Shown here piece after piece: positions 1 through 64,000 of a stretch of 64,000 nt of DNA. How positions within the stretch are numbered: position 1 is the stretch's first letter; the number at the start of each line of letters is the position of its first letter. A program made the translations under genes and the position numbers. The stretch comes from Folioceros fuciformis (Eukaryota): contig JBNGIO010006013.1 of NCBI GenBank assembly GCA_049999805.1, positions 102,336-166,335 of the forward strand. The letters run 5' to 3'. The notes under the pieces were generated by a model that was not told the origin of the DNA, ran no database searches, and saw only the letters and a list, made by a program, of their open reading frames with translations.

Positions 1-328
1 CCAGTTGGGTTCATACTAGACTAGTTCTAGTTATTAGTGAACTTAGGATAGTGTAGATTATCCCATATTGAACCTGGAAGTTGTGTAGCCCTAAATGTAC
101 TACTTAAATGGAGACCTCGGACCTCCATAGTAAGACAGTGGTGATGTGTATTGTTTTCATGGTTGTGATCACCAATACCACCCTCTCTTCTCTCCTCTCC
201 TCTCCTACACTTGCACGTAGACTGGAGTCGATCCTATTGATAGTAACCAATAATACGTAGCCGCTCCAATGCTCTTCCTCATGATCAGACACACCTTGGC
301 TTGAACACTAGCAGTAGGTACTATATCA
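1..328 (+). mobile_element. Partial LTR related to the adjacent Copia LTR (cut by window start)
   Basis: 41-73 (acttaggatagtgtagattatcccatattgaac) is identical to 472-504 in the Copia LTR. Ends in ...tatca, an LTR-like 3' end. Confidence 0.5.
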
Positions 329-425
329 GGGAAAACTAGTGACAACATCTTGCAAGCCCACTGATTAGTTCCTAGATAGTTCCTCCAGCTCGTTTTCGGC
401 ATCCCTTGAGATCCAAGCAAGAGTT

Positions 426-686
426 TGTTAGAAATCAAGCTCTAACTGAATTGTTATTAAGAGCATACAACACTTAGGATAGTGTAGATTATCCCATATT
501 GAACTCGTAGTTATCTACCACCTAAGTGTTATCAAGATATATTAAGATATACTAAGATATTGCACCCTCAAGACTAAGGCTTACCTTATCAAGGGTTGCC
601 CCGCCTGAAGGCTATATATGTAGCATCACGTGCACCATAAGGAATGTACTGTGGAGTCCATCTAAGCTAGTGGTGCTATTTCAACA
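426..686 (+). repeat. 5' LTR
   Basis: tgttagaaatc...atttcaaca, followed directly by a tRNA-Met-type PBS. Confidence 0.95.
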
Positions 687-1549
687 TGGTATTAGAGCCA
701 GAGAGAGCGTCGGCGGCCATGGTGGCTATGGCGGGGGTTTGAGGCTATGGCCGTGAGTGTGAAGGTGGCTGGCAACGCAAGCTATTGAGAGGCGTAGGAG
801 GCGCAGCGGCGTAGCTGGCGTAGGAAGCCGCAACAGGCGCCATAGACGCAAGAGCGCACGAGAGGCGCGAGAAGGAGAGAGACTCAGGAGGAGCAGCAAC
901 TACTGGAGGCAACCAGGCCGTGGAAGCCACAACATGCCCAGGATCTGTGAGGAGGAAGGCCTGAACTTGGCAAACAGTGTTTTGTTTTGTTTTTTTTTTT
1001 TTTTTTTTAACTACTGTGATTGCTGCACATCAACTTGGATAGGAGTGTAGGACTACCTGAACTACGCAGGCACAGAAGAACATTTCTGAAGCTAGCTGGA
1101 CAATCTGGATTGTCAGGACCGCCTCCTCCATCAGACTTCGAAAGTGCAAGAAGGATGTTCGCTGACTAACTCTGTCAAGAGCTGTCTCGTAGATGACAGG
1201 ATTACTGAAGGTTGCAAGAAGCCTTCTCCCTGTGACATCTCTAACTGTCTAAGCAGGCAGATAACAATGGCATAAATAAGGGCTACTGTTTGATAGTACT
1301 TTTTTTTGTGTCAACTTAGATATAGGGAGAGTAGAAAGCAGAAAAACTGGAAATGAGGGATATGAATCCTCAAGTAGTGAGAGCATTGACAGTGAGTTTG
1401 GCATTCCGTATGTGGAAACGCTAGGTGCTAAGGAGCAACGATATGCAAGGTAGGTTCAAACTGAACCAAGACCAAGGAGATCTGAGAGCGTTAGGAAACC
1501 CATTGACAGGTACACCTATACAAGCTACAATGCGCAACATTATGCGTAT

Positions 1550-3105
1550 ATGACAAGGGTCACAGCTTGTAAGGAGCCAACCAAGTTTGCTGAGGTAGCG
1601 ACAGATGATAACTGGTGTCAAGCCATGGATGAAGAATACTCCACATTAGTTGAGAACGGAAGGTGGGATTTGGTTCAATTGCCTGATGGCAAGGTTCCTA
1701 TTGGTTCTAAGTGGGTGTACAAGCTGAAGTTCAAGTCAGATGGAACGCTAGAGCGTTACAAGGCCAGGTTGGTTGCAAAGGGATATGCACAACAGTATGG
1801 TCTTGATTATGAGGAAACCTTTAGTCCAGTAGCCAAGATGACAACTGTAAGGACAGTCATAGCATTAGTTGCAGCTAAAGGATGGAAGTTATAGCAAATG
1901 GATGTCAAGAATGCTTTCTTGAATGCTGAGTTGCAGGAGGAAGCGTACTTGGAACAGCCTGAAGACTATGTTCATCCTAAGTTTCCAACGTACGTATGCA
2001 AACTGAAGAAGGCATTGTATGGACTCAAACAGGCACCTAGAGCATGGAATGCTCGTATCACAAGCTATTTGAAGGAGCGAGGGTTTGTGATTGGAGACGC
2101 AGATCACTGTTTGTTTGTAAAACTGACCAAGGGAGGACAAGTGTGTCTTGTTTTTTATGTTGACGACCTGATCATCACAGGAGATGATGCAAATGGTATT
2201 GCAGATGTCAAGGCGAATCTGCAAAAAGAGTTCAAGGTGAAGGATCTTGGTGAACTCACATACTTCTTAGGAATTGAGGTTGTGTCTACACCTCAAGGAA
2301 TCTAGCTATTGCAAAAACAATATGCTAAGGATATGCTGCAGAAGTATGGCATGGCAGATTGCAAAGCGATGGATACACCATTGGAGCAGAACGTCAAACT
2401 GCAAATGGATGTAGGAACTGAGCTGGAAAATGTGGCCATGTATCGACAGATGGTCGGAAGTTTGATCTACTTGACTATGACACGTCCTGACTTAAGTTAT
2501 GCAGTAGGACTGATTAGTCAATTCATGCAGAACCCAAGGAAACTGCACTTGGATGTAGTTAGAAGAATCATGAGATATGTGAAAGGAACTATTGAGTTTG
2601 GATTGCTCTATGAGCATAGGAAGCATCTTGAACTGACAGGATATACAGATGCTGATTGGGCTGGCTGTGCGTATGACAGAATATCAACCAGTGGATATGC
2701 ATTCAGTTTGGGAAGTAGTATGATCAGTTGGCAAAAACAAGAAACAACCGATAGTTGCTTTGTCAAGCATAGAAGCAGAGTATCGAGAAGCTGCAATGGT
2801 AGCCTGTGAAGTAGCTTGGTTGCATAAGTTGCTACATGATCTTGGAAATATAGTGAACAGAAAAGGTCACAATCTACTGTGACAACATGAGTAGCATGAG
2901 GTTGGCTACTAATCCTGTGTTTCATGCTCGTTCGAAGCACATAGAAGTACATTATCATTTCATCAGGGAAGTGGTATTATCTGAGAAGATAGATCTTCGG
3001 CACGTGAAGACCGCAGACCAGGTAGCAGATATCTTTACTAAGTCGCTAGGTGGAGATAAGTTCTTACACTTTTGTGAACTACTTGGAGTGTTACAAATAG
3101 TCTGA
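1550..3105 (+). pseudogene. Copia pol remnant (reverse transcriptase + RNase H)
   Basis: [39 protein letters not shown] and KHIEVHYHFIRE motifs. In-frame TAG stops at 1892 and 2303 plus frameshifts near 2730-2870. Confidence 0.95.
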
Positions 3106-3118
3106 GCTTGAGGGGGAG

Positions 3119-3379
3119 TGTTAGAAATCAAGCTCTAATTGAATTGTTATTAAGAGCATACAACACTTAGGATAGTGTAGATTATTCCATATTGAACTCG
3201 TAGTTATCTACCACCTAAGTGTTATCAAGATATATCAGGATATACCAGGATATTGCACCCTCGAGACTAAGGCTTACCTTATCGAGGGTTGCCTCGCCTG
3301 AAGGCTATATATGTAGCATCACGTGCACCATAAGGAATGTACTGTGGAGTCCATCTAAGCTAGTGGTTCTATTTCAACA
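3119..3379 (+). repeat. 3' LTR
   Basis: Direct repeat of 426-686 with about 10 substitutions, preceded by the PPT. Confidence 0.95.
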
Positions 3380-4400
3380 GGGTTCCTATGGTAGGGACCC
3401 AAACTCCCCTTTCCTGCCTCCCACGCCAGCACATAAGGGGCACAACTGTTTTAAATGGGTGTGGAAACCACAAAGACTACACCTTAGAGGAAGGTTAGGA
3501 TAATCCAGAAGCTGTGTAAAACATTTAGTTGAATCTTCGGGGTCTTTGATAATTACTCTTGCTGGCAAAGATGAGAGGTTATCCACCTGAACCCCAAACT
3601 TTGGCAGCTTCAAGATGTCGAAAAAAGCTGAGTCAACCTTGGGGAGAACCACCACTTCCCTATTGCTTCCAAAATCTTCCTGATCAAGGGCACAAGTTGG
3701 ACTGGTAACGCCGGCAGCCTCACCCAAAGCAAATGTTGCTTTATTCGAGACTGCTTGAGCGTGCTACCGGGTGTCCATGCTTCCACTAATATAGGAGTGG
3801 TTTTCCACTCCTATATGAAGTGTGGAGGAGTGCATTTGTGCCCTCCACAGAGTTACATTTGATTTGGAAGGAGTGGTCTTCTTTTAGGAAGACATACGTA
3901 GGGGGGGGCTCCAATGACCTCCTCTACCCATGCCTCCAACTCCTGCACAGAGGGGGCGTTCCCCTAAGTAAGACATCCCACCATTAAGGTAGCTGAAAGT
4001 CGCTCTTCCTCTTGCTAGAAAAAGTTCTCTTCTGTTACAATATTCGCTGGAGGACCAAGCTTGATACTGTCCAAGTCATTAGCAGCTGCAGAGCCCTTCT
4101 ATGAACGTACGTCCATGTTGCCAAAACCCGTGGAAAAGTCAGACAAAGGTGTCCGTACCATCGAGGGCATGTTCTCCGCGACAAAGTCCGTTGCTGAACC
4201 GCCCGGCCTGCTACGTCCATCGTGCAACCTAAGGTTATTAGTACCACCACCGTACTTGGCCTCAGTGATCCTGGCCGCCCACGTGTTGGCTGTTGATGTC
4301 GAAGCTCCCCGTGGGGGGCTCGTGGACGCCATCCCGCTGTCTACAGGCCTATATCGGTGCCATCCTTACTTCCTCTGTAGCGTCCGCCTGATTAGGCATC
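3380..4400 (-). mobile_element. LINE ORF1 remnant interrupted by the Copia element
   Basis: ORF 3386-3727 has LDYPNLPLR-CSLCGFHTHLKQLC (CX2CX4HX4C zinc knuckle), typical of plant L1 ORF1. The upstream ORF 4099-4332 has a TWAA N-terminal-like motif. Confidence 0.6.
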
Positions 4401-5769
4401 AATTTTGAATTCTTCCCATTTTCATTCATTGTTGGCTTTATCCATTATAATAAAGTATCACCACAAGTTGCAAGCTTTTATTGTCTCCTTTTCTTTGTTC
4501 TCTTTCCAAGTTTACATGCTCAAACTTGTTGTATGTGGTCCTCTACAACTCTAGCTCTCCTTGAAAGTATACATTGTGGAAAGAAGCGTTGACTCTTGTT
4601 GTCCATTTGTGATTTGTTGTTCATTTGGGATATCTACCTAGGCAATAATATCATGCTGTTCATTTGATTTGTTGTTGAGTTTGAAGATCTTCCTCAACAA
4701 TAATGTTATGTAGACCATCTATGATATGTTATTGAGTTTGGAGATCTATCTTGGCTCCAATATGTTGTTGGCTTATTAAAATTGCTCAAGGATTGTCAAA
4801 ATCTTTGTGCATAGCATCTTCTTTGCATTCTTAAGCAAGACATCCTTGAAAAGAGGAAGATATGATGTATCACCCAAATCAAATAGAAATTCCTTGCTCA
4901 TCTTTAAGAAGCCATGATTTTCTTTTGGATCCCATTGAAATTCCTTGTTTATCTTAATTTTTTCAACAATATGGCTAGCCTCATCAATAGCAATCTTGAG
5001 ATTTTTGGGTTAAAATTGGATTAACATCCATATTAGGTACTGATGACGAGCCAATTCCTAAATTTAGTTTTTACGTGGTGACCTTTCCTTGGCCAATATT
5101 GTTGCCACTTTTATAAGAATTCAATGTTGGTGGGCTTTAACCTAGTATCACAATAGGTTTGGGTTGGCCCACTTCTAGTTTGCTGACTTGCCATGGCATG
5201 GGGTGATAGCTTCAACATTTTTGTCTTCTTTAGATTAATGATCTTGGTTTTAAATTTTGACTTGCCATCATGTCTGCATCTTGTCTTGCGGTCGTGTCCG
5301 CCATCATTGAACGTAATAGTATGGTTGTTGGTCTTGTGTTTAGATCATGACTTGCCATCATGTTACATTGTTGAGGTTGCCTTTTGGTTGCGCCTGCCAT
5401 CACTAAATCCAAAGGTTTTGTGATTAGAAATGCCATCATGTTTTGCTACGGTTGAGGTGCCATAACATATGGTTGATCTTGAGGTGTTGTTACCGTTATA
5501 TGTTGTTGTGGTTGAGGTGTCATAAAGTATGGCCGTGCTTGAAGTGTTGTTGTCATCATGTATTGTTGCTCTTGAGGTGCCATAATACATGGTTTTTTGT
5601 GAGGCGTTGTCAAGTATGTTTGAGCTTTTCCTTGTTGTATCCCCCATCATGGTTCCCTTGATAATTATTCCTCTTGTATTATGGGGTTGCCTTATCATTG
5701 CAATTTAATGTTGCATTGTTATTACTTGCCATGCATCATTGCAGAGGGAATCTTGTTCGTCCGCTATTG

Positions 5770-6500
5770 CCACATCCCTGTTCATGGTTGTACCCGCATC
5801 CTTGTTCTTGGATCATTGTTCTTGGTTGTAGTTGTATCCCTGTTCATGGTTGTACCCGCATCCTTGTTCTTGGATCATTGTTCTTGGTTGTAGTTGTATT
5901 CTTGTTCATGGTTGTACCCGCATCCTTGTTCTTGGATCATTGTTCTTGGTTGTAGTTGTATCCCTGTTCATCGCTGTCGCCGCATCCTTGTTCTTGGATC
6001 ATTGTTCTTGGTTGTAGTTGTATCCCTGTTCATCGCTGTCGCCAAATCCTTGTTCTTGGATCATTGTTCTTGGTTGTAGTTGTATCTTGGTTGTAGTTGT
6101 ATCCATGTTCATCGCTGTCGCCGAATCCTTGTTCTTGGATCATTGTTTTGGGTAGTAGTTGTATCCCTATTCATCGCTGTTGCCGCATCCTTGTTCTTGG
6201 ATCATCGTTCTTGGTTCTAGTTATATCCCGTTCATTGTTGTTGCCGCATTCCTGTTCATCCACAATTGCCGGATCATTGTTCTTGGTTGTACTTGTATCA
6301 TTGTTCATGGTTGTAGCCGCACCCCTATTAATCGTTGTTGCCACATTCCTTTTCATCGCTATTGCAGCATTTCTACTCATGGTTGTTGCTGCAACCTTCT
6401 TCATCGTTGTTGCCACATTCCTATTTATTATTGTTGCCGGACCCTTGTTCATCGCTGTTGCCACATTCCTATTCGTTTACTATTGCCNNNNNNNNNNACA
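5770..6500. repeat. 62-bp minisatellite, degenerating at the 3' side
   Basis: Unit ~gtacccgcatccttgttcttggatcattgttcttggttgtagttgtatccctgttcatggtt. Near-identical ORF starts recur at 5832 and 5894. Confidence 0.9.
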
Positions 6501-6694
6501 TTCCTATTCGTTTACTATTGCCACACCCTTGTTCATCGCTGTTGTTGCATCCCTATCCCTATTCTTATCCATTATAATAAACAATCATTGTTCGAATATC
6601 CATTATAATAAAGTTGCAAGCTTTTGTTAATTCTTTTCTTTTGTTCTCTTTCCAATTTTCTATGCGCAATCTAGCGCTGTGATCGGATGAACCC

Positions 6695-7010
6695 GATGGA
6701 GAATGAAGAAACCAACAAGTCTCCTTTACAATACACACTATGGAAAGAAGCCGACGGAGATAGAAGAAACCAACAAGTCTTCTTGAAAGTATACTTTATA
6801 AGAAGAAGTCGATAGGGAAAGAGAAACCAACAACTCTTCTTAAAAGTATACTCTATGGGAAGAAGCTAATGGAGAAAGAGGAAAGCACCAACTCTCTTTG
6901 AAAGGATACTCTATGGGAAGAAGCCAATGGAGAAAGGGGAAACCAACAACTCTCCTTGAAAGTATACATTATAGGAAGAAGCTGATGGAGAAAAAAAAAA
7001 ACCAACAAAG
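6695..7010. repeat. ~58-bp degenerate tandem repeat
   Basis: Recurring gaaaccaacaactctccttgaaagtatac...ggaagaagc, about 5-6 copies. A related single copy lies at ~4550-4590, and 4441-4510 resembles 6599-6660. Confidence 0.8.
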
Positions 7011-7200
7011 TAATAAGGAAAATGTCTTCATTGTTAAGCACAAATAATAAGAATAGTATAATGATTGTTGAAAGTATAGATGATGGGAAGAAGTTGATGC
7101 AAAGAAGAAAGACCAAAAGAGTACTAGAGCCTCAACGTCAGCATACTTCTGGATGGGTAAAGAACTCAAATATGATGATAAACAGCAGCCCAAGTATTAT

Positions 7201-7743
7201 TTATAAGATTTGAGGCCATGGGGTCCGTATATACACAAAGTTATGTACCCTAAATTATAAGACTTGCAGCGCATGGGCTCCTTATATACTCAAAGTTACG
7301 TCTCTTAAATTATAAACTTGAGGCCCATAGGCTCCTTATATACTCAAAGTTATGTGCCCTAAATTATAAAACTTGTGGCCCATGGGCTCCTTATACACTC
7401 AAAGTTATGTCTCTTAAATTATAAAACTTGAGGCTCATAGGCTCCTTATATCCTCAAAGTTATGTCTCTTAAATTATAAGGTTTGAGGCCCATGGGCTTC
7501 TTATATACTCAAAGTTATGTACCCTAAATTATAAGGCTTGAGGCCTATGAGCTACTTATATACTCAAAGTTATGTCCCTTAAATTATAAGATTTGAGGCC
7601 CATGGGCTCTTCTATACATAAAGTTATGTACCCTAAATTATAAGACTTGAGGCCGATGGGCTCCTAATATACTTGAAGTTATGTACCCTAAATTATAAGA
7701 CTTGAGGCCCACTGGCTCCTTATATACTCAAAGTTATGTACCC
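7201..7743. repeat. 55-bp tandem array, about 10 copies
   Basis: Unit aaattataagacttgaggcccatgggctccttatatactcaaagttatgtaccct. Confidence 0.95.
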
Positions 7744-8531
7744 ATAAGGAAACTGATATAATTAAAAATTCTAGCGCAAAGCTTACCTAAAGACTTCCTC
7801 CCTTCCCTTAGCAAGAGTGGAATTTAAACAAAACACGTGCAGGCCAGGTACAATAAATGTTGGTTTGAGTGTCAAGCCCCTTCCCTTAGCAAGAGTGGAA
7901 TTAAACAAAACACGTGCAGGCTAGGTACAATAAATGTTGGTTTGAGTGTCAAGCAAGTAAGCTCCATGCAGAGGCATGTTTAGCAGAGCAGGTTACTAAG
8001 AGCATGAGAAGCATGCAGCCCTAGGAAAAGTGTGTGGTAGTGAATAATAGCTTAAGGCTTAAGTAAGTGCTTAAGTAAGTAGTTGCTAAGTTAGTGACTT
8101 GAGCTTGTGTACAAAAGGGGACCTAGCCAAGGGCTAAAGAAAGTTCAGTACAGTGGGGTTGAGATGAGTATCTTCTCAAAGCCTTGAGAGCACTGGGTGC
8201 TTGGGCTATGCCTTGAGAGCATGTGTTGCTTGGGCTGTGAGAGCACATGAAAGGTGCTGTGAAGGAGCTGTGGGAGGAGGCCAAGAGAAGGGAGAGCTAA
8301 ACTCCTAGCTTAGGCAAAGATGGGGAGTTCTCTCTAGCCCTCCAGCTCTGTATGTTCTTGTTGACTCGTGATTTGAATAAAGAGCAGCAGCAAGGGTGCA
8401 GGCTGCGAGTCCTCCTAGAAGAGGAGGGCGGGCTACTTGGAGGCCTAGTGCTGTGTCCGGTGTTTAAAACTGACACTTGCTTTGGCTTCTAACGGCGTGG
8501 TTCTGCCCCACCCCGTTGAAGGGGGTGTTAC
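7744..8531 (+). mobile_element. Possible solo LTR containing a 78-bp tandem duplication (7800-7953)
   Basis: Ends in gggggtgttac (LTR-like terminus) and has no coding signal. The duplication is directly visible; the termini are imperfect. Confidence 0.35.
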
Positions 8532-10470
8532 TCTATAACTGGTTACGTCATCTTTGAATGTCTCTTATGGGCACATGCAAAGTGGAATCCATAAAATCCA
8601 AAAGAGCGGGAGCTTTCGCGTTGTAGTGGCTCAAATATAGTGTGTCCTAAGCAAAATAACATATTTCCGGTCATTGGTGTACAACGGGCATGTCGTGGTG
8701 TTGGTTTCAAAGTTGTGGCTATGGTCTTATCGGGAATTAAAATATGGGACAACGACTGGACCCTAGTCTCTCGTACGCCAACTACATGTCCTGCACAGAG
8801 CACCGTGTGTCATTATCAGCGAGACCAAGTTGTGGGACTGGTCACTAGCAGCTGTCCTGATCCGCTCACCCAGCTTGAGCTAGGGCGGCTTCTCTGGCTC
8901 CAGCCAGCGGGGCCCCTGCGCCTGCCTTTGCCGGCCCCGCTGCTCCTCTCCACATCTGCTGGTGGAGCGTGAGCTTGGTGGACGCAACAATCATGGCATT
9001 GGCCTGCCCTGCTGCCTTAAATGCGTCTCCTGTTGGAGCCTCGTGAAGAGCGTCGGAGTGTCGGGGAGTTTTGTGTGCAGGAGCCCTGCAAATTGCGGCA
9101 CGGGGACCAGTCTGCGACCCCTCTCTCCCAGCGACGCACAATCAACGTGACTCAAGCCAGACAGCTGGTTGTTGGAGAAGTCCATTGCCTGCTTCAGAAG
9201 CTGGTTTGGTTTGGTAGCCACTGGACTTCTCCAGCAACCACCTTTCTGGTTAGTTTTGAGATCTCCATGTGCTCGTTGCTTCCTACGACTCCCGACCCGT
9301 GGCCGCCGGATGTGATTTGTGTTTGCCGCCGTAGCCCGTTTTGATCGCAGATCTTGCTCTCTGTCGAGGCTGCAGGCTGAGCAGCCTTGGTCTCTTTCGG
9401 TTTACCGATCTCCCTCGGCGGGAGCTGTTCGGGCGCTATCGCAGCGTGGATGTCGCAGATTCTACTTATGCTGGCTAATTGAGTAAGTGAAGGGCAGGCA
9501 AGCCTGTGTTTGTTCCGCACTGAATTGTCTCCACTCCCAGATCTGAGAACTGGTCCTGTAAATTGTGTCGACGGCTGCTCCTCTCATTTACGCCACTGTT
9601 ATGATGCATCTGAAAAGACGCTTATCATCTGCGTTCCTGACTCGTAGCCTCAGATCTGGTAGACAGCGTCTTTGAAATAGTCGACATGGGCGTAACTCCA
9701 CGCGTAATGTCGAACAGCACGTGCCTCCAGTTAGGGGCTTGTCCGGACGTCACTCGTCTCTCGCACTCATACGAAACGTTTCTCTGGGTGTCGGACTTGC
9801 TCACACTTCCGTCTGCGTTTTAGGCGACAAGCCGCCCATCGAAGGCACGCAGGTCTTTAAAAGAAAGGCGGATGGCGAAGGGAGGCAGGTTAGAATCTTC
9901 AGGGTTTTATTGTACATGACACTCTCCAAATTAGTGAGAGACAAGCGCGACGGCCGAAACACTTTTGCCATGGCATAACTGAACAAGCTACGTCGTAGGA
10001 ACGTTAAAAAAACTCAAGTCTTCACGTCGGGAAAACTTGAGCAAAATAGGTTCATGTAAGAAAGCTTGCGCAAGCTAGCTACATAGGTAGTCCAGGTGTT
10101 AGAACATCCTCATCCACAGTACAGCGCACTGCATGCCAACCTCCCTCCAAAAAAACGAAGTCGCATCAAATCCTCCCATTTCCCATATAAGCGAAGGAAG
10201 GACTGAGGGTCGCATCGTTGAAAAGGACCAACAGCTATGCAGATAATCTGTACAGAGATGAGAATGCTATATCTAAGCTGACCGAGCCAATAGTCCCTTG
10301 GAACAAATAAGGCTGGCACATCCCGGTGTACAAAGGCTGTGCCAAGACCTGGTGCCAGTTCAGAACTCCCTGTCTCAAGTAACAATAAGCATCAGCTCCA
10401 CCAACCACCTGGCCATAATGATGAAACGAGTACTCCCTGAAACCATGCTGAAATCACCACCTTTCCTGGC

Positions 10471-11850
10471 TCAGACTCCCATAACCGCTCTCCTCCTCTT
10501 CGCCACGGGAGGGGAGGCTGGGGCCGACTGAAGACCAAGATCTGGAACAAGGAAGGCATCGTCAAGCAATTCTGGGACCAGAGCCATATCCTGCTTCCCT
10601 TTGCCTTTAAGAGTGCCGTTCACTCTACCCGGCCTACTGGACAGTCCTGAGGCAGCAGTAGACAGCTGCGGGACTTCGTGAAGAGATTCGGCATACAACT
10701 GCTCATCGAAGAGGCTAAGATCTGCGGTCCAGTCGAGGTCTCGAAGATTTGGCACATCGGCCTGCACAAAAACAACAGACACCGAAACACACAGAAAAAC
10801 CCGATTCCTTAAGAAACCTTCAGTCAGCGCAGAAACCCGTCCTAAAATCGCATGATATCTGAGAGAAAGAATGGACGTCCACGGACGATAGGAAAGCAAG
10901 TTATTCAAGGCGTGGGGCAGCAGAAAACGGGAAGGGAGACACCTACCTTGGATGAGCAAACGTCTCCTAAACTGTAACCATCTGCCAGCTCCGGTATGTT
11001 AAGCAGCTCCTCCACATGCCAGCCAGGCACACCCTCGATGAGGTACTCGGATATGCTGCTCCTTCTAGCAACACCTCCATTCCCGCCCTGGCCGTACAGC
11101 TGGCCGTAGGAAAGGGCAGAATAGGCGGGCCTCGAAAGAGACCCACAAGTCCCGCCACCACCACCGCCGCCAACAACGACGGCAGTCCTACCCGTGGAAA
11201 CCCCGCTACCAGCCGGCTGCGGAGCAGGAGGCGGAGCAGGCGGCGGCAGCGACGCCTTGGGCAATTGGTACATCTTTCCACCGGTCACTGACGGACTCGT
11301 AACGGCTACAGGCAGAAGAGGCAAAGAATGGGAGTGCGACTGCGAGTGCGACTGGGAATGAGAGTGCGACTGGGAGTGCGAGTGGGAATGCACTGCATCC
11401 TCCTGAACTGCGTCCCCGGGCCTCACCTCGCCCCGTATGGCCTCCAAGGCAACTCTGGTCCCGGGCACCAGGAACCGCTGGTGGTTGGACGAGAGGTGGT
11501 TCGCGGAGTGGATAGACACATCGCACTCCCGACACAAGAGCGCACGATCCTCCAGGCAGAAGAAGAAGCCATTCTTTTCCTGCACACCAGCCCACACCAG
11601 CGTAAGCTTCCGCTACTACAGACGTAGCCCATCACCACAAACAGAAACTCGTCCCCACGTGCACCACCTGGCAAATGTCGCAGCGAGGCGAGTCTCCGAC
11701 GTTCCCGAGCAACGACACCCGGTGATGCTTATTGGCCAACTTGTTGGCCGCATGCACCCGCAGGTCGCAGTCCACGCAGAGCGCGGCCTCGTCCGCGCAG
11801 CACATCACCGAGGCCGGAGCCCGCTCGCACACATCGCACTGCACTCGCAT
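10471..11850 (-). CDS. BBX: Double B-box zinc finger protein, BBX group IV (STO/BBX21-24-like)
   Basis: Exons 11850-11668, 11579-10947 and 10761-10471, all GT-AG and in frame. [21 protein letters not shown] and [14 protein letters not shown]-boxes, SSISEYL...PGWHVEELL motif, VPDLG motif and KRRR NLS. Confidence 0.93.
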
Positions 11851-12292
11851 CTTGTCCCGTGTCCTGCCGCGGCCTGGCGAAGCAGCCGCATCCGCGACGG
11901 ATCCAAGCCCTCCTCCCCTCCCTTGCGTCGCTTGCCTTCCCACCTCCTTGCCCTCCTCCACACCCTTGTCGCCTCCACGAGTGGCTGAGGCTGGAGAGCT
12001 CGCCGAAGCCGCAGAGCAAAAGGGTTGGCTGGAGTGCCGGCGGGAGCAGATGGCCGTGAGTGGATGTGCGGAATGCGGTAGGTAGGCGTGCACGGAACGG
12101 GAGCGACCTCCGGGCGCCGAGCCCAGGCACCGACCGACGGTCGCCAGGCTCGTGACAGCAAATATCCAGACACCCGGGCCACAAAACAGGATGGGCCAAG
12201 CCTCCAGCGGGCAAGTCTCCCGCCTCCCCGTCTCCAGGGTGCAGATTGTGAGCCGGTGTCCGAGACCCTGGTCCCATCGAGCCCCGGCCCCC

Positions 12293-12323
12293 TGACGTCC
12301 GGGCAGCCGGGGGCGGGCACGTG
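12293..12323. promoter_or_regulatory. ACGT-core elements (TGACGT and G-box CACGTG) upstream of BBX
   Basis: Motifs seen about 450 bp upstream of the BBX ATG. Function is inferred only. Confidence 0.3.
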
Positions 12324-13729
12324 CTGGTGACACCTCCCCGCTCTGACCGCCAGGTGCCGGCCCGACCCGGGCCGATTTTTGCAGATATGTAACATTAAAA
12401 TTTTGGAGCAAAGGGAAGGGGCACGGTCACGGTGAATACTGAGCTGGAGTGGCAGACACCAGAATGAAGGCGGCAAAAGACGTTTCCTGTCGCGTAGCGA
12501 GGGGAGAGGGTTTCGCGCCTCCGGCGCCGTGAGGGAGACTAACCCGCTGCTCCCACGACGGGCGATTCGTGTTGCGGGGACCCCCGCTCCCTCGGCGCGC
12601 TGCTCTGATCTTCTCTCCCACGGCTGTCAAGATCGGCTCAAGCCGATCGGAGAATCCGAGCTCTGCGATATGGGCTAAGACGAAATCGCCTCCTCAACAG
12701 GGGTTTTCGACTTTCCTGCGCTCTTCGTTCTTCGTTTACCGTGTCAGCAGAGAGCTTCCCTGTGCTGTTTATATTAAACCATTCGTTGCTGTGCTTTCCC
12801 GTGCTGTTTTTTTATGCATTCACAGTGTCAGAGGCAGAGCAGTGGAGCGGCGGGAAACCAGAATGGGAATGGCTGGGAGGCTGGAGCATATCAGCCGGCA
12901 CGTGCAAGCCAGCCTGCTGGAGCTTCTCCTCATCCACTCCTTATCATCACATCAGGGCCGGGTTGCGAGGGACTGGACTACCGTAGGTCCGTAGGCTCAA
13001 GGGGACCAGCGCACTGTGCAGTAAAGCATCGGCAGGCTCCACCCCGGGCGTGCTGAAAAGGACACGCTCTTCCCCTGGCACCGCTTACGTGCATATTAAA
13101 CCGGGGCTCGCTCTCCTACAGCTGGCTCTCCTCATTTCCACCCTGTCCAGAAGCTTCCGGCGCACTTTCTTCCGTCTCGCTTCGATTCATCAGCTCAGCC
13201 CTTTTCACATGGCCTATCTTCCCTTTGCTTTTGTGCGACATCTGAACGAACGCTATCCACCTCTGTTATGTACATACCCCTTTTATGTCTTCTATTCGAA
13301 TCTCAAGTAGGTACTGTCCCTAGCGTGCCGTCTTCGGCAGGTAACTCAAACTTTCTTTCTAGCCTGCATAGGATTCTCTCCTCTACTGTGGTTGATACTT
13401 GGTGATGTCTCTACTCTGGTTGATACTTGGTGATGTTTAATGTGATAAACCTTCTCCACATTCAAATATTTTGCAACATCTTGCCCCACATCCTTGCCAA
13501 ACATAAGTACTACAAGTTTCTCCTTGGCACTGTCAAGCGAGCCATATGAATACTCCATACCTCCTCATGATTTCCAACCCTAGCATATACAAAGATCCCA
13601 TTAAACTATAGCAACTACAAGATTTGTTCTATGAGATTTATCAATATGCCAAACTTACTTAACCAACTACAAGATTTGTTCTATGAGATTTATCAATATG
13701 CCAAACTTACTTAACCAACTACCGTTCAA

Positions 13730-14430
13730 GAACCCTACACCTACTTGTGCACCTCATCTTTTAGAAGTTATCCATTCAGATATATGCGGACCCATCAGCA
13801 CTACCTCTTTGAGTGGCCACTCTTCATTAGTTTTCTGTTTGAGTGGAGTAGGTATTGCCATATCTATTTCCTTCGTCATAAGGATAAAGCTCTTGCTCGC
13901 TTCTAAGAGTTTCTCTTATTCGTTGAAAGAAAGACAAGTTTCCGACTTGTCACCCTACATACAGACAACGGAGATGAGTACACTAGTCAAGCTTTCAAAA
14001 ACTTTTATCTATCCAAGGGAGTTCATTGCTAGTTAGCCGTGCCTTACACTCCTTCCTAAAACCCTTTTGCTGAATATATGCATCATTCTCTTCTTGAGAT
14101 CTCCTGCTTTTTGCTCAAATTGCCATCTCTCTCCAAGGGTTTTTGGGCTGAGGTTGTTTCTACTTCCATATACCTAAAAAATAGACTCCTCACTAAAGAA
14201 CTTCCCTACACCACTCCTTATAAATGATGGTGTGGTTGTACACCATGGGTCTCTCACCTTTGTATCTTTAGTAGTCCTGCTTTTGCATATATCCCAGATG
14301 CAACAAGAGAAAAATGGGATGCCAAAGCCAACAATTTGCTGTTCATCGATGAAGGTAAAGCCTATAAGCTCTTCAACCCCCTCACTAGAGAGCTAACTTT
14401 CTCTCGTAGCGTGCATTTTAATGAATCCTA
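13730..14430 (+). pseudogene. Degenerate Copia integrase fragment
   Basis: LLEVIHSDICGP, TDNGDEY-like and FWAEVVSTSIYLKNRL-like motifs with stops and frameshifts. Confidence 0.8.
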
Positions 14431-15477
14431 TATTTTCCATTGCTACTTTTGTGGTTCCTCTACTTCTTAACCTCTCCTTGCACCTAACATACATGGTCAC
14501 TCTCTCTATCAAGCCCCTCTTGCTTTTGAGGGGGCCACCATACACGAAGATAAAGATATCCATATCCAATGATTAGTAAGGAATCTTACTTCGGAATTGG
14601 CTTAGCGACTCTAGCCGAAGAGGCTTAGTAGAAGTATCCTTCAAGGGGACTACTGTAAGCTTCTTTTGGATCAGCTTCAAGGGGAAGTGTAACGACAACA
14701 AAGGATCTAATATGATGCTGATAGATCTAAAGTTACGATTTAATTATGTAATATAATTCAATCACCTATGAAGCCTCTGAAACTAAATGTTAATTTAAAG
14801 TAATAGGAATGATGTTCTCCCTCTGTTTTTTTAGTGGTGGCCTTCTTTCATCAATGCATATCCATTGCTTTGTAAAGAGCATTGGCTAATGCAGTTTTTA
14901 GAATAGGACCAAGTGTAGATCAAGCGGCCTCCTCACCTCCGGTGGTAAACAGGTCTTTGTTATTCCACATCATTACATTTTGGGAGCATCATTACATTTT
15001 GGGAGCAATAGACAATTTTCAAGACTGATGTTAGAAGGGGCTTCCTTCTCCAATCTTTGGAGTAGATGGAACTTTTCATCTTTTGTTTTTTCAATAATAA
15101 AAAAAACCCTAATAATTTATAATTTAATACCCTAAAATACAATAATAAAAAAATAGTATAATTTGTAGCAGGTGGTTGTGTCCACATCCCCTGTTACAGT
15201 ATTATTTGTAGGAGGTAGTCGTGTCCACATTCCGTGTTACGCATCCGCCCCCTCATTATGTCCACTTAATCTGAGCACGGAAAATAAATTTACTCAACTA
15301 CGGGTCCAAGTTACCATTGACTCAGTAAGACAGTAGGAAGGTGTGTGCCATTGGAAGTACCTTTTGAAAGACCTCTTGGATGCGGTTCGACAAAGGGCCT
15401 ACTGAGTTCGTCTAAGACTACCTGGGCACATTGTATCCTAAAAGTGCAAAACGAGATCACGTTCCGTTTGTTTGCAG

Positions 15478-18400
15478 CTACTTCCGAATCATGTTCCTGA
15501 AGTCTTCGTTTGACTTGGGGGGTGAATCATCCGCAGGCTTCCCTTTACCAGCACTCCAACCCAGGGGTCTGATTACTGCGCGAGGGACTGCAAACGTATT
15601 GCTGCCCTTGAGCTCAACATGGCCTCCTCGTCGGTGGCCCACGATGTTACTAGCCCCACGGCCCCTCACACCAAACAAAGACGGAGCATCCTCACTCTCC
15701 TCCTTCCCAGGCCGGCCTAGAAAGCCACCACGCCTCTCACGACCACCTCTGCCAGCTCCAGATCCTGTTCCACCCCGACCATCCATGTCAAACGCCATGT
15801 TTGCCATTCTCACCGAGCAGATACTTGCCACAATCTCACAACCTGACCTTTCTCCTTTGGATTGGAGCGTGCAATACTGATCCGCCGTCCCATAAACTGC
15901 TCTCCGTCTTTTGCAATGGCAGACGATACATAGTCATCAGTCTCGAACTCCACATATGCAAATCCCTGACGCAAAGTCGAGCGAGGGTCATTCCAACCGC
16001 CTGAGGAGACCGAACTCTCAGGAACTCATGAAACGAGGTCCTGCTCCTTACCCGGGACCTTCCCGTGCTCTTGTCCTTAATAAGCCGAACATCCTTCACA
16101 CCTCCGCTGGACGCAAAGAACTCTTTCAAATCCTCCTTCCCCGTCTGCAACGTCAACAACACAGGCAGGTGATGTGGTGGGACTGCATGGTGCCATAGAC
16201 GACGACAACACCCTCCTCTAATCCAGCAAGCTCAGTGGCAAAGACTCTAGCACTCTCCACCATCTTACCCACCTCAAATCGGAGGTTTTTGACAAACACA
16301 ACGCACTGCTCTATACCATCCGCAACGTCTGCAGAGGACACTTTTTGTTTTCCAGTGTTGGCGGCAGCCGTTTCCTGCTCCCCTGATCCCAGCTCCTCGC
16401 CACCCATCACAATGTCCTGCTGCTTCGATGCATTATTACCCTTGCTATTGTCTGCTCCGTCGACAGTTTCACGTTTGGCAATTTTAGGACGCTTCTTAGG
16501 GACAGTATCTTTCTTGAGAACAGTTTCTCGATAGCCGGGTCCACGTTTCCGTTTTGCGGCATCCGCCCCTGAATTGCTTGCAGGAGATTTCTTGCCTAGT
16601 GCCAACTTCCCATCGGTGTAGCCGTCCTTAACTCGTTGATGCAGTGCTGCGGCTTTAGATTCTTGTTGAGATAACATTGCCTTCACTTCATTGACACGAG
16701 GTCCTACCTGTATATCCCAGGAAAAATCCATCCAACATGAGAAGTCCTGACAGTTCTGGCATTTTCTCAAACTGAAACAAGGGAAAAAAGTTTACACCTT
16801 CAGCAGTGCTCTGTCATAGTCCTCCAAGGAGCCATGCTCTCGCTCAAAACGCAGCCACGCATCACACAAAATCTGGTCAAGAGCACTGAATATGTGTGAT
16901 CAGCTCAGACTGGGCAACATAGCTTAAAGCTATCAAAAGCTGGGGGCACCCCATCTCGCTGGCCATGACTACTACAGGCAACTGTTCATAAAAACAGTTC
17001 AAACATACTGCATGTCACTAACCTCAGTTCCCTGATTTTCAAACCGTCTGCTGTAGCACCTTTTGTAAATTGCCCTTGCTTCCTCCAGATTATTCAAGGC
17101 AATCTCCATGGCAATGTACCCTTGCCAAGCTTCAACCATCCGGCCACTGCTTGACAAGAGATATCAAGGATCATCACAGAACCCATCAGTCACCCACATA
17201 ATTTTCACGAGACTGCAGCATCTCATTAGCTTAAGTGGTTACTTTCCAGCTTCAGCCACAGACCTGGATTTCAACAAACTTTCCCATACTCCACGAGCTG
17301 CAGCCAAATCCTTGTTTGCCCTTGCTTCCACATCTGCCCAATAAACATGGACTTGCAGCAAGCGATCCCAAAGTTCCGGATAAGGGGATAGAAAGCTCAC
17401 AGAGCGCTGCACCACATCAACAGCTGCGTCAACTTCCCACAGCCTCGTGCCGGTAAATTCCGAGTGTCATGTTTAAGATGAAGGATTAACTTACTTCAAA
17501 TATTTCACGCAACATTGCCACATCATGATGGCTGGGTGACGCTTTCATCATTTGCCGCCGTAGTCCATCAGCACGTGTTAAAAACAAATCCAGATGCTGC
17601 ACACAAAAACACAGCAATAAATTGAGGCCATTCTAACCCACCAGCCTCATGGTAACATCTCTCCAACATCATAAGCGCACCTAGCTGCAATGCAGATCAA
17701 GAAGGCAATACCACTAGTGGAGATTCAAATGAAATTTGCACGCACTGTTCAAAAACCTGCACAAAAAGTAAGGCATAAGCATCTGTACAACAAGAACTTA
17801 CACGAAGACATCGCATGTAAGCCTAATTATGTACACCAGACCCAGCGTCATGACCATGTTTCGTGCTGACAAACAGGAATCATACTGAAGATATCTGAGT
17901 CTCTGGAAAAGAGTGACGCTCCAGAGCTAAGAGGTACTTGCTCCATAACGTGCTCACCCATGGGCAATTGCGCACAGCCCTAGCATATACAGATATGATG
18001 ATTGACGCAACCTGCAAATGTCGCACAGCGACTAGGGTTCATAAGCGAAGCACACGGTTCACAAAGTGTTTTACCAAATAAAAATGTAATCTAGCACATT
18101 CAGCTGAATGTGCTACATTCTTTGTCCTACAACAGTTTACGGTGAAGTCTGTAGCATAAATCGGTGCCTCTTCCTTTTTTTCCGTGGACAAAGCCTCATG
18201 CAACAGTCAAGTCCAGCAGTACCTTCAGGTTGGTCTCCAAGTACTCTGTATATTTCGTCCATAGTTCGGCAGTCACTGGAAACACTGCCAGGGCCCTTTC
18301 ATAGAGGATTTGCACGCGTGATGGGTCACAATCGCCATTTTCTTCTGCCACGATGTATTCCTGGATATGCCGACCAAATGGATCATCATGAGATCTCCAA

Positions 18401-19837
18401 ACTCTCAACACAGATAGCCCTCAGAGACGTAAGGGCAGCAATTCCCCTGCTGAAATGTATTAAAAGGAGACAGTGAATAAGAGCAACATCTAGTCTGTAC
18501 CATGAAATCCTTTAGGAGCTCTCCATCTGCAAGCTTCCTATCAGCCACCCTTTCCTCAAAGGGTTGACGACTCTCCAACACCTGGGCAGCCTTTTTATAT
18601 GCAATCACCACACTGGACGGAACACCAGATAGTTCATCACCGTCAGCCCCGACGACATTCCCTTGTTCCTGCTCCCATGCTTTATACTCCTCAAGTGTCT
18701 CTTCATGGTTGGCTAAAGGAACTGTAAGCTCACGATGAAATAGGCTCCGAACACACTCTGTCTGCTTCAACTTCACCTGTCATTCCAGGCAAAAAAAATA
18801 AACAGCGTGCATCTAGGATAACAGAGTTGTTGCGGAGGTGTTGGCAGAAAGATGTGACCAATTTGTCATACCTCCGCACTGCAGTCAGCTAATGCCAGCA
18901 AGACAGCCTGCTCAAATTCACGATAGGCTCCCCAAACTTTCACACCCTCCGTAATATGAAGACCTGCGGCACTAAGAGCCCGTTCAAACAGTTTCCTCAT
19001 TTTTGTGAGGCCCTCTTGAGAGCATTGTGCCACACTCACATCGTGCTCCTCCACAAAGTCTAAGTATTGCAGCCATAAGGGTGTAGACTGCATGACATCC
19101 CAAAATATTCCTTTAATACGGACACGAACATGAGCAGAAACAAATCTACAGAAGGAGCTGTCTCACATTGTAAAATAATTCAAACAGCCTGCTAGCTATC
19201 GCATCCCAGAAAGCAAATAGCAAAGATCAGCACCAGATACTCTGAAACGCCTCGTTCATACAAAGCTTCCACTGCCAAGAAATCTTCGGGGCTGCAGGAA
19301 ATTTCAAACAGGATGAGGAAGGTTATTTGCGAACGTCAGACATTTAATCGCCGAGACAACCCCAGACGAAATCCCATCCATAAGCCGGGAAAGGGGCTTC
19401 TAGGACCGCACTCGGACGCAATTCGAGCTTCATCCGACGTCCACTCCAGCCACAAAGTAGGAATGAGAGGGAAACGTGCACTCATAGCCTCCCTGGCAGC
19501 CCTCAGCTTTTCCAGCAGGCCAGCTTTTCTGAGAGCGGCAATGTACTGCAACCAAGCAGGTGCGAGTCAAGCGATGTGACGGCAAAATTGCAACACACCT
19601 TAGGGAATCGCAATCCGAACACATGCTGACCTGTACGTGAGCCTCATAGCTAGTGGGATCTTTGCTGAGAACCGTCTCCAGCTGCTCCACCAGCTCTAGG
19701 CTGGCTTTGTCATCCTCCTGATCAGAATCATCGCTCGAATCCGCATCCGTCCCGGACTCATGCTCTCCCCCCGCCACCTTGCAGTCCAGGTCGGAGCTGG
19801 CAGCGTCCATGGAAACGTCCTTGTCCTCAGAAGCCAT
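15478..19837 (-). CDS. SART3: SART3/Prp24 U4/U6 recycling factor (HAT repeats, RRM, LSm-interacting tail), multi-exon
   Basis: HAT-repeat exons (LWLEW, LFERAL, LYERALAVFP), RRM (VFVKNL...VRLIKDKSTGRSR) and C-terminal PKSNEDFRNM. Internal exon boundaries not all resolved. Confidence 0.9.
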
Positions 19838-19990
19838 CACTTACTACTGTCTCTTAACGACAAGGGCACTGCGCGGGAGTGAGAATTTGGATGGGAGGGT
19901 TTTAGCCCGTTCAACCACGTTAGGGCGCAAGAAACGATCGTTTGAGAAGAAATTCTAAGCTCAAAGATCCCACATGGAATGTCGATAACG

Positions 19991-20748
19991 ATGGCTTCCC
20001 TCCTTCAGTCCAGGTTGGTGTCCCAGCTGAATACCAGGCGTCATGCGATGGCGTTTCTTCACCGGAGGTGGTTCAAGGAGAAGGTGGCCCCGGCGCAGTA
20101 CCTGTTCAAATGGATCGACATAGACACGAGCCACATGCCTCCGCCACTGCCTTCCGACGTGCACTTCTTCGCCGACTGGAACGCTTACAGGGTAAGACGA
20201 GAAGAGATGGGCCAACCGTGCTTCATTCCATTCCAGCAAGCTGTGGGTGGTGTGTGGGCGTCCGCTTACACTGCAGTGGGTGACGGGTACAGGTGATGTG
20301 TAAGTTCCACATCGAGGACGACGAGTGGGTCGCGCGGAGCCTGCACGACGGCAGGATGCATGTGGCGGTGGTGTGGGGGCCTCACGAATGCCACCTCATC
20401 CCGGGGTGGCGGCGATACATACCTGACTTGGACCAGAAGTCGGCGGCGTACGAGATGATGCAGGACTGCGGGTTCGACACTCCCCACGATTGGATGTCTG
20501 CCATAGCCTTCCAAGCGGCACTGGCAACCCAGTCCGAGGACCCTCGGGCCCAGCCTCGCGCTTTCCTCACGGCCAACAGGCGCTTCTGGAAATTCGTCGT
20601 GAGGGAGTTCTGCCGGCAGAGCAAGGACGCGGATGTGCCAGACCTGCTCTCGGATCCAGCTCCTAATCCCCTCTTTTGCCGCCTGTTCGTGCCCACCGAG
20701 TGGGGTACGGAAGAGGTGAAGCAAGAGTGCCCTTGGGCTGTGGAGTGA
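19991..20748 (+). CDS. Orphan protein (~218 aa) with a possible mitochondrial presequence
   Basis: Two ORFs join in frame through a predicted phase-0 GT-AG intron at 20192-20292. GC-rich third positions. No family recognised. Confidence 0.55.
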
Positions 20749-21867
20749 GCTCGTGGGTTTCATCATCTGAGCTGGGATTCACACCATCCACAGATCTGTG
20801 CTGTAAGGACTCCCAGGTCGCTCTTGGTCATCGCTCCGGGTAAGTGTCTGCTTGTAATCTGATGCATTGGGCCCATACCTGCACTTGGTCGCAGAGATCA
20901 TGGAGCCGGGTTTCAAGCTGTTCAGTTAGCTTGGGCCGGGCGAGCTTCAGCTCAGGAGGAGGATCCTCCTGGCCAGAACGAAGAAGCCGGATTCGAATGG
21001 TGTCAAATTGGTTTCCTCTCCCACTGCATACCACACTACCTACATATTTTCCCTACATACCCTTAATAACATAACAAGGGCCAAAACTGAAGGACGAACT
21101 ACTTGGGGTGTGTTTGAGTTGATTGTCGGGGGTGTCGTTGTGGGGCAGGCAGCGGATGGAAGACGAGGATACGCTTATCTTTCCTAAAGTAGAGACTAGC
21201 CCCAAGTTAATCTAAGCGGGGTCCAGCAGCAACTCTGCTTGAAGTACGAACAATTCTGTAAGCTAAGGTTTTCTTTCCCATGCCTGTGTCGGGAGCAAGT
21301 ATTCCAGGGAGGAGCTCTCTGCCACAGATCATACCATCACATTATCCAGCCAGGGAATGTGGAATGCAAGATGTTTGGCAATCTACGCTACCCGTCAACA
21401 TGGAGATTTAGCATGGCCCCCTGACTTCCCAGACGCAGGCCCCCGGATGGGCTTCTCAGTGAGCGCTAGGGAATGGCTGCTCGCTCTTGCTCATGGCTCT
21501 GGTTTCTGTACACGCGAAGTCACTGTGTTCAAGACCGCTTCCGAGCTACCTACTTCAACAACACATACTCGGCCGATGTTTATTCAGAGTGTTTTTACTG
21601 TAGGAGTGTTACAATTTATTTACATATCTATCTGGCCCGTGTACAAGTCTAGTGTATCAGACAACTGGAAGGATGGTAGTCATCTTCTTCGCGTTGGCTA
21701 GCTGCTGGGCCTCCAGGCTCCTGTTAGGCTGAGCTATCTCTCAAGTCTGTCTGCACGGGCGGGATTGCTCCGGTACTTCGTACGTAAGATTATGGAATTA
21801 AGGGGGATCATGTGCTGGAATCTGCAACGACGAACCAGCAGGCCTGATTTAAACTCTGCCAGGATCC

Positions 21868-24819
21868 CTAACCAGTGTTCTGCATCCCAGCAGCAATACC
21901 CTTCATGGTGAGAATCAAGGTGTCGATCAACGTGTCCTCCAGCCCAGGAGGATACTGGGTGGTAGAATTGAGCGGCACCGGGTCAGCAGCGGGCGGGGCC
22001 GAGGCCGAGGCTAGGTCCGCACCATCAACTGGATTCCGGACACACACCCGTGATTTCTCGTCACGCATCCTCTTCAACGTGTACGCCTGCTGCACGTTGA
22101 GGGCCGTGATGTAGGGGTCCCTGAGCCGGAGCCTCTGCTTCAAGGTAGGATTTCCGGCAAGGATATCCCCATGTCCCGCCACCTTCAAGAGAAGCTCCTT
22201 GGCCTCGTCGTACTTGGCCCGCATCGTGGCACCCAACTCATGCAGCTCATCCGACACCAGCAAATTATCGTACAAGGTAGCGATCCTGGGGTCCCCCTTG
22301 GCGAACACCATCTCAATTAAGTCGATGGTAACTCTGAAGAACGGCCATTCTTGGTACATGCTCCGCAATGTGTCAAGATTGCGAGGGCTCTTGTCCAGGG
22401 CCGTCCTGAAGGCCGCCCCGAGTCCCAGCCACACAGGCAAATGGAACCGCGTCTGCGTCCATGCGAAAATCCACGGGATCGCCCTCAGCGACTCGATGCC
22501 TCCGCTGGGTCTCCGCTTGGAAGGTCTGCTCCCGATGTTCATCCGGCCGAACTCCAGCTCCGGGGTCGCCGCCCGAAAGTACTGAACGAACCTGGGGTCC
22601 CCGAAAACCAGGGCCCGGTACTCCCCCGTAGCCTCAACCGCCATAGCATCCATGAGCGCCCGCCACTCTGGCCTCGGCGACACTGGGGGCCGCATCCCGT
22701 GCTCCAGCGTCGCGGCTGTGAACCGCTGCAAAGTCCGGAAGCACAAATGCTCTTCCCCGAACGACTGCTCGATCACCTCGCCCTGGATGGTCACCCGCAG
22801 CGACCCGTTGATGGTGTCCGGGGGCTGCGACAGGATAGCGAGATGCGTCGGCCCGCCTCCTCGGCCCACCGTCCCGCCCCGGCCGTGGAAGATGGTGAGC
22901 TTCACACCATACTGCTTCGCTACATTCACCATGCTCTCCTGCGCCTTGAACATGGCCCAGGCCGCGGTCAGCCTCCCTGCGTCCTTCCCGGAATCCGAGT
23001 ACCCGATCATCACCTCCTGCTGCCCGGCGATCCGCGCCAGGTACCAGTCGCTGGAGAAGAGACGTTCCAGCGACGCAGACGCCGACTCCAAGTCCGCCAG
23101 CTTCTCAAACAACGGCACTACCCGCAGCGGCCTGGGCACCCCGCACTCCCTTTGCAGCAGCTCCACCACCAGCACGTCGGACGGCGCCGTGGCCATGGAT
23201 ATGACATACGCCCCGAGGGAATCCCGAGGAAGCTTGGCCACCGTCCGGATAGTGTCCAGCACGTCCTTTATCTCCTCCGTCATGGGCAGATCTCCGCCGA
23301 ACAACGGCCGCTTCCCTCGCAGCTCCGCAAGCAGCCATTCCTGCCGCTTCTCCTCGCTCCAGCCCCGGTACGAGCCCAGCTCCAGGTGCATAGTGATGGC
23401 GTCCATGACATCCGTGTGCCTGTCCGATTCCTGCCGGATGTCCAGCTTCACCAGGGACAGCCCGAAGCAGGCCACCTGCCGGATGAAGTCCAGCAGGCTC
23501 CCGTCAGCGATGGCCTTGTCGCCGGTGGAACACAGGGAGCGGTAGCATAGCTCCAGCGGCTCCAGGAGCTGATCAGTGGATGAGAAGGTTTCATTAGCCG
23601 GGATGTCGGACTTGCCTGCAGCCAGGGTCCGGCGGATGTACTCCCGAGTGTAGTAGAGCCTGGCTCGCACGTCGCCAAGAATCACCCGGTAGGGTTCCCC
23701 AGAAGGAATTTGCTTCCAGAACTCGATGTAGTCCGTGGGGTCCTTCTTGAAGACGCCCTCCAGGGATGCCACCCGGGAGCGAAGCTCGTCGCTGCACCGC
23801 CACATGGAGAGCTCGAACATGAGGTTGTCCAGCTGCGATAAGTGGAGATTGATGGCCATGAGGCGCGCGAGGAGGCAGACATCACGGGTGACCTCGGGCG
23901 TCACCCTGGGGTTTCCGTCCCGATCCCCTCCCATCCAGGAGGAAAATTGGATGAGCGGGACGTGGTAGGGCAGTCGCTCCGGCACCCCGATGCGGCGGAG
24001 AGCCGTGTCCACCCGGCGGAGGAAGCGCGGAAGTCCTTTCCAGATGGTCTCGTGGAAGTAGCTCATGCCGGCGCGCATCTCGTCTTGCGGCGTGGGCGGG
24101 GTGCGTCGGATCTCGTCGGTGCGGAAGGCGGCCTGGATCTCTCGCTGCAGCGCCTCGGACAGCTCTTGTCGCTCGTGCGTATCTTCCTCCCCGTCCTCGG
24201 CCCGCGCGGATAGGCTAGAGCGGTGGAGCTGGGACAGGAAGCTGCGGATGCGGCCGTGCTTCTGGAGGAGGGAGCGGCGCACAGACTGCGTGGGGTGCGC
24301 CGTGAGCACCAGGTCCACCGTCTGGTTCTTGAGTGCCTCGAAGATGTCCTGCGGGCTCCGACCCAGGCGGAGGAGCGTGGCAAATGTGTCATCCAAGTCC
24401 GACTCCGTCAATGCTGAGCCCTCGTCCAAGATGCCACCCGAGCGAGTCTTGAGCGCACGGCGACGGAGCGCAATCTGCACCTGCTCCGCCAGGTTGCCCA
24501 GGTTCAGCATGTGGGACAGGGAACTGGCCACCACGATGGAGACTCCCGGTTCCAGCGCGCCCATCACCTCCCCGAGCAGCTGCAGGATACGTGGGTCATT
24601 TGTCTGATTGTATTGGCCCGACAACTCGTAGCACCAGACCACCACCTCTTGCACCTTCTCCCCATGCAGCTCCCGGAGCACGTCCAGAAAGCGGTCGAGC
24701 AACAACCCCTCCGATTCCACCAGCGTGTCATCCTCCGATACCTTCTTGGGTGCCAAGAGCCGCATCCGCGCGTTCATGCTAGACGACTTCTCCAACCCCG
24801 CGTCCGACCTCATCGCCAT
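21868..24819 (-). CDS. PPC: Phosphoenolpyruvate carboxylase, plant-type, single exon
   Basis: Uninterrupted ORF with [54 protein letters not shown] and C-terminal MQNTG. Start codon uncertain (24819, 24813 or an upstream ATG). Confidence 0.97.
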
Positions 24820-24902
24820 CCCCACGTCCTTGCACCCGATGCAACCTGCATACATGCCGCTCCGCCTCTTGCCTCCTACAACCCTTGCTCTCCCTCTCCA
24901 GT

Positions 24903-25636
24903 CCAGATGGTTCAAACAAACACACAGCAATGATTTAAGGCCCTGCTAACTCAGCAGGTAACATCTCTCCAACATCGTGAGCGCACCTAGCAGCAATGCA
25001 GATCAAGAAGGTACTACATCTCACTGATGATGACTCAAATGCAGCCTGTACAAAATGTGAGGCATAACCATCTACACGACAGGAACCGACACACAACCTT
25101 CGCATGTACGCCTAATCATGTTCACCAAACCCAGCGACGTGAAAATGCTTGGCGATAACGAGAAGGAAATCATACTGACGATATCTGAGTCTCTGGAAGG
25201 GAGTACCGCTCCAGAGCTAAGAGGTACTCGCTCCATTATGTGCCCATCCATCGACAGGTGCGCTCTGCCCCAACGACGCAGACAGCTATGATGATTGAAG
25301 GAACATGTAGCACGACGCACAGTGACTTTAAACCCGGTGAACAAGCACAAATCTCACACAGCCTTCGACATGAGAAAAATGTGATTGAACAGAGACAGCT
25401 CTTCTGTAGGTCCTCACGTTGGTCTCTAAGTGCCTTGTGCATGTCGCCCATACTTGGGCAGTCACTGGAAACACTACTGCCAGGGCCAGGGCAGAGGGAA
25501 GGTGAATCCAAGATAACACGGTTGAGCAGGTCTGTTCGCAGAAAGGCGCTACCCATCTGTTCATTCAGGCCTCTGCGCTGAAGTTGGCAAATGCCAGCAA
25601 GACAGCTAGCTCAAATTCACGATAGGCGTCCCAAAC
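24903..25636 (-). pseudogene. Decayed partial genomic duplicate of SART3 (~17590-18937, with an internal deletion)
   Basis: Collinear matches, e.g. ggtaacatctctccaacatc (17651/24957), gatatctgagtctctggaa (17890/25180), cagtcactggaaacact (18270/25459) and aatgccagcaagacagc (18891/25590). Intron sequence also aligns. Confidence 0.9.
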
Positions 25637-26063
25637 AAACCCTTCGTTCGCCCAAAGCTTCAACTAGTTGACCTATATCTAAGGCTGGAACCAGTCTTGG
25701 TTGGTTAGTTGCTTTCGCTGTGACCTAACCTCGAATCACGAGATCTGTAGCAACTCAGAATTTGCATTTGCTTTCACTGACATAATCCGGATTTGGCGAA
25801 CTAGTCTCGAGCAGAGAAATCGAGATGCGTCACACAGGCAGGCTGTTCAAGTTTTCCCCGTTCTCCATGTCGTCCAATGTCTTCTCAATCTGTGACAACA
25901 AGAACACAGATTGAGGAGTAGCTGATCGGTACCCAGAAAGCTTTGGAAGGGCAGAACGTTCCTTCACCGATTTGGGACTTGAGTTATGAAAAACATGCAA
26001 ATTTGACACCCTCCACCGTGAGGAACCAGAAGAGGACTGCATTTGCGTTTTCGGACGGGCAGG

Positions 26064-29000
26064 ATGGCATACAATATTGGTGTCAAGCCCCTTCCTCTTG
26101 ATGCTTGCATAGGATTTGAAGGAGCAGTGAACTCCGGATTGATGCTGCATCCCAATGGAACCACGATGCTCTATCCTCTGGGAACCACCATTGTCCTTCG
26201 CAACATTGTAACGTCCTAACATCTTCTTGCCAAGATTGCATCGGAGAAGTGGGTATGAGCAGAATGTTTGTCCAAACCTCGGTGGAAAATTTAGCATCTC
26301 GTAATTGGTGCAGGCCGATATGAAGTCGCAGGAGTTTCTAATGGGGCACACAAATCGTGTGTCCTGTTTGGCTGTATCAAAGACGGGGCGTTATGTCGCG
26401 AGTGGACAGGTTTGTTTATATGCACCCGTCGACCCTAGGTGTCGCTGTGATCGAACACAACGCCCAAAGATTTTGGCCTGTGCTCCACACCAGCTTGAGC
26501 TTGCAAGTCTGCACTGATTGTCCGTGGCGGATCACAGATTGCTCATATGGGATTTGCAGCCGACATTATTATCTGGGACTTTGAAGCTCGAAAGCTTATC
26601 CAAAGGTTAATTCTTCACAAAGTAAGGACTAATGCGAAACCACTGCAATTGCAGCGTGACGTTGTGCATCACATAGTTTTTGTTATCTGTAGTTTTGTGA
26701 ATTAGGCATTTGAAATTTCCCTTTGTTTACTTGCAGTGCTTGCCTTATGCCGTGGTAACAATGAACAGGTGAAGGTGCAAGGTGTCAGCTTTTCCCCAGA
26801 CGAGGAGTTTTTGGTATCTGCTGGCGGCCAGGATGACTTCAAGCTGGTAGTATGGCATGTGAAAACAGGAAAAGCTGTTTGTGGAAGTCCTGTGCCCTAT
26901 GATCATGCGCAATGTGTTACGTGGTACACCAATTCAAGTACGCAACTAATCACAGCAGGAGCTTTTAAACTTCTTGTTTGGAGATTTGACTGTCCCAATA
27001 GAAAGGTGCTGCCTGTGGAATGTCACTTGGGTAGCTTCAAGCGGATCTTTCAAACTTTGGTTAGTGTGAACAGCATGGCATGGTCATGTTTCTGTTTTCC
27101 GGACCAAAAGGCTGTTGAGCGTGATGTAGCATGAAACTGTAAGTAATCAGGGTTTCTGATTCCCTAAACAGCAAGTGGATGCGAATGACGAGTTTGTGTA
27201 TGCTGGTACACGAACAGGAGACATTCTGCAGGTTTGCACAATTTTTCCTTTTCAGAATCCTTGGTCTGAAGATGTTCTTGCTTTGCCAGTCATCATCTCT
27301 ACTGCCTTGAGAAACGTAGCTCAGTTTCAAGACAATTTTTTCCATCGATCGCGGGTTGGTGTGGGGGAGCAGGTCAGCTTGGGGCCAAAGCTCTTCAAAA
27401 ATCATGGACCCAAAATTGTCATTGGTCAAGGTGTGTTTTGCACAGCAATGACGCCAGCTGGTGATCTGGTAGTGGGTGGAGGGAATGGAACTGTTACCCT
27501 TTTAAGAACTTCAAACATGAGGAGTATTTGCAGCACAAAAGTTCAAGGGGGTGTGACGTCAGTGGCAATTACAAACACTCGTCCAGGAGATTGTTTCGAC
27601 GTTTTTGCTGGAACAACTGTCTGCAACATTTATCTTGTCAGGTGTGTTCTGTTTTCCTTCACTGAACCGCGTCAAATGTGAAAGGGGTGAAAACAGTTGC
27701 AACTTAGAACGTCTTCCACATTCTTGAAAGAATTGAGCAATGCCGTGTAGCAATTTTTGTTTGTCATCTACCAACGCTGGCAGATATGATGGAAAGACCA
27801 AAACAATGATTTCAAAGCTGCTGCAAACTTGCCATTTTGCAAAAATCAATGATATTGCATTTCCAGCTGGTTATAGTGAGGTTTTTGCTACTTGCTCCCA
27901 AGCAGATATCCGGATCTGGCATTCAAATGAGTTTCGCTTGCTCCTAAGAATTCAGGTCTGTGCTGCCTTTTGATTACTCCCGTGAGGTGTCGCGTGTAGC
28001 AGGCTTAGCGTAGAGGGGTGCTTCGCACACTTCCTACTTGGAGTGTGTCTCATCTGTGCTTGATGTGCGGCTATACTTTTTATGCAGTGTGAAAATATTG
28101 ACTCACGGGACAAAAGTTCACTAAATGAGGAGTGCTACTGTTTGGCATTTATGCCTGATGGGAAGAGTCTGATCAGTGGTTGGAGCGATGGAAAAATCCG
28201 AGCTTTTGGCCCCCAGTCAGGCAATCTGCTGTACATGATACATGATGCACATCCAGAGGTTGGCTTGGTTCGTGGCCGAAATTAATCAGTGCCCCTGGTC
28301 TCCGTACCCTGACAGTGTGAGACAAGGTTTTGCAGGGGGTGACTGCTATTTGCGGGACTTCTGACAGTGCACGCATTGTGAGTGGAGGTGTTGAGGGTCA
28401 GGTAGTCCACTATCCAATTGTTCACCCGCGGCACAGACTAGCAGTCACAGAACTTCGATCCTTCTGTATCACCAAATTTGCCGTGGTTAAGCCATGTTGA
28501 CTTGAGGTTGATTTTTTATTTTTTTTGTGACGCACCCCTAGGTTCGGGTTTGGAAGATTGGACCATATAGTCACTGCATGATAGCATCGATGAAGGAGCA
28601 CAGGGCCCAAGTGAACTCTGTGCAGGTAGACGCAGTTCCAGCTGCTGTATAGCTTGCTTGATGTTATGCAGGTTTGCAAGGATACTGACAACTGGAAACA
28701 ACGTAGGTGAGGAAGAATGATAGCGAATGCGTAAGCTCAAGTAGCGATGGTTCTTGTATTGTGTGGGATATGACGGTTGTCACTCTCAACCTTCCAATCA
28801 AGAAGTTTCAACTGGATTTTCTTGTTCTGTACATGGTGCCTTACTAGGTTACCTATTCAGTAGTGTGATATGGTCACATGCATGGTGACAGAGGTATGCC
28901 AGAAATCAGAGTTTATATGCATCGACATTTTTCAAAGCTATTTATTACCACCCTGATGAAAGCCAACTTCTAAGCACGGGGACAGATCGAAAGGTGAAAG

Positions 29001-29494
29001 AAGACCTTTCCTTCGCTGTTGAGTAAATTTATGCAGCCCTTATGTTTCTCTGCTCCATTTGTAGGTGACTTACTGGGATGCTTATGACTGCCAAGCCATT
29101 CGAGTGATAGACGGATCGCTGACTGCAGAGGTAAACGATCTGAACATCAGTCCCGACGGGGAGGGTTTTGTGACTGGAGGAGTCGACAAAGAGGTGAAGC
29201 TTTGGAACTATGACGAAGGGCACTGCTACTACATTGGTCGCGGTCACAGTGCGCCAATAACAAAGGTGATGCTTCCCAACGAGACTGCTGAAGTTCGCGA
29301 CTCCATCCTCGAGCTCCTTCATGTTAAAACCAATATTGGTCGTCTGGTTGCAGGTCAGAATCAGTCCCGATCAAACGCGGGTTGTCTCAGTTGGAGAAGA
29401 GGGGGCCATCCTCATTTGGGATTATAAGCCACCCAAATCAAGCTCACCTCCAGAGGAAAAAGCACTTGTGAAGTCTCCTCGCTCTCCAAAGTGA
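26064..29494 (+). CDS. CFAP52: Cilia- and flagella-associated WD40 protein 52 (WDR16/FAP52), multi-exon
   Basis: N-terminal LDACIGFEGAVNSGLMLHP..LYPLGTTIV, QEFLMGH, FATCSQADIRIW, SGWSDGKIRAFGPQSG and TYWDAYDCQAIR. GT-AG introns. Confidence 0.9.
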
Positions 29495-29976
29495 TCTCTC
29501 TCGCCTTTCTCATGGTCAATTCATACGCTCCGACAGTCCGTAAAGAAAACCGGATCTGCGAAGGTATCAGCGGGTTGAGGTATTGGACGTCTGTGGCTGT
29601 GACGGGACGTCACTGCTGTCAGCTACTCCTAGAGAAATCAGTCCATCTCATCGTTATCTCACGTTCACTGAGAAGAAATATTTTCTTGAAGTGCTTTTGC
29701 CTAAGAACTGACAGAAAGAATGAGAAATTAATGATCTCGTGCAGTAGGATCATATCTTCATGATCTCACGCTGCGAAAATCATGTTCAGTCCTAGTTCCT
29801 ACATCTTTGCGCTGGAAACCTCGTTGCCACCCCGTGCACTTGTAGGAGAGCACCACACTTCCAAGGCAAGACAAGGTGAACTTGCACACACATCTTGCTG
29901 TTGGCGGGGCGCCGATGAGGATTACCCCTTGCGTTCGCCGATGGTATAAGCACCAGGTTCCTGAGATAGCTAGCAC

Positions 29977-31367
29977 CTAAAGAGGCTTGCCGCACGCCGA
30001 TGGGGACCTCTGGTCACCTCCTCGGCAGAAGTCCAGATAGGAGGGGCAGCTGTCTAAGCAGTTATCCACAAGACTGGCAGTCAAGTCTGGCATGGGTGAA
30101 AGCAACGGCGAAGGGATTTCCCCAGTCAAAAAGTTTTTATCCAAGAAAAGACGATCAAGCTTGTCCACACCTGGTATTCTCCCTGCCACCTTCTCCGCAT
30201 ATAGCTGGGGAATGGCCCCAGTGAACCGATTTTGTCGCAAGGACAAGGCGTGAAGATGCTGCATGTAAGCGAAATTCGGTGGAAGGTTACCAGCAATGAA
30301 ATTGAAGCTCAGATCGACTGCCACCAGCACGCTGCCGACTCCTTGCATGTTTGGAACACTGATGCTGGTAAAGCTGTTGTGCGACAAGTTAAGCTGCTGA
30401 AGTGATGGAAGTTGGAAGGGAGAGAAGGGTATACGCCCTCGTAAATTGTTGCCTGCTAAGTCCAGGACTGCGAGATGGGTTAGCAGATCCAAGTTTCGAG
30501 GTAACAAGCCAGCGATTTGGTTGTTTCTCAGTGAGAGAAGAATAAGACCTGAGGGCAAACCATAGGGCAAGTGACCTGAAAACCTGTTTGCACTTGCATC
30601 CAGGTATTGAAGCCGAGTGAGATCACGCAGAATGGGGAAGGGCCCGGTGAAAGAGTTCTTGTTGATGTAAAGCTCCGTCAACTGTGTTAGCTGGTTGAAG
30701 AAGTACGGGAGGCGGCCCCCCAACTTGTTCTTCGCCAACGACATGAACTGTAGACTTCCGAGCATAGCAAAAGAGGCAGGTATAACTCCCGTTAGTCCAT
30801 TGTTGGAGACGTCCAGGCGTCGCAGCTGCGAGAGCTGGCCAACACTGTCGGGAATGCTCCCCTCAAAAAAGTTGCCAGACACATCCAGTTCCTGGTCCAC
30901 TCCAGGACAAGTGTTAAGACAGAGCTCCACATCCGGGCATTGAGACCCGGAAAAGCTCAAAACAGCAGCACAAACAACCAGGATGCTCGCTCCCTTACCT
31001 GCAATGCGGACAAGTTCCCGATTGCTGGTGACAATGCTCCTCCGTAAGCACCGTAATCCAGAGTGAGTCGCGTGACTCGCATTTGCCCTTGCAAGCCCGG
31101 CTCGCAAGCGAATCCACAGACGAAGACGACAGAGGACTGTGGTTCGCACGGATCATAAACGAAGTCCCATGAACCAAGGCAGGAAGAGAAGGAGATCGTA
31201 GTCGGATCTATACGTGACTTCAAATCGATAAGTGCCTGTCGATCTGCCGGAAAAGTGAGCGCATCCGCGTGCATCAAAAAAAGCGCTGTCCAGGCCACAC
31301 TGAGAAAGAGATTTGCTGATAACTCATCTTCTTTTCTCCGACAGGCGTGGGGACGAAGGTGTGCCAT
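29977..31367 (-). CDS. Secreted plant LRR protein lacking TM and kinase domains
   Basis: Signal-like N-terminus, LRRNT cap (DRQALIDLK...SWDF..DPC), about 9 LxxLxLxxNxLxG repeats and a Cys-rich C-cap. Intron 30892-30998. Confidence 0.88.
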
Positions 31368-33849
31368 GGTGGAAACAGCAGGACCAGTTTCTGAAATATC
31401 GTGCTCCCGTACATCCACTCTATCCTTCCATGATCACCAACATACAGCGACCAGGAGCAGGGACTGGGAAAAGACAGCCATATACGACCAATAGGTCTCT
31501 TTCGCAAGGCTGAGGGTGGCAGACACAAAACAACGATGTTAGAACATCTCGCGCAGGTTCTCGGCATTGGGAGCTGCCGTTACCCCTTGCCAATCTCCCA
31601 GAGAAACAACAAATTTGGGAGTCGAAATGAACAGAAAAAACGACAGGCGTCCAGTCGCCTGCGAACCACCCGTGGTGCCCAAGCTGTGAAACAAGCGAAG
31701 GCGCAGAAAATGTTTCTGCAGGTGGCGACAGGGGCAAGACGACGAAAAAGACAGAGCAAGATCCAACTGACAAGTCGAACCAACGCAACAGTATGACTCG
31801 GGACTCCAATTTTCCAGCCTTCACACAATCGTACTTCCGCCGAGTTCCCAAACCAGAGAACCGACCTTGGACAAAAACCACAACTCCTCACCTTCAGCTG
31901 TGAGCGACAGGCCTGCCCCTGGCCCGCTTCAGAAATCAATGCCCGGTACCCCGCCTCCAGCTTGCCCTCCAGTTCCTCGGCCTTGGCCGCGTCTCCAGGA
32001 TGTGCAACACAGAGCGCCCCCTCGCAGTCGAGAAGCCAGAACGCACAGTCCAAGCAAATTCCTGCGCACCCGCAGGAGAGGTCAAGAGGGCTGCGGAGCG
32101 CTGCTGGAGATTTTGTTCCCCGCTCCGCAAGCCGCTCTGCCGGCTCGCCTCACCTCGCCTTGTGAACGCCTGACAACAGGCGATGACAAATCGCGACTCC
32201 ACTAACCAGTCCCGACAGACTCCACACAAGAGCTGGCAGGGCCGGGGACGGCCGACTATCGGGGTCCCTCCCGGCAAAATCTAAAGCCCTGTGGCCCGGA
32301 AACCTCCATCGATAGGGGTGAGTCGTTCGTGAGTCGTACAGGCCCGGTATGCATGAATGTACATACATTGTAGGGGTGTCGTCACGAGAGGCTGGTTCGT
32401 GCGGCAGTGCTACTTTTTCCCGTTCCGTCACGGCGAATCCCCGTAATTTGGCCCCCGAAGGCGGCGCAACGTGCCAAAGGTCGAGGCCGTCCAGGTTACT
32501 TTTGTGCTAATGGCGGGTGGCAATGGGTAGGTAGTAAAGAAAGGGAAAGAAGATGCTCGTGCCACGCATGGGCTCGTGACAGCATATGATAATAGGTAGA
32601 AAGTGAAGATAAACAGAGCGTAAGGCTGCTACTACATGCAGTACAGTACAGAGGAGGAAAAGCCGCGGCGATATCATGACACTGCGCCACTGACCGGCTC
32701 ACGTGCCATGCTTTGAGGCTAACATCAAGCAAGCCCGGCAAGTGCAGTGGAAATCCGGATTCCAGGACAAGTGCGGTGTCTTCAATAAGATCGTCCATCT
32801 CCGAAAGCTCCCGCTCGCGAGCCAGAGTAAAGAATGGGCGGCAAAGCATCAAACCCGCATTCAAATCCGCCGTTGGGTGGCCGGGCCTCGGTCAAAGTGC
32901 CGGCCACAGTCACCAGACGGCAGACTGCAGACTGCTGAGCTCTCTCCCCTCGCAAGTGGCCCCAGCTCGGCGCTCATGAACAATGGAGCAATCGCAGTCC
33001 GTAGCAATGGGGACCTGACAAGAGCGGGCCCCGGCTCTGTCCGCTCGTTTTCCGTGCCTCGGCCAGAGGCCACCTTCCTCGCCCGCCCGCTAGAGGACAC
33101 AACCACGCAAAATGGCTGATCTACAACCTGACAGGAGGGGGACGGTCGGCAGCCGCAGCCGCATTTGACACGCACAGGGAATTTTAGGAAGGTGAGCACC
33201 GTTAGCCACATCAGAATCTCAATTCTCACATCTTTTTGCCGCCCGCGAACATCGAAGCAGGCAAGCTGAAAAGCGGACCTAGCAATCTGGAGGCAGCATA
33301 TGCTATCTGGTCACTACTTTAGGAGCATGGTGTGGTCGTCGCTGCTGTGTTGGAATAGACTCGGTAGTCTGTCTGCACAATGCGCGTGGACGTGATCTCG
33401 GCTGATGGACAGGAGGGCGTCAGCAATGCCGGACGCCATGGACCGCGGGCTTAAAAAATATTGACACAGTCCGTGGGGAGAGCAGGATTGGATGGACGGG
33501 ATGGCAATCGTGCTTGGAACCCCCCTGGATCGTGGAATGCTGGATGCCACTCGCCCGTCCGATGGGCATCGTCCATGACGTTCAAGGCAGGAGCGGGCAA
33601 GAGTCGGAGGCGAAAGGAGCGGCTTTGTGCTCACATGTCTGTCCGGAGAGTGGTGGGATCCATGTGGTTGCCGCAATTTGCTCTGGGCCGAGGGATATCG
33701 TACGGAGATGGGATATCTGGTCGGGGCCACATCCAGGGCTGGCGCTCCACGTTAAGAAACCCAGCCTTGTACCGATTGTACTCCGGACACCCAATGCAAG
33801 AAGATGGGCACAAACATGCTATTTCCTTTAGGGTGTTAATATAGACTGG

Positions 33850-34860
33850 CTTTGTTGTATGGACTTTGAAAAGTCCATGCCCAATGAGTCTCAAGAGTCT
33901 CACTCTATCGGCGGCAGTCAGCGAATGCTCTTTGCAAAGCAATGGATACATGTTGTTGAAAGAGGGCTACCACATAGAAGAGAACATCATTCCTATGACT
34001 AAAATAAACATTGAGTTTCAACAGGGCTATCACATAGAAGAGAACATCATTCCTATTGACTATAATAAACATTGAGTTTCAACAGGGCCACCACATAGAA
34101 GAGAACATCATTCCTATGACTATAATAAACATTGGGTTTCAACAGGGCCACCACATAGAAGAGAACATCATTCCTATAACTATAATAAACCTTGGGTGCA
34201 TTCGTTCATGAACCTAGAAAAGTCCTTGCCCATGGCCCCACGAGTCTTAAGAGCAAGAGGATGAAAATATGGCTTGTCTCACAAGGAAGAAAACTTATGG
34301 ACTTTTGATGCTTCCACAAACCTATTCCCTCTAGTGAAAAAAAAGGTTTGTTGTAAGTGAAACTCCATTGCGCAAAGTATATGGACTCTCCCTATATAGA
34401 AGAAACCTACACTCCTTAACCATTAAGAACGTGACATCTCGAAGTTAAAAAAAAGGTTCGCTGTAAGTGAAACTCCATTGCGCAAAGTATATGGACTCTC
34501 CCTATACAAAAGAAACCCACACTCCCTACTAACCATTAAGAACGTGACATTTCGAAGTGAAAAAAAAAGTTCGCTGTAATAAGTGAAACTCCATTGCGCA
34601 AAGTATTTGGACACTCCCTATACAAAAGAAACCCACACTCCCTAACCATTAAGAACATGACATCTCGAATTACATCATGGTTGGCAATACGTTACCGCTG
34701 ATGGGAAAACATGCCAAATGGACCTTGGGAAAACATGTCAAATGGACCGTGTATCGACAATGACAACCCCACAACTATATGTAGAGATAGAGAGAGAGAA
34801 AAAGCTAAGGAGAGAAAAAGCTAAGGGGTGGGCCAAACTTAAGAAAAATCTCATAGTCTA
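33850..34860 (-). mobile_element. 3' remnant of a CRE-like non-LTR element with internal tandem repeats
   Basis: 34200-34860 aligns with 56800-57440. 60-bp x4 repeat at 33963-34195 and ~110-bp x3 repeat at 34340-34670. Confidence 0.65.
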
Positions 34861-34879
34861 CTACAGTAAAGAGACCTAA

Positions 34880-36186
34880 ATATTAAATTAGCAACTTCCA
34901 ACTTGCATTAAGCATTTGATGAATAACTCTTCTTCCACACCACAAAGTTCAATGGTTAAGGTTCGATATCAATCTCTTCATGTCACAAACAAGCTTCCCA
35001 TAATTTACATGGGGATGAAAACCCAATGTTATTTTTACATAAGGGTTTTACATAGATTACATATAGGCCCTACCCACTTTGGCCATTGAGACTCTATTGA
35101 ACAAGAGCTAAATATACTATTGGGTACAACATTAACATCTTCGAGCTTGTCTTCTTTGTAATATTTTAAGACACCCATCTCTTTCATAACATTAGATGAA
35201 GTCTACTTTGGTGGTAGCCTAGACCTCGGCAAATAATTTTTACCTAGAGGTTTGAAGCCATGTGTATATATTTATATATATATATGACATTTTATACTTT
35301 AGAAAGTATCAAATAGAATCGTTTTAGTCTAAAGTTGGAGGCATTAAGTAATTTTACCCTAAAATAAATTAATTCTATCTCTTTTCTAAAAACTAAAAAA
35401 GAAAATAATTACTTAAAATTATGAACAAGAAAGATTTAATAGTAGCTTGTAGAATGCCTCAGCTTCAATTCTTTAAGAATTATAAACAAGAAAGATTTAA
35501 TAGTAGCTTGTAGAATGCCTGAGCTTCAATTCTTTAAGCTGGGCTACCAACTATAGTCCTACACCTATAGTCCACCAAGTGGTTTCCTCACCTATAGTCT
35601 CCTTCATTCCGAGCCATTGTGCCCTCGACAAGTCTTCCTTTTGTCATTTTGAAACGAAGGCATCAAACTCCTCCTTCATCTTACTCAGACCCACAGGCAT
35701 AATTTCGGCCTATGAAACTTGTTTTTCAAACTAGTTACATTCTTGTGACTATAACTACGAAGGCCCTCTACGATGCAGCTCATGGCTCAACTTCTTCACC
35801 ACAATAGATAAAGTCGGGTAGACTTCATCTATGAAAGAACTTTGTTTGAGATAATCCTCCTAGGCATGCATTGAGCCCCAAACCTCTGTGGTGTTTGGAA
35901 GCCTCCCTTCTAAAAGTGTTATGTTCGATCTCAAGTGGAGGTCTTGAGACGATGTGAAGGGAGGCCATCAGGGAAGAAAGAAAACTGAAGCTATCAAAAT
36001 TTGAGTGTCAATGAGTAACGGGGTTGAGATGTCACAAGTGAGGAGTAGACCAAGGATGCAGAGCTTCAACTCCACCATGTGATGCATGAAAATGAAGTCC
36101 TCGCACTTGGCAAGCTCGTGAGTCCCCACTTCTCCATCCTGGATGCTTCTGGTGATGATTCGATCAAAAGAAAGGGGGGATAGAAG
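34880..36186 (-). mobile_element. Possible highly decayed LINE ORF2 3' fragment
   Basis: AT-rich, with weak CNLC and VVWKKS-like motifs and a DGEVG segment resembling GGLG. 61-bp tandem duplication at 35417-35538. Confidence 0.3.
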
Positions 36187-37348
36187 NNNNNNNNNNNNNN
36201 NNNNNNNNNNNNNNNNNNNNNNNNNNNNNNNNNNNNNNNNNNNNNNNNNNNNNNNNNNNNNNNNNNNNNNNNNNNNNNNNNNNNNNCAATGGATTACCTG
36301 TGGTGAAGAATGATTTATGAAGGTGTTGCTGTCTTCTACGACAGCTCCAGGTGACGACAATCCTGTGGGTAGTTTCTTTTGGGTTTTGGTCAAAGCATCG
36401 GGCTGTGCGAGGACGCCGCAGTGCTCCGTGGAAAAATGACATTGTTTGGCTCTATTGGGAAGTTGTCCGTGGTTGTAGGTCCAACCATGCACGCTCCTTG
36501 TCCACATCTGCCATGCGTGTTACAATCCGCTCTCGTTCGGCGTGGAGCACAAACGAAGCTAGGAAAGGGCGGCCCGCACTTCTGCGCCCAAGGGAAAAGT
36601 TCCCACTCTTCAGGTGCGTTGGGCATGGATGTGGGCAAGGATCGGCGCGCTGGAAAGCCCATGTCCAAGAGGCGGTCCACTGATTGAGGGAAGGCTCGTG
36701 GATGTAACCACCACATCCTCAAAACCTACTTTCGAAATGCTCTCTCACGTACTGCGTGTACAAGCGCCATTTTATCAACAGTGCAAGGACTCCAGGGTTT
36801 CCCCTTCCTAGGCCATCTGACAGGTCACGGAGCGGTTTTCTGTTGAGTCAGAGACGGAATAGAGTAATGCGGGAACGAGAGGCGTGGCAACGCCGGCATG
36901 GTGGCGACAAGCTGGAGCTGGAGGGCGAGTGACTGCGGCCACCTGCAGGCCGTCAGGAGAGTCCATGATGAGAGCTGTGGGCTCCGGGACCCGGGCACGA
37001 CCCTCTGCAGCGGACGGGTGGTGCTGGCCTGGCCTCGAGCTTGTGGCTCCCAGCTAGCAGAGCATCGGAGCTGCATACTCTGTGCTGCTCCTCTCTCACG
37101 GAAACCTTTGGATTCCGTGGTTGGCATGTCCGGCTGTTGCAAGAAATGTTGCGATATTGCACTGAGACACCCAGGCCTGCCGCGGCAGACCCTGACATAA
37201 GGCCGCGGCGTCCTCGACTTCTCGCGCGTTACGAAGCGCCTGCCGGATGCAGCAGCAGCTGCTGCTGCTGCTCGGACCTCCTGCTGCAGGGAATTATGCG
37301 GAGCGGTTTGAGAGCCCGAGCACTCGCGGCCCCGGCACAGAGTAGGCG

Positions 37349-37981
37349 ATGACGGGGGAGCCGGAGGCGGAAGCTGCGGTGTGCTCGTCCCCGGGGCCGC
37401 TGGATCCGGAGCTGGCGCTGTGCAAAAGCAGGAGCAGGCTGGATGAGGCGTTTGAGAAGCTGGAGAGGCTGATTGACCGCACCGAGGGACGGCTGAAGGC
37501 GACCCTGGCCAGACTCGACTCTGTGGAAGCGGAGTTGAAGTGAGTCTAAACTTGATTGACAGTCTCGTCTTGCGTCAAGAGAGATCATGGCCCTGATGCC
37601 GAGCAATGTCTGGTATGCAGTGAGATGAAACTGGCCAAGCACTCTGCTTGCAGCGCCGTGGCGGAGCTGGAAGGCAACATGGCTGAGAGGCGGAGCAAGC
37701 GGAAAGGCCGGAACCTGGTGCCCAGCACGCTTTCCACGCCCCCGGGGGCGACGCGGGCGGCTTATGCGCGGCCTAGGGGTTCCTTGGACAACCTGCAGCG
37801 CGTCCTGTCGGAGAGGGGAATCCAGCTGGGGGACGATCTCCTCAACAGAATCGCTCGTTACAGGAGGAAGAACGTCGTCGGAGCTCCTCCCAAGACCTCC
37901 GCTTGGACGCAGTCCCGGAGGACGCTGGATTATAAGCTCGCGAGTGGCAGCAGCGCGGCATCCGCCACTAGCTTGTCTTGA
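37349..37981 (+). CDS. Unknown coiled-coil protein, tandem paralog A
   Basis: Exons 37349-37539 and 37621-37981 with an 81-nt GT-AG intron. Conserved with paralog B. Confidence 0.8.
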
Positions 37982-38704
37982 GACTTGTTCAACCTTGATC
38001 ATCGCATGCCGTGCTCCGCGGCATGCGCTGTGCATCCTATTGTAGCGTCCTTGAGCATCGCCCCCCAGTGCTTAGGGTTACGAGCCGGGCTGGAAACGGA
38101 GGCTCTCGAAGTCCCGGTTGTGATTCCAGTTGCCGCGCCAACGTATTTGTTTTCGTGCCCGTGCCCTGCCCTGCCCCTTTGATGTTGCTGTTGCGCAGTT
38201 CGCGAGACGATCATGCTGTCGCAGCGCCGACTGATTGATTCCGATTCCCCGCTGCTCTCATCAGGGCCAGTCACCTGCCCCGCTCGGCTGGTTCCCCGCC
38301 GGGGGAGATGATGGCTGCCGCGTCCGCTGCCGTGCTCCTCGTTGCCCCCTTTCGGCCGCTGAGGTGTGCTGCTGGCGTCTTCTTGTTTGGACCGGACCGG
38401 CTTCACGGGAGTCGGCTGCCACAGCTGACGCTNNNNNNNNNNNNNNNNNNNNNNNNNNNNNNNNNNNNNNNNNNNNNNNNNNNNNNNNNNNNNNNNNNNN
38501 NNNNNNNNNNNNNNNNNNNNNNNNNNNNNNNNCAGGCCCGCGGAATCGTGCGTTTGGCAACCATTTTCCGCACGGACCCGCTCGTAGAGAGTGGCGAGCT
38601 GTCCGTGCTCTCGTTGTTGCGTGCCTTCCTCGTCGCTCCAAGCTTTTTGTCAAATTGCGCTGCGCGGACTCTTAGGCAAGGGCCTGGTGTCTGAGCTTAG
38701 CCGA

Positions 38705-39380
38705 ATGATGACGAACTCCGATGGAGCATTAGCGCAAGGGGAAAGGGCAGGAGAAAGGGAAGGAGAAGAGAAGGAGGAAGAAGTCTCGCCCGGGAAGAGC
38801 AAGCTGGACGAGGCGTTTGCTAAGGTCGAGCGACTCATAGACTCCACTGAAGGCCGGCTCAAGCAAACCCTGGCGAGACTGGAGTGCGTAGAGGCGGAGT
38901 TAAAGTAAGGCCATACGCCCCCTTTTGGTTTGCACCAACGTGTATGGAGGAGACGCGTTTCCTTATTTGCTCCGGTTGTGTCTCATTTATCGCAGTGAGA
39001 TGCATCTAGCGAAACAGTCTGCTTGCCAGATTGTTGCGGAGTTGGAAGGGGACATGAAGAGGAGGAAACGTGGGTTCCTCATGTCGGGGTCACGGACACC
39101 CGGGCGGCCTAGCTTTGTTTCACCGCAATCACCCACCCGGGTTACTGCTCTGCAGCAGCCTAAGCGATCCCTCGAGACATTACAGCGCACACTGTCAGAA
39201 CGAGGGGTCCAGCTTGGAGAGGAGCCGACGGAGGCTAAGTTGACAGCATTGCAAGTTGGGAGACGAGGAGTTTTGCCTAAAGCCTCCGCGTGGATGTATG
39301 CCCAAAGGAAGCTCGATTTCCGTTTTGCAGGTGCTGATCGTGCACCGACTAATCCGATCAGTGCATTTCTGTCCAAGTAG
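38705..39380 (+). CDS. Unknown coiled-coil protein, tandem paralog B
   Basis: Exons 38705-38904 and 38996-39380, with the same intron position and phase as A. Shared LDEAFxKxERLIDxTEGRLKxTLARL. Confidence 0.8.
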
Positions 39381-39514
39381 CTTCTCAAAGCGAATGCTTA
39401 CAAAGATGAATGTTTTCGCAGCACTTCCTTTCCCCAGCTCCAGTGACTCAGAGAGCGAGTGTAGGATAGGCATTCAGTACAAGTATTGATAAGCTGGGGA
39501 GGTCGCAAGTGCCG

Positions 39515-41728
39515 TCAAAATGACTCCGCAGGAAATCCTCGAGTCGAATCGATCTTTGATGCCAGTTCTCGCAGCTCTTGAACTTCTTCCACAGAGAGGC
39601 TCCACCCTAGAGCTCCTGCAAATTCCTCTGCCTGCAAGGCAAAAGTGAAGTACGATGTCAGAGGCAGCGGGGTCTACTAGCTGTAAACGCATCAACGAGG
39701 ACAAAAGATCGACATGGAAGGCTTGCCTGAGCTGCCGTTTTGGCTCCCGGGATGGGCACCACGTTGCCTTGGGCGATGAGCCAGTTGAGAGAAACCTAAA
39801 ACACACCGAATCAAGGTGTAGGTGAACGCAACAACCGGCAAAGCTTTCCTTTTAGGAATCCCTCACAAGACAACTACCTGGACTGGGGTCTTGTCGTATT
39901 TTGCACCCACTTCCTTCAACCTGTCTAACAGAGGAGCAGCCTGTGACAGTACCAAGAACTTGTTACTCTCTCCCTAGGTGGGCATGAAATGAAAGTGAAA
40001 AGCACTCCCTCTGCGGCTCGATCGATAGCCTGGTTCCAGAGGAAAGAAAGACCTTGATGAAGAATTCCTTGGTGTACACTCTGCCACGTGGTCCTGTAGG
40101 ACGATTTTCAGGTGTGTACTTTCCACTCAAGATACCTGAACACGAGAACGAAAACAGAGTGATAACCAAATTGCTAAGCAGATGATCAGACTGCAACTAT
40201 CATGGAAGCAAGTTCATCCCGATGAGAAGAATACCTTGGCCGATAGGCGAATATGCAATCACAGTGACCCCCAAATCATCGCAAGCCTGCTTCACCCCAT
40301 TCTTTTCAGCAAGCAAGTAAGCTAGACTGTATTGGATTTGGTTGGAAGCCAAAGGAATATTCCTTTCACGGAGCTTGGTATGGGCTTTTCGTAACCTTTC
40401 CACTGCAAACGCGTGTCAAAATGTCAGCAGGAGCACCGTCAACAGCACCACAAAGCATCTACTTGAGAAGCACCAACAAGGCGGCAAGATTCTCTAGTAC
40501 CGCACTCACCCTTGAAATTTGAAACTCCCACCGCTTTCACAAGGCCCTGCTCTACGGCGTCACCGAGCCCGTCAATGTACTCTGTGTCAGCAATGAGCCA
40601 TACCAACCACAATCAATCATGTATGTACTCCACGGTAGGCCAAAGTGCATGGCGTTGCAAAGCAAGGTGACGCCTACCGTCATTTTGCCACGCTCCAGGC
40701 CTGTGGGCACATGAGTGGGATCGTCAGCCAAGAAGTTCACATTTTCCCCGTGAGTTGAGTTCAGTGGCACACTCAGTCATTCACATTCAACACAGCTCAT
40801 ACCAGTGAATCTGATAGAGGTCGATTGAAGGAACACCCAACTTCTTCAAGGATTCCTTCACGGCTGCAATGACACTCCGTCTGCCAAATCGCCATGGCAG
40901 GGACGCAAATTTGGTGGCAACGAAGGCTTGCTTGTCATCTTTCAGTTTCCTGTACTTGATGAACCTGCGAAAGTCCAACTCGTTAATCGGTAGGTCGCTC
41001 GTATGATTTGGCACAAGCTGAGGTTCGGCATTCAAGCATCACACTTACTCCCCGAGAAGTCTCTCTGAATCTTCGCCTCCAAACAACTGTAAGGCATGAA
41101 GGTTCCATCAGCAACAAGGCATCTCATATCTACGCGGTAAGAAAGTGGGAAAGGATTTCATACCTTTGAGCCATAAACCTCTGCAAGATGAAGAAGAGAG
41201 AAACGTCAAAACAGATCACCAATTTTGAAAAACCAAAGCCATCACTGACACCCAAACAAGCAAAAACACCTGCTGTGTCAAAGAGTGTGATGCCCGCATC
41301 CAGGCCCGCGTCGAATGCTCCCTTCGCCTCTTTCACCTTCCTATCTGTCCAGCAGAGAGTTCAGAATTAAGAGAGGAGGCAGTTCCAAACCATCACCGCG
41401 TAACACACGGCAAAGGAATTCCAGCCATCTTACCGTCCCAGCTACCGTTCCAGTATATAGTGTCCCCCCAAGCCCACGCTCCAATTCCCAACTTGGTGAC
41501 TTCAAGGTCAGTCTGGCCAAGTTTCTGAGTGGTGGATTCCGCAGGAGTAGCAACCTGTGCCCTGACTCTCAAACTCCTTTCGGATGGGAAGATTGACACT
41601 CGAAGGTGCGCCGATGATCTCTGAATCTGGCCTTGGAAAGTCTCATGTGCTGAGGATTTGAAACGATTGAAGTAATGTCGGGAAAAGGAGGGAGATGGCA
41701 AAACTAAAGCTGAGGACGCGGAAGTCAT
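39515..41728 (-). CDS. Plastid aldo-keto reductase (At1g06690-like by recall), multi-exon
   Basis: Transit-like N-terminus, [49 protein letters not shown] and VVPIPGAK. Confidence 0.9.
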
Positions 41729-42077
41729 CCTTAAAGAGACGGGATGTCAGCAGCTTCTGGAAACCAAACAACGGGACATAACTGCGCAATTGAAATGGGC
41801 TATGCGAGAGAGCAGTTCTGGGAGCAGCAGGTAAATGGGGTGAACGAGCAGGTGCACACGAGATCCTTCGGTTCTGTAACAATCCTGGTGCATGAACAAC
41901 GCCAGCATGGCAGAAATGCCCTGCAGGTCTCGGCAAGAGTTAATGGTTGGTCACGTGGCCTGAGCACAGCGGCCAGAAATCACGTACTGGAAGATCTGAG
42001 CCTCACAGTCAGAGGCTATGATTATCCTGTCAAGTAAAACGTGGCCAAGAAGGAGCTTCATGTCCACCCGCCGCAAC

Positions 42078-43638
42078 CTACTTCCGATCAGGCGCCAGCA
42101 GGCTCGCCAAAGGTGATAAGAAGCTTGATCTCCAAATGCTCTTCCTCAGGCAGGAAAAGATTAGCCATCTTTCCTTGCTTGTCATCTGCGCAAACCTGCC
42201 TGGCTTTGTGGAGTATGAGAGCACAGCGTCTTGCCAGAGCATGTCATATATTCGTAGAATTTCCTTGCGCAGATTTATGCTTTCTTTTTCTTCCCCTTCT
42301 GCCAAGTTGATGTCAGGAGAAGTAGGGTGTCTGGCTGTCGGCAACTGCACTTTTAAGGCGGCACTCTTACGGGACCAGATAGTGAGACACGCAGGAGCCC
42401 ACGGCCAACTCGGTAGAGATATGTGGCCGATTTCATTCCAGTTTTCCATCAAAGCTGAAAGAAATTTTACTCCTCCAGTTTGAATGCTGGATGAGTGGCC
42501 ACCAACAAAGGGGCCAGAAGTTTCTCCGACGTAGAGAACCGTCCTCCCGGAATAAGCCCGCAAACTTTCCAGTGCCATGTTTGCATTGGCTGTGCCACCT
42601 GCGTCATCCTGACAGATCATCATGTTTCCACCGGCTCAGATTGAAGACATCAGTGACATGCTCTGCAAACAGGAGGAGGAACGCGTACCTCAGCAGGTGG
42701 CCAGCAGAGGAATAGTGAAAAATCAGGATACAGGGCTACCATTTCCGGACCACCCTCTGCACAACATATCGACAAACTCACTGGCATAAGAAGAGGGGGC
42801 ATGACATGCCATATTGGACGCAGGCGTTTCAAGGTGAACAGTCAGACGACCTTGAACGACGGTGAAAGGCGGAGCATTCCCTGCTTGATTGCCTCGTCGT
42901 CCTGATCACGCAGCTGTTTCAGTAGACGCATAAACAAGAAGGCAAAACGAGAGCAATCTCGAGTAGTAACACCACCTGTGGCTTGGACAACACTGGAGAC
43001 AATGCCATCAGGCAATCCATGGTAACCGTTTAGGTCACTATGTGTCATGGGGGTCCTGTCAAAAGCCACCACCTTCACATCTCTCTGCCGAAGGAGCGAT
43101 GCCCAGTAGCCCGTACCCGCACCCATCTGCTGTTCCAGAACAGACTAACGTCACTCTCCCAGCACAATGGGCCTGTCCTGTAACTGAACCATATGAAGGA
43201 TGGAGAAAACAGGGACCTCCACAACACCATCAGGAGACGAGCGGGCAATGGCCTCCAATGCGTCCTCGGAAGGGACCGCCCTGCGACAGACATGTCTCTG
43301 AATTCTCACAACTCTTCAACGAAGATTCTACCCAACGAGTGCAACAGCCAAGGGAGCAAGACGAGGCAATACCACGAAAACAGGCGTCGCAGTGGGACAA
43401 CGTTGAGCCTGTAGTAGATCAAAGCTAGCTCGTCAGGAGGCAAATGTTCCCAGCCCATCTGCCTCAACTCCTGCATCCTGGTTTCGAAAAGGTCGTGGAA
43501 CTGGATCTGCAGCCCACGGGTTCTAGATACTTGTTGCAGCGTTTGTGCAGCAAGGCTCCTGCTGCTGTGTGGACCATACCGAGTCCAGGACACGGAATCC
43601 CGCCATCTGCAGGCCGCATTGAAGACGCTACGCAGCAT
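42078..43638 (-). CDS. Uncharacterised class I SAM-dependent methyltransferase-like protein
   Basis: Spliced FSWAVPSEDAL...VVEVGAGTGYWASLL (motif I), VAFD, LFLCWPP and LYVGE. Start codon tentative. Confidence 0.72.
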
Positions 43639-43856
43639 AGCAGGACCCCCGGTTCGTTCCACGGATGCTCCACCTGCGGGATGCTCAAGCTAATGAAACC
43701 TACTTTCACGTAATTGGGTGATGTGACTCGAGAGGCGTTCTGAGACTACACATGTCGACTTTGGACAGCGGCTGTGACGTCCACCGCTCTCCTTCGCAAG
43801 CTTGAAGTCACAACCTTTAGATCCGGGCGAAGACGAGTCACCGCACTCTCAGGAGC

Positions 43857-45077
43857 ATGGCAGTCCGACCATCTTGCACCTGGGCTCAGAGATACAGCAT
43901 TTCCAACGTGCACCAAGCGCCCACAAGTGCCCCCTTGTCTCCTGCATTTGTGCGGTGCAGTCATGCCCCGGTGTTGAGCGCAGGCAAGTCCATGCACTCT
44001 CTCAGGGCGGGATTACGGGCTACAGAGAAGGTGGGCAAAAGTGGAGCTGTCTCCGTAAGGGCTACGCTTGCTGCCGAGGAAGCCCCTTCCAAGGTGGATC
44101 TCTCAGGCATCAAGGCGGAGCTGCTGGTATGTGCATGTGCTGAACCTGGAACCCCATGCGTTGCATCCTTGTTAGCATCTGATCCAGGCTTTGGCAGCTT
44201 GCAACATGACCGGGTGGGTGGTCATAACGCCTTTGTTTTCTTGGGATGGGCTTCTGACAGAGCCGACTTGCTGGCTTGGACCGAGGCCTGGTGGCCACGC
44301 CAGCTGATCAGGCAGAGGTGGACGAGGCTGCCCGCAAACTGGAAGCAGATGGCAATGCCGTGGAGTTCCCCGACGATCTGGACTTGCTGCAAGGGAGATG
44401 GCGGCTGGTCTACAGCAGCGGCTTCGGCTCTGGCAGCTTCGAAGGCAGTCGGCCAGGGCCACCAATTGGGCGGCTGCTGCCCCTCACCCTGGGACAGGTC
44501 TTACCTAGGGGACAGGTTTTGTGGCCTGGCAAGGCCTTTCATCTGATTTGCTGCCAGAAAATGAATGTTCATCATGTGCCATGCTTTGATTCATGTATTC
44601 TCACAGCTTCCATCGCTGCTGTATCTTCCCTCAGGCTTACCAAAGGATCGACGTCCCCAGCAGGCAGTGTGACAACATAGTGGATCTGAAAATAGCCGCA
44701 CCTTGGCCTCTCCCTCCGCTGGAAGTCACAGCCACTCTTGGCCACATATTCGAGCTCACAGGTAATTACTCACTGTACAGCTACCACCCATCCTATCCTA
44801 ACCCCCAAATCTCCTCTCTTAGCTCTCTTCACCGCCGTGATGTCCTCTTCCCCTTTGCGTAGGAGGGGCCGTAATCCGCATCACCGCGGACAAGACCATC
44901 GTGAAACCAGGAGGAGGGTTATCAGAACTGCCACCTCTCCAGCTCCCTCAGCTGCCAGAATTCCTGAGGCCGCCCCCTGGATTACGCAGTGCAGAGTTTG
45001 ACAACACGTTCGTGGATGATGAAACAAGGATCACTAGAGGAGACAGAGGCGAGCTCCGCATCTTTGTCAAAGCATGA
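43857..45077 (+). CDS. FBN4: Fibrillin / plastid lipid-associated protein, FBN4 (PAP6)-like
   Basis: LDRGLVA, LQGRWRLVYSS, GRLLPLTLGQ, APWPLPPLEVTATLGH and RITRGDRGELRIFV. Transit-like N-terminus. Confidence 0.88.
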
Positions 45078-45846
45078 TCAAGCTGTCTACATTTGCTACA
45101 TACTGTAATAAAGGACTTGCTACCAACCTTGCGATCGCCTCGTTGGCTACGGCAACGCACTCAGCGATGTAGTGGGTGAAGTCTGCGCGGTTGTTGCCAA
45201 CAAACATACGATCTCGCAACCGATTGCATCGATTCTACCTGTGAAATCGATGCAGGGTACGCGTGGCACTTGCAAGGTCCGCCAGTAGTCTGACTAAAGT
45301 TCCAAATCTGGCAAGTTTGTTGGTGGCGAATGGCGGGCTCCGCCGGACAGGCCGAGGGGTAGCTCTGCGGTAGCGGGACCACCAGTGTTCTGGGGCGGTA
45401 GTGGTTCGCCAGAGTTGTGGGAAATCCGAATCCGACACGGTCAGAGAAGCACGGCTGGAAAACAGTAGTTACGCAGCCACGCTCTTGGGACTGTCCTTTG
45501 TGCCTTGGTTTCCAACTTTGGCTCAACCTCCCACGTACAGCGACTCAGGTGGCATGCGACCACTGCATTGCGCTCTTTGCTGTGACATATGTATGAACGT
45601 CGTTTTTCTGGTGGGGGTCTGATGCCGGATTTCCAATGCCTTGCTGTGTCAGTGCGAATGTCACTGACCTGGAGTCACAGCGGGCGGCGGGCTGCTGTTT
45701 GTTGCGCTCTTGGCCCGGGTGCCGAGGGTTGCTCCAGTAGGAGCCAGCAAGTTGCCGGAGTCTCTTGTATGGAAGCTCCGGAGAGAATGTCTTAGGATCG
45801 GGAGCTACCCTCCCTCTCCTGCGTCTTCTGCACAGGGACTGGCGCT

Positions 45847-47988
45847 ATGGCGGGGACTGCCAGCATGTTGCTACAACCACTGATTCAAGGCGCGGCAATG
45901 GCTGTGCAAGGGCAGGGGTATTCGCTGCCGTACCTGCCACGTCGACGAGGGCCTCAGGACTCTTCAGCCATGTTCCATGAGGTGTGCAGAAAATCGTGTC
46001 ATGCTTATGCACGGGTTGCTCTTGGTGCTGGGTTCTTCAACATTCTACCCCACTGGCTTGCAGGGAATCACATTCCAACCACTAGAAAGGAAGGATATTA
46101 GGTTCAAGACAAGCAGCAAAGCCAGGAGCTTTGGGGGCCAGATAGTCATGACCTTATTAGACGAGAGACCTGTAGCTGTAAAGCCTCCGGCAGTAAACCC
46201 ATCGACAGTTTTGGTAAGGAGTACGCGTCAGTAGGCGGCCACCTTGCTATACTTTCTGAGTTTGTGCTGATGGTGGCGTCTTCTTCTGCAGGCTTACGAG
46301 CTAGTACAAGGAGCTTTGGTAAACATGTCTCACGGGAACCAGCTAGTTGTATGTGTGCATCCACCCAGCAAACGTCACCTTATCCCCGATGACCTTATGG
46401 AGCCTGACCATGCAGGTCAGATGGAGTGAGAGTAGGAGCAAAGCGACACCCCAGCCACCTACAGCTGTTCTGCTTCACGGCATCTTGGGAGGACGACGCA
46501 ACTGGGGTAGGTGTTTAATCCTTCGATCCTTGCCCTCGTTGTGACGTCTGCGATGCTAACCTTCCGTGTTTGAGCCTGCCACACTCAGCATCTTTCGCAA
46601 AGAGGCTTGCCCAGCAGTTTCCAACATGGCAGGTAACCGTCCTTGATTGTCGACTCTCTTCGAGCTTAAAGAGGCGGCATTTCGAGGTTTGAACTGACCA
46701 GTAAACAACTATCTTGCAGTTTCTGTTAGTGGACTTGAGATGCCATGGTGACTCCACCGATTTGAAGACAAGGGGACCTAATACAGTGGCATCAGCAGCT
46801 CGAGACGTGTTGCAACTAGTAAGTTTGTATCAAGTTCCTTCAGCTATATTGTAGTTCAGCACACCGTGAAGGTTCCTTGAGCTCTGCATTCCCCAGGTTG
46901 GACAGTTGAAGCTTACTCCAAGAGTACTCGTAGGCCACAGCTTTGGTGGCAAAGGTACGAGAACTTGTCGTCACGATGCTTTGACATGGTATGCAAAATT
47001 AAAAAGGCACAGCAGCTCACATTGGTTGCATCTTGCAGTGGCGCTGAGCATGGTTGATCAAGCTGCAAAACCTCTTCCACGCCCGGTTAAGGCAAGTTTC
47101 TCAAACCACTTCATCCAGCATTCCTGCATGGACAATCTCCTTGTCCTCTTTCTCCTCAGCGCCGGTAACAGATACCCTTGTACTCCAGGTATGGGTGTTG
47201 GATGCCACACCTGGACAGGTGCGAGCAGGTGGAGACGGCGAGGACCACCCGGCAGAGCTCATAGCAGCTCTCCGAGAAATGCCACATGCGGTACCCTCCC
47301 GCCGGTGGCTCATCGAAACCCTTGCTCACAAGGGCTTCTCCACCGCCATCGCTCAGGTACAACTTCCACCATCTCCCTACCTCCAACATCCAAAAAAAGT
47401 CCCCTCTTCCAAATTCTGAAAACTAAAGCGACTGCCTAACCCTGCAGTGGATGACCACCAACCTCAAACCCATCGAATTCGCCAACGGCGACCGAAGTCC
47501 TGGCTTCCAATGGATCTTCAACCTGGATGGCATAGCCTCCATGTACCACTCTTACGAGGAGACAAATCTGTGGTAAGGCCCTGGGATCTTCTCATCTGGG
47601 ACAAGAACCAAAGTAGGCTTTCTCACAAAAACTGCCACGCCGCACAGGCCCCTCGTCGACGACGTGCCTGAAGGTGTTCACATCAACTTCCTCCGAGCCG
47701 AGCGGAGCTTACACAGGTGGGCACTGGAAGACGTGCAAAGGATACATACCGCAGAGATGGTGGCGTCTGCCGACGGCGCCGGCGTGGAGATGCACGTCCT
47801 GGAAGACGCAGGCCACTGGGTCAGCTCCCTTCACCTTGTCGTCTCCTTTTCCTTTCCGTCACACGCACGTTGGTCATCTGACCCCACGATCCATGCAGGT
47901 TCACACCGACAATCCAGACGGCCTCTTCAGAATTCTCGCACCCTCCTTCGGTGGCACCCGTTTCCTGTCCCCATCTCTCCACGGCTAG
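45847..47988 (+). CDS. Alpha/beta hydrolase, ABHD11-like, multi-exon
   Basis: LHGILG, VDLRCHGDS, GHSFGGK nucleophile elbow and DAGHWVHTDNPDGL. Confidence 0.9.
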
Positions 47989-49029
47989 CCTCGCCCAGGA
48001 AATCCCTTGGAACATTAAAAATTAAAAATTGAAATGCACAATCCTACTTCTAATTCCGGCCCTACGCACGCCTAGGTGTGTCTCACCTTAATTAGGTGGT
48101 CTCCCAAGAATAGTAGTTAGCTCATTGGCTTACATATTCAAGAAATATTTTAATGTATGAATACAACAAAAACACTCCTAGTAGAAGATCTTGAGGAGCA
48201 GTTGTTTTTAGCTCTTCTTCGAGGTTAGAACAGCCGTATCTTTTGTAGCCAGGTTACCGCCATTGACATCCATCATCCAACTATGTATAGGTAAAGCGCT
48301 AGGAGAATTTGAAGACATGTAAAATATAACATGCTAGGAAGTTTTTGTGAAGGAAGAGCAACCACGGGGCTAAACCACGGATACAACTCTCTTTGAAGCC
48401 TTTGAGGTCAAGGGAAACTAACAAAGATCTGAAATTCCAAGATGTTGAATTCTGATAGAATGTCAAGGGGAACTAATGTGATCTTCGATACTTGCTTGTG
48501 CTGGTAGGATTGCAAAGAAAGGAAGATGAAATGCAGCATCCCTAATCCCTAAATGCTTGCATCCCCCCCTCCTAATCACGACTTCATGAGCTCTCGTCCA
48601 AACGGCTGGGGGTAGATGCCTTTGCCGATCTTTCCTTTGCAGCAAGTCTCGGCTCCATGTTTTGAACNNNNNNNNNNNNNNNNNNNNNNNNNNNNNNNNN
48701 NNNNNNNNNNNNNNNNNNNNNNNNNNNNNNNNNNNNNNNNNNNNNNNNNNNNNNNNNNNNNNNNNNNTGAAAACTTGAAAAGACAAAAATAGTTAAAGTG
48801 GAAGTGCCGGGCTGTGCTTTGGACTTGAAGCTCTCCCGCCCGTGGTTGCCTCCGGGACGCAATGAGGACTGCAATTTGGCGCCTTTTGCGCAGCAGCTGT
48901 AGGCATCACAAGGCGTGGGCTGAACCTGCTGGCTCGTGACAGCAGCATTTGTGGATACGGCGGGACGCCTGGCCTCGTCTGCCCGCTGCTAGGGCTGCTT
49001 TGCCAGCCCAATTCAGCGCATGCGGCAAG

Positions 49030-52000
49030 ATGTTCTACTCGCAGTTCATTTTGGCAAAGAAAGGGCCGCTGGGAACGATATGGATAGCGGCCCATTTGGA
49101 AAGGAAATTGCGGAAGAACCAAGTGACTGAGACCAACATCAGCGTGTCTGTTGGTGAGTGCTTCTCTGGAGAGTGGACTGGCTTTGAGCGAGTCAGTGCT
49201 GCCGCGTGTTTGGGTTTAGAATTGGCCTCCTGTGGCCTTGTGCAGTTTAGTCGGGTTCCCAATGTTCGGGACTCTGCAGGCTGTTTCTTCCTGACGATGT
49301 TGAGCAGGCTGTTGTGAAGGCGTGTTCAGCTCCCCTTGTCCAAGGAAGATATCCGTATTGACTGTGCACGTGTGGTATGTTGTGCAATGGGATGCTTGTT
49401 TCTGGTCCACACTGCTTGAGCTGTTCTCTCTGCAAGTAGTTGAGCCGTTCCAGTCCAGGCTTCAGGGTAGCCTGTTATCTGTGCAGTTTTTCGGGCCCGT
49501 GATTTTTAGTGTTTCCCTGGTCTGCCAGAGGCTTCAAGTGGCTGCGTTCTGACTGCCTTCCCGTGGCTTGGACGCAGACTCCATCCTCTTTCCTGAAGTT
49601 CCTATTGCGCTGAGATTATCCGGCCACCTATTGCTTGGGGTGGTGAGGATTTATTCGAGGAAAGTCAATTATTTATTCCATGACTGCAGCGAGGCTCTTA
49701 CCAAGATCAAACAGGCCTTCCACTCGGGCGCTGTCGATCTCCCGCCAGATGCAGCTACTGCACCCTTTCACTCCATCACCATCCCTGAGAACTTCGATCT
49801 TGATGAGCTGGAGCCATTGCCTGAGCGGGAATCCAATGCTCTTTTTACGTAAGCACTCTGTTGGCAACATTTTCCGTGAACTCGTGTCCTTTTTCTTTGC
49901 CTGTCTTCGTGCTAGATTTTGTGTTTTAAACTCGTTGGTTGCTGTGCTCATCAAACTTTTGTTCCCCTGTGTGGGATTGTGATGGCAGTAGTCACTCCGC
50001 TGACCATCATGTTACCAGTCGAGAGCAGATTACTCTTCGGGATCCCCTGGGGGATGATGTGTACCTTGCCTCGTTCGACTTGGATGGTATGTAACGGTGC
50101 CAACGGCTTGATTTCCATGCTTCGATTACGTTGAGTGTTCATGCTTGCTTCATGTGAGGGTTTTTAAGAGTTTGCGTTCTGCAAGGATCGTTCGTCAGTT
50201 TCTGTACGGAGTGGCTATCGTTATTCACAACTGATCAAAGCTGCTGTATTGCAGAGAGGTTTCCTGAGGGTGATGCTGAGAAACTGGGAATCGATGATGA
50301 AGAGGTATATTTTCCCCCCCTGTTAGGTCTTCTTTTGCAAGTGGGCTGGCAATTGTTTTTGTGCTTCTGCTGAGGCCTTGCTGATGGCCCTCTCCAGGAG
50401 TTGCTAAATAAACCTTATGAGCGGGAGCAGAGTCCCGTGACCACTCTAGAAGAAGAGTAAGTGCTACTACGTCTGTTTTCTTTGTCATCTTTGCAAAAAG
50501 TAGATGTCAGGTGCCAGTTATTTCCGAATGGCTGTATTCGTATACAAATTACCTTGTGTTCTGGTCCGTGCAGTCAGCTGGCTCCTATGCCTGAGGATGA
50601 GGAACTTGACTTTGATCGGATGGATGTGGATGCGAACGAAAATGACCCGGCCAGTCCAACGGTTGTCAAGGACAGAGCAGACGAGGATGAACTGTTTGGC
50701 CACTCTATAGAAATGCAGCCAATGTTGGAGGATGAACGACTTGAGCCCTCTTCTTTAGCTGGTGATGATGACATGGACTCTGAGCGACTGCACCAGAGTC
50801 CTGGTACATCTCCTATTCGTGTTGTAGAGTTACCTGCGGCGCAGGATGGTGAAGAAGAAGGTGTGAGAAATCAAAGTGAGTTGCCAGATGAAGAGATGTC
50901 AGCTCATGGAAATACTCCAAACTTAACAGACACTGTGGAAGCTCAGGGCATAGAGGACAAACAACTTGAGGCTATCAAAGAAAATGAGGGTACATTTGGG
51001 GGGGTTGCATCTATTGGTGCTGACATGGGACAAGGGGATGAACATGGGCGGGATGCAGATGGCTTAGTTATGAGGGATGAGGAAAGCGTAGCAGAGGAAG
51101 CTGAATGCGCCAACCCTCAGGACACTGTGGTGTCTGTACACGAAGAGGATGCTGAGCCTCTCCATGGCGAGTCCAATGAAGTGCGTGCAACCAATTCAGT
51201 GGATGGTTTGCATGCCAACGGAGCACCTGAAACACTGCAGGAGCTTGACCAGCAGCCGCATAAGGATGATGCAGTGAGTACTGCTCAAAATGTGCATGTG
51301 CACGCGCGTGATGAGGATGCAGATGACGTCATTAGCAGTCCTAAAGACGGTCAGAGATCTCCTCACGAAGTTCCAGAGTATGAGGTTGTTAGGTCTGTCG
51401 TGGACACCGTGGAGAAAGAGCCTGACATGTTTGAGATGGACAAGGGGTCACCTTCTGAATTGATAGCTGAACAGCAGCATGGTGCAGAGAAGCTGGATGA
51501 AATAATGGAGGACGTTGTGCTAGTAGTAAGTGAACATGATAATGTGATGGAGGGAGCTATGGTTGTGCGAGAAAGCTCTAGTCCTCCTCTAGCATCTCCT
51601 GGGAATGAGCATGATGTGCCTGAGGACAACGAAGCTCTGGCCGAGCTTCTGGGAGGTAGAGGAAAACTTATGCTACCCTCTGTTCTTTAGCAACGTTTTG
51701 CACTTTAGCCTCTTCTCAACAAAGGGATTGCTCCTTTGTGTCAGAGTGAAGACATGGGTGGATTATCGGAAGAGGAACTTAGAAGTGAAAGCTCTGGTGT
51801 TGCAGGAAGAGGTACCCCTGCTCTGGGAGTTGTTCCAACCCCTCTTGCAGCAATTGCGCCAAAGACTGTGAAGCCAAGGGTGTCAAAGAAGCGAAAAGCT
51901 GTGTTTGACCTTTTCGACCTCCGGACAGTTATACAAGCAGAGTAAGAGCTGATATTTTTGGTACAGCAAGCAGTTCCTTGCCAGATAGGACTGTGTCCTT

Positions 52001-54334
52001 GGCTGCTACATCTGAATGCTTTCAACAAGGACATTCTCCATGACTATTCTTTTGGCAGGGCCATGAGAGATCAGCTGGTGAACACTGCTGATATTCGACG
52101 AGTGCGCAAGAAAGCACCTTGCACACGCCGTGAATTTTGGCTCTTACAGAGAGAACTGCAGGCCAACAATAGTTTTCACGATCCATCAGTTCCTGGTGTG
52201 TGTTGTATGACAATGACTTAGGTGTCTTAGGACAAGTCAATTTAAGTGTTGAATGTCGTGTGATTCATCCTTTGGTGTTCTAAGGTCTTCCCCCTCAGGT
52301 CTATGTCCGGAGCTCCGGGATCTATTTCACCGGGTGTGCGTATTTGGTGAGGCGAGCCTGCCTAGGCCAGGAATGCATGACATTTCACTTAACAAGGAAA
52401 AAACTCCTGAGCTTGACCTTGAGAATGAAGACATTGAAAATGATTTCCACAGTAGTGGACATGCCCCAGCTGCTGGTGTGATGGAAGCTATAACTCCTGA
52501 TGAAAATGGACATGAAGATTCTCATCAAGAGGCTCAGCACGAGATATCTCCAGAACAACCCCATCAAACTGCAAATGCAAGTGATGGCAACGGTTGGTGA
52601 TTCCTTAACATTGTCTCCTTTATCCTCTGTGTTCTCAGCACACGAAACAGACCTATCATCATGTATCAACTGACCAACTGATGTGTCGTGCTCTTGACTT
52701 CAGATTGGGCAGAAAGCCCAGAGAATGACACTGCCATGGAAGACCAGGATACCATGTTGAATGAGACTGGCCAGGATGGTGTCATGGTGTTTCATGGGCC
52801 TGAGAATGAAGCTGAGGTTGGAGCTGCAGAGGAAGCGGTGGATGAGGATGAAGCAGCACGACAAGCAGCACGAGAGGCTGTTCTTTTAGAATGGGAGGCG
52901 TTTGATAATGCTAGTCTAGAGCAAGAGAGTCTGAAACAGGTTGAGCAGCAGTTGGAGTTGCAGCCCCAGGGAACTGAGGTGTGTACAGCTCATGCCGATG
53001 CCAGAGGTCCTGTGGTGCAAGAAGCGGATACACCACAGGAGGCAGAACAGATGCCTGTTAGAAGTGAAGACATTGAGACGGAACCGTATTTTCCTCCAAC
53101 CGATGCAAACTTGGAGACCCAAAGCTATCAACAAGACGTATCCCAAGGAGGCCTCGTTGCAGAGGCACAGGTCAATGAAGCTCATCAAGAGATTGAAGAC
53201 GTCCAATCTGTTCCTGATCTTCATGCAGGGGCAGCAGATAGTGTTATTCAGGTTATCCGTGCAGAGGTGGAAACTGATGCTGTTGGAGACAATACCATAG
53301 TGCAAGATACCAACAAGATAAATCCTCAACCAGAGATAAGTTATCGTGAAGAACATAAGATGTCCGATCAGGGACATGATGAAGGCGACAGTCCACAAGA
53401 CGTCGGTGACCACCATGCTCAATTAGAGATTGGTGGTGATGTCTCTGCCGTATCATCTGATCCAGATGCGACTTCTCACGAAGTTCCCCAGGGTGGAAGC
53501 TCTCTAGAAAATGGCGATCCAATTTCAAAGGATTCTTATTTGAATGGAGCAATCCATGCTAGCCCGGAAGATTGGAACAACCGGGAGGTAGGTGAAGTTT
53601 CATGTGTATCAATTTTTTGTCTATGTGCACAAAAATGTTTTCTGAGCTTGCATGACATGGTGCAGGATCTTGGCTTTCTCGCTGATGCTCAAGAAACAGG
53701 TAGCGATCTTTATCTCTTCTGGAAGACCTTGCCTGTCCTGGTGCAGTAGTGCATGATTACAGCTTCATCCCTTTTGTCACTGTGGTACAGTGTACAGGAC
53801 GGGAGACGATGGGGATCTTGAAATGGATGCCGATGAGTATGTGGATACGAGAGATTATAATCAGGACGAACCTCTTGTACAGGACAACAGTGGCTGGTCC
53901 GTACGGACAAGGTTGGTGTAGGCGACATCCTTTTTTCATTTTTTTGACTGTTTTCTGTGTGTATCGGTTCCAACCTTATCTGTGGTACTTAGGGCTGTGG
54001 GACGATATCTGAAGACCACCCTAGATGCCATGGAAATGAAACTGAACAGAGTTGAAGGTATACCGAGTGCCCCAGTCAAACTTGGACTAGAGCGGACCCT
54101 TGCGGGGAAGACTAGGAAGGAGGCTGCAAGGATGTTTTTTGAGACGTTGGTATGGTCTCCGTCCGTAAGTAATTTCCGTGCCATTTGTATGAGTAATGAG
54201 GTTTCTAAGGGATGCTCGCGCGTGACGCAAAACAGGTGTTGAAGACTAAAGATTATATTAACGTGGAGCAAGCGGAACCATACGAAGATATAAAGGTCTC
54301 TGCAGGACCCAAGCTTCGCAAGGCCACCTTCTAG
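49030..54334 (+). CDS. RAD21: Cohesin alpha-kleisin RAD21/SCC1, multi-exon
   Basis: [41 protein letters not shown], and C-terminal [24 protein letters not shown]. Confidence 0.95.
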
Positions 54335-54565
54335 GCGACCTTCCCGGTTGGCTAGCATTTTTCTTATCCATATCCTTGTACTATGCACCTTAGTTTAGTT
54401 GGCTCATTAGCCCTACTGTTCTCGGTCAATTATATGTATAATATATTTTATTAGTAAAATATATGCACAGACTACATGGTTTAATGAACCTATTCTTCAC
54501 TCTGTAATTCTTGTCTGTTTGCCCCAGTTGAGTTCCTCCATTCGAATTCCCCCATCCGCAGATGC

Positions 54566-56076
54566 TTAAAGGGGCCTTTTCTGGGGGGTCCCTGCTCGTC
54601 GTGGATACTTTGGAGGTGTGGATTGCTCTTTAGAGCAAATGACAGCAGTTCTGGGTCCTAGTGGCCCGAAAGATTGCACTGCGAAGGACAGCAACAGGAT
54701 GAAGTTAGAACCTTCACGTGGTGCAACCCACCTCCTGTCTCTACTGTTGCTCCTGATTTGAGGCATACAATACCTGTTGTCACAGGTAAGATGTGACCTC
54801 CAAGCGTAGAGACAGCCTTTCGTGCACCCTCGACCTCGTCCTGAGTAAGTGGGAGGGCTTATTAGAGAGATACAAGAGATCCAGACAGAAGATCACCGTT
54901 GCAGAGCGTTGGACTTCACCTGAGGATTTGCTCCTTTGGCAGCCACCACAAACCCTCCAACTCGGACCAGTGGTAAGCACAATTCAGCTGGGCAAGAGAA
55001 CCAAAGCAGCACAGGTTAGCGAATATGACTTCAGCGATCATAACGCAATGCAAAGAACGATGGACTTGCTTACGGGAAGAACCAAACGTACCTAGTATCC
55101 TCATCTCTGCAAGAGCTCTTGCCACTGCAACGTCGAATCTCTCCCGATAGACGTTACTTTGTCCTGCATCCTGGACATTGAGAACTCAAGATGGAGCTCG
55201 AACTTCGTGCAGAACAGAAAAATCAAAGTGCAAAAATAGGCAAACGAACCTCTGCCCGGCTGTTAACTACAACTATGTTCCCCACTCCTGAATGTTCAGC
55301 GGCGTCCTTCATAAACTTGCACCGTTTTAGTGTTGAGTCCAACAACGTAATCTGCCACTCTACCAGTGCGCCAAGGATCATGAGCAGGTAGCCACCATCA
55401 TGCTAGGTATTGGGAACAATGCTGAGAAACGAGACAGCAAGTACTCTTATGAGGCTACAGGGAAGACGTAAACACACCTGGTCTGGCAATGGCTAGAATC
55501 ACCCCTGGCAGCCCTGCTCCGCTCCCGACATCCACGACCTTGAGCTGACCCGACGATGAATTCTCAAGATCACGACTACAGGCCGCCTCTATGACTGGAA
55601 GCAAAGCAAGTGAGTCTTCAACATGCCTCTCCATCACCTCGGAACGCTCTGTAACAGCTGTAAGATTGAATTTCTGCGACGCCCCAAAGCTACCCATTCA
55701 ACCACCTGGGCCACTGGCTCCGCAGCACAGGAGAACCATAGTCGGATATCAATCTACAGACCTCACTGTTGTATTTCAGAAGGATGTCCACAAACTTGTT
55801 CACTTGCTCCACCTGTGTCGAATTCAAAGTCTCCAGCAACGGCACACCTGCCCTCCCTTCTTGCACCTCCGCAGCAGGAGACACGGACTCGTGAGCCTCC
55901 ACGCTGGAGAAGTTAGGCCGCACAGCAGCAGATGCCTTGAGTTCCCACCGGGTCCTTGCGCCCTGCAGTCTGCAGTCCAGCATGCACAACTTTCTCCCAG
56001 CTCCCACGGACCCATTGAACCTCAGATTGTGCAGCAGGCCCCCTTGCACCCACATGAGCTTCATAGCAATCGCCAT
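54566..56076 (-). CDS. rsmG: Organellar 16S rRNA m7G methyltransferase RsmG/GidB, multi-exon
   Basis: NLTAV, HVEDSL, VDVGSGAGLPG, VARALAEM and TPPKYPRRAGTPQKRPL. Confidence 0.92.
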
Positions 56077-56744
56077 GGCTCTTGTTTGTGCTGTCACACA
56101 ATCGCGCGGACCATATGAACCTCCATGTGCAAGTACTTATACGTTATTAGGAAGAAGCGTATCTGTAAGGTTTAATATGTAAAATCCCCAATGCAGCGAT
56201 ACCCACATTTTATTTACCACTTAGTAGACAATGGGTTCGCTTCGACATTGTCTCTATAGTTTGGTTCTGCTCCAAGTTCATGTAATCTTGGACAGCCCAC
56301 ATGTGCTGATGCCATGTCTTCAAAAGTTGATATGCGAACTTATTCAATTCTTATTAAATATCTAATATTTAGATATTTAATAGATCAATATAAAACGAAG
56401 GATCTTCATATAGACATTCTATTCTGTTAATGTGCAGAGTGTATTTTCTATTATTGAAAAAGAAATGAGAAGTCCATCTACTCCAAAGATTAGAGGAACA
56501 ACCCGAGTAGAACCAAAGGGGCTAGTGAAAGGGGTATTGGCCCCTTCGAATATCATTCTCAAAAACTACCTACTACTCCCAAAATATCATGATGTAGAAA
56601 ACTACCTACTACTCCCAAAATATCATGATATAGAATAACAAAAGGTCTATCTACCACCGATCCCGAAGAAGCTACTTCACTTGGGCTTGTTGCTATCCTA
56701 AAACCGCATTGGCCAATGCTGTTTGTAAAGGAATGGATACGCGT

Positions 56745-58960
56745 TGTCAAAAGAAGGCCACCGCAGAGAAAAGAGGAAGAACATCATTCTTATGATTTTG
56801 ATAAACCTTGAAAAGTCCTTGCCCCATAAGTCTCAAGAGCAAGAGGGATGAAAGTATGCCCATCTTGTAGAGGAGAATACTTATGGACTTTGAGGCTTGC
56901 ACAACCCTCCGCCGTCCAACCCGGGGAGTGATGGTGACTTGCCCGCTAATGGAATCCCTAGTGGGATCCGTAACAACCACATGAGCAGGGTTGATGGTGA
57001 CTTGCCCGCTGATCAAATCCCTAGTGGGATCTGTAACAACCACATGAGCAGGGTTGATGGTGACTTGCCCGCTGATCGAATCCCTAGTGGGATCTGTAAC
57101 AATTATATGAGCGGAGTTGATGGTGACTTGCCCGCTGATCGAATCCCTAGTGAGATCCGTAACAACCACATCAGCGACACAAACCTGTTGCCCCCTAGTG
57201 AAAAAAGGCCGGCTCTAAGTGAGACCCTGTTACGCAAAGTATATGGACTATACGAAGAAACCCACATACCCTAGCCATGAAGAACATGACATCTTGAACT
57301 ACATCATGGGTGGCAATGTGGTGCCCCCAAATAGGACAACGTGCCAGATGGGGCCCCGTATCAACAATAGCAGCCCCATAACTGCATGTAGAGAGAGAAA
57401 AAGCCAAGGGGTGGGCTAAACCTAAGCGAAATCTCATTGCGGTGGTGAAAGTTGCTGATGTGATTCAAAACGCCTAGATGCAAGGTCGAGCCAAAAGCGA
57501 AGAGCCCGCTCCTTTATTTGAACAAGAGCAAATATGAGGCTGAGAAGACCTAAGGAAGGATGAGTTCGAATGAAGAGCTCTTAGTGCTTGGCCATATTGC
57601 TTTTCTAGGAGGGAGGCCTGGAGACCTCTCAACCCTTCCCTAAAAAAGGAGGTGAAAGAAGGTAGAGCCTCGCGAACCTCTAAAGGTAAAGAATCCCTCG
57701 CTTGCCTAAGAGATACCTGTAAGAAAAAACGCCCTCCTCAACGCTTGAGATAAAACCTTCAAGAAGAGAGGCAGCTTGCAGCAAAAAACGAGAGGCCAAA
57801 ATTGGAGCCGAGAAGGCTTAACTACCAAAAAAGGTAGTTGGGGAAGAAATCTCCATGGCCAAAAGGCCAACCCCTCCAAAGGCCATAGGCAAGGAAGCTT
57901 ACTTCCAAGCCAAATCACCAACGGCACACTCGAAGGTATTATGATCTATGATGTTCCCAAGAGCGTACATAACTTGATTGTCAAATTTCATGAGACTTGA
58001 TAAGAAAACTGGAAAACTGCACTACAATTCTAGTGAGGTAACCCTAAACCACAAAACAAGAAGAAAGAATACCAAACGTAATTTAAGTCCCACAGGACTT
58101 AAATTACAGTCCCACAGGCACACCCAAGACTCGAAGTCCCTGCGAGGGGTGATATCACTCCCCTCCCCCCCACCCCACAAATATTGAAGAGGGGGGAGTG
58201 ATGCCCGAAGGTGACCAAACCTTGCATTTAGACAACTTAACCTGCAACCCCACCTTGGAGAGCTCTAACGAGAAGAAATCAAATGCTCCTTTGACTGTAA
58301 ATCTTTGCCTAAGAATATGAGTGTCAGTAGCTATGGATGGGAAAAGGCATTCCCAAAATGCTAAGGCAGTTGAAGATAATGCTCGAAAATATGTCATAGC
58401 ATAAAGAGCACCCCTAAGCGGATCCCTAGCCTTGTGCCTGTTGCTGAATCAAAAAATGAGACCTCCTCAATAGTTGGGCTATGTTGGTAATAGAGCTTGG
58501 ATGGTAAGCCATAGAAGGAGTCTACGAAAGGGATGAGACTTGCCAATTGACCTCTTGCACTCTTGAGCTCTAAGAAGATGACAACCTTGGAGAAAGTGTT
58601 GAAAGCATTCTCAATATCAACTTCCATGGCTACCTAGTGAGGATGTAACTCGAGGGTCGTCTAGATGCCGAAGGCAGTATATTCACACCCATGTGGGTAG
58701 TGGTCCCAAATTGCTGGGGTGCAAGATGTGCTTGGAAGGGCTTCTGAAGTTGAATTGCGATACTTCAGTTGATAAGGCACAAAACACCTCCCTCATAGCA
58801 ATAGGACACTTTCTTGAGGTGGGCTTTGGCAACCCTAACAGCCTACTAGTTGCTAGAACTTGAAAGATTTGATTGGGAACTTTACCCCTAGCCACAACAG
58901 TCGCTAGTGTATCAAGCTCTGAAAAACCACTTAAGGGATCCTCAACAGTCTAATTAGGCA
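56745..58960 (-). mobile_element. Decayed CRE-like non-LTR retrotransposon (restriction-like endonuclease type)
   Basis: RT motifs PIAMREV, VDIENAFN, FVDSFY and GTRLG; HLARC...IATHDVVQD zinc-finger-like motif; a VVVTDPT segment repeated as 63-bp x4 at 56930-57172. Confidence 0.65.
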
Positions 58961-59243
58961 TAGAATTCCCAATCAAAATGGATCTACTTTATATGTAAAG
59001 AAGAAGGAAAATTCAATGAAAGTCCACTAAAAACTTGATACTGAACTGTTGATTTGAAGGGCATGCTAGAGGGACCCTAAACCAGTGTGGACGTTTAATC
59101 CCAAGAATATCTATGGTGTAAGCTAATTGAATCTTCACATAAACAAAATTCCGGTTGTTGCATGATGTCGTTTGGACAGAAGGTTTAAACATTTGCCATA
59201 TTTTTGAACGCAACCTAACGACAAGGCCCTCCTGCGATTTTGT

Positions 59244-59252
59244 AAACCCTAA
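59244..59252 (+). promoter_or_regulatory. Telo-box AAACCCTAA
   Basis: Exact motif 200 bp upstream of RRP1. Telo-boxes are typical of plant ribosome-biogenesis promoters. Confidence 0.5.
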
Positions 59253-59451
59253 AGAGGTCGACGCGAGGCTTTTTCGGTGTCCGGCTGGTTGGCAGATTGT
59301 GCTGTAGTGTTGTATATAGCCGCAATTTGTCTACTGGTGTTTCAACATGAATTGTTGGCGTCTTGTAGGGCTAGCAGTTGCTGCAATCGAGTGACTAAAA
59401 GCGCTCGCTGGAAGAAGGCCTGGTGAGCTTGGCCAGCAGAGTTGGTTACAA

Positions 59452-61443
59452 ATGGGGGTTGAGGGGGATGGCATTCGGGGATTGTCGAGGAAGCTGGCCT
59501 CGTCGGAGAAGAAGGAGCGGGACAAGGCTCTGAAGCTGTTTAGTCGTTGGTTGACAGCTCAGAGGGACTTGGAAGAAGAGGATATGATGAAAATATGGAA
59601 AGCTCTCTTCTACTGCGTGTGGCATGCGGACAAGGCGCCAGTTCAGGAGGATTTGGCGGAAAAAGTGGCTTCTCTGCTAGAGAGCTTGAGTCCCAAGGCG
59701 TCATTGCAATATCTGCGGACTTGTCTGGTCACCATGAGGAGGGAATGGGCAGGAATTGATCGGTTGCGCTTAGATAAGTTCTGTTTGCTGCTCAGGAAGT
59801 GCGTGAATCATGTGTTTGTGGCTCTTGAGAAGGGTAGGTGGGACGTGGACAGGGTTAAGGAGTACATGGATGGGTGTCTGGGCATGGCGCTTTTGGCTCA
59901 AGATAAGCATGCGGCGGATGGGGTCAGCCTTCATTTGGCAGACGTCTATGTGGAGGAGCTTCGCAAGTTTCTACCCATCTCAGCTGATGTTTTTGTGCTG
60001 CTGCTGGAGCCCTTTGCTAGCACTCTTGCCCGAGGCTCGTCCAAGGTTGTGCTGGCGAGGGTGAAGCAGGCGGTGTTCGAGGCTTTGCTGGAGGATGGGA
60101 ACCAATATGCGGATAGGATGCTGTTGCAAGGTGGACAGGACAAAGAGGCTGACGCAACTAGCTTCGGGAACCTCCTCGTCACTTCCACTCTAAGAGCTCG
60201 TCTGTTTGAGCTAGCCTCTGCCCTGTCTACTCCCCAGGCCAACCGGAAGACTCTTTTTGAATTGTATGACGCGTTTACGCGGCTTGATCTTAAAGTATCT
60301 GCTTTGAGATTACAGATGCCAAAAGATATCATCTCCTTGGAGAAGGCGCCCAGAAGAAGCTCGCTGAGGAGGAAGGAAAAAGCTGCCAACGAGTCTCCCC
60401 AGGCCCCCATCATCATCGAGACTGTTGAGAAGGCTGTGGATGATCATGGGCATGCTCAGGACGTTGAGCCCACCAGGAAGGCGAAGAAGCGTGCAGGTGC
60501 GGAGTTGAGTATGAGGTGTCGTGTGGGTGGAAAGCGGAATTCTGCAGACGTCAATGGATCTGGCTCTGAGAGTGCTGAATTGAGCACGCCGGGTCCTTTG
60601 AGGAGGAAGTCTCCTAGGAAAGTAGCCCGTAGGAATGTGGAGGAAATGCCTGAGGTGGAGAAAGCAGGGAGGCCTGATGAAATTGGCCAGAATGAGGCTG
60701 ACAGCTCTGTGGGAGAGGAGAGCAGTTTAAGGCGGCCCCGGAAAGGTGCAAAGGGATCTATAAGGGGAACTAAGAAGAAGGCAAGACAAGGGAGGGATGA
60801 GGCTGACGGAGGTTTGAGCCTAAGCTCTCTTATCCAGCAGGAATGTGTTTCTTCAGTCCGTACTGCCTTTGGTCTGGGTCTGGCTCAAGGAGTGTCAGAA
60901 AATGGCAATGGGTGCTCTGCAACCATTGTTGATGGGGCAAGGGAAGAGCCATCCGAGCGAGGTTGGGAAGGCGATGTGTGTGTGGACCAATCTGTCGTCT
61001 CCAACCTTGAGAAGTCGATTGCCTCCATATCTCTCCGCGCAGCAGCAGCAGCAGCAGCAGCAGCAGATGGTCATACTGACCTCAATGGCGTTGGTGGGAA
61101 AAGGAAGAGGAAGCGGGTATCTGGTGAAAATGTGTCTCCTCTTTCTGCAGGCGGTGGTGCAGCCACTCAGGCTGAGGCAGATACGCCCAAGCCCAAGAAG
61201 AAGGTTAGGATCTCACTGAAGAACAACATAGTCTGGAAGCCTCACTGTGGTCCCCTGCCTCCTCAGATCATGCGAACACCTCCTGCTGCCACTCCCCGAG
61301 GAAGTGCTATGAAGCCAGGTGTTCCTCCGGGTCCTGTGATCATGGGCAAAATACATGTCAAAGGCTTGCCTAAGACCAGAACCAAGACGAGAACATTTTT
61401 ACTGCGTAGAATGAATACTCGCAGATCCAGGAGCCGTATCTAG
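59452..61443 (+). CDS. RRP1: Ribosomal RNA processing protein 1 (Nop52 domain), single ORF
   Basis: KIWKALFYCVWHADK and MRREWAGIDRLRLDKF; basic tail with KKVRISLKNN and TPRGSAMK. A (GCA)n poly-Ala tract lies near 61039-61066. Confidence 0.92.
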   Translation: MGVEGDGIRGLSRKLASSEKKERDKALKLFSRWLTAQRDLEEEDMMKIWKALFYCVWHADKAPVQEDLAEKVASLLESLSPKASLQYLRTCLVTMRREWAGIDRLRLDKFCLLLRKCVNHVFVALEKGRWDVDRVKEYMDGCLGMALLAQDKHAADGVSLHLADVYVEELRKFLPISADVFVLLLEPFASTLARGSSKVVLARVKQAVFEALLEDGNQYADRMLLQGGQDKEADATSFGNLLVTSTLRARLFELASALSTPQANRKTLFELYDAFTRLDLKVSALRLQMPKDIISLEKAPRRSSLRRKEKAANESPQAPIIIETVEKAVDDHGHAQDVEPTRKAKKRAGAELSMRCRVGGKRNSADVNGSGSESAELSTPGPLRRKSPRKVARRNVEEMPEVEKAGRPDEIGQNEADSSVGEESSLRRPRKGAKGSIRGTKKKARQGRDEADGGLSLSSLIQQECVSSVRTAFGLGLAQGVSENGNGCSATIVDGAREEPSERGWEGDVCVDQSVVSNLEKSIASISLRAAAAAAAAADGHTDLNGVGGKRKRKRVSGENVSPLSAGGGAATQAEADTPKPKKKVRISLKNNIVWKPHCGPLPPQIMRTPPAATPRGSAMKPGVPPGPVIMGKIHVKGLPKTRTKTRTFLLRRMNTRRSRSRI

Positions 61444-61761
61444 GTTATTGGTGCAAGGTGTCTAGTTCACATATCTTTAGAGGGCGTTGTTGTATTGGAA
61501 TGAGAATGTCGGTAGATTTCCGAGAGCCTCCTCTTCTGAGGAGTGGGTGTCCTATCTGGCCAGTGAGTCAGTTCTGGGGAGGGAGAGATCCCTACTGAGA
61601 GCCTCCCGACGGTCCCACCAGGTTTTTGGACTGTGAGAGATTGAGGGATCCGGCCTTGCTTTGGAAGTATCCGCCCTGGATATGGGCTGCCCCCTGCGCG
61701 AGACAGGGCGCTGTCGGAGATCACAATGTCGTTTTAAGATCCACAGCAGCGTGGCATTTAG

Positions 61762-62860
61762 GGCTGAAGCTAAAGATAACCTGGCCAGCCGCGGGGCCCG
61801 CCACCTCCATGGCATGGTGAGCCATGACCCTCCCGCTCTCCATCTCTCCTCTCTCCTATACCTACGGAGTTCTCCCACGGCCAGTCGTGTATCGACTGTC
61901 TCGCAAAACCGGGTTTGAGTTTTGAGCCTGCCTCAGCGGAAATGTTCGAGACGGACGATGAGCAGGAGGATGAGAATCAGAACGAGGTTGACGAGGATTC
62001 CTATTCTCTCAAGAGGCCAGGTTTCCTACTCTCTCAAGAGGCGAGGGCGGGGGAAAAACGATGGCCGTGCCAAGGTATGGTTGCTGTAATTTCTGGAGTC
62101 CGTGTGGGAAGATGTTTGGGGAATTGGGGAGAACATGTTCTCTTTCACAGACCTCTTGAACGAACGCGATGGTACGTAAGTCTAAAGGTCCATAACCACA
62201 CCATAACCTGTAGAACACATATTGTGAGACACAAGGCATCAGCTGACGTACCTCACCAAGATTGAGTGAGTCATAACTCGTGAGTTTGCAGGCCGTATCG
62301 TGCTTGGGAAATAGAGGTCCCCCAGCAACAATTGCGTTCTTCTTACTGCTCATGTGAGGGCTTGAGACAGCTCTCCCATCCCCCGTAATGAAATCTGGTA
62401 CACGCACTCACAGGATGAAAGCTGTCCGCATTTCCTTTTCCACACTTGGCGCAGAGCTATGTCTGTATTTGCAACATTTCCAATCCAGAGCAGTGAAAGC
62501 AAACAAACCAGGCGGCACACCCTGCACCACGAACGCAATCTGCGGGCATTTCGGCAGACATCAGACCGCACTTTCAGCAGTTTACTTCAACCAGCGGGGC
62601 AACTTTCAGTGTTTGACATAAACGTGTTCAAGCCGTCCAGAACCGGGTTTAGGGTTGATTGAACTGTCTCACCGAAACGATCCGGTTTCGTTCAAAACTC
62701 AAACCCGTGAGACGAAGTCAGTACACGACTGGCCGTATGTATTCAAGGGAGAACTCCGTAGGTATGGGAGAGAGGAGAGATGGAGAGCGGGAGGTCATGG
62801 CTCACCATGCCATGGAGGTGGCGGGCCCCGCGGCTGGCCAGGCTATCTTTAGCTTCAGCC
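61762..62860. mobile_element. Non-autonomous Mutator-like element (MULE), 1099 bp
   Basis: ~170-bp terminal inverted repeats (61762-61928 and 62690-62860). Perfect 9-bp TSD GGCATTTAG at 61753-61761 and 62861-62869. Confidence 0.9.
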
Positions 62861-63312
62861 GGCATTTAGTGGGACAAATACTGGACACAACAGGACAAAT
62901 CTGTCGTAATGCCGATCCCCCCTTACGTCACGCAGCCGGCACGGCCGGGATGTGTCCCCTGGTGGGTCACCGAGGGCGACGACGACGTTACTTCCAACTC
63001 CGGCTCGGACGCTGTCTTAGTCTCGCCGCAGACGTTCTTGTGCTGTCTAGAAGGATTTGAGAATTCTTTGAAGACAGGGAATCGTGATTGAGGACGGGCT
63101 ACAGGTAGGATCACACTCCCAGATTCTGCATATGCTACCGATGGGTGGGGCTGTGGACGAGTGCGCGGAGGGAAGCAGACGCGGGCGTTTTTGCGGGAAG
63201 GATTACAAGAGGGATTCTGGTAGTCCAAGGACGTTGAGAATTCCTCAAACTTGAAGACTAGACTGGACTGCACTGGTGGTGCTGTCGCGAGCAGCCGAGC
63301 AGGGGTATTTGA

Positions 63313-64000
<688 letters not shown>

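Follow-up and report, generated by a model that had tools for sequence, protein, structure and literature searches.

Two intron-free plant-type PEPC genes in the hornwort Folioceros fuciformis, one a later, derived copy of the other

The only two full plant-type PEPC genes in the genome assembly of the hornwort Folioceros fuciformis are free of introns. One is on the minus strand of the window, by which we mean the whole stretch of 64,000 nucleotides analyzed here; the other, of 991 amino acids, lies at 12618-15593 of contig C4458. Ten exons are the norm among 167 PEPC genes (PMC7177731), and intron counts of the plant-type genes described are 9-11 for vascular plants and 10-13 for moss, with 4 in one moss gene (PMC8435749). 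In the literature covered, which was incomplete, we found no report of an intron-free plant-type PEPC or of intron loss in hornworts. Hornwort annotations probably contain these single-exon PEPC models already, unremarked. We consider it probable that the window gene arose in two steps, a cDNA-type stripping of introns from a single plant-type PEPC followed by copying into the window locus.

The window gene is one frame of 995 amino acids counted from the first ATG, which is also present in the C4458 gene. Position 24819, at which the initial annotation had begun an intact, intron-free frame of about 2.95 kb, is the second in-frame Met (983 amino acids if translation starts there). In 200 shuffles of positions 21001-26000 the longest open frame was 339 amino acids, against 995 in the real sequence. 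The Pfam PEPcase domain spans residues 52-995 (1075 bits) and is complete, with the catalytic His, Arg and Glu/Asp/Lys motifs, and the protein aligns over its full length with solved PEPC structures. All 17 motif patterns were matched, as had been read earlier for the catalytic motifs and the C-terminal tetrapeptide QNTG, which is RNTG in bacterial-type enzymes. Substitutions occur in the phospho-Ser and xxxYIEFWK motifs, which match loose patterns only; the catalytic, malate-site (malate/aspartate) and C-terminal motifs are intact. The roles of the individual residues in these motifs are presumed by us, except at positions 780 and 890, which are taken up below. Relative to known plant-type PEPCs the protein has an N-terminal extension of about 20 residues, a 9-residue loop insertion and a duplication of DTLI. 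Its most likely role is that of an accessory cytosolic, anaplerotic C3-type PEPC, which would form oxaloacetate from PEP and bicarbonate; activity and location are predictions from the protein sequence. The locus and its surroundings contain the following features.

15478..19837, minus strand: multi-intron gene, which we take to be SART3/Prp24-like, source of a duplicated piece (Pfam Suf/HAT match)
19979..20748, plus strand: small two-exon gene, convergent with PEPC (splice joint 20190-20292)
20749..21867, no strand: 3' flank, unique, unrelated to the C4458 3' flank (an X1 contig joins the PEPC 3' end and the small plus-strand gene)
21868..24855, minus strand: plant-type PEPC coding sequence, 995 amino acids, intron-free, GC3 0.82 (open reading frame, Pfam, spliced alignment)
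21913..21924, minus strand: in-frame 12-nt tandem duplication (DTLI DTLI), window-specific, just ahead of the C-terminal helix (absent from all 120 homologues)
24856..24905, minus strand: 50-nt leader homologous to the C4458 leader (blastn and genome search)
24902..25640, minus strand: decayed copy of the SART3-like segment 17589-18940, introns kept, two large deletions (73-81% identity)
26320..29900, plus strand: multi-exon WD40 gene, presumably CFAP52-like, head-to-head with the PEPC locus, end approximate (Pfam, splice joints)

Sequencing run X1 was taken to be RNA from its splice joints, which is a guess, and consists of contigs that carry neither level nor strand. It shows canonical splice joints in the genes neighboring PEPC. 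The SART3-like gene has three joints with canonical ends and the small plus-strand gene has one; for the WD40 gene there are two in run X2, from a related species, one with canonical ends. Searches of Pfam and Atlas gave no match for the small plus-strand gene. Elsewhere in the window, split Pfam matches mark the aldo-keto reductase, fibrillin, Rad21 and B-box genes as multi-exon, and the Nop52 gene is one frame of 682 amino acids. The earlier description of the neighbors as mostly multi-exon is borne out, with Nop52 as a single-frame gene among them.

One search of the assembly used the window protein (all 15 candidates scored) and another a Ginkgo PEPC (all 16 scored); both queries returned the same set. 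The two full plant-type genes, each a single frame, share 887 of 999 aligned residues (89%). Two broken fragments of the C4458-type gene are present on contigs C4005 and C4704, and the latter runs uninterrupted through two ancestral intron sites. The other classes are represented by an intact bacterial-type PEPC with 19-20 introns (C6010) and by a third, divergent, intron-rich PEPC (C6356). Neither query found an intron-bearing plant-type PEPC in this assembly of 87 Mb and 7240 contigs; short exons belonging to the other PEPC classes, about 40-60% identical, were recovered by the same searches. Published Anthoceros assemblies measure 117-133 Mb, so a gene may be missing from the present one. 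For Anthoceros angustus one plant-type PEPC gene is tabulated, and the supplement to that work places the end of the PEPcase domain of AANG013611 at residue 991 (PMC8784020). The best match to the window protein is the Marchantia plant-type PEPC (73% identity) among the best 120 of 8000 scored proteins; no hornwort protein is among these 120, and none was recognized among 79 metagenome loci. In a tree of 20 proteins, none from a hornwort, the window and C4458 pair joins Selaginella weakly (83/77).

Spliced alignment gave no introns in the window gene and nine in each of three plant genomic loci (L032-L034), in keeping with the earlier statement that plant-type PEPC genes normally have about nine. 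The codons spanning all nine canonical intron sites are colinear and free of indels in both the window gene and C4458. Such scar-free loss of nine of nine introns in both copies argues that the loss was cDNA-mediated and older than the duplication. GC3 is 0.81-0.82 and flat along both plant-type copies, compared with 0.55 and 0.49 in the two intron-rich PEPCs and only 0.55-0.57 in other single-frame genes of the window. Even, high GC3 fits a long intron-free history of both copies, yet it is not specific to such a history. A 45-nt GC-AG "intron" proposed by the aligner in C4458 was rejected as an artefact; it is in frame, and the longer loop is retained in an X1 contig.

In the first step of the origin we favor, early in this hornwort lineage, reverse-transcribed mRNA would have removed all nine introns of the single plant-type PEPC. 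This could have happened through recombination of the cDNA into the native locus or through a retrocopy taking the place of a parent that has since disappeared; we hold the two routes to be about equally probable. C4458 would be the intron-stripped ancestral gene, and we infer that the loss extends across the hornwort lineage. Synteny gives one weak hint for intron loss in place and one against it. C4458 PEPC adjoins CEP44, and in Marchantia and Sphagnum a single chromosome-scale contig bears both CEP44 and a plant-type PEPC, loosely linked at a distance of about 220 loci; in Riccia the RING neighbor of C4458, the orthology of which is unproven, is on another contig than PEPC. The source of the Anthoceros assembly sizes describes collinearity among bryophyte lineages as limited.

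In the second step, which would be later (pairwise dS about 0.36-0.53), the C4458 coding sequence would have been copied into the window locus by microhomology-mediated DNA repair with template switching, along with an intron-containing SART3-like piece. Homology to C4458 by blastn (88%) is confined to 24905-21866 and comprises the 50-nt leader, the coding sequence and a few bases beyond the stop codon. The leader is joined to the decayed SART3-like piece at a 4-nt microhomology, TGGA. Both flanks are unique in the genome save for the SART3 match, in a search that skips very common words. The window 3' flank was compared with the C4458 3' flank and the 3' part of SART3, and positions 25650-26320 with the 5' part of SART3 and the C4458 upstream region; in all four comparisons homology was no better than in shuffles. 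No terminal inverted repeats, long flanking direct repeats, LTRs or transposon ends stood out around the gene, and it lacks the inverted or repeated termini expected of Pack-MULE or Helitron capture. Since the window gene was copied from an intron-free gene, its own lack of introns is uninformative on the origin of the copy. DNA repair with template switching most likely made it; an RNA intermediate could still have served for the PEPC part, because the source gene has no introns to lose.

In our judgment rather unlikely is an origin with the same first step in which the window copy is a retrocopy of the intron-free C4458 mRNA, inserted into a decayed SART3 duplicate. Homology does start inside the C4458 transcript as outlined by X1 contigs, with promoter and flank unshared, C4458 gave two further dispersed fragments, and a copia-type RT remnant lies within the window. 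However, homology ends within a few nucleotides of the stop. No poly-A run was found past the stop, and no 3' UTR homology or target-site duplication at the gene, though age could have erased such traces. The initial annotation had also seen neither a poly-A tail nor a target-site duplication and had judged the copy old, an age that our data support. Intronic SART3 DNA of seemingly similar age still aligns, and the fused SART3 piece retains its introns, so copying at the junction took place at the DNA level.

The window PEPC is the derived copy and C4458 the conservative one. Their branch lengths are 0.11 and 0.024. At the 637 columns that are at least 95% conserved among 120 homologues the window copy has 18 copy-specific changes and C4458 has 5; at the 395 invariant columns the counts are 8 and 1. 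The window copy was the faster in five of six relative-rate tests, and the rate of evolution of its protein is about 2.5 times that of C4458. The two broken fragments side with C4458 over the window copy, at 40:4 and 24:2 sites.

These changes, the DTLI duplication and the lack of an evident window-type transcript in X2 would suit a young pseudogene-in-waiting that drifts near neutrality, a reading we regard as improbable. The window PEPC is under purifying selection. Pairwise dN/dS is 0.145 (NG86, 987 codons, dS 0.36), with 0.10-0.26 in five blocks, and 0.088 by maximum likelihood (dS 0.53). Omega of 1 on the window branch was rejected with three of three outgroups (p 0.007-0.017), all of them saturated; equal omega on the window and C4458 branches was not rejected with the same three saturated outgroups (p 0.67-1.0). 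The saturation (dS 18-95; one LRT slightly negative) permits no branch-specific division of dS. A higher mutation rate, instead of relaxed selection, may lie behind the faster protein change. The frame is intact, all three indels between the copies are in frame, and the catalytic motifs are untouched. Of 2000 simulated neutral copies, 132, 19 and 0 kept the frame at 3%, 5% and 10% divergence, and the real PEPC fragments are already broken at about 12% private divergence.

The window PEPC is transcribed, as it is present in the spliced-transcript run X1, in contigs of that one run. An X1 contig has no differences from it over 22206-23029, and a separate contig of the paralogue has 88. Separate X1 contigs have loose ends that match the flanks of C4458. 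Window-type cover is lacking in X1 at about 21938-22205, 23030-24330 and 25973-26706, and contigs cannot show absence. Contig depths, which are not measures of expression, were 21 for the window copy, 251 for the paralogue and 958 for the bacterial-type orthologue (X2). The plant-type contigs listed for X2 are C4458-like. Runs X3 and X4 come from more distant organisms.

The initial annotation had proposed a functional retrogene with an intron-bearing sister in the same genome, and had set against its own proposal the case that all plant-type PEPCs are intronless. The scar-free loss of nine introns, the purifying selection and the transcript stand, and dN/dS, computed here against the intron-free C4458, is 0.09-0.15, well below 1. 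The intron-bearing parent was not found; since the sister C4458 is itself intron-free, all plant-type PEPCs are intronless at the level of this assembly. That such a parent exists and is absent from the assembly seems very unlikely. The assembly is short and fragmented, and a low-depth X1 contig (about 3.8) bears a third plant-type sequence; that piece, however, has motifs identical to those of a protein of the moss Ceratodon and is more likely moss contamination. Both genome searches were negative, and the table for A. angustus gives one plant-type gene (PMC8784020). The window gene has neither the parent nor the insertion hallmarks of a retrogene, and its intron loss is inherited from an intron-free source.

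Ser26 occupies the position of the N-terminal phosphorylatable Ser motif and is retained, with phosphorylation predicted, in a context changed from SMDAQ to SMNAR (D28N, Q30R). Directly before YIEFWK, AKH has become PTD; KH is kept in 119 of 120 homologues. The gene probably encodes a minor, faster-evolving isoform, which may differ in phosphorylation and in its response to activators. Clustering of changes at these regulatory places could also be expected of an isoform neofunctionalized for the hornwort carbon-concentrating mechanism or for a C4/CAM-like cycle, to which we assign the same very low probability as to a hidden parent. C4-type PEPCs have substitutions to Ser780 and Gly890, and C4 function without Ser780 is documented (PMC4085955). 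The window protein keeps the Ala780 and Arg890 equivalents (Ala798 and Arg908) and has neither the C4-type Ser780 nor Gly890. The Ala in PWIFAW and the Arg in KQRLRLR, from which a non-C4 type had been concluded, are indeed present, but Ala780 alone is not decisive (PMC4085955). The hornwort mechanism is described as a biophysical LCIB-BST-CAH3 system, and phosphoenolpyruvate and malate are not mentioned in the available text of that report (10.1101/2024.06.26.600872). Among land plants LCIB is reported from hornworts only (PMC8075897), and some algae also have it; this genome contains an LCIB gene with introns that passes the Pfam cut-off. Along with the land-plant PEPC, this gene makes a hornwort the most likely source and led us to reject Selaginella, which shared residues and the weak tree grouping had suggested. 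From its residues the window protein appears to be a C3-type member of the plant-type class, although Ala780 alone does not rule out C4-type use.

Hornworts host cyanobacteria and bacterial genes lack introns, but bacterial transfer or a contaminant contig as the reason for the missing introns is refuted by 70-73% identity to 120 plant-type PEPCs compared with 42-55% for non-plant metagenome matches, by the plant phospho-Ser and QNTG end, and by the position of the gene among spliced plant genes.

Piecemeal intron differences do occur in bryophytes. A moss-like PEPC locus (L031) keeps three intron sites, all coincident with angiosperm sites, and lacks two of five. A tandem malic-enzyme pair differs in intron number.

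Two aconitase-family genes and the genes for sucrose synthase, methionine synthase and a PWD-type dikinase have many exons here, and the genome is therefore not generally intron-poor; in A. angustus the mean is 4.81 exons per gene (PMC7027989). GWD1 of the same genome is read in two frames, 656 and 910 amino acids long, that overlap across a 100-N gap, and the gene appears to be intron-free. In moss, GWD1 genes carry 31 introns and PWD-type genes carry none (PMC6805951). From the GWD1 frames here and the intronless moss genes, whole-gene intron loss seems to recur in bryophyte carbon genes. More tentatively, and as something we would not yet expect to hold, hornworts may repeatedly have swapped intron-rich single-copy core carbon genes for cDNA-derived versions in place (PEPC from 9 introns to 0, GWD1 from about 31 to 0) with the neighbors keeping their introns, the window gene being a later isoform with changed phospho- and activator regulation.

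Among land plants the ten-exon layout of plant-type PEPC counts as almost invariant, and no intron-free member is listed in the surveys, in the parts available. What stands out is that this genome has no plant-type PEPC genes other than intron-free ones, and this lineage-level loss outweighs the window copy in importance. Together with the apparent loss in GWD1 (about 31 introns), it offers a clean test of the reverse-transcriptase model of intron loss in a haploid-dominant plant. The alternatives, in-place gene conversion and retrogene replacement, are testable here, as several hornwort genomes have been published. If true, repeated in-place replacement by cDNA would represent a lineage-wide mode of stripping whole genes of introns that has not been described for a land plant. 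The window duplicate is of modest importance, as a natural variant for probing the phospho-regulation of PEPC; the enzyme and the general mechanism are of kinds already known.

The plant-type C3 PEPCs of Marchantia (MARPO_0014s0093), Arabidopsis (PPC1, PDB 8oj9) and Flaveria pringlei (3zgb) have the same motifs as the window protein, but genes of this type have 9-13 introns, or 4 in one moss gene, as against none here (PMC8435749). In A. angustus the domain end of AANG013611 equals the length of the C4458 protein, and a bacterial-type and a third, N-extended PEPC are present, as in Folioceros; one plant-type gene is tabulated there compared with two here (PMC8784020). The PWD-type genes PpGWDd/e of Physcomitrella are, like hornwort PEPC, large, intronless carbon-metabolism genes of a bryophyte. 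They belong to another family and lineage, and in the present genome it is the PWD-type gene that is intron-rich and GWD1 that appears intron-free (PMC6805951). Orphan retrogenes and cases of retrogene replacement are single-exon genes under strong purifying selection whose parents were lost (PMC3548309, PMC5803294). C4458 fits this description and is a candidate orphan retrogene, its parent being gone within the limits of the assembly. The published orphans were shown to have moved locus (PMC3548309, PMC5803294), whereas for C4458 loss in place is equally possible. As a duplicate of this orphan, the window gene is not an orphan itself.

The main, conservative copy of the plant-type PEPC, on contig C4458 of the source hornwort assembly (G000), adjoins CEP44, a small Ras-family GTPase and a RING gene. 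A transposase remnant lies upstream, and two broken fragments elsewhere derive from this copy:

G000:C4458:10311-11507, plus strand, remnant of a CACTA Tnp2 transposase, some 1.1 kb upstream of the gene
G000:C4005:6217-6752, broken PEPC fragment
G000:C4704:5053-5329, broken PEPC fragment

One of these fragments borders a tandem repeat array and the other is joined to an LRR-like piece. In X1, a run of assembled contigs guessed to be RNA, a third plant-type PEPC is represented by a contig of low depth that matches window 22994-23131; its flanking peptides are identical to the Ceratodon protein, and it is probably moss material within the sample.

Genes other than PEPC that lie in one or two long frames were also found, together with a small spliced gene in the window:

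window 19979-20748, plus strand, small two-exon gene with splice evidence
window 59395-61443, plus strand, Nop52 gene, single 682-aa frame
G000:C6380:639582-644133 (L115:3583-8134), minus strand, GWD1 (glucan-water dikinase), two long open frames
L115:2096-3226, plus strand, Myb-like gene adjoining GWD1, single 376-aa frame

The small gene had no match in Pfam or Atlas. Its transcripts and those of the multi-intron SART3-like gene and PEPC are suggested to overlap, because a single X1 contig links it both to the SART3-like gene and to the 3′ end of PEPC. Four stretches of the window (1454-1891, 5774-7954, 33921-34854 and 56438-57437) contain the remnant of a copia-type RT together with several AT-rich repeats, tandem or dispersed. 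The Myb-like gene is presumably Bdp1-like. The overlap of the two GWD1 frames (GC3 0.79 and 0.67) spans an assembly gap, and the gene apparently has no intron at all; moss orthologues have 31 (PMC6805951).

Further PEPC classes and two other metabolic loci were located in the same assembly:

C5225:64900-68980 (L106), plus strand, tandem pair of malic-enzyme units differing in introns
C1919:3950-4891 (L022/L023), plus strand, LCIB gene, N-terminal segment hydrophobic
C6356, about 795000-801800 (L019/L020), plus strand, third, divergent PEPC class, about 20 introns
C6010, about 5550-10890 (L016), minus strand, intact bacterial-type PEPC, 19-20 introns

The first malic-enzyme unit lacks at least three introns of the second. 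The LCIB N-terminus agrees with the membrane location published for hornwort LCIB (10.1101/2024.06.26.600872). The divergent PEPC ends in RNTG, and by eye its extended N-terminus has an ACT-like appearance; the PEPcase domain likewise starts late in Anthoceros angustus AANG007402 and in three Spirogloea proteins (PMC8784020). In the related-species run X2, the deepest PEPC contig is the orthologue of the bacterial-type gene (958 vs. 289-366, contig depth being only a hint), which is reminiscent of Isoetes (10.1101/2021.06.09.447806).
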